64,000 nucleotides of DNA, taken from positions 3,494,785 through 3,558,784 of the forward strand of contig CM119263.1 in NCBI GenBank assembly GCA_051294375.1, read 5' to 3'. Source of the stretch: Paraspadella gotoi. Lineage: Eukaryota > Animalia > Chaetognatha. Of the stretch, positions 1-64,000 are shown piece by piece; positions within the stretch are counted from its first letter, which is position 1, and every line of letters begins with the position of its first letter. The notes under the pieces are model-generated. The model saw nothing but the letters and a program-made list of their open reading frames with translations. It was not told the origin of the DNA and ran no database searches. Made by a program: the position numbers and the translations under genes.

Positions 1-1153
1 CAAGTTAACCCATTTTTGCTGACGAAATAATTGCCAAATTATATTCATCGTCTAACAGTATTATGATGACTTCGACATTTTATTATTTTTTGTTGTGGCG
101 GGAAACAGCATCTTGATAGGTGGAACGGTTTAAGGAGAAAACTATGCATGATCGTTAAATTATTATCCGAATTATTGTTTAATTAATAAATTATGTGATA
201 CTCATGCTACTACAAGTTTTTTGGTAAACGAGTCATAAACGACATGCAAGAAATCAAAGACGACAACGGCGCAGATTGGGTGAGAGTCGTGATGTCGTGA
301 ATGTCACGCGATCAACTCGAGTATCACATTTCTCGTGAAAAAAAATGATGACGCGAGTTTCTTCGTCGGTGAACTTTTTTGGAAGNNNNNNNNNNNNNNN
401 NNNNNNNNNNNNNNNNNNNNNNNNNNNNNNNNNNNNNNNNNNNNNNNNNNNNNNNNNNNNNNNNNNNNNNNNNNNNNNNNNNNNNNNNNNNNNNNNNNNN
501 NNNNNNNNNNNNNNNNNNNNNNNNNNNNNNNNNNNNNNNNNNNNNNNNNNNNNNNNNNNNNNNNNNNNNNNNNNNNNNNNNNNNNNNNNNNNNNNNNNNN
601 NNNNNNNNNNNNNNNNNNNNNNNNNNNNNNNNNNNNNNNNNNNNNNNNNNNCCGAGGTTTTTTTACGACGACGTAGGACGGAATAATAACGACGAAATCT
701 CCACAAACGCGACGCGTCCCGGCTGCGCGCCTGTTACGCGCCTTTTGTTCGCCTGTTGGGCGCCTCGCGTGTTTTTTTTTTAGTTCCGACGTCGCTGCCG
801 ACACAGCTGCTGAAGCTGCCGACGCCGCTGCCGATGCCGGTTTTTTTTCTCGGTGGCGCTAATTACCTTTGTTAAACGGACGAAATGAAAACGAGGAGAA
901 AAAACAATAATTTTTGGCCGAAGAGGCGATAAAATGGACAAAAGGGGGAATAAAATGGACATGGAAACGGAATGAAAAGGAGCTGGGAGAAAAAAAGAAT
1001 TACGCTAAAGAAAAAAGTTTTGAAAGTATGAAAGGCATATTTTCTAAGCTACTCATTTCTGACATAGTATTTCTCATTTTTCGGGTTTAGGTCCGAGAAT
1101 TTACTTTTATTATTCATGGTTCATTTAAATTTAAATTTTAATTCAAATATTTT

Positions 1154-1257
1154 ATATCAACCAAATCTTTCATATCACCCAAATCTTTCATATCAACCAA
1201 ATCTTTCATATGAAACAAATATTTCATATCAACTAAATCTTTCATATCAACTAAATC
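1154..1257. repeat. 18-bp minisatellite, ~6 copies
   Basis: Unit ATATCAACCAAATCTTTC repeated with small variations. Confidence 0.9.
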
Positions 1258-2174
1258 CTGTTTTCAACTCTTCATTCTCAACCAAATTCTCATTCAAATG
1301 AAAATCATTCAAAATTAAACTTACCCTCTTTTTTTTTCCTTTTTTATTTTTCGTTTCCTTAATCGATTAAGAAATTTGAGGTTTTTTTTAATCCGAACAA
1401 AAGTGAAATTAAAAACGATGACGACGACGAAAATGATTGACAACGATGATGACGATGACGATGACGATGAATGATGACGCCGACGAAGAAAAAGATGACG
1501 ATGACAAATCGATTTTATTCAATTTTTATTCCCAAAAATATCAATTCTAGATTTTTGAGGTTTTTTTTTCCGATTTTTTATTTTTTTATGGACGGAAGAT
1601 CAAAAGATTCCGATGACTTAACCGACTNNNNNNNNNNAAGGAACTAAATCACGGGAAATATTTTAAATTTTGAATTTTGGCGCTCGAATCGGCGTTGAAA
1701 ATGGTAGTGAAAGAGCGTCTAAAATGGCGTTCCGACTCGCGTGACCCGTCGTTGCAGATGGCGTTTGCGATTCTCGATGACGATTCAGCAGGTGAGGTTA
1801 TTAAATCCAGAGGACGAGGTGAGGCGAAGCGGGTCACTTGACTCGTCCGGGTCGGGTTATTTCGATGTGTCAAGATGATCGGGTAAGTTGGGGTAAGGGC
1901 CGAGGCGGTTGGCGAACAGATTCCTTTTATGACGTCAGAGTGGATGAAAGGAGACAGACTGTTGGTTCTGTCCTAAAAAGGGGAAAGTAAATGTAAAATA
2001 TCAAAACTCTACTTTTATAAACATATGTAGTATATAAATTCCAAGTGATAAATGTAAACGATCGAAAAAAAGGCGAATGAATAAAGTAAACATTATTGAC
2101 GACGACGACGACGACGAGCTGTCGATTGATTTTCTTGACATCAGCGAAGCGAAGACGATTTGATTGGAATTTCG

Positions 2175-2242
<68 letters not shown>

Positions 2243-2279
2243 AGTAGAGAGAGAGAGAGAGGAGAGGAAGAGAGAGAGA
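2175..2279. repeat. (GA)n microsatellite, representative of many GA/TC tracts (e.g. 5130-5197, 15232-15313, 15875-15973, 17336-17414, 18680-18771, 28300-28370)
   Basis: Directly visible. Confidence 0.95.
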
Positions 2280-3211
2280 TTTAAGCGGATTTCGTGATCG
2301 TGTACAAAGACAAAAACGGGTCCGAGCCAAAAAGGGGAAGCAGAAGGAAAAAAAGGTGGGAAAGAAAAAGAAAAAAACAAAAAACAATTTTCTCTTTTAT
2401 CATCAGAATAATTTTTTGTCGCGAAATCGAGGCTTTTGGTCGTCGTCGTTGTTGTTGTTGTTGTTGTTGCTGTTTTTTGCTTTCTTTGTTGTTAATAAAA
2501 TTTGTATCCAATTAACCATAAATATTATCGATAAATATGTTACCTTTTTGTTATTCTGCCGCAGAAAGGTAGCCGTTTGACAGTGACCGAAACCCCTCCG
2601 CCAAAAAAGGATGAACTGAACTTGTTTACCCATAATTTAAATTTGTTTGGAATAAACATGTTACATTTAGTTATGTTGTCATACACACCAAAAAAATTAT
2701 CTCAAAAAGCTCTCGATCAAAAACCCGACGACCTCTAGATGTCGCGACCTTCTTACGCAACGTCGTTCTCTCGTTTCCGCCCGAAATTCCGCGACGTCAA
2801 CGACCCCAATGACCCCAATGACCCCAATGACCCGATTACGACCCATTCGTGACTTTTTCTTNNNNNNNNNNNNNNNNNNNNNTCTCGTCAACTTTTTAGT
2901 TTTCGTTTAGATTTTTTTTCGCGGGATAACGAAAGATGAAAGAGAAGCCGTAGAATAAAGCAATATTTAATAAATAAATATGTAATATCAAATATTTAAA
3001 ATGACGTTAATAAATATCGGTTTGTGTTTATGTTGTCGTTGTTAATGCCGTTGTTGTCGTTGTCGTAGAGAGATTTTTTCGTGCCTCAGTTGGACGCGAG
3101 GTCACGTATCTGTTTACATCAACCGGGACACGTCTCGCGCATAAATTTATGACCAAGTTCAAACTTCGAACGGACGTGAAAACTGAATCGCGTGAAAATC
3201 GAATAGCGAGA

Positions 3212-3265
3212 GTCACGTGACCCGTGTATCGTTGTCACGTGACCCAAACCGCGTTGTCACGTGAC
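3212..3265. promoter_or_regulatory. Three perfect GTCACGTGAC palindromes (CLEAR/E-box type) at a 22-bp period
   Basis: Copies at 3212-3221, 3234-3243 and 3256-3265. Function is inferred only. Confidence 0.45.
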
Positions 3266-5128
3266 GGATATCACCGACGATATCTTTCGATCGAAATTTT
3301 TAAACCAAATTTCGCGCCTTCGAATACGAAAGGAAAAAAGAAAACAACCGAAAAGTGAAAATCGTTTCATTCGCGTCTCTGTCTCTGTCTGAGTTTAGTC
3401 TCTATCCAAATATAAACCTCAGTCCAAGTCTGATATTCAATCTCATTCTCAGTCCAAATCTTTATCTCTGAGTCCGAGTCTTATTATCAATCCCAGACTT
3501 AGTCTGACTTAGTAGTCTCAATCCAATAGTTTTCAAATTTCTTTCTTTGATTTGTCGACGTTCAAATAAGTTGGAGCAAACATCGTCGGATCTGCCGAAC
3601 AATATTTATTCTTAGATGTTTTAAAAAAACCAACCAACCCGACCAACGATCCAGGCGACCGACCCGACCGACCAAACGACCGACCGAGCCAATAGTGTCG
3701 ACTGAAACAGATCCGACTGAAAAAAAAAGCGGGAAATTTCTCTCCGTTTTTCTCTCGCGTTAAAATCGTGATTTTAAATCTTTGATTCTCGATCGAAATG
3801 ACGAGAATGAAGATCGAATTGCAGATGGACGAAGAAAAACGATTGCAAACGAAGCGTTGAGATCGAGTTGCGAGATTGCAATGAGATTGCATTGAGATTG
3901 CATCGAGGTTGTAGTGAGATTGCAATGAGATGGTTGTTGTGATTGCCGTCGTTCTGTCCCGCTAACGTTGTGTGAATGTATTGTTAATTTTAAGTTGTAA
4001 AGAAGAATTTATTAATAGTCTATAGATTTTAAAATACACTGATCAAAATATTATTAACGATTTTTGAAAGTAGTTGAAAAAATTGAAAAAAAAAAAATCG
4101 AGATTCGTAAAAATCAGAAAATCTGAAATGGAACGCGATGTGAATTCGAAGAACGAATGCGTCACGAGATCAAAGGGAAACCGAAACGCGGATTAAAGCG
4201 TCGCTAAGCAACCGTGAGACGCGCGGGAGTGGGGGAGGGANNNNNNNNNNAGGACCGACATCGGGTCTTCGACGGGAATCGAAAAGAGATGGAGACATCA
4301 ATCATCCAGTGTCATGTCAATCCGGTTGAAGTCAGAGGGAAGAATTCGTTGCCATGTCATCCCATGTCGTGTCATGTTAGGATACGTCTCTAAATATATT
4401 ATTTCATCCAATGTAATTTGAAATCTTAAGTTGAAGCGATCGAAAGTTTAAAGACGTGAAGCGAATTTGATGATTGATGGATGTCAAGAATTTGTCAACA
4501 GAATTTGATGACAGATTTAAGACAAAGTAGCGACGTTTTTATTTTCATTGCGTTGTAACGTTTTTTAATTCGAACGGAATAAAGACAGAGAGAGAGAGAG
4601 CGAGAGAGAGAGAGAGAGACTTTTCTCGAGCAGACGCGATTGAACTTTTTTTTTTCGAATTAAAAAAAATTGTCGATGTTTTCTTTTTCGTATCATCGTC
4701 CTCGTCGTCGTCGTCGTAGTCGTCGCCCTCTTTTTCGTCGTCGTCGTTATCGTCGTCGTCGCCACCGTCACTTTCGTCAATGATTTTTTTCGAAAATCAA
4801 AATTCGTAGGTGGCGTCGAAAGATTTCCGCAACTTTCGCTTTTTAATCCTTTTTCGGTAAAGTGGAATCGAAACTTGTAGGCGCCACCTAGAAGGAAAGT
4901 CAAATGATGAAACGAGGAAGGTTAATCCACGAAACTTGAACCGCTTCGGCGGAGAAAGAGAGAGATGAGAACGAGAGAGAGAGAGAGAGAGAGTAATTTT
5001 ATTCTTAAAAAATTGTATCTTATCGTTCGAAAGAACTGTTATTACTTTCTTTCTCATTAGTTTTGATAAGACTAAGTAAAAACATAAAAAAATTCCAGAC
5101 TGACAGTGATAGAGTCAGTCCCCCCCCC

Positions 5129-5197
<69 letters not shown>

Positions 5198-6267
5198 ACT
5201 CTTCATTAATACGAAATTAGGGCGAAAGAAACAGAAAACATTTTTACCGCGAAAAACGCAGGAAACGAGACATCGTGACCTTAAACAATTTATAAAAATG
5301 ATAAATTAAATTACAAATAACATAGTTAAATAAGAAAATGATTTTATTAAAAGATCTGTTAAGTTAAAATATATAATATAAATTGATAATTAATACCGTG
5401 AAGCTGTTAACATAATTCTATAAATTTTTATCCATCAGGGTTCCCTGTGCATTATTTATCAAGATTACAATTTCTATGGGCTAGTCATTCACATAGACAT
5501 TATTTAAAAACCCAAAGGTGGCGTCAGTCGCTTTGTGATCTCTAACAGGAATTACTCGACCTAATTATTGCTAAGACCAGGAGTCCTGCGAATGAGCATA
5601 TTAAAAGAACGACAAAAAGCGTGCTAAAACGGAATCGCATCGAGGTTAACTGTGAAACGCCTTAACAGCCCCTTCACGCCCAGAATAACGTCACGGCGCA
5701 ACCCCGGAGAAGCCACGACCTGAGCCCAGGCCGCTCGACCTTTGAGCTTTCCATTCAGGACTGCTCTCACCTGGTACCCTCCGTCCAACACCTCCCGCCG
5801 CAAAACCCCCTACCGCCCTTACGGGCTCGGTGAGCCCTTCCAACTCCCCACCCAAAACCCAGGCCCATCGCCTTCTCGGTAAACCCAACCTCCAACCCAC
5901 ACTTCCTATTACCGTTGGCTTCATCGTGCCTTCGGGTTCCTTATAACCCTCTCTAATAACTCGTTGTCCACGCTCTGCGCGCATTGTGTGCAACTTATGA
6001 GTACGAAAGAATCCGCATTCGACTCGATGTGAGGGAGAGAAGACAAGAGATAGAGAAGAGAAGAGAAGAGAGAGAGGAATCAGAGAGAGACAGGAAAGAG
6101 AGAGGAAGAGAGAGGAGAGAGAGAGGAATTAACTGGTTCCGACGAATTTTAATCTTCCTGAAAAAGAGAAGGAATTAAAGTGAAGGAAGAAAAAACTGTG
6201 ATATGAGTAATCCTGTAAAGATGCCAAGCCGACCGATAAATCGTTTGAAAGGGAGAGAGGAAGACAG

Positions 6268-6301
<34 letters not shown>

Positions 6302-6957
6302 CTTGGTCCGAGAATTTAATCTTCCTTTGCCGAAAAAAGAAAGAAGAATAAATAAGAAGGAAAAAAAACTTGTGATTTGGATGAGATAATCGTTAAAGAT
6401 GCGCATCTGTTCGTTAAGCGATTCGTTCATAAGAGTTCGCGTCAATCCAACGGTCTCTCTCTCTTTCTCTCTCTCTCATCTTCTTCTCTCTCTCTTCCTC
6501 TTCTCTCTCTCTCTTCTCTCTCTTTCTCTCTCTTCCTCCTCTCTCTCTATCTCCTCTCTCTCTCTCTCAAACATGTCATTAATGAAAAAAGGAATGTTAA
6601 TAATAATGTTCAAAAAGAAAAAAAAAGTAATTCATGTTATTAATCAAGCTAGAATTACGGAACTCTGACGGCAGTAAACATTGAACAGCAGCCGAGTGCG
6701 AAACAGCAATCGGCATTGGTTCAACTGTATTCGTTCAGCCGCGCTCCAAGATTACAAACCTTCTTTACCTAAACAAGAAGAAAATCTGATTAACGAACTA
6801 AATTCGTAGGAAAGAGAAAAAGGTTTTCTTTTTTGACTGACAACTGAAAAAAAAGTGGGTGCTAATGAATTTTTAAGTAAGTTAAGGTGAGAAAGAAAGA
6901 GAGAATGAAAGAGAGAAAGAAATAAAGAAAGAAAGAGAGAAAGAGAGAAAGTAAGAG

Positions 6958-7048
<91 letters not shown>

Positions 7049-7049
7049 A
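6958..7049. repeat. (GAAA)n microsatellite (others at 9013-9106, 14843-14933, 33710-33880)
   Basis: Directly visible. Confidence 0.95.
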
Positions 7050-9014
7050 ACGATAAGTAACCTACTAAAAAGAAGTCATTTTGAACAATAGTCATATTGA
7101 CTGGAAGACGAAAGACCCCGCGCATAATGAGGTCGGCCAAGGAAGAAAAAGTAGAGCGAAAATGGAGAAAAATGAACAAAGAAAAATGAATAGGAAAGAA
7201 TCAATACTGAACTGATGATTTAAGCACTAAAACTAAAACACAAACAAAAAATGAACTTTAAAGTTAACCGATAAAAATGATAAAAAATAAATAAATATAA
7301 ATTATACTTAATAAACTGGATATTGTTCTCTTTTAAAATTATTTTTCTAAAACAGAGAGATGTTGATTAATGTAGAAAAGATATATCTAAATAAAAGGAG
7401 AAAAAAAAAAACAGGATGGGCGACATACGTAATTATTTCAAAACAATCACGAAGGAATTCGAGAACAAAGTGCTTTATAATCTGTTATAAATCCTATCAA
7501 ATTTTAACTAAATCTCATTAAATCTGATTAAATCTGATTAAATCCTATATAATCGTTGCTCATCAATCGCGACACGAGATTTGAATTGAATCCCGGGAGA
7601 ATCTCGAACGGGAAGGTGTGGTATTTGAGATCGTGGATCGTGGAGTGTGGAGTTTGGATGGTGGTGTCTGGCCGGTGGACTGTGGACTGAGGACTGCGGC
7701 CTTGAAGAAAATAAGTTGAGATTTCAAATGACTGAAAAAATAGAATAATAAAATAACGAAGGTTTAATTTTATTTTCGGCAATTTGATTAGAGCCGAATC
7801 ATGTGATAATGTAAATTAAAATTCAAAATGCCGTAGCCGAATACGAAATTAAAACCGTCACTCTAAATCTTTATCCTAAAAAAGCCAACAGAAACACTCT
7901 AATAAGCAACACCCTAATCTGACCGATGATTTGTTTCCGCAGTTTTGAATCTCGACACAAAGAAAAAAAGTTGAGGCACCGAAAGAATCGATCACGTGAC
8001 GACTCGAGCGTAAACAAAACAAAAACAAAACAAAAACAAAGAAAAACATTTCACTTCGAGACAAGAGACGTGAAAGTTGGGAATTTGAAAAAAAAAGTGA
8101 CAAGAAACAAACTACGTCAGTTTGTTTCGTGGTTTGTTTCGTCAAAACAAAACGGACGAGGTCGACAACGACAACAACAGTTTTCCATCCCGATTCCAAT
8201 GTCGCGATAAGAAACGACATTGACCCAAATAACAACAACAACGACAACGGCAACGGAGACGACAAAAAAAAGTCACGTGATTCTGTTCCGTCGACCTTTG
8301 ACCTCGAGCTGATTAAACGGCCCATGAGAGGCGGGTATGAGGCCGCTATGTGTCGGGTATGGAGCGAGTATGCCGCTATGTGCCGATAAAAGGGCAGGCA
8401 TGTCGACGACTGTCGATTCTGTTTGCGCCAAAATATTCGTTGACAGAAAAGAAAAAAATAGTAGATTTTTAAAATAACTTGAAGAGATTTTGGTTTTGGC
8501 GAAGTTAGTGAAATAATTGATAATTATTATTATTTTAAAGTTTTATAGTTTCTGAAGGAGAGAGTTTTTCGCACGAAGGTCGTTTTCAATTAACATCAGA
8601 ATATCCGAGTTATTTTTAGAAGCGGACTTTCGCAAGTCTTCAAAGTCCGCTTATTGGCGATTTAAAATATATTTTAAATTTATGAAGGCCTATACATACA
8701 CGTTTGGCAAATTTGTTTTGTATTCTAAAATTGAGAGCTCAGTTGAAGTTAATATAATTTTTTCATTACAATACGACGAAGTGAGTTTGAACTGGTAACC
8801 ATTCAGACTGGTCCAGATTTGTTTAAAAAACCGGAGGAAAAAGTGTTTGAGTCGAATTGAAGATCAGTTTTAATTATCCAAGTTTTTTTTCGCGTTAAGA
8901 AAGTTGAAAAAAAAAGTTTTAAAATATCGTTAAAGAAAAAGTATGATTTTGTTGTAACAGTTCCAGTCGGGTCCACGTGCAACGTAAAAAGAAAGAGAGA
9001 GAAAGAAATAACGA

Positions 9015-9106
<92 letters not shown>

Positions 9107-11831
9107 AAAAAAAACCCGTTTGATGCTGATTTTCAAATTATAAGAAATATATTTTTTTTTCAAATATTATTTTATTATTTTCTAATTGTTTTATTCTTTT
9201 TTTCCTCTTTTTATTTCTGATTTTTTCAGGAAAATAATTTTCTTTCTTNNNNNNNNNNNNNNNNNNNNNNNNNAGAGAGAGAGAGATAGAGATGAACACC
9301 ACCATACAGTATATAGCGTAGGTCAGTGTCGCTATACTGTCTAATGTGATAAGAGAATTTCTCGCGGATTCTCACTCGTCAGTAACATCACGAGAGAGTC
9401 AGTTAAGGTTCAGCAGAGTGTGTCTATTGAGTTGATCACGTTCTTCTTAGTCTCATGACCTTATATACTCGCGATCAGTTTTTTATCATCAGCTCAGGCG
9501 CCTCTAGCCCCCTAACTCGCCACCATGTCTAAATTGCAAGCGCCAGAGTAATCTGGGTTTGACGGTGCGCAAACTTCATTTAATGACATTGAACTCATAA
9601 CACGACAAATCAAACGTAAGAACGTCCGGAGTCCCATAGAATGTTAGCTACTAAGAGGCACCAATGACGTACGCTTCTCACGACATGGGTCGAAGGAATA
9701 TAACACTAAAGAGTATCAACAAGAGAGAACCATATGGCACGAATATAATTATATATACAACATATTTAATCTTGCCGTAGCAGATTTGCGGTTAGGGTAT
9801 ATTTTACTTACCCTTCCATATGCCAGGCGCTTTCCCTGTCCCAACCCTCCGAAATCGTCAGAGAGAGCACTGAGAGGGAAGCATTAGTGGATAGCCTGCG
9901 ATTGTATTATAGGGCGCGGGAGGCGACAAAAGTGAGGGCAACATGAGAGAAGTTAGAGAGGAGAGGCACGTTTTATTAGAAGGACAGCAGTGGAAAAATA
10001 ACGCAACTGTATGACTTGAGAGTCTGAGAGAATTGACTGACCTCTCAAACATCTGTATCACACCCATAAATAGGAATAACTGATCGTGTATATGAATGAT
10101 ATGTATGATCCACGATTTACAAATGTATTATACATTTATTACAGGAATGAGATATGTGTTCATTTACTCTGTCGAGAGATATGCCAAAATTTGTATTGGA
10201 AAATGAACGCATACACTATATAGAAGAAAATATTGAAAGAACACGCTATTATATTATTAAATATAAGCAATACACTCTCAAATAAATATAATTAAAGAAC
10301 CTTGAGCACCATGAGATAAATAATAATTTAGTTGTTTTATTAGCTTTATTCTATCGCGAACTTCACTAGATCGCTATTAACGTGGAATAGGCTAGAACAG
10401 GCGAGATCGAGAGATAAGACCATGCACCAAACCACATTAGTATAGCACGAAAATCTAATATCTATATATCAGCTAATCAATATTACAGGAGCTATCAGCA
10501 ATCGCTTCATGGCTATAATTTAATATGAAAGCTGACACCTCACATTTGATTATGGATTGCGAGATGGAATAAAAATAACATATATAAACAATAATAAAAA
10601 CATATACTAGCATAAGTCGTCACGGTAATACTATTTCGTTGAGACTTACTAACGCCTTGTTTAGTAGAAGTTTATGATTTCTCCCTCCTCCCCACACATT
10701 ATAATCTGACCAAATCATTCGTATGCTCACGTGAGTGCACGCTAGCAAGCAGGGCTCAAGGGCAGAATCCTCTCTGCTGAGTGTGTGTCTAAACTCTCCG
10801 GTCGCAGGCATCTTATCTATTAGTTTCATTTTTCTCACTTCGTTCTATGCATACTTATGGTTAGTGTGTACGTCACATCTCAATGCTGCAAACATTGGTT
10901 CTTCCTTGCTGTTTTACTTGATAATGTTTACGACATTTACACTTTCTTTCATAAAGCAGATCTGCAATTACTGTCTGCTGGTTTAATAGTATTATTCTAT
11001 TGTTCCTTGTTATCCTTAACATCCTCTCTCTTTATATTCAATATTTCATCACTTGCCGTCAAGTTATACATTTAATGGTTATTATTATTTTTCATACTCC
11101 TACTAGATAGTAAGCTAAGAAAAGAGGCCATATAGTGGTATCAGACCCGACGCCTGAAATCCCTAGAAGATTAATAGCTAGGTCGGCCGTTCATTTGATA
11201 CAATCACACCCAATCCTTTCAGTCCCCTCATACGTAATACACCAGTGATGTCTTCCTAACTGTTCTCCGAGATACACCCAATAGATAAAAAATGAACCTG
11301 TAGGCTGCGCGGACTGTATTGTATGATAAAGCATCTTCTCTGCACTTATAAACATCTATTAAATTACAATACTATAAATGAGCAGATACGTCGTGATATC
11401 TATAAACTATCTCTCAATAACTCGCTACCTACATGAGATGTGCACGACACGTACAGAGGTGGGGATTCTTACTATGTAGATTACTGACTTATCCGTGTGT
11501 TTTCGCGTTTAGTGCGCAGAGATTATTTGAGTTATTTTTTTGACTGTAAGTCACTTCCTGTATTTTGTCAAGTATTTAATTTTCTTTTTACATGGCTCTT
11601 TAGTTCCCTCTATTCTTTCTTCGATTCACGGTACGCTGATCCAACTATAGCTCTCTCCTCTACTCTTCTCTCTCTCTCTCTCCTCCTCCTCCTCCTTTCA
11701 TCTCTGCATCTCTCTCTCATCTCGTCGTCTCTCTCTCTCTTCCTCGACCTCGATCTTTTCTGTTCTTACGTCCTGTATTTCGCATTCGATTTGATTTTTT
11801 CATGCGATTTGGAGCGAAACAGAAGAAAAAA

Positions 11832-11870
<39 letters not shown>

Positions 11871-14841
11871 CGTTAAGTTGGGAGGAGAGAAATGATAACT
11901 TTACTACAAAGGCGTTTATGATAGAGACGAAAGGGCGAAAGAGTAAGTTATGATAATGTTTTATCACAGTGAGAGAGCATGAACATCAACGTAATATTGA
12001 TTGTGAATGTAATTTCTGTACAATTTTTGTTTTCAGCCGATCGCTTTCTGACATCCTAATTTATATTCTGCTGTAAAACTATATTTCAGGTCGTTTTTAT
12101 TTAATGTATTGTTATATTTAAAATAACTTTCTTTTCTATATAGTTCATTTCAATTACAATTTGGATCTCTGAATAAATCAATTAATGAATGAATGAATTA
12201 ATAAATCAATCAATCAGCCTCTAAACGCCAATCCTTACTCTCGGCCCCGCCACCGCAAACGCGATTATTCCCCGCCGTCCATACGGAGCGGAGGAAGTAA
12301 GGAGGGTAAGTAAATCCCCGCGAATCCTCAGAGAAAAGGTAAGGAACTCATGGCTGCTGCGTGGAACTCGCCGGGGGTCGCTGGCCTCGGTCAGGACTGG
12401 TCACGTGATTGGGTAGGGAATTTAAGAGGGCGAGTAAACAATTGGTTGAAAAGGGGGGTTGAGAGGCCGAGCGAGAAAAAGGTAAGTTTAAATGACTAAG
12501 AAGTAGAGACGACGATGACCACGATGACGATAACGACGATGCTGACGAATCGGATTCCTTATCGCCTGTGACCACTGACCGGTACAGATGGGTTTTCGTT
12601 ATTTGCTAACGATAAGCTTCTATTTGATGTCGATGGCCAAAAAATATGGGGAAGGTTTTCGAATTGCAGATTGATGAAGCAATTCACGGTGCTAAGAACT
12701 TTTTCTATCATCAATCTCCTATATTCATCGATAAAAATGACAACAGATGCAAACAAGAGGGAATAAAATGCAATTATAAAAACAATTTGTGATCTACATT
12801 CTGTATTTTTGGTCCATCGTGATTTCAGAATCGTGACATGATTTATGAGAGGAAACGATTTTAGAATCGATGCCAACTTCGGCTGTGAATGAATGCGTTG
12901 TGAGTCGATGGTTACATTGTTCCTTGTTTTACTCGTTCTTATTCTTCGTTATTTTCTACAATCGCTTGTTCAGTAGTTCTTTAGTTTTTTATAATTTGAA
13001 ATGAAAAGGGTCAGTTTATCCTTAATTAATCCTCTGGCCCACGACGACGACGACGACGACGACTAACAATCTCAAAGAATCGATAAATCCGAAGGCGGAT
13101 TCGAGTCCGAAATCCCCTTGGTAAGTTCAAGGGGAGGTCAGGTCGTTATAGGTCAAGGTGAGGTCGCTCCGGGTCAGGATTCCGAACTGGAGAGAACGTG
13201 AAAAAGTTGATTTTGGGTGAATCATCCGGTGAGGGAATCTATTCGAGAGAGAGAGAGACGACGGTGGACGAGCGATTTGAGGGTCGGAGTTGATGTGGAA
13301 GGAGGCGGGGAAAGGAGGTCATCGTTGTTGTTGTTGTTGTCGTCGTTGGTGTCGTTTCCGTCTTTGTTGTCGGTGATATTGTGGAAGTGGTTTTTCCTGA
13401 GGAATCGACACGAATTCGATTGGTCCCGGTTGATAAAAGTTGTCGTTTTTTAATGATTAATGATGATGATGATGATGATGTGATGATGATGAAGATGATT
13501 AATGATTATGATTAAGTTGTGATGGTTTATTCTCACAAAGATGATAGTCACTTTCAACCAGTTCTACAGATGTCGTCGTTGTTGTTGTCCTCGTTTTTCC
13601 TCTCATATTTTCCCTATAATTTTTTTCCCTACAAAACTCAAACCGAAGCGGAAACTTTGGGCTCCAGTGAATTCGGGTCGTCGCCCGTCGGCCGTGAATC
13701 CCGAACATCACAAGATCGCGTCTCACCGACTTCCTTCGCTTTCACATCCAAAGAGGAATCTTCAGATCTTCCAACTCAGCGTGAGTCCGTCGATGGAGAG
13801 GGGGGGGGCGTTGGAAGGTGGGGGGGGGTGATTCTCCGCTGCCCTCAGCTTCTTCTCTTTTCCACTTTTCACATCTCGAGTTCCACTTTCTTTCCACTTA
13901 GCATCTCGGATCAGTTTTCACTCACCACTCGGTCCATTCACGCTTTCTCACTTTTGATTCGCGCCGTGACTCCTCGAGTCACCGACTTCTCTCGATCCAG
14001 TGACTCTAGTGAGATTTTGACGCCGACGAATTATCTTTAGATATCTAATGTGAATTTGTCAAAGGTGGTTAGGGGCCTTCACGTGAACTTCACGTGATAC
14101 AAATTTAAATAGGGTACAAGACGAAACAATAGAATTGGTAATATAGACAAAAGGTATGAATAAATATAAGCACAGTTAACCCATATTGAGTTAACTTGAA
14201 GTATTTGGTTTTCGATTATATACGAATCTCTTCGCAGACATGTTGTCGGGCATTGCAACATAAGCCTAAAAGCATGATACCTTCCCCGTGAGTCGTAAAT
14301 ACTTAATTAAAAAACTGTTAAATTTATTTATGTCGCAGTATAAGATATATCAGTAGCTTAGTGCTTAGCGAATCAGCTGATCTACGATTGAAAGAAATGG
14401 CCTCAGCTTGGATGTAGACTTCATCTAAATATTGCACCATTGCACGAGTCTTGCATTGGCGTTGAACGATTCAAGAAGAAACTGGAAATTTCTGTCCCCA
14501 ATGGCAAACTGGGTCAGGCAGAGGGGAAGACGTCACAAGGCCTTGATTGATTGATTGGTGAGTTGATTGATGAGTCCAAAGAGAAAACTGGAATCGGTCG
14601 GAATCTTTTCTCCTTTTTCTCTTTGAGGCGAAAAAAAACTTTGACAAGTGAACATCGTTAACAGGGAAAGGGGAGAACGGAAGGCTAATGAAAGATTTTC
14701 TTGACTAATTATGATCTTTTTTTTACCTGAAAATGTAATTTAAGTTTTGCAATTTTTAGCAACAAATCGACAAGACTGAAAACGACCGAAATCAAGACAA
14801 AAATAACAACAACAACAACAACAACGACGAGACGCAAAAAA

Positions 14842-14933
<92 letters not shown>

Positions 14934-15020
14934 AAAAAAAAGAAGCCCGAGTTTCATAAGAAAACAAAATCGAAGATTTCATCGACGCCGGTTCGTCTCT
15001 TCGTCGGATGAAACATGAGC

Positions 15021-15068
<48 letters not shown>

Positions 15069-15231
15069 CGACGATAACAACAACAACAACAACAACAACA
15101 AAAACAACGTTAACGACGCGTCTCATAACGCAACGTCGATCACTTATGAAAAGGGATAATTCGTTTCGTAGGGATTTGTTTCGAGCGGGTAATTTATAAG
15201 ACCGTGAATTGTTTTAAATGTAAACTGAGTC

Positions 15232-15310
<79 letters not shown>

Positions 15311-15871
15311 GAGATGTAAGATATGTTAACTAGATCTACGAAGAAAAATCGCCAAGATTTTCAGTCATGAATTTTTTTCTCTAATTTTTTTTTAAATTTT
15401 TAGAAAATTTTTTTCAGAAAAAAAAGAGAAAAAGTTACGGTTTATCAGTCGAAACGAAATTCCTGAATCGAGGAAAAAAAGACTAACAAATTCTGAAGAA
15501 AAAAACATTTAAAAAAAATTCAAAAGGCAAGGATGTTAGTTAAATTTAAAAAAAAGAAGCTTTTAAAAAAACTACGCAAGGCTGAAAAAAAAGTATGACA
15601 AAGTTAATTATAACAAAAAACAGAGATGAATCTAAGAAATAAAACAGACGAAAGAGAGAATATTTTTATAAACTGACAGCGTGGGGAATTTTTTGAGTCA
15701 AAAGAATTGAATTTGAAATTCGTGCAAAATGGACATTCATGGGGAGATTGCATGGAGCCCTTGGGCCATCGGTCTATGGGGGCACGATGACAACGACAAC
15801 AACAACGACAACAACAACAACGCGTCCATGAGCGAATCGCGGTAATTTCAAACGACCGGGAAATAAGGGTC

Positions 15872-15947
<76 letters not shown>

Positions 15948-16704
15948 CTTCTCTCTCTCTCTCTCTCTCTCTCTTTGCCCTTCGTCTTTCGAACAGGCGA
16001 AGACGTTTACGACTTTCTCTCCCGCCCCCCAATTTCCCCCATAATAACGAATTACATCCCTCTTTTACTTTCATGTTGGTTACATCCTTAACAATGACGA
16101 CTTTCCGGTCAAACCCATAAATTCGGATCCTTGAACGACTTTTCTTTTCCTCATTCAAATTCTAGAATAAAAATAAAAATAAAAAAATTTAAAATTCGTT
16201 GAAAAAATATTTTATTCGATGTTTCAAGGAAATTTTAGCCAATGAGTTTTCATCGACTTTGTTTTATTTGATTTGTTTACGATTTTTTAAACAAATAATT
16301 ATTTCTTTTAATTCGGCCTCGAGATTTTTTTATTCATTTATCCTCACTTCGCATCTTATTTATCTTTTTCTGCTTCTCTCAATTTTTTTCCTCTACTCTC
16401 TTAACTTAGGAATTAGCAACATTTTTAACTTTCTATTCTTTTTTCATAAAAACCAAAGTCGATTTTAAAATATAGAAAGGAAAATTTAGTTTTTATTAAA
16501 AAAAAAGAAAAAAAAGCGGCAAAAATCAAAGGAGGAAGAAAATTTTCTTGGGATGATTAATAAAAAAAATGAAATTAGAAAAAAAAAAGGAAAAAATTGA
16601 CGAAATGAAATTGCAAATTGAATTACTTAAGGGGAGAATGGGCGAACGTGAGACAGTGATGAATGCGGCTATAAAAATGAATGAATAAATAAAGGAAATA
16701 AAAA

Positions 16705-16809
16705 ATGAATGAATGAATGAATGAATGAATGAATGAATGAATGAATGAATGAATGAATGAATGAATGAATGAATTAATCAATCAGTATTAAATAACAAAA
16801 TGTAATAAT

Positions 16810-16843
<34 letters not shown>

Positions 16844-16858
16844 TAATAATAAATAATA

Positions 16859-16892
<34 letters not shown>

Positions 16893-16912
16893 GATAATAA
16901 TAATAATAAGTA
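16705..16912. repeat. Adjacent (ATGA)n and (AAT)n microsatellites
   Basis: (ATGA)n at 16705-16773; imperfect (AAT)n at 16804-16912. Confidence 0.95.
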
Positions 16913-17098
16913 ATAAAGAAACGACTCATAGAGTACAACCGAGAATAAAGATGAGAAATACATTTATTTATAAAGCAATAAAAAAAAAGAATAAACTTGG
17001 AAAATAATATTAGAATCTCCAGAGTCGGAATGACAATGAACAGCCCACCGGCGATCCAGATGGACAAAGAGACAGAAGGATGTCGCTCTTTCTCCGGA

Positions 17099-17145
<47 letters not shown>

Positions 17146-17333
17146 AGAAGAACGACAAGTTTCCCATCGGTCGAATTAAGAAGACGCGTTGAGGATGATG
17201 GGAAGAGGGGGGGGGGGGGTTGAAGGAGGGGCGTAGGGGGAAGTGATCGGAGAAGAAGGATAGGTGGACAAAGGAACCGAGACAGAAAAAACCACCCAAG
17301 GGGCGGGACGAGGCTTTAGAAAGTTTATAAAGG

Positions 17334-17404
<71 letters not shown>

Positions 17405-18694
17405 AAGAGAGAGATAGGACTATAGCTCTGACGAAAAAGTCGAGTTTTTTTATAATATTCTTTGATCGGCCAATGTAGACATGATGGCAATATTCTATTT
17501 TTAAGTTTTAAAAAAAAACCGACCATAAATATAGAAAATATTAACCAAATCTCGGAAATCCCCACCTCTAGGAAGATTTTTCGCCATATAAGATTTTTTT
17601 TCCGAGAATCTGACTCCCGTTGGAAACTCTTGAATTCCGATCGTTAGCTCCTCTTTTACTTTACTTTAAATAAAATTTCACCAAAATGGACTAATTCACT
17701 TTAAATGATCGTATCATATTAAAATAACAAAGAAAAGTAAAGAAAATTTGGAGCCTTCAGACAATATTGCTATCGATTCTAAAATTCGAAGTTTATTGTA
17801 ATGACAACATACCTTAATCGTTGATATTGTATTGAAGTTGAGAAATCCCTTTATTTTATATATAAAAATTGCGTCAAAAATTTTCCCGAGCGGACCAGTC
17901 CATTTGAATTGATGGTTCGATGTCAAAATGATGGTTATTTTGTCAAGAGAAAAAAAATGCGAGCCTCAGAATGTAACAGGATGTTGAATCAAGTGTTTTT
18001 AATCTATTTTTTACCTGAATTATTCCAGGGGCGTTGACATATTTGGTAGTCGATTTTAACGAAAATTCCATTTGAAAAGTCTTCCTCGATTTCTAAGAAC
18101 GCGTAGACTCTAAACTTTTCAACAATTTCGGTAAGATGAGAATATTTGTGTTGGAGTCAAGGTCATTATAAAGAAGGAAATGTTTGTAAACATTATTTAT
18201 ATAGATATATCTATTTCCACACCGGCCCAGGAACTAAAACATTTTCACGAATTCAAAATTGTCATCGCATGACTCGATTTTTTCGGAGGAAGTTGAAAAA
18301 TCGCTCAATAATTTTTCGATAATAATAATAACTTTTATTACGATTTTGATGATTAGTTTCTTCAGATGTTCACAAATTAATTGATTATTCACGCTATCAT
18401 CTTTTTACTTCCTCGAGATTTTTTATCTTAAAAAATCAGCATGCAAACAATAAAAATTGATCCCGGTGCACAATGGCTTAATGAGTCAGTTGACCCAGGA
18501 AAGAATTGATTTTCAAAGACGAAAAATACATTAAGTGCTTTTACATTTAATAACTACATTTTATAACGTTAATTAAGTATATTAAATTAATTTTCAATTA
18601 TATATACTACATTCTTATTCACTAGAACCCCTTCCGCATTCTAAATATAGAAAATCCGAATAGAGAGAGATAATATAAAGAGAGAAAGAGAGAC

Positions 18695-18775
<81 letters not shown>

Positions 18776-21700
18776 GAGACTGAATCCATATAAGTGGGTG
18801 ACGTCTTCATTTACTTATTCATCGTATATAACGATATTAGAACCTAAGATTAATTTTTAACAGACCAACCGTTCGTGCGCTCGACGAACGTAAACAAATA
18901 TTGACTCAAAATAAACAAACAAAAAGCGAAATTCGATTTGAAAATTTCCCAACAAAATGTCAAAGGTCAAACGTTTGAATGTCAACGACTGCGAAGGAGG
19001 AGGCAACGACAACGACGAAGAACGACAACAACAACAACGACAACAACAGGCCTCCGATGCTGCCACAACTTAAAAGTGGTTTCGCGCTTTTGTGGCGTTT
19101 AATCCGCCAAAGCGTCAAAGATCATCTCATTGGGCTTGACAAGTAAAGACGACAGCAAAGAAGCCGACAAAAAAAAAGAATAAAATTGAAGGAAAAAAAA
19201 ATCGAACGAAATTTTCAGGATTAAATTTTAACTCGTGGCTCGAAACCTTTTTCAGGCTCTTAGAATACGATGACGACGACGACGACGACGAAGAAATTGA
19301 CGACGACGAAGAAAATGACGACGCCGATGACGATTATAATTCGTTAATCCCGTTTCAGAGTAAAAGTAATTTTCTCTCTAAGCAATTTTCATTTAAAGAT
19401 ACACTATTGGTTAAAACGAGACGTGACATGTCAAGATGGGCCGAAGCTATGTCAAGAAAGGATGTGTCATGCCCAAAAGTGTCTAAAAGTTATGTGTCAT
19501 ATAGGAAGGGGACTCGTCAAGAAAGGATGTGTCATATCGGGAATGCGTCACGCGAATAAGTGATTAAAATCGACGGGGAAGAAAAAAATTTAGGTCTTCG
19601 TCGATTAAGAGATGATTGGATTCGGTTGGGGATCAATTCAGATGATTACAGTCGGAGAAGAACTAATTTCAATGACTAGAGATGGAGGGGAAATTATATC
19701 ATATGATTGAAGATGGGCTGAGATGATATCAGACGGAGATGGTCAAAGATATTCATAGACGTTTGAGATTAAGCGAAATCAATAAACATTTCAAGGTTAG
19801 TTAAAATTTATAAGTAGTCGATTAAACGATTCATGAGCGTCGTCCATCATTGACATTCATCTTTATCGATTGTTTAATCAATCAGAAGCAATTAGTTCTT
19901 CGTTATCGTCGTCGTCATCGTCGTCGTCGTCATCGTCGTCATCGTCCTCATGAAACTCGATCTCCGAAAAAGTTGACCCTTAATCCAACTTCCGTCTTTA
20001 GCGAAAAAAATATTCTTTACACATTTTTGTACAACACTTCTCGTCGACGTCCGCTGATGTTGTGGCTGATGTTGTTTTTGTTGTTGTTGTTGTTGCTTTC
20101 TTCCCCAATATTATCGGCACCTCAACTGTTGTAGTCGATACAGAGGCAGTTGAGGGGATTTCGATCCACGGATCTGATTTCTCGGAAACCACGGGGATTC
20201 CTTCGATCCCCGTTTTTCAACATTTTTCCCCCCATCTCAAATTTCTTATCCTTATTCATCGATTCTTCCATCTCTCTTCTTTCTCCCTCTCGTTCATCAA
20301 TTCCCAGTTCTCCTTTCCTCTTTTCCCTTCCTTCTCATTCAATAACTACCATTTCTTAGTTCTCCTTCCCCCCTTCCCTACCCATCTCATTCATCAATTC
20401 CCCGTTCTCCTTTCCTCTATTCCCTCCCCTCTCATTCAACAATTACCATTTCTTCTTTCNNNNNNNNNNNNNNNNNNNNNNNNNNNNNNNNNNNNNNNNN
20501 NNNNNNNNNNNNNNNNNNNNNNNNNNNNNNNNNNNNNNNNNNNNNNNNNNNNNNNNNNNNNNNNNNNNNNNNNNNNNNNNNNNNNNNNNNNNNNNNNNNN
20601 NNNNNNNNNNNNNNNNNNNNNNNNNNNNNNNNNNNNNNNNNNNNNNNNNNNNNNNNNNNNNNNNNNNNNNNNNNNNNNNNNNNNNNNNNNNNNNNNNNNN
20701 NNNNNNNNNNNNNNNNNNNNNNNNNNNNNNNNNNNNNNNNNNNNNNNNNNNNNNNNNNNNNNNNNNNNNNNNNNNNNNNNNNNNNNNNNNNNNNNNNNNN
20801 NNNNNNNNNNNNNNNNNNNNNNNNNNNNNNNNNNNNNNNNNNNNNNNNNNNNNNNNNNNNNNNNNNNNNNNNNNNNNNNNNNNNNNNNNNNNNNNNNNNN
20901 NNNNNNNNNNNNNNNNNNNNNNNNNNNNNNNNNNNNNNNNNNNNNNNNNNNNNNNNNNNNNNNNNNNNNNNNNNNNNNNNNNNNNNNNNNNNNNNNNNNN
21001 NNNNNNNNNNNNNNNNNNNNNNNNNNNNNNNNNNNNNNNNNNNNNNNNNNNNNNNNNNNNNNNNNNNNNNNNNNNNNNNNNNNNNNNNNNNNNNNNNNNN
21101 NNNNNNNNNNNNNNNNNNNNNNNNNNNNNNNNNNNNNNNNNNNNNNNNNNNNNNNNNNNNNNNNNNNNNNNNNNNNNNNNNNNNNNNNNNNNNNNNNNNN
21201 NNNNNNNNNNNNNNNNNNNNNNNNNNNNNNNNNNNNNNNNNNNNNNNNNNNNNNNNNNNNNNNNNNNNNNNNNNNNNNNNNNNNNNNNNNNNNNNNNNNN
21301 NNNNNNNNNNNNNNNNAAAAAAATGGAAAGAGATTTTTCAAACTCGGGAAAAGTGACTCGTCCGCTCCTTCGACGCTCCACCTCCCCCCTCCGCCTCCCN
21401 NNNNNNNNNNNNNNNNNNNNNNNNNNNNNNNNNNNNNNNNNNNNNNNNNNNNNNNNNNNNNNNNNNNNNNNNNNNNNNNNNNNNNNNNNNNNNNNNNNNN
21501 NNNNNNNNNNNNNNNNNNNNNNNNNNNNNNNNNNNNNNNNNNNNNNNNNNNNNNNNNNNNNNNNNNNNNNNNNNNNNNNNNNNNNNNNNNNNNNNNNNNN
21601 NNNNNNNNNNNNNNNNNNNNNNNNNNNNNNNNNNNNNNNNNNNNNNGGTGGAGAAGAAATGGGCGAGTGGTTAGAAGCACAGTGGTGAAATAAAGCGAAG

Positions 21701-24700
21701 TGATAAAGAATGTGAGATGGGGAAGTATATACAGGAACGTAAAGTAATTAAAACGTAGTTTATATTAACTTTCAGTTTAATTATTTTATACAATGCAAAA
21801 ATATACATTTACATATACATAAAAATATTATTTTGGGCTAATAAAAAGACATTTTAATCATCTTTCCGCTCTTTTCTCTCGCATCGTAATTTTCTTTTTC
21901 AGAAAAAAAATTATTTCCTCCTTTGAAAATAAAATGTAATCTAGATTTTTCCCATTGAACTTTTTTTCTCATTCAATGCAAATCCTATTTTAATCTTCTC
22001 CTAGTCTCTCTCTCNNNNNNNNNNNNNNNNNNNNNNNNNNNNNNNNNNNNNNNNNNNNNNNNNNNNNNNNNNNNNNNNNNNNNNNNNNNNNNNNNNNNNN
22101 NNNNNNNNNNNNNNNNNNNNNNNNNNNNNNNNNNNNNNNNNNNNNNNNNNNNNNNNNNNNNNNNNNNNNNNNNNNNNNNNNNNNNNNNNNNNNNNNNNNN
22201 NNNNNNNNNNNNNNNNNNNNNNNNNNNNNNNNNNNNNNNNNNNNNNNNNNNNNNNNNNNNNNNNNNNNNNNNNNNNNNNNNNNNNNNNNNNNNNNNNNNN
22301 NNNNNNNNNNNNNNNNNNNNNNNNNNNNNNNNNNNGGGGGAGAGGGCGAAGGTGGGTAGAGGAGTTGGTGGAGTGGGGAACAAGAATACAAGAGTAAACT
22401 TGTATTTAATAATTTAATTTAATAAAACTAAAATCAACATAAGAATAATAAATAAAGTGAAACTGAGAACAAAGGACTTTTAGAAATAGAGAAGAAGAGA
22501 GTATAATTATGGTGAACGGAAAAGAACAAAAAAGAATTTCTGAGAACTTGGAGGAATCAGATTGACAAAAAAAAAGTTTTCCCTTTTCTGGGTTTAAGAA
22601 AATCGAGCAGTTGCGTTAAGCTGAGGGATGCAGGCGAGTGACCATGGAAAACAGACGTAAAATGACATTAACTGACGTAAAATGACATAAAATAACGCAG
22701 TATATAAGTTCACGTAAAATATATTAAAATTTAGTTTAAAACAGTAACTTAACATAATGATGCTAGTGCGAAGTACAATATAGTATTCTCCGTTCTATTC
22801 GATTGAAAATCTTCGGGGGCTCTGGGAGTGAATGAACGAGAATGTGAGTGATTCTTAATTAAAAGCTTTCAGGGTCCTGCTTTGCCTTTATCTTGTAAGA
22901 GTGATGGAGGCCTTAAACCACCACTCTTCAAAGTAAGGGGCAAGATAGCTTATTTATTAAATGAACAAAATTTTCAAAAATTTCATTGAGGAAAATGACA
23001 TAAAAAATTTAAAAAAGAAACAAAAGGAGAATAACGGCGAGAGAGAAAACTCCGCCCCGACGGGGATTTGCATCGACCCTTAATCCAACTTTTTTGTTTG
23101 TTTGTTAATGTTAATCATTGTTTACATTTGAGTCGCGGAATTCGTAAGAAGCCCCAAAGGAATCGGGGTGTAAGAGGGAGGGACCGGTGGGGGACTGGAG
23201 GGGGGGCGGAGATAGGAGGATCGAAAAGAAGAGGAAGAGGAAGAGGAGGTAAACAGGATAACAACAACAACCGAAGCCTAATCAACCACAACGACAACAA
23301 CAACACGTGAAATTCACGTGAATAAACTCCGAAGGGAATGATGATTAGAAGTTTAGAGACGATGACGACGACGATGACGACGACGATGACAACGACAATT
23401 CTGTCCGTCTGTCCGTCTCTTCTTTAATTCATCTCTTTCCTCTGTTTCTCCATATGTCTAATTGCCCCTCCGCCCGACAGTCGGTCCGTCATCGGCGCGT
23501 TCTTCCGTCCGTCTGTCCTTTCGTCCGTCCGTCCCTAAGTCCGTCTTCGAAAATGAGATTCGAATGAAATTAGATTTAATTTCGATGATGTTTTGCTACG
23601 TGGGCCATTCCAGCTGTGTAACTGGCCGCCAATGAGACCGACGCAGCCTTTACCGCCATGGCGGTAATGCCCGCCAAAGCCTTTGCCGCCCACACCTGCG
23701 TTTGCCCCTCGTCTCTCTCAAACCCGCCAAGAATGTTTTCCCACGTGTTTCGCCTGTAATCGTTTACAGATTATTTTTTACAAACGAAATTTGAACATCG
23801 ATTTTAAAAACGCAACATATTCACTGTGAGTATCGAACTCACAAAAGCGGCGAAGGGAACGAAGGAAAAAAAAATCACGGCGCTGAGGTTGGTCTCAAAT
23901 GCCGGAGCGCTTTGCGAGTACATTGTACAATTATTCTTCGATTAAATTAATTAATGGTTGGAGAATAAAAAAAAAGGAATTAAAAGCCTCAACTGGGCAG
24001 ACGGGCCTGTGAGAATATAACCTCCCAGTGAACCGAGCCGCGGGGAGTTTTTTTCTTTTTTTTAAACTTTTTTTATGTATACAAACTTGTATTTTTTTTA
24101 ACTTAAGAAAACAGCGATTAGCGGGGAGAAGAAAAGTTAAGAAAAAGCATCTGAGTCACAACAAAATGTTTTCGTTTTTAAATCTGTGTGGGCGTGAATA
24201 GAGACACTTCATTCTGGACCACATGTAATATTTACGATTAATATTACAGTTTACGATTCTTGATAAACTATATAACAGTCGGGCGTTACTAATGGTTTAC
24301 ATATTTTTTTCAATGTGCGATGGTGAATTTAGTTTTACATTTCGTTTGAGAATAAACAGATAAGGAACACTTAATAAATGTCCCGTCGGCAGAACAAAAA
24401 TACGAAAACATTTTGATTTATTAAGTGGGAGAAACGACGAGGTTGNNNNNNNNNNNNNNNNNNNNNNNNNNNNNNNNNNNNNNNNNNNNNNNNNNNNNNN
24501 NNNNNNNNNNNNNNNNNNNNNNNNNNNNNNNNNNNNNNNNNNNNNNNNNNNNNNNNNNNNNNNNNNNCAAAAAGGCTCTTTGGCTGAGAGTCACAAACGG
24601 TTTAATTCGAGGAAACGTCTGAAGTAAAATGTCAAATGTTCACAGAAAAAAAACAAAAAAAAAACATCGAAACGTAAAAAAGAGGAAAAAATCCACGCAA

Positions 24701-27404
24701 AGGATGAAAAGAGAAAAAAGGAAAAACGAGGAACGTTGGGTTTTTTTTTTCTTTCACAATTTGGATTCAAATTGTTGTTTACTCGAGTCCGTCTCTCTTG
24801 TGAACGCAATTAGGGCGTGAGGGTTTGTGAAGCTGACGTTTTTTTGGGGAAAATTTGATATTATAATGTTTGGAATAGATGACGACAAAAACGTCAACGT
24901 TAAGGACAATAGCGACAACAAAACAATTACAAAAACATAAATTAAAACAGCGACAACAAAAAAATTACAACAATGATAATAAATACAACAATTATTACGA
25001 CAACGACAACAAAGAAAACGATCACAACAACTACAACAACGAAAACTACTGCATACAAAAATAACAACGAAAATGACGACGACGACGACGACGACGCCAA
25101 CGAGAAATGAGCCCCTTCACCTCTGGGCCACCGACGACGGTTCCAGTTTTTCAAAAGATTTCGTTGGAAGCGAATCTCGTAAAAGGCGATAATCGATAAA
25201 ACCCGATCTTCGTTAAAACGATCGCAAGGCCTAAGACCGAAGACAGAAAATGACGATTGTCGTGGCGTCGTTATATCCGAAGAATCGTTATGAGCGGAGT
25301 TNNNNNNNNNNNNNNNNNNNNNNNNNNNNNNNNNNNNNNNNNNNNNNNNNNNNNNNNNNNNNNNNNNNNNNNNNNNNNNNNNNNNNNNNNNNNNNNNNNN
25401 NNNNNNNNNNNNNNNNNNNNNNNNNNNNNNNNNNNNNNNNNNNNNNNNNNNNNNNNNNNNNNNNNNNNNNNNNNNNNNNNNNNNNNNNNNNNNNNNNNNN
25501 NNNNNNNNNNNNNNNNNNNNNNNNNNNNNNNNNNNNNNNNNNNNNNNNNNNNNNNNNNNNNNNNNNNNNNNNNNNNNNNNNNNNNNNNNNNNNNNNNNNN
25601 NNNNNNNNNNNNNNNNNNNNNNNNNNNNNNNNNNNNNNNNNNNNNNNNNNNNNNNNNNNNNNNNNNNNNNNNNNNNNNNNNNNNNNNNNNNNNNNNNNNN
25701 NNNNNNNNNNNNNNNNNNNNNNNNNNNNNNNNNNNNNNNNNNNNNNNNNNNNNNNNNNNNNNNNNNNNNNNNNNNNNNNNNNNNNNNNNNNNNNNNNNNN
25801 NNNNNNNNNNNNNNNNNNNNNNNNNNNNNNNNNNNNNNNNNNNNNNNNNNNNNNNNNNNNNNNNNNNNNNNNNNNNNNNNNNNNNNNNNNNNNNNNNNNN
25901 NNNNNNNNNNNNNNNNNNNNNNNNNNNNNNNNNNNNNNNNNNNNNNNNNNNNNNNNNNNNNNNNNNNNNNNNNNNNNNNNNNNNNNNNNNNNNNNNNNNN
26001 NNNNNNNNNNTCATTTCCTAAAACATGTCACCGGTAACAGGTCACATCAATCTATTCACACATCAAAGCTCAAGATTTACAAGTACAGGGGATGTCGTGG
26101 TGATGAGTGAAAGCGATCGAGACGAAAGTGATAGTGACAAAGTGATAGCGATGATGGTCGATGATGATTGAGATTGAAAAAGTGACCATCAAAGATTTTC
26201 GAGCATGTTTATTTAAAAAAAATAGAAAAATATAATGTTAGAAATAGAAACGAAAAAAGTTTTAAATTGACTTCGAATCGTTCGAGCGTTTTAAAAACGT
26301 CGGAAATTGACGATCAGATAAAACTATTTTGTTTTGTTTAAAGATAAAAAAAAAACAAAAGAGAGACGACGAATAAAAAAAACCCGGCGAAGCGCGCGAC
26401 GAAATATGAAAAAAAAAACACAAAAAAAAAAACAAAAGGAAAACAAGAAAATTAGAGCGAAAGAAATAAAAATCAATGATCGTTAAGGGGGAACGATCCT
26501 CTACTCCTCCTCTCAATTTCCTCTTCCTCCTCCTATTTGATTCTTTGCCGTCTCTCCTCTTCATCTCCGCTGGACGATGCTGTTANNNNNNNNNNNNNNN
26601 NNNNNNNNNNNNNNNNNNNNNNNNNNNNNNNNNNNNNNNNNNNNNNNNNNNNNNNNNNNNNNNNNNNNNNNNNNNNNNNNNNNNNNNNNNNNNNNNNNNN
26701 NNNNNNNNNNNNNNNNNNNNNNNNNNNNNNNNNNNNNNNNNNNNNNNNNNNNNNNNNNNNNNNNNNNNNNNNNNAATTTTTTTTTGTTTCGAGTTGGATG
26801 CAATAATTATTAAGGGGAGGACGCGTGGGCTAAGTTCAGTTATTTCGACGCCGGAAAAATGTATTTTTAATGTATATTTTTAATATTTAATTTTGTTTTA
26901 TTTAATAATAACAACTACGATTACATTATGGTGCCTAAGAGAGATTTGTTAACGTTTTCTAAACTTGAACTTATAGTTGTATAAGTAGATGCTGAATTGT
27001 ATGATTATTTATTAGACATAATACTAACTAGACCTCTCTCTTCAAATACGTCGATATCAAAGACGATTCTAATCTATTTATATTGTAAAGGATGTTGTTT
27101 GAAATCGACGTCCACCCGAAAGACGAGAACAACATCAACAACAACAACAAAATCTCCCTTTGCGAATATATTTAGTCGACTTAAAATAACTTTTATTGTT
27201 TAAATCATTTTTTTCAATAAATCTATTCATGTTGTAAAAAAGGTTCTGAGAAGCCGAGTTTATCACGTGAAAACTAAACTAATTTAATGATCCCCAGTCA
27301 AGTTTTTTTTTTCCAGTCTCGTCATTTTTTTTTTTGAAGAATTTCGTAAAAATGAACTAACGATTTTCTTCGTAGAAAAACGAAACGTCACTTAGTCCAA
27401 ATTT

Positions 27405-27452
<48 letters not shown>
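27405..27452. repeat. (GAC)n microsatellite (others at 13021-13062 region, 17098-17143, 28090-28131, 44896-44939, 50912-50955)
   Basis: Directly visible. Confidence 0.95.
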
Positions 27453-27453
<1 letters not shown>

Positions 27454-28088
27454 ATTTCTAATTTTATTCTTGAAAATTCGTTCGAATTTGAATCGAAAAA
27501 CTAAAAATTAAAGAGAAACTCTCGTCCATTAATCTTTTCTTTCTCTTGAGCGGTTGAAAGATTGGGGGGGGGGNNNNNNNNNNNNNNNNNNNNNNNNNNN
27601 NNNNNNNNNNNNNNNNNNNNNNNNNNNNNNNNNNNNNNNNNNNNNNNNNNNNNNNNNNNNNNNNNNNNNNNNNNNNNNNNNNNNNNNNNNNNNNNNNNNN
27701 NNNNNNNNNNNNNNNNNNNNNNNNNNNNNNNNNNNNNNNNNNNNNNNNNNNNNNNNNNNNNNNNNNNNNNNNNNNNNNNNNNNNNNNNNNNNNNNNNNNN
27801 NNNNNNNNNNNNNNNNNNNNNNNNNNNNNNNNNNNNNNNNNNNNNNNNNNNNNNNNNNNNNNNNNNNNNNNNNNNNNNNNNNNNNNNNNNNNNNNNNNNN
27901 NNNNNNNNNNNNNNNNNNNNNNNNNNNNNNNNNNNNNNNNNNNNNNNNNNNNNNNNNNNNNNNNNNNNNNNNNNNNNNNNNNNNNNNNNNNNNNNNNNNN
28001 NNNNNCTTATTTTCACATCTCAACCTGTTGCCGACAGCAATTTAGGACGCGCGCGACCTTAGAAAATTTTCGTCGCAAATAACCTTCG

Positions 28089-28132
<44 letters not shown>

Positions 28133-28306
28133 CTTCGCCTCATAACCATAATCATCAAGCATTCGCTACTCTCAACAAAAAAAAAGGAAAAAAAAGAAAA
28201 AAAGGAAAAATTCCCTCGCGACTCGAAAATCACAAGAGAAAAGTAGGATTCTCTTTTGATTCTCGTTGCGAAGTTGGCATCATGAGAGCAAGAGAGTGAG
28301 AGAGAA

Positions 28307-28373
<67 letters not shown>

Positions 28374-28921
28374 CATTCAAACTGCTTCTGAAACTAGCAC
28401 GTCGCTAAATTGGTCATTAGAAGCAAAGCGTCTACCATTAGTTGTCCCGTCGCTCAGAATAACTAATAACTATATGTGTTTACGGTAATTACAAATATCT
28501 ATCCTTATTAACGTATGTAAGTATATGTCACAACTTTCTATAAGAGACAGAGGTTATTCTTCTTCCATTTTTCTTTCTGTCCTTCTTTTTTCATTTCTTT
28601 CAGTCCTTTCTTTTTCTCTTTCTCTCTTTCTTTCTTTTTTCATTCTTTATCTCTCTATTTTCTTTTCTATCTGTCTTCGTTTCTTTCTTTTNNNNNNNNN
28701 NNNNNNNNNNNNNNNNNNNNNNNNNNNNNNNNNNNNNNNNNNNNNNNNNNNNNNNNNNNNNNNNNNNNNNNNNNNNNNNNNNNNNNNNNNNNNNNNNNNN
28801 NNNNNNNNNNNNNNNNNNNNNNNNNNNNNNNNNNNNNNNNNNNNNNNNNNNNNNNNNNNNNNNNNNNNNNNNNNNNNNNNNNNNNNNNNNNNNNNNNNNN
28901 NNNNNNNNNNNNNNNNNNNNN

Positions 28922-28953
<32 letters not shown>

Positions 28954-31456
28954 TTTTGCTTGCTTGCTTGCTTGCTTGCTTCCTCGTTCGCTTGCTTGCT
29001 TTCTTTATTTCTCTCCTCCTTAATTCCCCTGGGACACTCCGATACCAGAAACCTTTTTCATCTCTCCTTTTTTATTCTTCGGAAGTCACGAGTTCTGCCA
29101 TCGTTTCCTTTCTTCGCAACGCCTCCTCAATCAGCGACCGAACGCCCTCAACGGTATTGTCGTCGTCGTCGTTGACATCGTCGTCGTCATCGTCATCGTC
29201 ATGATAGTCGTCGTCCTGTTTCTTTTCACACTTTCCCTGTTTTTCCAACAGATTTCCCCAAAGACTCATTTTTCATCTTTTTTCGTTTTTTCTGTTCTTT
29301 TTTTCTGCTATTGTNNNNNNNNNNNNNNNNNNNNNNNNNNNNNNNNNNNNNNNNNNNNNNNNNNNNNNNNNNNNNNNNNNNNNNNNNNNNNNNNNNNNNN
29401 NNNNNNNNNNNNNNNNNNNNNNNNNNNNNNNNNNNNNNNNNNNNNNNNNNNNNNNNNNNNNNNNNNNNNNNNNNNNNNNNNNNNNNNNNNNNNNNNNNNN
29501 NNNNNNNNNNNNNNNNNNNNNNNNNNNNNNNNNNNNNNNNNNNNNNNNNNNNNNNNNNNNNNNNNNNNNNNNNNNNNNNNNNNNNNNNNNNNNNNNNNNN
29601 NNNNNNNNNNNNNNNNNNNNNNNNNNNNNNNNNNNNNNNNNNNNNNNNTGCAGACGACTGAGATTGTTCAGACGAGTATCAAAACAAAACAAAACTTTTC
29701 GAACAAACAAACGTTAATCTTTGGGTGAGAATTTCACGAGAGCTTTGTGACTTCCTCGTTCACCATCTAATCATCACATTCGCCGGCGGATTCACTCTTG
29801 GCTTCACGATCCCGCCGGTAATCGAGAGTTCAGAGCAAAGCTATCGCCACTACGGTGAAAATTGAATCACTCCTGGNNNNNNNNNNNNNNNNNNNNNNNN
29901 NNNNNNNNNNNNNNNNNNNNNNNNNNNNNNNNNNNNNNNNNNNNNNNNNNNNNNNNNNNNNNNNNNNNNNNNNNNNNNNNNNNNNNNNNNNNNNNNNNNN
30001 NNNNNNNNNNNNNNNNNNNNNNNNNNNNNNNNNNNNNNNNNNNNNNNNNNNNNNNNNNNNNNNNNNNNNNNNNNNNNNNNNNNNNNNNNNNNNNNNNNNN
30101 NNNNNNNNNNNNNNNNNNNNNNNNNNNNNNNNNNNNNNNNNNNNNNNNNNNNNNNNNNNNNNNNNNNNNNNNNNNNNNNNNNNNNNNNNNNNNNNNNNNN
30201 NNNNNNNNNNNNNNNNNNNNNNNNNNNNNNNNNNNNNNNNNNNNNNNNNNNNNNNNNNNNNNNNNNNNNNNNNNNNNNNNNNNNNNNNNNNNNNNNNNNN
30301 NNNNNNNNNNNNNNNNNNNNNNNNNNNNNNNNNNNNNNNNNNNNNNNNNNNNNNNNNNNNNNNNNNNNNNNNNNNNNNNNNNNNNNNNNNNNNNNNNNNN
30401 NAGGGAAAGCGGGTTGGATTTTGGTGAGGAAGAAAGAGGGAGAAGGAGAGGAGAGAGGGTCGAGTCTTGAGGCGAAAATTGTTTTTTTTTAATAACTAAT
30501 TTATTAAAAGGCTATGCATTAAGAATGAAAATCGATGTTGAAAAAGACAATAAGCCAAACCTCAAGGGCAAAAGAGCGAAAAAGCTTAAGTAAAAAGGAG
30601 AATAGTAAAATATACACGAAACAAATAAATCAAATATGAGAACTTTTATGAGAATTTTAAGCTATAGTCAAATTTAAAAAAAGGGGGAAAAAGTAAAAAA
30701 CTTTCCATCCATTAATCAGTCAATATAAAAAAGCGGAAAAGACCAAAAAGGTTTATATAAATAAATATGATACACATAATATCCTATTGTCGCCTTTTCG
30801 ATATTACCGCGCTCCTCTATTTTCCTTCAGTAGATTAAGAAAGAGGAAGATTTTTTTGAATGAGAAAGAAAGAGAAAGAAAGTGAGCGTCAGGGGGAGAA
30901 TTTGGGTGAGGATCACGGTGAGAGCGTGAGAGCGTGAGAGCGTGCGGTGAAAGTGGGTGGAGTTTGAGGAAAATGAGGAGGAGCAGCTGGTCACGAGTCT
31001 GGAGAATAAATGGATGTTGCATTATATCGGAATTCTTTATTTAACAAAGTTTTGTAAGCGAAAATAACGGAACAACCTGATTTTGCAAATTATGAAGTTA
31101 GAAGAAGGTCACCTTGTCTCTTTTATAGGTTAATTACTTAATTGTTAATCATCCGCGACATTTTGTAAAAATAGCTAATTTTAATTAAATCGGAAATCGG
31201 CTCTCGGATGCCCGACAGCATTTGTACGACGAGTACATTAACATTTTACGAAAAATTAATAAAATAGTTTTATACGGGAATTTTGATATGGTGCATTTTA
31301 AACTAAATTCCTCGACACTAGAATATGTAAATTAGTTCAAAGTTTAGACGCGGAACAACGAAAAAGCTCAAACTCAAAACCCCGGAAAGGATTTGTTTTG
31401 GACTTCAGTGCAATCAGTCAATCACGAATAGTTTTTGTTGTTGTTGTCATTGGCAG

Positions 31457-32225
31457 GCGTTCTCCATCGGCGACGTGGACGGATGGGCGAGCGAACGTCT
31501 CTTCAACAGCAACATCAACGAGTGGGTCTCCTTCGCCTTCAATCGTCCCGTCGTTGTCGCCGCCTTCGCCTTTAAGGTCAATAGAGGGGGTCACCGGGTC
31601 CCGGGGTCCTTCCAGGGGTTGTCTGCCATTTTCGGGGCAGGGATCATCCTTAAGATGAGTGAATTTAGTTATTTCCTAAGACTGCGGCTTTTAAAAGTTC
31701 GACTCAAACTGGTTCGATCTCAAAATTTAGGATATTTGTAAACTTGGTTAATTATTTTTTGGGGTTCACAGATGGAAATCGTCGTCATTTCGACTTTCTG
31801 TGCGAAATATATTCAAAGCGTCAGACTTATTACTTCCGTGAATAAAACTCACTTTTTTTCACCTCACCCACAGGGGGATCCCGATCCGGAACCTCTCGAC
31901 TCACCCACCTCATACTCGCTTCAAGGATCTCACGATTCCATCGATTGGACGCCGGTCTTCACGATCGAAGACACGCCCCCTTTCGNNNNNNNNNNCACCC
32001 ACCTCATACTCACTTCAAGGATCTCACGATTCCATCGAATGGACGCCGGTTTTCACGATCGAGGACACGCCCCCTTTCGTGACTCCGGACGAGACGAGGT
32101 TCCATCGGACGGCGTCGCCGGCGTCATTTCCGGTCTACAGACTCTTGGTGACGCAGACGTCTTGGTCGAAACCGGGAAATCTTTGCGGTTCTATTGTCGT
32201 CAGAGATTTGAGGATGTTTGGGTGA
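31457..32225 (+). CDS. 3' exons (31457-31576, 31874-32225) of a gene encoding an F5/8-type C / discoidin-like (galactose-binding-like fold) domain
   Basis: Acceptor ggcag/AFSIGDVDGWASERLFNSNINEWVSFAFNRPVVVAAFAFK/gt, then cacag/GDPDPEPLDSPTSYSLQGSHDSIDWTPVFTIEDTPPFVTPDETRFHRTASPASFPVYRLLVTQTSWSKPGNLCGSIVVRDLRMFG-stop after collapsing the 84-bp duplication at the 10-N gap. W.S, EW+.F, P..Y.LQGS.D...WT, YRL and L.+FG are typical of this fold. Confidence 0.75.
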
Positions 32226-33164
32226 AGAAGGGGACGTCGTCGTCGTCGTCGTCGTCGTCGATTTTATCATCAACTTATCCAGATTTGATGGCAACATTTG
32301 TTTTCTTTAGACTCAATAGGTAATAATTCCCCAAGCTCTTTTCAAAATTTTGTAGTGATTTTTTTCACTGTGACTCAATTTAAACGTTTGCGTGTCATTT
32401 TTGTCATTTTTGTCATTTTCTTGTCAAATAATGAGTTAGTTTGCATATTATTATATCAAGTAAAAAATTCTCGTTAGTATATTTTACGAGTTTTATTACT
32501 GTCGTATAAAATGAAAAAAATTGAAAGACACACAAATTCAGAAAATAATTTGAGAAAATAAAATCTCTCTCTCTCTTCCTATTTGATGACGAACGTCGTT
32601 ATTTCCTCGTAATTCAACGGAGATGACACGCCGTGTCCTACGCCGTGACACGAGCCGTGTCAAGCGTCGTTACCGAGAAATTCGAAACAGGATACAACCC
32701 CGTGATTTAACCGCGACTCGGCGCACCCTTAGTCTCCGCACCCCAGGTCTCGAAAACCCCGAAACTCTATTCGCAGAGATCCGGATGACAATTAGGGTCG
32801 GATTAAAACGCATAAACATTTTTTTTTTTGAGTAATGGTTTTTGAGGAAAACAATTTGAAGGAAGAGAAGCGACGGAAGATGGTGAGGAGGAGGAGGATG
32901 AGGAGGAGGACGTGATGGAGATTGAGTAGGACGAAGGTCGTTAATCTCTTCCAGAAAGATTCAAAATGGCGGAAATCGGAGGCGAAAAAGAAGGAAGAGC
33001 AAAAAGAAGAGGAAGAAGAAGGAGAAAAATAATGAAATGACTTCAAATGAAAATAAAAAAAATCTGAAATCTCAAGAAAAAAAATTTGAATTTTGGGAGA
33101 AACGAAGGAAAATTCCATTTGAATGCGGAGACGTCACCGGTCGAGATTTTAACGATGCCATCTT

Positions 33165-33196
<32 letters not shown>

Positions 33197-33229
33197 NNNN
33201 NNNNNNNNNNNNNNNNNNNNNAAAAGCAA

Positions 33230-34200
33230 GAGAGGTGGGAAGGGTGAAGATGTGGTTTTAAAGAGGGTGGGAAGGGGTGAAGATGGTGTTTTAAAAGGGG
33301 TGGGAAGGGGTGAAGATGGTGGATTTAAAGAGGTGGGAGGAATGGGGTGAAGATGGTGGTTTTAAAGAGGTGGGAAGGGTGAAGATTGGTGGTTTTTAAA
33401 GAGGGTGCGGAAGGGTGAGCATGTGGTTTTAAAGAGGGTGGGAAGCGTGGGTGAAATGGTGGTTTTAAAGCAGGGTGGGGAGGGGTGGAAAGTAGAGGTG
33501 TGAGTCGAGGGTAAGGAGGGACGCTGAGAGCGGAAAATTAAACACGGATGCTTATCTCTGTTTAAACTTGAATTTTTTGTATACTTTGTCGGGTGGTGTG
33601 AATATACCACCACAGTCTGTCTATATTCTTATATGTCCGAATAAAATATTGAAATTAATTAGTTGTTAATGTTGTTTAAAAGCTAAAATAACTATAAGTT
33701 TTGGTTATAAAGAAAGAAAGAAAGAAAATAAAGAAAGAAAAGAAAGAAAGAAAGAAAAAAAGAAAAGAAAGAAAAGAAAGAAGAAAGAAAGAAAGAAAAA
33801 GAAAGAAAGAAAGAAAGAAAGAAAGAAAAGTTCTTTCTTTCTTTCTTTCTTTCTTTCTTTCATTTTCTTTCTTTCTTTCTTTATAACCAAAACTTATAGC
33901 TTATTTTAGCTTTTAACAACATTAACAACATAATTTAATTTCAATATATTGTATTCGGACAATAAAATATAAGACAGACTGTGGTGGTATATTCACACCA
34001 CCCGACCAAGTATACAAAAGAATTCAAGTTTAAACAGAGATAAGCATCGCTTTAATTTCCGCCTCAGCTCTCCTTACCCTCGACTCCACACCTCTACTTT
34101 CACCCCTTCCCCACCCTCTTTAAAACCACCATCTTCACCCCTTCCCCACCCTCTTTAAAACCACCATCTTCACCCCTTCCCCACCCTTTTTAAAACCACC
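33230..34200. repeat. Inverted repeat (arms ~0.4-0.5 kb) folding back inside a (GAAA)n/(TTTC)n microsatellite; the arms carry a ~31-bp minisatellite
   Basis: ctataagttttggttataaagaaag (~33692) mirrors ctttctttataaccaaaacttatag (~33875). ataccaccacagtct mirrors agactgtggtggtat. The unit aagatggtggttttaaagagggtgggaaggggtg is repeated at 33230-33485 and in reverse at 34100-34200. Confidence 0.9.
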
Positions 34201-36954
34201 CTCCTAAACTCCGCCTCGAAAGGCGCGTAAAATCTAAAGAACACAATCAAATCGACGATGGGCGTCAGCAGCAGCAGAGCAGCCGTCCCCAGCGCCGCGT
34301 AGTCCTGCAGCGTTTGAAACACGATATTGGCGAGATTTTTGTGAAAATCCCTCCGTCGTAAGATGGCGTCGGTCATCGTGACGTTGACGTCGTCGTAGGG
34401 GGCGTGGCTCCGCGTCGCCTTGACGCCGAAACAGCTCGTGTCGCCGGCGTCGAATTGAAAGCGCATCCTTCCGTCGCGACAGCTAAAGTTTTCCTCGCCG
34501 CGCTGCGGCGACGTCGGCTGCTGCCAATCGGAGCACGCTGCGTCGGGGGCGACGACGACGTCGAAGCGAAAACCCCGAATTAAGTCGCAGTCGAAATCCA
34601 CGAGGAATTCCAAGATGAAGGAGCCTTTTATTTGGGGGGGAGGGGGGGGGAAAGGAAAGAATTGGGGGCCATGGATGGAGTAGATGGGGGATGTGGTTAG
34701 ATGAAAACTCGATTTTGTTGACGACAAAGTTGTCTCCTTTTGATTCCTAAAGTTTATTTTCAATTCGTGTTGTTTTAGTTTTTTTTATATTTGTTTATTT
34801 CAGTTAAGTTTAGTTTAGTTGAGTTTAGTATTTTTAGCTCAGTATAGTTTGTATTTATTAAGTTTCATCTCTATTTTGCCCTTCAGTCTGTCCGTCCGGT
34901 AAGAAGTTCTTTCTGATATCTACAGACCAGTGTCTCTCTCCACGCCCACAACGAACCAACCTTTCTCAATCGCTTTGTCGAATCGATAATACTCCAACAT
35001 CGGCAGCTCCGCCGCATGGCGCCGTCCAACGCGCAGCCGCTGCTCCCCACTGCGGCTCAGATCGGACCGAGCGCCGCGCCTGTACCCTGCGCCGCCCCGT
35101 CGAACGAATTCCACTCGCCGATACTGCGGCCTGGACTCCGATTGGCACCGGAAGTTGTCCGTTCCGTAATCCTGTCGTCCGCTACGGCAAAAGTGATGCC
35201 GGAAATGGCCAGAACCAGAGTCCGTGAGGAAAATATGGCAGAGAAAAAAGACGAATAGACGATGGCGAAGCAAAGGTTACGCGTGACCTTTTCGTGTGAT
35301 GCGCCTTCGTCTGCCGATTTGATGGGCAGCGGCGCGATGGAGGTGAAAGAGCGACCGCTGAGACGATGGACGGCGCTGGCGACGCCCCTGGACGCCGACA
35401 ACCGCCGATTGCAGAAAGGCTTCAAGCGCCGCCAGGAAATTGGAGTGGAGTGAGGTAGTGGACGCAGACGCTGCATAGTGGTTGGGGAGGGTATGTCGAG
35501 AAATGGAATCACTCGATTCCTTCTCCTATCATTGTCAATTGATTGTTCTATGGAATCAATTACAATAAAATTTTATTACTATTCATTTAAATTAATTGGT
35601 CAATTAATTATTTTTTATTAAGCAAATAAAATATAAGTCAGTCAATTGCAGATGAATATCTCATATAAATCAATTGAAATAGATCAAAAGATATTAATCT
35701 AATCAATTAATACAATCCAATTCAATTATATCAGGTCAATCCAGTAATTAAATGATTAATCAATTTAAAACACATCAATGATTTCAATTAAATCAATCGA
35801 ACATTTAATCAATACAATCAATTTTCCTCTCCAACCCGTTATGGACGATCTCATCGCTCGAATTCGTCAAGTTCCACACGACTAGAGACTTGTCGATGCC
35901 TATTCTCTTCAAAAACGCGTATCGTCTGCCACCGTCTGCAACTCATCCAACGTCCACGGGGCCGCGTATTTGACGATGACTGTGAAAGGCGACGCGTAGA
36001 GGAGGATGTAACACGGATCCTCGCGAAGAGACGTTTGCGAAGGACTCCGCGCAAAAGTCCAGACCGTCTGCAGGTAGACGTTGCCTAAAGGTTTGACGCG
36101 ATACTCGAGCCAATAGGGGACGCAACATCGCTCGTCGAACGTGGCTACGATGATATCCACTCCCACCAAGGCGCGACGTTTGGTGACATTGGCGAACCGA
36201 TCTGTCTGGGTGATAGACGAGGACAAGGTTCGGGAATTGCTATGTATAAAAAAGTATACACAATACTCCATCAGTCAGCTCTACGTATTAAGAAATGGAA
36301 GGACGATTTTTCTGTTACATTTGAACTATATCTCTCGTGTATTTCATCTCTTCTCTCATTAATAATCTCTCGCTACTTCTTTGATCTCCTCTCTCTCTCT
36401 CGTACCTCTCATCTACTCTCTTCGTCGGATAGGCTCTCTTCTTCTCCATTTCACATCGCTCATACAAACTCGATCGTGCGTCCCAATCATGCTTCTCTCT
36501 CTACATGTCCCTTTATTTCTTTGATAATCTTTCATCAAATTTAGAGAGGAAGGAAATTCCTTGAAGCGATTCGATCAACATCCAACTTTTATGAATAAAG
36601 AAATTCAAATGCTATGTTTTTAGATATTAGTTATATATTTAAAAAAAAATTTCTGCCAAAAAATCTGCACAAAAAACATTGTTTTTTATAAGGAGACCAA
36701 ACTCCCCTTAAACGGCTGACAGAAGTGAACGTATCTCTCCGTCGACAACAACAAGTGAATCCACTGATGAGCGAACAGCGCCGCCTGTTCCAACGGATAA
36801 CAAATGGCGAAGATGAAGGGAAACGCCTGACGCCAGAATTTGGCCCAATGGCCGATGAGCGACTCCGCGTCGCAGAGGCCACCCACGCCGACCATGAAGG
36901 CGGGAAAGACGTAGCGGAGGCCGACCACGCCCAGCACGAAGAGGTTCGTCGACT
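34170..36954 (-). CDS. Rhodopsin-class (class A) GPCR resembling invertebrate FMRFamide/peptide-receptor-like orphans; partial, at least 4 exons (~36954-36707, 36205-~35860, ~35450-34925, ~34630-34170), with apparent sequencing frameshifts
   Basis: TM3 end LLLSTERYVHFCQPFK (E/DRY..C.P motif). Acceptor cccag/TDRFANVTKRRALVGVDIIVA...CVPYWLEY (TM4). TSLREDPCYILLY...VIVKYAAPW (ECL2-TM5). HEKVTRNLCFAIVYSSFF (TM6). ALLLTPIVDLIVFFRFYAPFEAEFRR (TM7-helix 8). TM1 would fall in or beyond the gap at 36955-37237. Confidence 0.7.
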
Positions 36955-37679
36955 NNNNNNNNNNNNNNNNNNNNNNNNNNNNNNNNNNNNNNNNNNNNNN
37001 NNNNNNNNNNNNNNNNNNNNNNNNNNNNNNNNNNNNNNNNNNNNNNNNNNNNNNNNNNNNNNNNNNNNNNNNNNNNNNNNNNNNNNNNNNNNNNNNNNNN
37101 NNNNNNNNNNNNNNNNNNNNNNNNNNNNNNNNNNNNNNNNNNNNNNNNNNNNNNNNNNNNNNNNNNNNNNNNNNNNNNNNNNNNNNNNNNNNNNNNNNNN
37201 NNNNNNNNNNNNNNNNNNNNNNNNNNNNNNNNNNNNNTGGTGGGTTAATGGGTGAACAGAAAGATTTATTTTGCTGAAGAGGAATTGGACAGCAGAGAGA
37301 AGAGGCAAAAAAAGAAACTGACTGATACGTTCGGAATTATCAAATTTAAAATGCAACAACTGATGCATTGGGAGTCGGAAATAAGTTGACCATCCGACAA
37401 AAACTTTTGTAAAATTTATCGATTGAAAAAAAAATTAAAGAAAAGTTTGACAAAATGAATCGATCTGGTATCGTACAAGTTTTTTTAAATTCATAATGTA
37501 TAAATAATTATAAAATGTGGAATATTTCGTCTTCTAGACAATCCAGTATACGCTTACTGCACAATGAAGCCCCACTGACTCTCCAATCTCACTATCACCC
37601 ACATTATCGCACCCACATTAATTCCCTCTTGCCCACAAATACCCGACCAACTGACCACCAAGAGCGTCGCCCAGACGGT

Positions 37680-39168
37680 GAAAAAAGAAAAATATCGGAA
37701 AACCCACCACCAAACGTCGCTCACGTCCATATCGACCTGGAGTGGACCGGCCTGCACCAGCCGTCTTGTCATACTCATCTTCTGAACGATAGATTGGACC
37801 GCCTTCACGCGCTTGGCCGCGAAGGTGCACCTATCCTACAACCTCTTCGTGATGACACCTCCTCGTGCGCCGCCTTCCGCTCGCCGACCCGCCTTTCTAT
37901 GCAAAAACTGGGTCTCTACTGCTTTTTGGCGTCGCCGTGCAACCGATGTCTCTTGTCCACACACCGATCGTGGCGCCCAATTCACATCGGAATTGTGGCG
38001 GCCAAGTGGCGGCGGTAGTGGCTTCGACCTTCCACGACGACCGCTACCACCCCATCCAACGGGATGGTCGAGCGCCTTCATCGGACGCTAAGGCCAGCCC
38101 TGCGCTGGCCCTGCTGCGACGCCGCCGGACATTAACTGGTGGCGCAGCTTCCATGACCCTCTTGCAGCCTCCGCGCAACTCCGGCGAGGGAAGATTCGGA
38201 TGCCTCCCCGCAGAACGCTAACGGCTGGGCGAGACTCTTGACGCTCCCTGGAGACTATTCCGCGGGTCCCAACAACCGACGTCGACGCCGCCGCCGCGCG
38301 CGCGAAATCCTCGACAATCTCCGTTGCAGATGTTGTTCTCATGCAACCTCTGCCCGCCACCCTCTCATGTTGCCGGAAAATGGCTCGCTGACCCGACCGC
38401 GTCTACGTCCGACGCGACGGACATTCGACCGCCGCTCCAACTACCTTACGACGGCCCTTACAACTCCTCGAACGTGGTTCCCCAAAACTTTCAAAATCGA
38501 AATTTTTTTTTACCGGGACGCGCGTCGAATGATCTCCGTTACGGACTGAAACCTGCCGTCACCGACGAAGTCGCACCACTGAACCACGCAGGCGCGACCA
38601 CGTGGTCGCCCCGCGTGCTTCAGCAGCTTCCGTCCACGGAAACGGAAGTTGCACTCCCTGATCACGGGCAGGCGCGACCACCATGGTCGCCCGCGCGTCT
38701 CAGCAGCTCATCTATGCCCCCGCCTCCAGATAAACGGCAAGCGGCGCCACTTTCGCGTTCCCACGACGCCGCAAGTTGCTCGTCGACAATCTTCATCAAT
38801 CCCGGGTCTTATCAACGTCTTCCGACGATGCTTCAGCCGCCGCGAAGGACGACGACGGAAAACGACGACGACGCAATCCATAACCTTTTTCAAGCCTTCT
38901 CCCCACCCGCGTCAAAGGCTTTGGTGGGGATGTGTGGACGAACATCTAGAACAACGCAACCTTTGTCAAACCACATGACCTTTACCAACCTTACCTCGCT
39001 CATTTCCCCCAACTTATTTATGGTCAAAACGGTTGACCTTTATGGTCCAAACGTTGACCTTTGTAAATACCATTGTAATAGACTTAGCATCTGAGCATTT
39101 TGACTGTTTATTGTTTATAAACGTTGTTGAAGAATAATCATTCTTCTCTGAAACTTGTTGCGTCCACA
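37680..39168 (+). mobile_element. Degenerate Ty3/Gypsy LTR retrotransposon 3' fragment (integrase, PPT, 3' LTR)
   Basis: Frameshifted integrase motifs in order: HVHIDL, THLL, TDRGAQFTSELW, YHP, TLPGDY, RPPLQLPYDGPY (GPY/F motif), LKPA. These are followed by a purine tract ggtgggga and an LTR-like segment. Confidence 0.85.
38933..39168 (+). repeat. Putative 3' LTR (~236 bp)
   Basis: Begins TGTGGACG just after the purine tract and ends CGTCCACA, giving an 8-bp perfect terminal inverted repeat with TG...CA ends. Confidence 0.7.
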
Positions 39169-41252
39169 AAATAATTTATAAAACTGTGGATCTTTCGTTT
39201 TTCTAGCACAAATACCAAAAAAAGTCTACAGAACAACATAAATAAATAGCAAACACAAAATGACAAAGCACCACAAACTAGAAACTCAAATAACACAATA
39301 AATACCACTATACACACAAACAAAATAAATAATCAGCCACACACACAATATAATATACAACAACATAACATTAGACCACAACAAATACAACCGAACAAAA
39401 CTGAACCAAACAACAAAAAAAAGAGACAAGAAATAAACAGCCCAAGAACAGAAGATGAAAACGGATAACACACGAATACATAGATACAATAAATATAGTA
39501 TATATAATACACGAGATAACCAGACAGCGTGAAAAAAGAAAGACCAAAGAAGACAGACAGAAACGCACAGAACGAAGAAAGAATGAGACAACGAGACACA
39601 CGACTAGAGAAGACAAAAGAATAAAGCCAGAATAGAAGAACAGACACAAAACAGAAAGAACAAAAAAAAAAGAAGAAATACGATTGGTGGGAATGCAACA
39701 TTATAGGGGGGGGTGGGATGGAGAGATGGAAGTAGGAGGCGAAAGGTTGTTGGATAGAGGAGGTAGGAGTGAAAGTAGAGTAATAAGGGAGGAGGAGAGA
39801 AAAGTAGGCATAATAAAGTGAGGAGGTAAAGTAAAGTTAAAAAAAGGAAGAGTCTTCGATCAAAACGTCGGAGTTGACTGTGAAATATCGTTCTTGTATA
39901 TTCACGCTTCGCGACGTCAAGCGTTCGAGCGTCGTCCGTCCCTTTGGTTAAACGTAGGCTTATTATGATCTTTTCTGAATCATGAGGAAATTGAATGAAT
40001 GCAAAGTGGCATGAAGGTTTACGAAACTTTATTGTATTAATGTCCAAATAAATCCAGTGAAACTGAGGCGAGCATAATAGGTTTCTAGTTTACTATTAAA
40101 GTTTTCTTTTACTAATTTTTGTTTTTGTTAATTAAAAACCAAAATTTGGGTAATCAGTAACAGGAATTTGGACAGGAATATAAATTTCTTGCCGCAAATG
40201 TTATCACGAAGGAAGTAGGTTTATTCGTCGGTTTATTCGTTCAGAAAAGAAATTACGATTTAATGATGAAGAGATCGCTTCAGCTTTGGCAACATCATAT
40301 GCGCTGAATTTCACTGTCGTTTTCCATGTCTTTTCCAAGCCGTCGTATTGCATACTGAGATTGTAGTCAAGTTTTTCTTTAAGAAATTTTGATTTAGTTT
40401 TTGTGGGAATAATAACGTTTTTTTTTGTGCTCACGGTTTTTTTACTTTTGTCAAGGATATTTTCTTTCTGTTTTGCGACGGTTTAGTCGACCACCAAAAT
40501 CGTGAAAAACAAAATATTGATAGCGGCTGACTCGAATCGTCCGTGAGGCAACAAAAAAGGAGCATAAGAAGGAGCGAGAGAGAGAGAAGAGAGAGAGAGA
40601 GATAGAGAAAAGATNNNNNNNNNNNNNNNNNNNNNNNNNATGAAGTTTAATTTGAAATCAACTAAACAAGTTAACATTTCTAACTCATGAAAATTTCATT
40701 TTCAACATTGGTTTAATTCAAGCTCTTTGTACAAGAGTATTTATTCAAATCATGAAAAAAATACATCGAGTTTGCAAACGAAAAAAAAAAAAGAAAAAAA
40801 GAAAAAACCTCCGTTACGCAGGAGGCTTTCTTTCACTTCAGAACATAATCATACAAGCTAAACCTAAAACATAACAAATATAAAACTATTATCAAAACCA
40901 AGATATATATACGTCGAAGTAACTGAGTTCTTATTTTAAATGTCTTCCTCGCATCTTCTACAAATAAGTATTAATTTCATCCTCTGAATCGAATTCCGAC
41001 AACGAAATCGGTTTCGCATTTTCCCCACCCGCCACGCCCACCCTCCTGTCCACCATCGATCCATCCACCTTTCTCCCTACCCCAACCACCTCTTCCCCCT
41101 CCACCTTCCCCTTTGCCACGCCCACTCCTCGCTCCTTCACGATTTGGACGTAAAGATGAAAGAGTTCGCGAGCGACCGCCATGATGACGATCACGTTTTT
41201 GACGATCATGACGGAGANNNNNNNNNNNNNNNNNNNNNNNNNAAAGAGAGAG

Positions 41253-44100
41253 ATCAGTTGTACCGTCGGATGAATTGACGTTTGGTATCAAAAGAAACTC
41301 CAAGTTTGAATTCTTGTAAAAACTTGTTTATTTCGTCAATCGAACAGGGATTCTCTGGCCACTGTTTTCCTATAGCTAATAATTGATAAACGTGTAAAAC
41401 AGGAGCAACAAAGTTATTTTGCCTGTACTTTTTTTCTATCTGCATTAACGCCGCTGTACCGCGATGTTGAAACATGCCTCCGCCTCAAAGGCCGATGCTT
41501 GCGACAGCAACCCTTTAAGTTTTCATAAGCTTGCTTTTCTGGAAATTTGATTGAGCGCAGTCAAACTCAGCCTCTCATCAGGAACAACGTCGCTCAGTAC
41601 CAACGCACCATAGTCAATTTAGAGGTCAATCTGGTTAGCAATTGATTTTTCGTCATGAATTTTTAAAATCGGTGGTTGTTCTGTAGGTTTGTTTGCTAAA
41701 TTTTATTTCTGGAAACGATAAAACCCTCCCGAGGTATATGAACAATGAGAGGGTGTGTTTTTCGTGTGAAAATTTTCATTTGGAATCTCTCCCGAGATTT
41801 CCGTGATTTGCTTGAGCAGAACGTCACAATAAATTGATTCCCTTTTTTGTCAATCTGTGCGGTTTGACTGTTCCGGTTTTACTGATACTATGCGACATTT
41901 GTTCTACACTCATATATCCGGCCAAAATTGAAAAGTAAACCCAAAAATAACTCCTTAAAAGATTCCACATTAGGGTTACAAGCATCTTTTTGATTTTGTG
42001 GCCCGCGACAAACAACTAGAGAGATCGAGGAATGCTTTTGACTGATAAGCCTTTTGTTTTTTTTTACTGGGTTTTTCTCGATTTGTAAACAGATATATCA
42101 CCACTTTGAAGCTACAATCCCGTTTTCCCAGTCCAATTCTTGTAGGATATTGACAAAATTTGTTAACGGATAATGAACAGAGAAAAAAGGTATTGTGGAA
42201 TTTCCTTGCTGGTAACAAATACATGGCCAATCTGATATTCCTCAGTATTCATCTCCCACGAGTCGGACGAAAATCTTGCTTTGGTCACGTGAGGAATTTG
42301 ATACCAACGTCTCCAGCTCACCACTTCTGCACTGATGCAAAACAATGGAGCGGGATAACAAGAAACCAAGTTCTCAAATGATTTAAGACCGAAAGAGCAA
42401 TGTCTTTTTGTTTTTCATACATCCGAACAAAATATGTGTAAATGGATTCACGGACCCGCCTTCACTGGGTACCGTCCCATATTCATTCCTTCACTACATC
42501 AGAATTCACGTTTTAAATCGTTCATCCAGCTGGTTGAATTCACGTGATCCCCTCGTGCAATTTGTCCAAAAAGTCGCTATTAGCGTCGTCTTCACGTACA
42601 TACAAACTTTTCGGTCGAATTCTCACTAAATTTGAACGAACCTTCCCGACGAGCGAAGGTTTTTCAAGGCTTCCACGCCTACAGAATTTTCGAGAATAAA
42701 CGTAATGGTTCGGTTTAATTGAATCAGTCGCTTCAATCTTTGAAAATCTTATCGCTCAAGTTCGGCTTCTCTCCTGAGGCACCCGGGCACAGAGATGACA
42801 AAGGATTTGGAATTGCGACGGGCGAGACAAAGATGTCGACGAGGAAACGATCGTCTAAAAATGGAACTTTTTTCGTCAAAATCATCTGATCGCGGATTGC
42901 CCTCTCCGGCTTTCTGATCTTTTAAAAGCTTCCAGTCTAGTTCTTTCGTATCCAACGTGTTCGAGTCTCGACGAGCAGATTCCGAATTTGAACGTGGACG
43001 AAATTCGATGGAAGACCCGTCGTGGGTGGCGACCACGAGTGGGCCGCTCCCTTTTTTCATAATGCGACAACCCCACGACTAGCGCGGGGATGAAGCGATG
43101 AGGATGATGGTGACCAGGATGATCGACCACGAAATTGGGCGATGAGGACTTGGAGCCCGGAAGTCGGCTCTACCGGACGATCTACTCGGGAGAAACGAAA
43201 GGTTCAGAGATGACTTTATTAAGCGGTTCTTGCGAGAGAAATCATCTTCGAAGGGTTCGAGACAATGATGAAAAGGAGCGGATGGTTGGCGGTGGTGTTG
43301 GCAGCGACGTGTTCGGTTGCTGCATCGGCTCCGCAGCGGCGTCAACAGCAGAGCGTCGAATGCGGCGACCCAAAGATGATCACAATCGCTTGATCGTCTC
43401 GACTTGAAAAAGTCTCCTGGACGAGAATTCGAAATCCGATTTCTCAAAGCGAAGACCAAATTCGAGCACTCGATGCTCGCGGACATCGGAAGAGAACGAA
43501 GAGCGTGGCTTTGTTGTCGTTATTGTCCATTGTCATATTTCAATCATAGCTTTAGTCCATTCATTTTCGGTTTCGTTCCACAACTGCAGTTTTGTCGTTC
43601 GTGGCTTTTTTCGTCGTCGGCATCGATCGAACAATTGCGAAATCGGCTACAGAGGCGCCAACGAACAGCTCGTCCCGTCGGGCAACCGACCCTCGGATAG
43701 AGGCGAGTCCGCCGGGCAGGAAATGAGAGGAAGGACGGATGGCTGAGAGGCTGAGTGAAATTCGGCCGGCTGCGGCGGCGGGGGGGCGGCGGCTGCGGCG
43801 GAGAATGGCGTCCGACGAAGAGGGCGCCGTCGAGTGAAGACGCGCGAAGGATGGGATCAGCCATCGAGTTTCCACGAAGACGCCGGAAGTGGGCGTGGCA
43901 TCGAAAGTAGGCGTGGCATCATCAGAAGTGGCGTGGGTCGGAAGTATTACTTAGGCCGCAAGTGAGTTTTTGACTCAGAAAGGTAAGACAGCATGGGATT
44001 AGGACGGGATCGGGTAAGTGTCATTGTTGTTGTTGAATGATGTAGCCGGCTGTCCTGACTGTAAAAAGCCAAAACAAGCGCAAGACGGGAAAAAAGTCAT
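41253..44100 (-). pseudogene. Frameshifted, 3'-truncated inverted copy of receptor-protease paralogue 1 (codons 1 to ~938); probably an assembly artefact
   Basis: Reverse complement of 51750-54562. ORF-track fragments (MFQHRGTAALMQIEK..., YPAPLFCISAEV..., MKKGSG...IEFRPRS) match paralogue 1 in shifting frames. It ends next to the N-gap at 41218-41242, before the catalytic Asp and Ser. Confidence 0.75.
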
Positions 44101-44894
44101 TTTTAATATTAGAGAATATTCAGAGATATTTTTTTAGTATTTTGGATTTGGATAATTTTTTTTTATAAAAACAATCTAATGCTTTTATTAAGTTATGGCT
44201 CAAATAATTTATCATAATTCGAGTTAAATAATTTTTAGTCGTTGCAGTTTATTGGGAAAAGTTGATCAAGCACCTTTTAATATACTGGAATCACTGCGCA
44301 AAATAATTAGCTGCGGGAAAACCAGTTTTGTTATGAGTCATGATTACCGGGGCCTTTTTTTCGTAAACCGAGGAAAAAACAGCTTCGTAGAATGATTGAG
44401 AAATTTGTTAATAAACAAAAGGCAAATGAGCAGGAAAAAGCTAATGTAAAATAAAGCCATTTTGAAAAACTTTGATGAATATAATGGTACAACGAATTAA
44501 AAAAAATATCATTCATATAAATAGGATATTTTTAGAAGGAAGCAAAAAAGTAGCATTCTGAAATTACATACAATACTTTATGATACATCTGCTCTTTTTA
44601 CCATTATTAGATTGAAACGCTAGCAATATTTTTCTTTCTTTAAAATTCCCTTCTTTTTTCCATATTTTAATTGTATGCTCTCTTTTTTGGAGCAACATAC
44701 TTCTATTTCGCCATAACTGTTTGAGGTTTAGTCTTTTTTATTTTTTATTGAAACTATTCTTTATTCCGTTTCCCACCGTTTGACTTCTTATAGAAAGGCA
44801 ATCCTTAGTGACTAAATCCCTATTGTTTAAAATAGACTTATAATTGAATGAATGATTAATTGTCCGCGAGAAGAATAAAGATTTCAATGCGGTT

Positions 44895-44939
<45 letters not shown>

Positions 44940-45127
44940 GTGAACTCAATTTCCGATGAAAGTCGATTCCGTAATACTTTGTTTACCATGCTCATGATAA
45001 CCAAACTTAAAACTTTTTAAGTGAAAAAAATTGGAAAAAGTTGGGGGGAGAGGAAAAAAGAAAAGAAAAAAGGGAGGAAAAAAAAAAGGGGAAGAAAGGG
45101 GGGAGAGGGGAGAAGAAAGAGGAAGGA

Positions 45128-45161
<34 letters not shown>

Positions 45162-45893
45162 AAAGAAATCTGAATTAAGAATTACCGCGCCCTGGAAGAA
45201 TAGAATTCAGGCTCGACTTTCGGAAAAAACAGATTTTGACCGAAATCAAAAGTCGATGAAAAATTCGGATTAATATTTTTCAAATTATTATATTTTCATA
45301 TATACGTCCCGAACATATTTGTTCATAAGGATCAGTTTAAATCGATCATCAATGCTTTTTGCGTCTCTTCTTTTTTCGTCAAGACAAACTTTGTTATTTT
45401 AACCCTGAATTTTAAATAACTTGACAAAATCCCCCCCAAAAATTCAAAAAATCCATGAACAATAATTTTTAAATGTTGGACAAGTTGTTCTTTCTTTCTT
45501 GCTTCCCTCTCCCCCGGACTCGCTTGACAAAAAAGTATTCATTATTCCAAGTCATTAATTTTGCTTACAGCATTATTACGAATAAAAAAAAAGTTGCTAA
45601 ACCGCTAGAATAAAAAATACGTCCTTGTGTCATTTATCTATTCTTTTTTTGTTATGATTTTTATATTCTCTTTCTTAATTAAATAATATCAATATCATAA
45701 TTTAATTTCCTTTTCATCGAATTTCATTTTCAATTAATTATTTCATGAATTCATTCTTTGTTCCATTTACTAATGGATTCGTTTAAATTTGTTTTCATTC
45801 ATGAGTTTAAATCGTTAAATTCATTAATTCGAATTATGTGATTCACGCCCCTCTCGATTCCTATCAGCGTTCCCAATAACCCTTCAATAAAGA

Positions 45894-46727
45894 TGGCTCT
45901 CATGTCAACAAGAACTTTCGAACACCGGGTCGAATTTTCGCCCGGTTGGCGTGGTGGCGTGGTGATTGGTGAGGCTGGGGCATCAAAACGGGTCTGGTGG
46001 TGACGCACTTTTCTCACGCGCGCGCCATCTTCGACTATTGGTGGCGCTGGACGCGCTGAACGCGGCGCTGCTGGAATCTGCGTCTGGTTGGCGTACGCGG
46101 CAATTTCATTGGATCAAGAGGCCCACCGGAAAAAGAGGTGGAGTGGACTTTGAATTTAAGGGTAAGTTGGAGAATGGTGAGGTTATGGGTGAGGGTAAGG
46201 TGAGGCAGAAGAGGGTAAGTCTTAAGCGGAGAGGTTTGGGGTATGGTAAAGAGGAAAAGGGCAAGGAAATGAATCGTACAATAAAATGGATACCAAAGTC
46301 TTAGGTTTTTGCAATGCGGGTCTGAAAAATATTAGAGAGATTCGTTAAAAAAGTTTGTCTAATATACAAATTTGTATCCATATTTATTTTTGTTTAAAAT
46401 TTAAAACTTCGGCGAGGGAAAATCGAAAAACTAACGAAGCTCCTCACTTTTTTCAAAAGCCTCTCAGAAATAGGATTAAGAATTCAAAAATAAGTAAAAT
46501 ATAACTGTAAATAAGACTTTATTTAACTTACCTTTCCCTCCGCAGCTGGAAGTGACGAGCGCGGTCCACCCGGAGTGGATGATCTTCTTTCCCTTCTTCT
46601 GCTACACTTTCTAAAGCGTCGTCAGCCTCTTTGTCAAGAGTTTGTGCTCATTTTTGTGGAAGATTTCGACGACGATCCCTTGAGGAAAAGAGCACAAAGG
46701 TTAGAAAGAAAGAAAGAGAGAGATAGA

Positions 46728-46764
<37 letters not shown>

Positions 46765-47385
46765 AATAGGGAGAGATAGAAGAGAGAGATAGAGAGAGAG
46801 AGCAAAACACAATCCTTTGTCCTCAATGCCCAGGAATTCCGCGAGAACTCTGCAGATTCGCCTTGGACTCACGGCCCTCATCTTCTTCTTCTTCTCCCTC
46901 TGTTCACCAAAACGCTCACCCGAATCACGTGAGGAAACATCTCATTGGACAACTTGGCCGGTGAGCCAAACGGGGGGGGGAGAGTGTATTTTTGGCAAGG
47001 TGGCGAGGTCTTTTGATTTCCTGATTTTTTTTTTTTTCTGTTTAGTTACTTGAACTCTGAGTTATTGTGAAGTACTGCTGAGCAAGACGTTTCGATTTTC
47101 TAACTTGTCTAATTTGAAAAACCAGTCATCATTATTTTTTTCTTTATAAGCTATTCTCCTCTTCCATTCGGAGCACAGTGATCTTTTCCTCCAGGAATTG
47201 GTGACTTCCTCGACGTCCTTAGACAACAGTGGAATTCTTAGAACTTCTCTTCGACGATGTCCGTGAAAACTCCGCAAGGATATCTCGTCTGCGTGATGGT
47301 CTTTTCTTGCCGTCGCTTCTCTTCGTCCCTTGCATCGCAAATTCTCGATCTCAGCGAAAGCAATTTTGGCGCCAGCCCTCTGACA
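45894..47385 (+). pseudogene. Indel-riddled inverted copy of TMEM121-like exons 1-4 (probably a noisy-read duplicate)
   Basis: Reverse complement of 48515-49953 with scattered single-base indels; same exon and intron layout. Confidence 0.6.
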
Positions 47386-47852
47386 GGTGATAGATTTGTC
47401 CGGCTTGTCAGCGCGAATATGGCGCATAGGCCCTCTGACAGGTGATAGATTTGTCGGCTTTTGTCAGCGTTAATACGGCGCTAGGCCCTCTGACAGGTAT
47501 AGATTTGTCAGACTTGTCAGCTCTAAATACGGCGCCAGGCCGTCCTGAGCAGATTTTCGGTGCTCTTATGATGCCTGACCTTTTGATAAGGTAACAGTCT
47601 CTGCAATGCTCTTATGGTGGCTAGGGTCCGTTTGACTCGGCCAGTCTTTCAGTGCTTACGGGGGCTAAGCAACAGTAAACAGCCTCGCCAGCGTTATTTA
47701 GGTGGTCAGACAATCTGGTCGCTAACAGGTTTGTCAGAAAGGAGCTGAGGACTTTGAATTTGACAATATGAATTTATAATTGTACCGATATTTTCCTATG
47801 TATAAATATCAACCCTATTTTTAAATCACCAACATACTCATACCTTACCCAG

Positions 47853-47958
47853 ACAGCCCTCCACGCCCTCTTCCTATCAGATGAACCTCGCCTTCGTCAA
47901 CGTTCTTACCTCGTCGTCCGCGTTCTCACCAAACTTCATCATCGTCATCAATCACGTC
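47853..47958 (+). CDS. Partial next exon of the TMEM121-like gene, lying in the spacer of the large inverted repeat
   Basis: Acceptor ttacccag, then ...YQMNLAFVNV[P]YLVVRVLTKLH after one 1-nt indel correction. This fits the last-helix N+P+L.+R motif of the family and is oriented as the continuation of the left-arm copy. Confidence 0.55.
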
Positions 47959-48339
47959 GAGTATGATTGGGATTAAAATAGGGATTGATATTATACATAT
48001 GAAATCGGTACAATTATAAATTCTTGTTCAACTATAAATAAAATTCGTTGCAAACAAAAACTTCTTTTGATATCGTCTATACATAGGAAAAATCGGGTAC
48101 AATTATAAATCATAATTGTCAATTCAAAGTCTCAGCTCCTTTCTGACAAACCTGTTAGCGACCAGATTGTCTGACACCGAATTAACGGCTGGCTAGGTGT
48201 TACTGCATTGCTTTAGCCCCGTAATAGCCACTGAAAAGACTGTTGCCGGTCAAACGGCCCTAGCACCATAAGAGCATTGCAGAGCTCGTTACCTATCAAA
48301 AGGTCAGGCATCATAAGAGCACCAAAATCTGTCAGACGG

Positions 48340-48535
48340 CCTGGCGCCGTATTAGAGCTGACAAGCCTGACAAATCTATCACCTGTCAGAGGCCTAGCGC
48401 CGTATTAACNNNNNNNNNNNNNNNNNNNNNNNNNGCTGACAAAGCCGACAAATCTATCACCTGTCAGAGGGCCTAGCGCCATATTCGCGCTGACAAAGCC
48501 GACAAATCTATCACCTGTCAGAGGGCCTGGCGCCA
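48340..48535 (-). repeat. ~52-bp tandem repeat that includes the exon 4 donor site of the TMEM121-like gene (mirrored at 47366-47555)
   Basis: Unit GGCGC(C/T)AGGCCCTCTGACAG|GTGATAGATTTGTCGGCTTTGTCAGCGCGAATA, at least 3 copies, interrupted by an N-gap. Confidence 0.85.
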
Positions 48536-49079
48536 AAATTGCTTTTGCTGAGATCGAGAATTGCGATGCAAGGGACGAAGAGAGCGACGCAAGAAAAGAC
48601 CATCACGCAGACGAGATATTCTTGCGGAGTTTCACGGACATCGTCGAAGAGAAGTTCTAAGAATTCCACTGTGTCTAAGACGTCGAGGGTCACCATTCCT
48701 GGAGGAAAAGATCACTGTGCTCGAATGGAAGAGAGAATAGCGATAAAGAAACAAATAATGATGACTGGTTTTTCAAATTAGTCAAGTTAGAAAATCGAAA
48801 CGTCTTGCTCGCAGTAACTTCACAATAACTCAGAGTTCAGTAACTAAACATAAAAAAAAAAATCAGGAGATCAAAAGCACCTCGCCACCTTGCCAAATAC
48901 ACTCTCCCCCCCGTTTGCTCACCGGCCAAGTTGTCCATGAGATGTTTCCTCACGTGATTCGGGTGAGCGTTTTGGTGACAGAGGGAGAAGAAGAAGAAGA
49001 TGAGGGCCGTGAGTCCAAGGCGAATCTGCAGAGTCTCGCGGAATTCCTGGGACATTGAGGACAAAGGATTGTGGTTTTG

Positions 49080-49110
<31 letters not shown>

Positions 49111-49111
49111 C

Positions 49112-49147
<36 letters not shown>

Positions 49148-49953
49148 TTCTCTCTAACCTTTGTGCTCTTTTCCTCAAGGATGTCGTCGAAATCTTCCAC
49201 AAAAATGAGCACAACTCTGACAAAGAGGCTGACGACGTAGAAAGTGTAGCAGAAGAAGGGAAAGAAGATCATCCACTCCGGTGTGGTCACCGCGCTCGTC
49301 AACTTCCAAGCTGCGGAGGAAAAGGTAAGTTAAATAAAGTCTTATTTACAGTTATATTTACTTATTTTTTGAATTCTTAATCCGATTTCTGAGAGCTTTT
49401 GAAAAAAAGTAAGGAGCTTCGTTAGTTTTCGATATTCCCACGAAGTTTTAAATTTAAACAAAAATAAAGATGAATACAAATTTTATTATTAGACAAACTT
49501 TTTTAACGAATCTCTTTAATATTTTTCAGAACCCGATGCAAAACCTAAGACTTTGGTATCCATTATTGTCCGGTCCATTTCCTTGCCCTTTTCCTCTTTA
49601 CCATATCCCAAACCTCTTCGCTAAGACTTACCCTCTTCTGTCTCACCTTACCCCTCGACCCATAACCTCACCCTCTCGCACTTACCCTTAAATTCAAAGT
49701 CCACCTCCACCTCTTTCTTCCGATGCCGCTTGATCCAATGAATTGCCGCGTACGCCAACCAGACGCAGATTCCCAGCAGCGCCGCGTTCAGCGCGTCCAG
49801 CGCCACCAATACGTCGAAGATGGCGCGCGCGTGAGAAAAGTGCGTCACCACCAGACCGTTGATGCCCCAGCCTTGTACCATCACCAACGCCACCAACGCC
49901 AACCGGGCGAAAATTCGACCCGCGTGTTCGAAAGTTTTGTGACATGAGAGCAT
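48515..49953 (-). CDS. TMEM121/CECR6-family multi-pass membrane protein, exons 1-4 (49953-49686, 49310-49159, 49046-48923, 48698-48515); 3' part cut by the fold-back
   Basis: All junctions are GT-AG and phase-compatible (1,0,1). Spliced product: MLSCHKTFEHAGRIFARLALVALVMVQGWGINGLVV...AWKLTSAVTTPEWMIFFPFFCYTFYVVSLFVRVVLIF...EFRETLQIRLGLTALIFFFFSLCHQNAHPNHVRKHLMDNLAGMVTLDVLDTVEFLELLF...VPCIAILDLSKSNFG. The V.LD.LD and PC.A+..+S motifs match TMEM121 (human VALDLLDLLD, LPCVALSEVS, from memory). Confidence 0.75.
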
Positions 49954-50911
49954 CTTTATTGAAGGGTTATTGGAACGCTGATAGGAATCGAGAGGGGGGT
50001 GAATTCACATAAAATCGAATTAATGAATTTAAACGAATTTAAACTCATGAATGAAAACAAATTAAACGAATCCATTAGTAAATGGAACAAAGAATGAATT
50101 CATTGAAATAATTAATTGAAAATGAAATCGATGAAAAAGAAATTAAATTATGATATTGATATTATTAATTAAGAAAGAGAATATTAAAAATCATAACAAA
50201 AAAAGAATAGATAAATGACACAAGGACGTATTTTTTATTCTAGCGGTTAGAACTTTTTTTTTAATTCGTAATAATGCTGTAAGCGAAAATTAATGACTTG
50301 GGAATAATGAATACTTTTTTGGCAAGCGAGTCCGGGGGAGAGGAAGCAAGAAAAGAAAGAACAACTTGTCCAACATTAAAAATTATTGTTCATGATTTTT
50401 TGAATTTTTGGGGGGGATTTTGTCAAGTATTTAAAAATTCGGTAAAAATAACAAAAGTTTGTCTTGAACGAAAAAGAAGAGCACGCAAAAAGCATGATGA
50501 TGCCGATTTAACTGATCCTTATGAACAAATATGTCGCGGACGTATATATTTTTTTTAAAATAATAATAATTTGAAAAATATTAATCCGAAATTTTTCATC
50601 GACTTTGATTTCGGTCAAAATCTGTTTTTTCCGAAGTCGAGCTGAATTCTATTCTCCAGGGCGCGGTAATTCTTAATTCAGATTTCTTTTCTCTCTCTCT
50701 CTCTCTCTCTCTTCTCTCCTCTCTCTCCTTACCTCTTTCTTCTCTCTCTCCCCCTCTTCGTCCCCTTTTGTTCTCCTCTCCTTCTTGTCTCTCTGTTTCC
50801 TCTCCCCCCAACTTTTTCCAATTTTTTTCACTTAAAAAGTTTTAAGTTTGGTTATCATGAGCATGGTAAACAAAGAATTACGAATCGACTTTCACGGAAA
50901 TTGAGGTTCAC

Positions 50912-50956
<45 letters not shown>

Positions 50957-51524
50957 AACCGCATTGAAAATCTTTATCTTCTCGCGGAATAAATCATTCG
51001 CTCAACTATAAGTCTATTTTAACAATAGGGATTTAGTCACTAAGGAATTGCCTCTATAAGAAGTCAAACTACGGTGGAACGAATAAGAATAGTTTCAATA
51101 AAAAATAAAAAGTAACTAAACCTCAAACAGTTATGGGAAATAGAAGTATGTTGTCCCAAAAAAGAGAGCATACAATTAAAATATGGAAAAAAGAAGGGAA
51201 ATTATAAAGAAAAGAAAAATATTTGCTAGGTTTCAATCTTAATAATTGGTAAAAAGAGCAGATGTATCATAAAGATATGTATGTAATTTCAGAATTCTAC
51301 TTTTTTGCTTCCTTTTAAAAATATCCTATTTATATGAATGAATATTTTTTTTTAATTCGTTGTACCAATTTATATTCATCAAAGTTTTTCAAAATTGCTT
51401 TATTTTACATAGCTTTTCCTGCTCATTTGCCTTTTGTTTATTAACCAAAATTTCTCAATCATTCTTACGAAGCTTTTTTTCCGTTTACGAAAAAAAGGCC
51501 CGGTAATCATGACTCCTAACAAAC

Positions 51525-51573
51525 TGGTTTTCCCGCACTGAATATTTTGGGCAGTGATCCAGTATATAAAAGG
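51525..51573 (+). promoter_or_regulatory. Candidate core promoter of paralogue 1: TATA box plus upstream kB-like site
   Basis: TATATAAAAGG at 51563-51573, ~180 bp before the ATG. TGGTTTTCCC (GGGAAAACCA on -) at 51525-51534. Confidence 0.35.
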
Positions 51574-51749
51574 TGCTTGATCAACTTTTCCCAATAAACT
51601 GCAACGACTAAAAATCTATTTAACTCGAATTATGATAAATTTATTTGGAGCCATAAACTTAATAAAAGATTAAGGATTGTTTTTATAAAAAAAAATTATC
51701 AAATCAAAATACTAAAAAAATATCTCTGAATATTCTCTAATATTAAAAA

Positions 51750-54700
51750 ATGAACTTTTTTCCCGTCTTGCCGCTGTTTTTGGCTTTTTACAGTCAGACA
51801 GCCGGCTACATCATCAACAACAACAATGACTACTTACCCGATCCCGTCCTAATCCCATGCTGTCTTCCTCTGAGTCAAAAACTCACTTGCGGCCTAAGTA
51901 ATACTTCCGACCCCACGCCCACTTCTGATGCCACGCCTACTTTCGATGCCACGCCCACTTCCGGCGTCTCGTGGAAACTCGATGGCGATCCCATCCTTCG
52001 CGGCGTCTCGCTCGACGGCGCCCTCTTCGTCGGACGCCCATCTCCGCCGCAGCCGCCGCAGCCGCCGCAGCCGCCGAATCACTCAGCCTCTCAGCCATCC
52101 GTCCTTCCTCTCATTTCCTGCCCGGCGGACTCGCCTCTCATCGAGTCCGGTTGCCCGACGGGACGAGCTGTTCGTTGGCGCCTCTGTAGCGATCCAGTCA
52201 ATTGTTCGATCGATGCCGACGACGAAAAAAGCCACGAACGACAAAACTGCAGTCTGTGGACGAAACCGAAAATTGAATGGACTAAAGCTATGATTGAAAT
52301 CAATGACAATGACAATAACGACAACAAAGCCACGCTCTTCGTTCTCTTCCGATGTCCCGCGAGCATCGAGTGTCGAATGAGTCTTCGCTTTGAGAAATCG
52401 GATCGAATTCTCGTCCAGGAGACTTTTTCAAGTCGAGACGATCAAGCGACTTGTGATCATCTTTGGGTCGCCGCATTCGACGCTCGTGCTGTTGACGCCG
52501 CTGCGGAAGCCGATGCAGCAACCGACGTCGCTGCCAACACCACCGCCAACTCATCCGCTCCTTTCATCATTGTCCTCGAAACCCTTCAAGATGATTTCGC
52601 TCGAAGAACCGGCTTAGATAAAGTCATCTCTGAACCTTTCCGTTTCTCCCGAGTAGATCGTCCGGTAGAGCCGACTCCGGGCTCCAAGTCCTCATCGCCA
52701 ATTTTCGTGTTGTCGATCATCCTGGTCACCATCATCCTCATCGCTTCCATCCCCGCGCTAGTCGTGGGTTGTCGCATTATGAAAAAAGGGAGCGCCCACT
52801 CGTGGTCGCCACCCAGCGACGGGTCTTCCATCGAATTTCGTCCACGTTCAAAGTCGGAATCTGCTCGTCGAGACTCGAACACGGTTGGATACGAAAGACT
52901 GAGACTGGAGACTGTTAAAGATCAGAAAGCCGGAGAGGGCAATCCGCGATCAGATGTTTTTGACGAAAAAGTTCCATTTTTAGACGATCGTTCCTCGTCG
53001 ACATCTTTGTCATCGCCGTCGCAATTCCAAATCCTTTGTCATCTCTTGTGCCCGGGTGCCTCAGGAGAGAAGCCGAACTTGAGCGATGAAGATTTCAAAG
53101 ATGAAGCGATGATTCAATTAAACCGAAACCATTACGTTTATCTCGAAAATTCTGTAGGCGTGGAAGCCTTGGAAAAACTCGCATCGTCGGGACAGGTCGT
53201 CAAATTTAGGAAATTCGACCGAAAAGTTTGTATGTACGTGAAGACGACGCTAATAGCGACTATTTTGGACAAATTGCACGAGGTGGATCACGTGATCAAC
53301 CAGCTGGATGAACGATTTAAACGTGAATCTGATGTAGTGAAGGAAATGAATATGGGACGGTACCCAGTGAAGGCGGTCGTGAATCTCATTTACACATATT
53401 TTGATTCGGATGATGAAAAACAAAAAGACATTGCTCTTTCGGTCTTAAATCATTTGAGATACTTGGGTTTCTTGTATCCCGCTCCATTGTTTTGCATCAG
53501 TGCAGAAGTGGCTGAGCTGGAGACGTGGTATCAAATTCCTCACGTGACCAAAGCAAGATTTTCGTCCGACTCGTGGGAGATGAATACTGAGGAATATCAG
53601 ATTGGCCATGTATTTGTTACCAGCAAGGAAATTCCACAATACCTTTTGTCTCTGATTTCATTATCCGTTAACAAATTTTGTCAATATCCTACAAGAATTG
53701 ACTGGGAAAACGGGATTGTAGCTTCAAGTGGTGATATATCTGTTTACATCGAGAAAACAAGTAAAAACAAAAAAGGGGCTTATCAAGTCAAAAGCATTCC
53801 TCGATCTCTCCTAGTTGTTTGTCGCGGGCCACAAAATCAAAAAGATGCTGTAACCCTAATGCTGGAATCTTTTAAGGAGTTTATTTTGGGTTACTTTTCA
53901 ATTTGGCCGGATATTGAGGTAGAAACAAATGTCGCATGTATCAGTAAAACCGGAACAGTCAAACCGCACAGGATTGACAAAAAAGGGAATCAATTTAATT
54001 GTGACGTTTGTCAAGCAATCACGGAAATCTCGAGAGAGATTCAAATGGAAAAGTTTTCACACGAAAACACACCCTCTCATTTGTTCAATACCTCGGGAGG
54101 TTTTACGTTTCCAGAAATAAAATTTAGCAAACAAAACCTACAGACAACCACCGATTTTAAAATTCATGACGAAAAATCAATTGCTAACCAGATGACCTCT
54201 AAATTTGACTATGGTGCGTTGGTACTGAGCGACGTTGTTCCTGATGAAGAGGCTGAGTTTGACTGCGCGTCAATCCAAATTCCAGAAAAGCAAGCTTATG
54301 AAAACTTAAAGGGTGCTGTCGCAAGCATCGGCTTTGAGGCGGAGGGCATGTTTCAACATCGCGGTACAGCGGCGTTAATGCAGATAGAAAAAAGTACAGG
54401 CAAAATAACTTTGTTGTCCTGTTTACACGTTATCAAGTATGTAGCTATAGAAAACAGTGGCGAGAATCCCTGTTCGATTGACGAAATAAACAAGTTTTTA
54501 CAAGAATTCAAACTTGGAGTTTCTTTTGATACCAAACTCAATTCATCCGACGGTACAACGATAACGCATTTCATCATCAATGTAGTGGATAACAAGTTTA
54601 GTCCAGAAGAGGAAACTGATCACGTTTTGTTGGAAGCAATAAAGAACCCAAATTCTACCTACAGGCTTAGAGTGCAACCACTGGGTGCGCTTTTAGATTT

Positions 54701-55277
54701 CAGAATGAAAGAATGCATCTCAAATTCTATGAAAAAGTTTATAATAATTGGCTACCATAAAGGTTGTGACAAAAAATTTGATTGCGCCACCTATGGATAT
54801 TCGTTAACTGTTACAATTGCAGTCAGAAACAGTCAGGATTTGAAACATTATAAGATGCTTCCACAAATTAAGATTAAAGTTTCTGAGAATCTAAGAAAGT
54901 TGATTACCTTTCATGACAAACACTGTAACCAATCCCATCATATTAAAGATTGTTCTCAATATGGTCAAGACAATGACCTTTATGGAAGCTTAATGCAGTA
55001 TCTAAACCACAATGATGAATTGCCAATGTTGACTGACCCACGAAGAATTTTGCTGACAACGCAATTCAGACAAGGTGCCTCAGGCTCACCAATATTTAGT
55101 TCCAGCATGGAGAGACACTTATTTCCAAACTTTCCTAATGTGAGTGATTTCAGACCGTCCTTATTAATTGGATTGTTCTTGCGTGGTTTTCCAAAAGCAT
55201 CAATTGAATATCCTGAATGGAAAATTCCATTTATGATTGAACAAGGCGCTTGGATCTGGGAAATTATTGAAGAGTGA
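51750..55277 (+). CDS. Single-exon type I membrane protein, 1175 aa: signal peptide, Cys-rich ectodomain, TM, COR-like domain, FAM111-like trypsin-fold serine protease (paralogue 1)
   Basis: Uninterrupted 3.5 kb ORF. Hydrophobic N-terminus MNFFPVLPLFLAFYSQTAG. TM IFVLSIILVTIILIASIPALVVGC (aa ~318-341, nt ~52701-52772) followed by RIMKK. COR-like pattern at aa ~470-760 (ALEKLASSGQVVKF...LNHLRYLGFLYP...WYQIPHV...IPQYLLSLISL...WENGIV...VVCRG...WPDI...C...CDVC). Protease motifs GTAAL, SCLHV (His893), ETDHVLL (Asp957), IIIGYHKG, QFRQGASGSPIF (Ser1111). Colinear with the neighbouring ORF along its whole length. Confidence 0.9.
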   Translation: MNFFPVLPLFLAFYSQTAGYIINNNNDYLPDPVLIPCCLPLSQKLTCGLSNTSDPTPTSDATPTFDATPTSGVSWKLDGDPILRGVSLDGALFVGRPSPPQPPQPPQPPNHSASQPSVLPLISCPADSPLIESGCPTGRAVRWRLCSDPVNCSIDADDEKSHERQNCSLWTKPKIEWTKAMIEINDNDNNDNKATLFVLFRCPASIECRMSLRFEKSDRILVQETFSSRDDQATCDHLWVAAFDARAVDAAAEADAATDVAANTTANSSAPFIIVLETLQDDFARRTGLDKVISEPFRFSRVDRPVEPTPGSKSSSPIFVLSIILVTIILIASIPALVVGCRIMKKGSAHSWSPPSDGSSIEFRPRSKSESARRDSNTVGYERLRLETVKDQKAGEGNPRSDVFDEKVPFLDDRSSSTSLSSPSQFQILCHLLCPGASGEKPNLSDEDFKDEAMIQLNRNHYVYLENSVGVEALEKLASSGQVVKFRKFDRKVCMYVKTTLIATILDKLHEVDHVINQLDERFKRESDVVKEMNMGRYPVKAVVNLIYTYFDSDDEKQKDIALSVLNHLRYLGFLYPAPLFCISAEVAELETWYQIPHVTKARFSSDSWEMNTEEYQIGHVFVTSKEIPQYLLSLISLSVNKFCQYPTRIDWENGIVASSGDISVYIEKTSKNKKGAYQVKSIPRSLLVVCRGPQNQKDAVTLMLESFKEFILGYFSIWPDIEVETNVACISKTGTVKPHRIDKKGNQFNCDVCQAITEISREIQMEKFSHENTPSHLFNTSGGFTFPEIKFSKQNLQTTTDFKIHDEKSIANQMTSKFDYGALVLSDVVPDEEAEFDCASIQIPEKQAYENLKGAVASIGFEAEGMFQHRGTAALMQIEKSTGKITLLSCLHVIKYVAIENSGENPCSIDEINKFLQEFKLGVSFDTKLNSSDGTTITHFIINVVDNKFSPEEETDHVLLEAIKNPNSTYRLRVQPLGALLDFRMKECISNSMKKFIIIGYHKGCDKKFDCATYGYSLTVTIAVRNSQDLKHYKMLPQIKIKVSENLRKLITFHDKHCNQSHHIKDCSQYGQDNDLYGSLMQYLNHNDELPMLTDPRRILLTTQFRQGASGSPIFSSSMERHLFPNFPNVSDFRPSLLIGLFLRGFPKASIEYPEWKIPFMIEQGAWIWEIIEE

Positions 55278-56162
55278 TCACGAATAGTTATATCTAGCCC
55301 TTTCAAGGATTTTTATCATAGTTTAATACTAATTTTCGACTGATAATCTGATGCTTTTTTTGGTTTATAATGATGCACTTAATCGCTTTATTTAATGGCA
55401 CCATGACAGTATTTAAAAATGTCATTTCTTCTTAAAAGCTCGTTTTTTGTACTTAGTTCTTTGATAATCATTCAATTTTGTTAACTTTTTTGTCATCTCT
55501 AAATAGATGAAGATGAATTGTGATTAAAAGAGTTTAATCCTCATGAATCCTCTGAATACAAAAAATGTAGTTTCAAATTTAATTCATAAAAGAAACCTCA
55601 AAAATAGTTATTTAATCTAAATTAAAAAATTACTATACTATGATTTTTTAAGTTGAAATAAAGTGGCGCGTTATTTTTTTGGACAGGACTGTAATTTTTT
55701 CACTCTTAGGAATTACTGTAAATTTTGGAATTAAAATGAAGTAAGTTTGAAAGTAATTGTAAGAAATGTAAGTTTTAGAATGAAAATGAAAGGCCAGAAA
55801 AAAAACAAAATGCCTTTTGTTTTTTTTTTTTTTTTGTTTCACTCCTTTTCCACCGCTGGTCCCCACTTCTTAAGCTTGATCTTTTTGCTGAAATTACGAC
55901 ATTAGATGCAACATGAAAAGCTCCTGAGTTCCTGCCAATTTTTGTCGCTACATTACAGCTTCATAACTGCCTTTTAAACTTTACTTAAACTATGAATTCA
56001 ATATAACATAAAGTATATAAGTATAAGTATAAGTATAAGTATAAAAGTATATAAACATAAAGTAAAACTTGAATGAATGGATAATTTTTATATTGGTTGT
56101 ACCAATTTCATAATGAATTTAATATAATAAAATTTGACCAATGTACTTACACCTACAAAAAA

Positions 56163-59100
56163 ATGAATTTCACTTCAATATTCATCATTCTCGTTGCCAC
56201 TTTTGGTGCCACCGTCATTTCCTCTGATCTCACATCCATCACTTCTTGTCTTCCTCTTCGCCAAACTCTCAATTGTGACGCTGGTTCCAACCGCGGCGTC
56301 GCCTGGACTCTTGATAGCGCCGATAATAACTACACTGTCACAAAGGATGGCGTTTTGAACGTACGTCACTTGGCGCCGTCGCCAACCTCGCCATGCGGCG
56401 CCAAGTCAGCGATCGTCAGCGCGACATGCTCTGGCACCGAATCCATGCAGAGCGGCATTCGCTGGCGCCTCTGTGTTTCAGATTCCTGCTCTGAAATGAG
56501 AAACTGCAGCATTGAATACCAATCGTCAATCGTTTCTACAGAAGCCCGAGCGTTAAATGGAAGAACCGTCTTTTTTGTGGGGCTCCGTTGTCCGTCGTGG
56601 TATGAATGTCGGGCAACTCTCTTTCAAAGGGGAAATGACTCCAGAATTATCGGTCGGCGAAGGTTCACGTGTGAAGAGCAGTGTCAGCCTTGCAACGATT
56701 TGTGGGTTTTGACAGAAAGAGAAGTTGACTTTGTAGCAGAGTATGAAGTTGGGCTCGAGTCCGACCAGGATGGCTTTGCAAGAAGCTTCTTTGCACGAAA
56801 CTCCAAGACCTCCAAATTAGTTTCAAGACCATTTCGCATCACTCCAAGATTGACGTTTGCTTTTGCGGAAGCTGCTAACATTCACCCAGAGGAAGATATA
56901 TCCGACCACCCTCTCCTCATTGCGAAACGTCCGCTTCTTTCGCCGGAATCTCCACCTCAAAGGGGCGAAGGCAAAAGCACAAAATCCGGGATAAATTTCA
57001 GTCTCCTCACATTTTTGTACATCGTCGTCGCAGTAACGATTCTTTTGATTGTTATTTTAGCCTTGGCCCAGGCCTTCAGAAAAAATAGGGCTTGGTCTTG
57101 GTCCCCAAGAGGAAAAGTAGTGCAGAGGGAACAAGTTGGACTTCGTTCAAAATCGGATTCTTCGTATGCCAAAACATTGAGCGACCAAAGCGGGGGAGAG
57201 GGTTTTGAAAATTCCAGAGAAGCCAATTTTTTAAGGGGAGACTTAGAAGAAGCAGAATACGATCATGAATCGCCGATGGATGTTTTCGAATCAACTCCAT
57301 TTATAGCAGATGCCCCTAAGCATGAATCTAGAATCGATGTCCTGTCTATTTTGCTTTGTCCTGGTGTAACCATAACCAAATCTATAACCGGTCAAGACTT
57401 AAAAGATAGTAAACTTGCTTCTTTAGATAAGTTTGAATATGTTTACATCAACAAAGATGAGAGCTCAATTTCTCTAGATCGTCTTTGTGAATCTGGGAAA
57501 GTGATTAGAATAAAGACCAACAGCGGAAATTCACTATACATTAAAACTTGTTTGATGGCGCATATTCTTGAGGAACTTCATCATGTGGATCGGATGATTG
57601 AGCTACTTAATGATCATGACAGAGATAATCATGATGTCATATTAGAGCTTAAAGAGGGGAAGTTTCCAGAACAAGTAGTCATTGATAAGATTTGTCAGTC
57701 AATCCATTTGGATCAAAGTAAGAAAAGTCACGATATTTCCAATTCTGTACTTAATTATTTAAAGTATATGGGCTTTTTGTATCCCATACCTTTGTTTTGT
57801 CTAAACGCTGATGTTGATGACAATCAGAAGTGGTTTCAGATTCCACATGTTTCCACAGATAAGTTTTCCAAAGAACAATGGTCTTGCAAAACCAATGAAT
57901 ACCAAATTGGTTATATTTATAATGCTAATCAAGACATTCCACCTTATCTTTTGTCACTGATTTCATTATCAGTAAACAAATATTGTCAATATCCAACCAG
58001 AAAAGACTGGAATAATGGTCTGACAGCATCCAGTGGAAATGTTGCAGTTTACATTCAGCTGGAAAATAATATTCCTGGTAAAAAAAACGGAGCATATAAG
58101 CTAGAGAGTTATCCGAACTCACTTTTTATAGTTTGCCGAGGACCACTTTCACAAAAACAATCGGTTAGCCTAATGTTGGAGGCTTTTAATATTACCATAT
58201 TAGGATATTGTACTCTCTGGCCATACATAAAGTTTGAAAGACATTATGCTTGTATTTCTCAAACGGAATCAATTAAGTCCCATGGAATCGCTGATCAAAC
58301 TGATGTTCGTGAAGACTGCAACATTTGTCAACCTATTGTAGAAATTCCTAAAGAAATACCAAAGGAGAGGTTTACACATGAAAACCCAGCACCTCAACTA
58401 AATGCATTTCCTGGTTGTTTCACAAAACCTGTCTCTCCTCAACCAAGCAATAATCTATCTATAGATAGCTCATACAGCAGCATGGAAAGTGGCATTGTTC
58501 ACCATTCGAATTTTGAGGCATCTCCTAATCAAAGCACAAGGGATGAATATGATCCAAATATGAATATGATCCAAATCACTGACAGACAGGTATATGAGAA
58601 TCATAAACAAGCTGTCGCAAGCATTGGTGTGTACTTATTTGGTCGCTTCCAGCATTATGGAACATGTTTTTTAATCAAAATATTTCGAGGGGCGAACAGA
58701 AATATTAATGAACAAATTCACATCATGACTTGCATGCATGTGATCCATGCCATTGCGTTTAAAAATAAATTTAAAATTCCAACAACTTTAGCTGAGATAA
58801 ATAGTTTTTTGTCCCAGTTCAGGATTTGCATTTCTTTCGATGACAAGTTGGAATCGCAGCGCACAAAAGTTACTCACGTTGTCACCAAAGTAGTTGAGGG
58901 AAACTTTGGTTCCAACAATGAAACGGATCACATTATGCTTCACGCTATGAAACTATCACCAATCGGTCATGGGCTCATGGTGCAGCCTCTGGAGCAACTT
59001 TACGACTCTGGATTGATAAATTCAAATCCTTCTATTTTGAGAAATATCCTCATCGTTGGTTATCACGAAGGAAGATGGAAGATGTACGATCCCTGTTCAT

Positions 59101-59585
59101 ACAAGTATTCCTTTACAATTACTTGTGCTGCTAAAGTAAAAAGGGAATTAAATTCCATGATTATGAATACCGAGGTGAAGCAAAGAGTTAGAGAAAACGT
59201 CGAGGTATTGGACGAAAATCACGAGAGGCAGTGCGTTGGTCCCAGCGATCATACTATCGAAAATTGCCCGTACCATGGGCTGGAGGAGGATGTGCGTTGC
59301 TACGAGACATTGATGAAAGATTTGGACAAGGATTCAGAGTTGGCCATGTTGACTGATCCAAGGAGGATCTTGGTCAAAACTCAGTTCAGACAAGGGTCTT
59401 CGGGATCCCCGATCTTCACTACGGGTTCAGAAAGGACTTTATTCCCTTTGCGTCCGAGAGTCCCGAACTTTCAACCCGTTTTTCTGATGGGAATGTTTTT
59501 GCGGGGTTTTCCGATGGCGGCTCAAGATAACAACGAGTTGTCATTTTTGATGAAGCAGGGCGTTTGGATTCAAAGTATAGCGTGA
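56163..59585 (+). CDS. Single-exon type I membrane protein, ~1140 aa, tandem paralogue 2 with the same SP-ectodomain-TM-COR-like-protease architecture
   Basis: The ORF track starts at TTG 56097, but ATG 56163 gives MNFTSIFIILVATFGATVISS, a signal peptide with the same A-run/MNF start as paralogue 1. TM LLTFLYIVVAVTILLIVILALAQAF at ~57003-57077, then RKNR. COR-like region ~57470-58330. Protease motifs GTCFLI, MTCMHV (His codon 58737), ETDHIML (Asp codon 58926), ILIVGYHEG, QFRQGSSGSPIF (Ser codon 59400). Confidence 0.9.
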   Translation: MNFTSIFIILVATFGATVISSDLTSITSCLPLRQTLNCDAGSNRGVAWTLDSADNNYTVTKDGVLNVRHLAPSPTSPCGAKSAIVSATCSGTESMQSGIRWRLCVSDSCSEMRNCSIEYQSSIVSTEARALNGRTVFFVGLRCPSWYECRATLFQRGNDSRIIGRRRFTCEEQCQPCNDLWVLTEREVDFVAEYEVGLESDQDGFARSFFARNSKTSKLVSRPFRITPRLTFAFAEAANIHPEEDISDHPLLIAKRPLLSPESPPQRGEGKSTKSGINFSLLTFLYIVVAVTILLIVILALAQAFRKNRAWSWSPRGKVVQREQVGLRSKSDSSYAKTLSDQSGGEGFENSREANFLRGDLEEAEYDHESPMDVFESTPFIADAPKHESRIDVLSILLCPGVTITKSITGQDLKDSKLASLDKFEYVYINKDESSISLDRLCESGKVIRIKTNSGNSLYIKTCLMAHILEELHHVDRMIELLNDHDRDNHDVILELKEGKFPEQVVIDKICQSIHLDQSKKSHDISNSVLNYLKYMGFLYPIPLFCLNADVDDNQKWFQIPHVSTDKFSKEQWSCKTNEYQIGYIYNANQDIPPYLLSLISLSVNKYCQYPTRKDWNNGLTASSGNVAVYIQLENNIPGKKNGAYKLESYPNSLFIVCRGPLSQKQSVSLMLEAFNITILGYCTLWPYIKFERHYACISQTESIKSHGIADQTDVREDCNICQPIVEIPKEIPKERFTHENPAPQLNAFPGCFTKPVSPQPSNNLSIDSSYSSMESGIVHHSNFEASPNQSTRDEYDPNMNMIQITDRQVYENHKQAVASIGVYLFGRFQHYGTCFLIKIFRGANRNINEQIHIMTCMHVIHAIAFKNKFKIPTTLAEINSFLSQFRICISFDDKLESQRTKVTHVVTKVVEGNFGSNNETDHIMLHAMKLSPIGHGLMVQPLEQLYDSGLINSNPSILRNILIVGYHEGRWKMYDPCSYKYSFTITCAAKVKRELNSMIMNTEVKQRVRENVEVLDENHERQCVGPSDHTIENCPYHGLEEDVRCYETLMKDLDKDSELAMLTDPRRILVKTQFRQGSSGSPIFTTGSERTLFPLRPRVPNFQPVFLMGMFLRGFPMAAQDNNELSFLMKQGVWIQSIA

Positions 59586-61583
59586 AAAATTCAAATATAA
59601 CATTTCATTGCATTATTTAAAAAAAAACAAAACACTAGCCAGTTTATTCAAGAAAAATATAGTTATTCTGTTTAATTCTATTTTAAAAAAAATTTTGAAG
59701 TCCCAATTTAAAAATGTGCCTCTCTTGGAAGAATAATGTTTTTTCCACTGCCTTTATATGTTTTACTTATTTTTTATTTCAACACAAGTCAGATAAATTT
59801 TATAACTGAATCATATATACTATCTGCTTTTTTTTCAGAAGAGCATATTTGCACAAACAAATTTTTATACAAATATTTTTTTTTTTATAATAATCCAATT
59901 AATTTTGCTTAGTCACTGATAACAATATGAGGCAACCTGATTTGTTATAAAAGTTGTGCGTTTGCTAGTCTTCTTTTCTACCAAAATTACTTAAATTGAG
60001 ATTGTTATTCTTACTTTGATTCTGTAAAAAATATTTTTTATATTAAATATACTTACATTTTATTGTTATTGGCCTGCGTTTTTAATAAGTTTCATTACTT
60101 AAAGGTGATTTTGAAGTTTTTTAGCAAAAAAACAAAGTTTAAAGGACGAAAAAGATGTAGTTTTATTATTTATTGTAGATGTGAGATTAATTATCTTAAG
60201 CCGATTGAAATAGTTTGTGAAAAAAAGACATTTCAACGAAATGATGTAACGCACTCATTATTTACTGCCGAGGCGCAGATCATATTTCTCATCCAAATCG
60301 AAGGCTGAGAATCCAATTTTCTCTGTTTTTTTTCTCTTCATTCCGACATCTGGATATCTCAAGGGAGAATCAACTCTGTTTTTGTTGATTTCAATCGTGA
60401 GGCAGGTTAAACGAAAGCCTATGATGATTAGAGTGGAGCTCTCGGGACCCAATTTTTATTTGAGTCAATTAATCAAAATGAATTATTTATAAGATAAAAA
60501 ATTAAAACATATTGTTTGGGAACAGAACTGGAAAATACAATATATTTATAGTAAGATATAAAGTAACATATTTTACAAAAAATGTTTAATTTTTATGTTC
60601 TTAAATTAAAAAAAACATTTGAAAATTTATAAGGATATTTCTACATAAAAAATATAATTTGCGATACTTTTATACCAAAAAAAACTTTTAAAGGGCATAA
60701 ATCTAGGCTTGGTGCCAGTAATGAGTGTTTTCAACGCCCTTAAGGTAGTTTACAACTTTACAGCCATCCTCACGCTCTCCGCAGGGTAAGTACCTTTGGG
60801 ATCGATCGCGGAAGCTGATTGTCATAAACAATAACATTATTATCATGTTGTTCTTAACTTTAGGAATATTTATTCAACGCAGATTTACAAATTCTACTAT
60901 ACTTTAGTGTATATGGACAGATAAAAATAATATTTAAAACTAATCTATCATCTCAGTTTAATGAAAAAACAAAACCAAACACATTTGAAGATTTTGTTAA
61001 ATTTCCTTCAGAGTGACTTGCGTCAAAAAGACAAATAAATACTCTAATACATGGAAACACGGCCATGCAAAGTGAATTTAACAATAATTTATTGAAACTG
61101 ACCAGTAAGTGGAAGGAGAATCAAAAACAAAAATTACGAATAAACTACTATAGTCACGATCAGTAAAAGCAAATTCCATCCCAGTTTATTTTAGAACAGG
61201 CATTCGACAAATCTTTCACCAACAAATGGGCACACAGTTATCACACTCAAGCACCATTATGTTAAACCCAATGTCAGTATAAGCTTAATAACAAAGCACT
61301 TTTTTTTTAAATACAATTTAAAAAGCAAATTGAAATCTATATAAAATTTTTCAAATAAAAACATTTTTAAAAATAATTTCAGCGATAGTTTAAGTTTAGA
61401 AAAAAATTAGGAGAAAAACATCGGCATGCTTCAAATATTGAAGTTAGATTTCCGTTTTTAAATACAAATTTAACATTTTAATTAACTTGGCGACAAGGAA
61501 TGACTCCGGCAAGGCATCGTGAAAATCGTGGCGAAATCCAAATGAGACGTGAAGTTCCTCATCCTCAACTTCAGCCTCTTCAT

Positions 61584-64000
61584 TCATCCTCCACATCCCC
61601 CACATCCTCCACATCCACCGCCACATCCTCCTCCATCTCCGCCACCGTCGCCACCGTCGCCACCGTCTCCGCCTCCGCCGCCGCAGGAGGCGCCGCAGCC
61701 CGCGCAGGCGTCGATGTCCGCCGCAGCGCAGGCGCCGCAAGCGCCACATTCCATGTAGAAGACGGTCGTCGCCATGTAGCTGAAAGAAAGTGTTTGTGGT
61801 CGATTAGTTGTGGTTGGGATCAAACAATTCGAAACAATTTTTTGGAAGGACACAAACTCATAAAATTAAATACAAATAAGTCAAATATATCTTTGTATAT
61901 TTTATCCGTCTTTTTGTTTTAATCAAACTAATTTTATCAAGGATCTTCTATTTCTCTCTTTAATTTTCTCTCTTCTCAAAATTTTTCTTATCCTATTTAC
62001 TACTTTCTCATTACGGCGGGATTTAGACATTAAAAATAAAACTCTTTTCTGTCATTCTAAACTTATTTTTTTTGATGAACAAATAGATTAAAATTGTGAG
62101 TTAAATTTAGTTGATTCTCGTCACCACCAGAAACAAGCCCCAACTTTCTTCATTTATCAAAATCAGGCCATCGCTCTAAGTTCACATCAATCTCGTAAAC
62201 TTCTCATCATTCACTAGACTCACTTGTGATGGTGAATCCCCGCCATCACCAACAAGTCCGCATCGTAAGTATCGTACGCCCGTGGCGTTCGGCTCATATC
62301 CGGCCGCGGGACCTCGCCCGTGTCTAGCCGCGGCTGAAGCAGCGACTGCAGGATGGCGACGCCGAAAGCCCCGGCGAGGGAGCCCAACTGCTCGTCGACT
62401 CCGTTGCGCGAAAATGTGATGTTGCTCGACTTGAGGTTGACCTCGGCGTCCATGACTTCAAAGTGAAGATCGTTGCGAACGAAAAATCTTTGGGCGATCG
62501 AAGGTTTGGAAAAGAGTTTTCGTTTTGGATCGAGGAGACTGCGATGTCGAAGGTTGAAGTGAGTCACGGAGAGTTTGCCCGGGGTGTGCTCGGAACGACC
62601 CTCCCATTGAGCCACCAAGACGGCCGCGTCACCTTGGATGGAGAATGGAGATGAAAAGGCTTGATTTTAAATTTATTAATGTAGGGGAAAAACAAAAAAA
62701 GAAAAACAAAAAAAAATATTAAACAAAAGAAAAAAAACCAAAAAAACCAAAACATAAATTTTGAAAAATGATTTTAAGATTTAAAAATTTTAAAAATTTA
62801 AAACTTTAAATAAACAATTCAAAATGGTTTTAAAAAGATTTATTCAACCCTCCCCTAAACTTATTCACTCTCACACTTTCCGTCCCTTTTTATTTTCCTC
62901 TTCCTCATCCTCTTATTCCACCTCCTCTTCTTCCTCATCATCCACCTCTTCCTCATCCTCTTCTTCTTCCTCATCCCCCTCTTCCTCCTCCTCCACCCTC
63001 GACTCCCTCTCACCTTTCCTATTCATGACAATCATCGACAGATCCGTCCTGTGATTGGTTCCGTGCATGGTGTTCTCATCACTCCCCTCTCCTCATCCTC
63101 TTCTTCTTCCCCCTCCTCTTCTTCCTCTTCTTCCCGTTCTCTTCTTCCTCCTCATCCCCTCTCCTCATCATCTTCTCCCCCTCCTCTTCTTCCTCATCAT
63201 CCCCCTCTTCCTCCTCCTCCACCTCGACACCCTCTCACCTTTCATATCATGACAATCATCGACAGATCCGTCCTGTGATTGGTTCCGTGCTTGGTGTTCT
63301 CATCACTCCCTCTTCCTCATCCTCTTCTTTTCCCCCTCCTCTTCTTCCTCTTCTTCTCCCTCTTCCTCCTCATCCACCATCGACTCCCTCTCTCCTTTCA
63401 TATCCATGACAATCCTCTTCTTCCTCTTCTTCCCCTCCTCTTCTTCCTCAGCATCCTCTTCTTCTCCCTCTCTTCTTCCTCCTCATCCCCTCTTCCTCAT
63501 CCTCTTCATCCCCTCCTCTTCTTCCTCATCATCTCCTCTTCCTCCTCCCCCACCATCGACTCCCTCTCACCTTTCCGATCCTTGACGATCATTGATCTTC
63601 GCTTGTTCTGCTTCTTCATCGTATTCATCAACATCATCGGCAGATCCGACCTGTGATTGGTTCCGTGCTTGGTGTCCTCCATCAGAGATTCCGATCCTAT
63701 CGTGTGGCAGCAGGCGAAGACGACGGGCTCGGCCGGCGCCGCGGCACCCGCTGCGCCGGCGGCCGCGGCCGCCGCGTCGACGCCGCCTGCGCAGGGGCGC
63801 CACTCGTCTACGACGAAGGCAGCTGAGAAGGGCGGTTTCTGTGTATGGACGACGACGACGTCGAAAGGCTTCTGCTCGGGCGACTGCATCCGGTGAATCC
63901 CGTAGACGACGGTGGCGCCGGCGTCGGGCGCGAAGTGAAGATGGCGCCAGCCCACGAAAGGAGGGTGGCCGGCGCCTCGGTGAAGGTTCCTTGGATGAGG
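61584..64000 (-). CDS. 3' exons (>64000-63571, 62632-62224, 61779-61584) of a glycine-rich domain-containing protein (GRDP/DUF1399-like)
   Basis: GT-AG, phase-compatible splicing gives ...FDVVVVHTQKPPFSAAFV...VFACCHTIGSESL...RRSMIVKDRK/GDAAVLVAQWEG...PGKLSVTHFNL...SLAGAFGVAILQSLLQPR...HHN/YMATTVFYMECGACGAC...GGGCGGGCGGCGGCGG-stop. The Gly/Cys tail and A.AF.VA+L..L.QPR motif are recalled from GRDP-like proteins; the DUF1399 domain itself would lie beyond the window. Confidence 0.7.
62990..63680 (-). repeat. ~228-bp intronic tandem repeat built from pieces of the GRDP-like exon end plus a purine-rich tract
   Basis: atgacaatcatcgacagatccgtcctgtgattggttccgtgc occurs at ~63025 and ~63249 and matches exon sequence agatccgacctgtgattggttccgtgc at ~63642. 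ccctctcaccttt (the donor GAAAG|GTGAG on -) occurs at ~63005, ~63230 and ~63562. Confidence 0.8.

What the first reader, a model, noticed from the sequence alone, without database searches (positions are those of the whole stretch)
51750..59585. Tandem pair of putative 'receptor serine proteases': single-pass receptors with a cytoplasmic COR-like domain and a FAM111-like protease
Seen: two colinear intronless ORFs, each with a signal peptide, a ~300-aa Cys-rich ectodomain, one TM helix followed by basic residues (so the C-terminus is cytoplasmic), and a C-terminal trypsin-fold domain. Both keep the whole triad (C[L/M]HV, ETDH, G[A/S]SGSPIF) despite heavy divergence elsewhere, which implies purifying selection. 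Established: membrane-anchored trypsin-family proteases (TTSP/TMPRSS, prostasin-type) put the protease outside the cell. The motif set GT.F/L...TC.HV, IIG[H/Y]..G..K..D, T.F..GASGSP[V/I]F is the intracellular Trypsin_2/FAM111 type; FAM111A is a dimerisation-dependent protease with antiviral restriction activity; COR is the dimerisation module of ROCO proteins. Inference: these work like receptor kinases with proteolysis as the output, where ligand binding outside drives COR-mediated dimerisation and activates a cytosolic protease, plausibly in innate immunity, allorecognition or cell death. I know of no described family with this architecture.
Basis: partly seen in the sequence, partly recalled or inferred. 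Interest (0 to 1): 0.93.

Follow-up and report, generated by a model that had tools for sequence, protein, structure and literature searches.

The report
Animal receptors with a cytoplasmic protease
Two neighbouring, transcribed animal genes each encode a protein with a predicted outer sensor domain, one membrane helix and a trypsin-like protease predicted to lie inside the cell, so they likely signal by cutting proteins the way receptor kinases signal by phosphorylating them, a layout I did not find described in animals.

Summary
Both ORFs are real (1175 and 1140 aa). They are old paralogues (dS saturated), and each is covered by its own unspliced contig in an RNA-like run. Each has an N-terminal hydrophobic signal, a Cys-rich ectodomain and one membrane helix followed by basic residues, so the C-terminus is predicted cytoplasmic. 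The C-terminal domain is very likely trypsin-fold, with His, Asp and Ser motifs kept; a distant relative also keeps the serine motif. The middle domain is probably COR, but the support is weak: language-model neighbours scored 0.86 and a colinear profile match had low probability. There is no ROC GTPase. 'FAM111-like' is not shown. Both AlphaFold runs failed. COR plus protease is known in cytosolic ROCO proteins of bacteria and brown algae, and receptor-protease signalling is known from bacterial BlaR1. What looks new is a single-pass ectodomain in place of the LRR-ROC sensor, in an animal. Caveats: no activity data, only two fragmentary relatives, and the transcribed gene-1 allele has a frameshift just after the start codon.

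The parts
51750..55277 (+). Gene 1 ORF, 1175 aa (P0001), intronless
   Evidence: X1 contig over 51591-55414
51750..51806 (+). Gene 1 predicted signal peptide (aa 1-19); the X1 contig has an extra T here that would shift the frame
   Evidence: hydropathy; table 4
51807..52700 (+). Gene 1 Cys-rich ectodomain (aa 20-317); 9 Cys and one N-glycosylation sequon shared with gene 2; fold unassigned
   Evidence: no Pfam hit and no credible PDB hit
52704..52769 (+). Gene 1 transmembrane helix (aa 319-340), followed by CRIMKK
53022..54074 (+). Gene 1 COR-like domain (aa 425-775), ending in a conserved C730-H740-C751-C754 set (possible zinc site)
   Evidence: weak to moderate
54276..55274 (+). Gene 1 trypsin-like domain (aa 843-1175): His893, Asp957, Ser1111; an insertion with H1055-C1059-H1063-C1068 (possible zinc site)
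56163..59585 (+). Gene 2 ORF, 1140 aa (P0002), intronless
   Evidence: X1 contig over 56111-59974; the only listed indel lies upstream of the ATG
56163..56993 (+). Gene 2 predicted signal peptide (aa 1 to about 19) and Cys-rich ectodomain (to about aa 277)
57003..57071 (+). Gene 2 transmembrane helix (aa 281-303), followed by AFRKNR
57330..58391 (+). Gene 2 COR-like domain (aa 390-743)
   Evidence: relative P0003
58572..59582 (+). Gene 2 trypsin-like domain (aa 804-1140): His859, Asp922, Ser1080
   Evidence: relative P0004 keeps GTSGGP

Best explanation
These are two transcribed paralogous animal genes for predicted single-pass membrane receptors whose cytoplasmic tail carries a probable COR dimerisation domain and a likely active trypsin-fold serine protease, which would be switched on when a ligand binding the ectodomain brings or re-orients two tails together. 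Shown: the ORFs, their transcription, one membrane helix with basic residues after it, the triad motifs and old purifying selection. Inferred, in falling order of confidence: (1) the N-terminus is outside or in the lumen and the protease is cytosolic; (2) the protease is active; (3) the middle domain is COR and dimerises; (4) ectodomain engagement, not GTP, sets the dimer state, since ROC is absent; (5) the output is self-cleavage in the poorly conserved linker before the protease and/or cleavage of a latent cytosolic effector, most plausibly in defence or cell death. The likely origin is a ROCO-type COR-protease tail whose LRR-ROC sensor was replaced by an ectodomain and membrane helix.
For: Topology: N-terminal hydrophobic segment, a single strong helix, positive-inside charge, and 9 conserved Cys plus a conserved sequon on the N side; the C side has two conserved Cys/His quartets that look like zinc sites. 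Protease: 30 ESM-Atlas hits led by Trypsin_2/S1 clusters at 0.95, with 10 of 10 sharing family or clan. Pfam Trypsin_2 E=0.021 at the Ser motif of gene 2, below the cut-off. A home-built trypsin HMM of 43 sequences scored gene 2 at 14.4 bits and gene 1 at 3.1; 0 of 1500 shuffles reached either score, and the His and Ser lobes matched in order in gene 2. P0004 keeps GTSGGP. COR: Atlas top hits COR-A/COR-B at 0.86, 10 of 10 sharing family. HHalign to 70 bacterial CORs gave 201 colinear columns, summed match probability 104 against at most 46 and 51 in 37 column and 37 block shuffles. In sliding windows the COR profile scored highest over aa 395-820. Selection: dS saturated, dN 0.44-0.50 in the cytoplasmic domains and 0.73 in the ectodomain; pN/pS against X1 is 0.43 and 0.34, with no change at a triad residue among 37 classified substitutions. 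Precedents: COR has an important role in Roco dimerisation (PMC6337361); FAM111A protease needs dimerisation (PMC10920703); ROCO proteins carry peptidase effectors (PMC8195603, PMC11378527).
Against: No structural confirmation: both AlphaFold models failed (mean pLDDT 27 and 36). The COR HMM did not detect either protein or P0003 above shuffles. HHalign probability was only 2.4%, 1 of 37 column shuffles beat the raw local score, and the COR-A half alone was not significant (3 of 100 shuffles reached its score). The Atlas COR score is under 0.9, a lead only. No alignment placed the catalytic Asp, and global alignment to trypsins failed. An insertion of about 55 residues lies between Asp and Ser. 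The X1 contig of gene 1 is frameshifted after the ATG. The two outside relatives are unlinked fragments of 152 and 174 aa, so they do not confirm the architecture. No ligand, substrate or expression pattern is known.
Confidence: 0.5

Rival explanations
1. Membrane-tethered cytosolic protease with no ligand-gated switch: the ectodomain only places it (ER, endosome, cell junction), and activity is constitutive or set from the cytosolic side, perhaps released by self-cleavage.
For: FAM111A self-cleavage does not need dimerisation (PMC10920703, abstract and passages). The linker before the protease is only 24% conserved. No ligand is known.
Against: The ectodomain keeps 9 Cys in register and is under constraint (dN 0.73 against saturated dS), more than a plain anchor needs. 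A dimerisation-type domain sits between the membrane and the enzyme.
Confidence: 0.2
2. Receptor with a pseudo-protease or scaffold tail: the motifs persist but the insertion distorts the active site, and signalling runs through partner binding.
For: The Asp-Ser spacing is 154/158 against 102 in FAM111A; the Asp was not aligned by any profile. Inactive trypsin effectors occur in bacterial conflict systems (PMC7159879).
Against: His, Asp and Ser motifs are all kept across saturated dS, and the Ser motif is also kept in distant P0004.
Confidence: 0.12
3. A receptor with a cytosolic protease, but the middle domain is not COR, so COR-driven dimerisation is wrong.
For: No Pfam COR hit; no single-sequence signal from the COR HMM; COR-A half not significant; all described Roco proteins pair COR with ROC (PMC6337361), and none is here.
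Against: Two independent weak methods both point to COR and to the same stretch. One Aplysia TIR protein is listed with a COR domain and no ROC named (PMC9334734).
Confidence: 0.12
4. Opposite topology: the protease is outside the cell, as in type II transmembrane serine proteases.
For: Gene 1's signal peptide is only moderately hydrophobic (19-mer 1.34) and is lost in the X1 contig. No dedicated topology predictor was run.
Against: Positive-inside charge in both genes, conserved Cys and sequon on the N side, a clear N-terminal signal in gene 2, and no conserved sequon on the C side.
Confidence: 0.06

Closest known systems
[quoted passage not shown]
   Same: COR followed by a trypsin-type peptidase as the output domain.
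   Different: Here there is no LRR and no ROC GTPase; a signal peptide, Cys-rich ectodomain and membrane helix stand in their place, in an animal.
BlaR1/MecR1 of staphylococci (PMC9834060, abstract)
   Same: An outside sensor controls a cytoplasm-facing protease in one dimeric receptor that self-cleaves and cuts a target.
   Different: BlaR1 is bacterial and uses a zinc metalloprotease; it is multi-pass (recalled) and has no COR. The likeness is one of logic only.
FAM111A/FAM111B (PMC10920703, PMC9798293; passages and one section)
   Same: Intracellular S1/Trypsin_2-type serine protease of animals; a helix is likely just before the first strand, where FAM111A has its dimer helix.
   Different: FAM111A has PIP and UBL domains and works at replication forks; no membrane helix is described. 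No sequence hit to FAM111, and the Asp-Ser spacing is about 55 residues longer here.
Crassostrea virginica Cys-rich ectodomain-TM-DED-TRADD-N-effector expansion (PMC8195603 section 10)
   Same: Invertebrate single-pass proteins with a Cys-rich ectodomain and cytoplasmic immune or cell-death modules.
   Different: Their intracellular part is DED and TRADD-N with Death, STAND, HEPN or AIG effectors; COR and trypsin are not listed.
Type II transmembrane serine proteases (TMPRSS, matriptase; listings, otherwise recalled)
   Same: One membrane helix and a trypsin-fold protease.
   Different: Their protease is extracellular and disulfide-rich; here it is predicted cytoplasmic.

Membership tests
Trypsin-like serine proteases (S1/Trypsin_2) | His, Asp and Ser motifs in order | tested here: met
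   His and Ser placed by profile, Asp by position and conservation only
Trypsin-like serine proteases (S1/Trypsin_2) | Pfam PF13365 at its curated cut-off (27.6 bits) | tested here: not met
   16 bits, E=0.021 in gene 2; no hit in gene 1
Trypsin-like serine proteases (S1/Trypsin_2) | Double beta-barrel fold with triad geometry | tested here: inconclusive
   AlphaFold pLDDT 36, Foldseek uninformative; Atlas features 0.95
Trypsin-like serine proteases (S1/Trypsin_2) | Serine-dependent proteolysis | not testable with these tools
   needs an assay
ROCO proteins | ROC GTPase directly before COR | tested here: not met
   no P-loop motif and only about 82 residues of linker between helix and COR-like start; a ROC profile aligned at most 14 columns in windows over aa 1-925
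ROCO proteins | COR domain | tested here: inconclusive
   for: (COR-B half); against: (COR-A half)
FAM111 | Detectable homology to the FAM111 protease domain | tested here: not met
   no hit in PDB sequences at E<=10 or among 1.84 billion representatives at E<=1e-3
FAM111 | UBL domains and PIP box (vertebrate members) | tested here: not met
   no Pfam hit; a signal peptide and membrane helix are present instead
FAM111 | Dimerisation-dependent activity through the N-terminal helix | not testable with these tools
Type II transmembrane serine proteases | N-terminus cytoplasmic, protease extracellular | tested here: not met
   signal-like N-terminus, positive-inside charge and Cys/sequon pattern; prediction by hydropathy only
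Type I single-pass receptor | Signal peptide, ectodomain, one helix, basic stop-transfer residues | tested here: met
   clear in gene 2, weaker signal in gene 1
Type I single-pass receptor | Ligand binding that changes cytoplasmic output | not testable with these tools
   no ligand known

The most novel reading that the evidence does not exclude
A class of animal 'receptor serine proteases': single-pass receptors derived from a ROCO tail in which an extracellular ligand replaces GTP as the switch on COR dimerisation and directly fires a cytosolic trypsin-fold protease, an irreversible signal alongside receptor kinases, phosphatases and cyclases; the family reaches at least one other distant organism (P0003, P0004).
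Probability: 0.4. Interest if true: 0.9.

Novelty: new variant of a known kind. Interest (0 to 1): 0.75.

Why it matters
Animal single-pass receptors with a built-in cytoplasmic enzyme are, from recall, kinases, phosphatases, guanylyl cyclases and a few nucleases; proteases such as caspases are recruited through adaptors. A receptor carrying its own cytosolic serine protease would add an irreversible output to that list. It would also be a natural case of COR working without ROC, which bears on the open debate about what COR dimerisation does in LRRK2-type proteins, and it gives a simple test system for that question. The modules and the logic each have precedents, so I rate it a new variant at the edge of a new kind.

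Tried and rejected
No genome is held for this window, so family size could not be counted. Pfam found nothing useful for the whole proteins and PDB sequences nothing. Weak PDB hits to tektin, MarR, MyD88 TIR and Cdc20 were rejected as short chance matches. Word-indexed protein searches found no relative for gene 2 aa 380-1140 (0 of 3772 candidates), only P0004 for the protease (1 of 1999), and none for the COR-like part among longer proteins (0 of 3923). No related loci were found in metagenome, prokaryote or viral contigs or in plasmids. Neither protein is in the exact-sequence collection. Both AlphaFold models failed and their Foldseek searches were uninformative. Complex prediction of a COR dimer was not available, so there is no verdict on dimerisation. 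No run on record as RNA was listed; X1 was judged RNA from its splice joints and low intergenic cover. Runs X2 and X3 held next to nothing, which is no evidence of absence. None of the 121 bacterial Roco frames showed a trypsin Ser motif by my pattern, but 41 were short loci and flanks were 3.5 kb. My three-Cys pattern matched the COR end in only 5 of 70 bacterial sequences, although their consensus shows a Cys/His cluster there, so the zinc-like motif is not counted as evidence for COR. A third paralogue at 41-44 kb was rejected as a probable assembly artefact. A viral origin found no support.
Full report
Observation. They align end to end at 34-39% identity. The window is animal DNA: the upstream gene is a spliced CECR6/TMEM121 family member (E=4.3e-10). 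I could not narrow the phylum, and no genome is held.

Expression. One run, X1, holds 78% of the sampled words; its type is only guessed as RNA. Laid on 44001-61200 it shows two CT..AC joints in the minus-strand neighbour, little intergenic depth, and one contig per gene without joints: 51591-55414 (29 substitutions, 10 gap letters) and 56111-59974 (12 substitutions, 8 gap letters, the listed insertion lying upstream of the ATG). I take this as two separate unspliced transcripts from another individual; it is one run of one study. Of 45 substitutions 40 were shown and 37 of those are coding: 11 silent and 17 replacement in gene 1, 4 and 5 in gene 2, none at a triad residue, giving pN/pS of 0.43 and 0.34. 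Against the reading: the gene-1 contig has an extra T in the six-T run after the ATG. The contig is 8 letters shorter than the window over 10 gap letters, so the other 9 are deleted letters, not shown (one gap row was dropped at a repeat), and would not restore the frame. That allele would lose its signal peptide, the next in-frame Met being 181, unless the contig is in error. Gene 2 is the cleaner case.

Topology. By hydropathy each protein has one strong helix (aa 319-340; 281-303) and a shorter N-terminal hydrophobic stretch, clear in gene 2 and weaker in gene 1. Charge is more positive after the helix (+3, +5) than before it (+1, +2). Nine Cys and one sequon are conserved on the N side and no sequon on the C side. 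This is type I topology by prediction; no dedicated predictor was available. The ectodomain has no Pfam or credible PDB match. Its first part reads like an immunoglobulin strand pattern, which is a recalled resemblance and untested.

Protease domain. His893/859, Asp957/922 and Ser1111/1080 are conserved. The ESM Atlas places aa 800-1140 next to Trypsin_2 and S1 clusters at 0.95; the two best clusters are eukaryotic, mostly molluscan, and the family share in the top cluster is only 18%. Pfam gives a sub-threshold Trypsin_2 match at the Ser motif of gene 2 only. Against bacterial trypsin-like domains (27 taken from 30 loci; 16 from 30 regions), HHalign matched the His lobe (1 of 76 column and 4 of 76 block shuffles reached the score) and the Ser motif (0 of 72 and 3 of 72), but global alignment failed. 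An HMM of all 43 scored gene 2 at 14.4 bits and gene 1 at 3.1, above all 1500 shuffles of each (maxima 6.3 and 1.5). The Asp-Ser distance is about 55 residues longer than in FAM111A (H385, D439, S541; PMC10920703, passages), and the extra stretch carries a conserved H-C-H-C set that may bind zinc. Nothing ties the domain to FAM111 specifically.

Middle domain. The Atlas lists COR-A/COR-B clusters first, at 0.86, which is a lead only. I built a COR profile from 70 of 121 bacterial Roco frames, those with at least 430 residues after the ROC motif. As an HMM it did not detect the single proteins: the top 12 rows were all shuffles. Profile against profile it aligned 201-210 colinear columns at 2.4% probability, E=0.02. 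One of 37 column shuffles and 0 of 37 block shuffles reached the local score, and none came near the summed match probability (104 against at most 46 and 51); in global mode 0 of 46 and 1 of 46 reached the score. Sliding windows put the best COR scores over aa 395-820 and the best trypsin scores over windows containing aa 840-1110. The COR-B half held alone (100 columns; 2 of 100 shuffles by score, 0 of 100 by summed probability); the COR-A half did not. I put COR at about 75%. ROC is absent: no P-loop, and about 82 linker residues between helix and COR-like start.

Relatives and selection. A full HMMER search of 1.84 billion representatives found two fragments: P0003, 152 aa, 31% to the COR-like part (E=1.5e-20), and P0004, 33% to the protease C-lobe, with GTSGGP (E=3.7e-13). 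Both are unnamed. They show that both domains have kin in at least one distant organism but not that they are joined there. Between the paralogues dS is saturated while dN is 0.44 (COR-like), 0.50 (protease) and 0.73 (ectodomain): an old duplication under constraint, with a faster ectodomain.

Mechanism. The most likely reading is a receptor whose ectodomain sets the dimer state of a COR-like tail and so switches on a cytosolic protease (0.5). The steps beyond anatomy are inferred. COR has an important role in Roco dimerisation (PMC6337361, passages); FAM111A activity on substrates needs a dimer while self-cleavage does not (PMC10920703); bacterial trypsin-like proteases activate latent defence effectors (PMC12799240 and 10.1101/2025.09.03.673762, search listing and start of abstract only). 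Rivals are a tethered, ungated protease (0.2), a pseudo-protease scaffold (0.12), a non-COR middle domain (0.12) and inverted topology (0.06). An immune or cell-death role fits the domain vocabulary and the faster ectodomain, but two conserved copies are not a large diversified family, so I hold that role at about even odds.

Comparison and novelty. COR with a peptidase effector is in print: bacterial LRR-AP-GTPase-COR proteins with trypsin among 24 effectors (PMC8195603, passages and section 10) and brown-algal group 3 and other SAR ROCOs (PMC11378527, passages; lead from earlier findings). [quoted passage not shown] A sensor controlling a cytoplasm-facing protease is known from BlaR1 (PMC9834060, abstract). 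Also seen as passages: PMC7159879, PMC5094078, PMC9334734 and PMC9798293 (plus section 10); none describes this layout in the parts I read. Nine full-text searches showed no signal peptide-ectodomain-helix-COR-trypsin protein in their listings. The library lacks most subscription papers, I read only the supplements of PMC8195603, and no InterPro architecture search was possible, so absence from print is not established.

Verdict. Real, transcribed and architecturally unusual; a new variant of the COR-protease kind, recast as a membrane receptor in an animal. Interest 0.75.

Noticed in passing
window 41257-47804 (-): An inverted copy of 48078-54559 (the TMEM121-like gene and two thirds of gene 1), 92% identical, with 298 gap openings, mostly one base, and 148 mismatches. 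This pattern suggests an uncorrected fold-back long read used in gap filling, not a third paralogue. It has six T after the ATG region, like the window copy.
   Followed up: partly
window 51755: The X1 contig has one extra T just after gene 1's start codon, a possible null or signal-less allele.
   Followed up: partly
window 48542-49924 (-): Four-exon CECR6/TMEM121 family gene, spliced in X1.
   Followed up: partly
window 56072-56112: A stretch of about 40 bases just upstream of gene 2 is matched by many unrelated X1 contigs (bin depth 8294), probably a short dispersed repeat; the first 102 letters of gene 2's contig do not lie on the window.
   Followed up: no
window 35060-36952 (-): Fragments of a probable G-protein-coupled receptor gene (LLSTERY motif; weak Srg chemoreceptor hit, E=0.031), interrupted by an N gap.
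   Followed up: no
window 51750-59585: Third-position GC varies along the genes: gene 1 0.58/0.42/0.37 and gene 2 0.50/0.28/0.47 for ectodomain/COR-like/protease. The GC-richer ectodomains could reflect a fusion origin or an ordinary 5' gradient.
   Followed up: no
window 53937-54011 and 54912-54953: Two conserved Cys/His quartets (C730-H740-C751-C754; H1055-C1059-H1063-C1068 in gene 1) that may be zinc sites, the second inside the protease insertion.
   Followed up: partly
window 60861-61200 (-): The end of a 2754-letter X1 contig of higher depth (105) lies here, so a transcribed gene ends about 1.3 kb downstream of gene 2; ORF 62223-62666 (-) had no Pfam hit.
   Followed up: no
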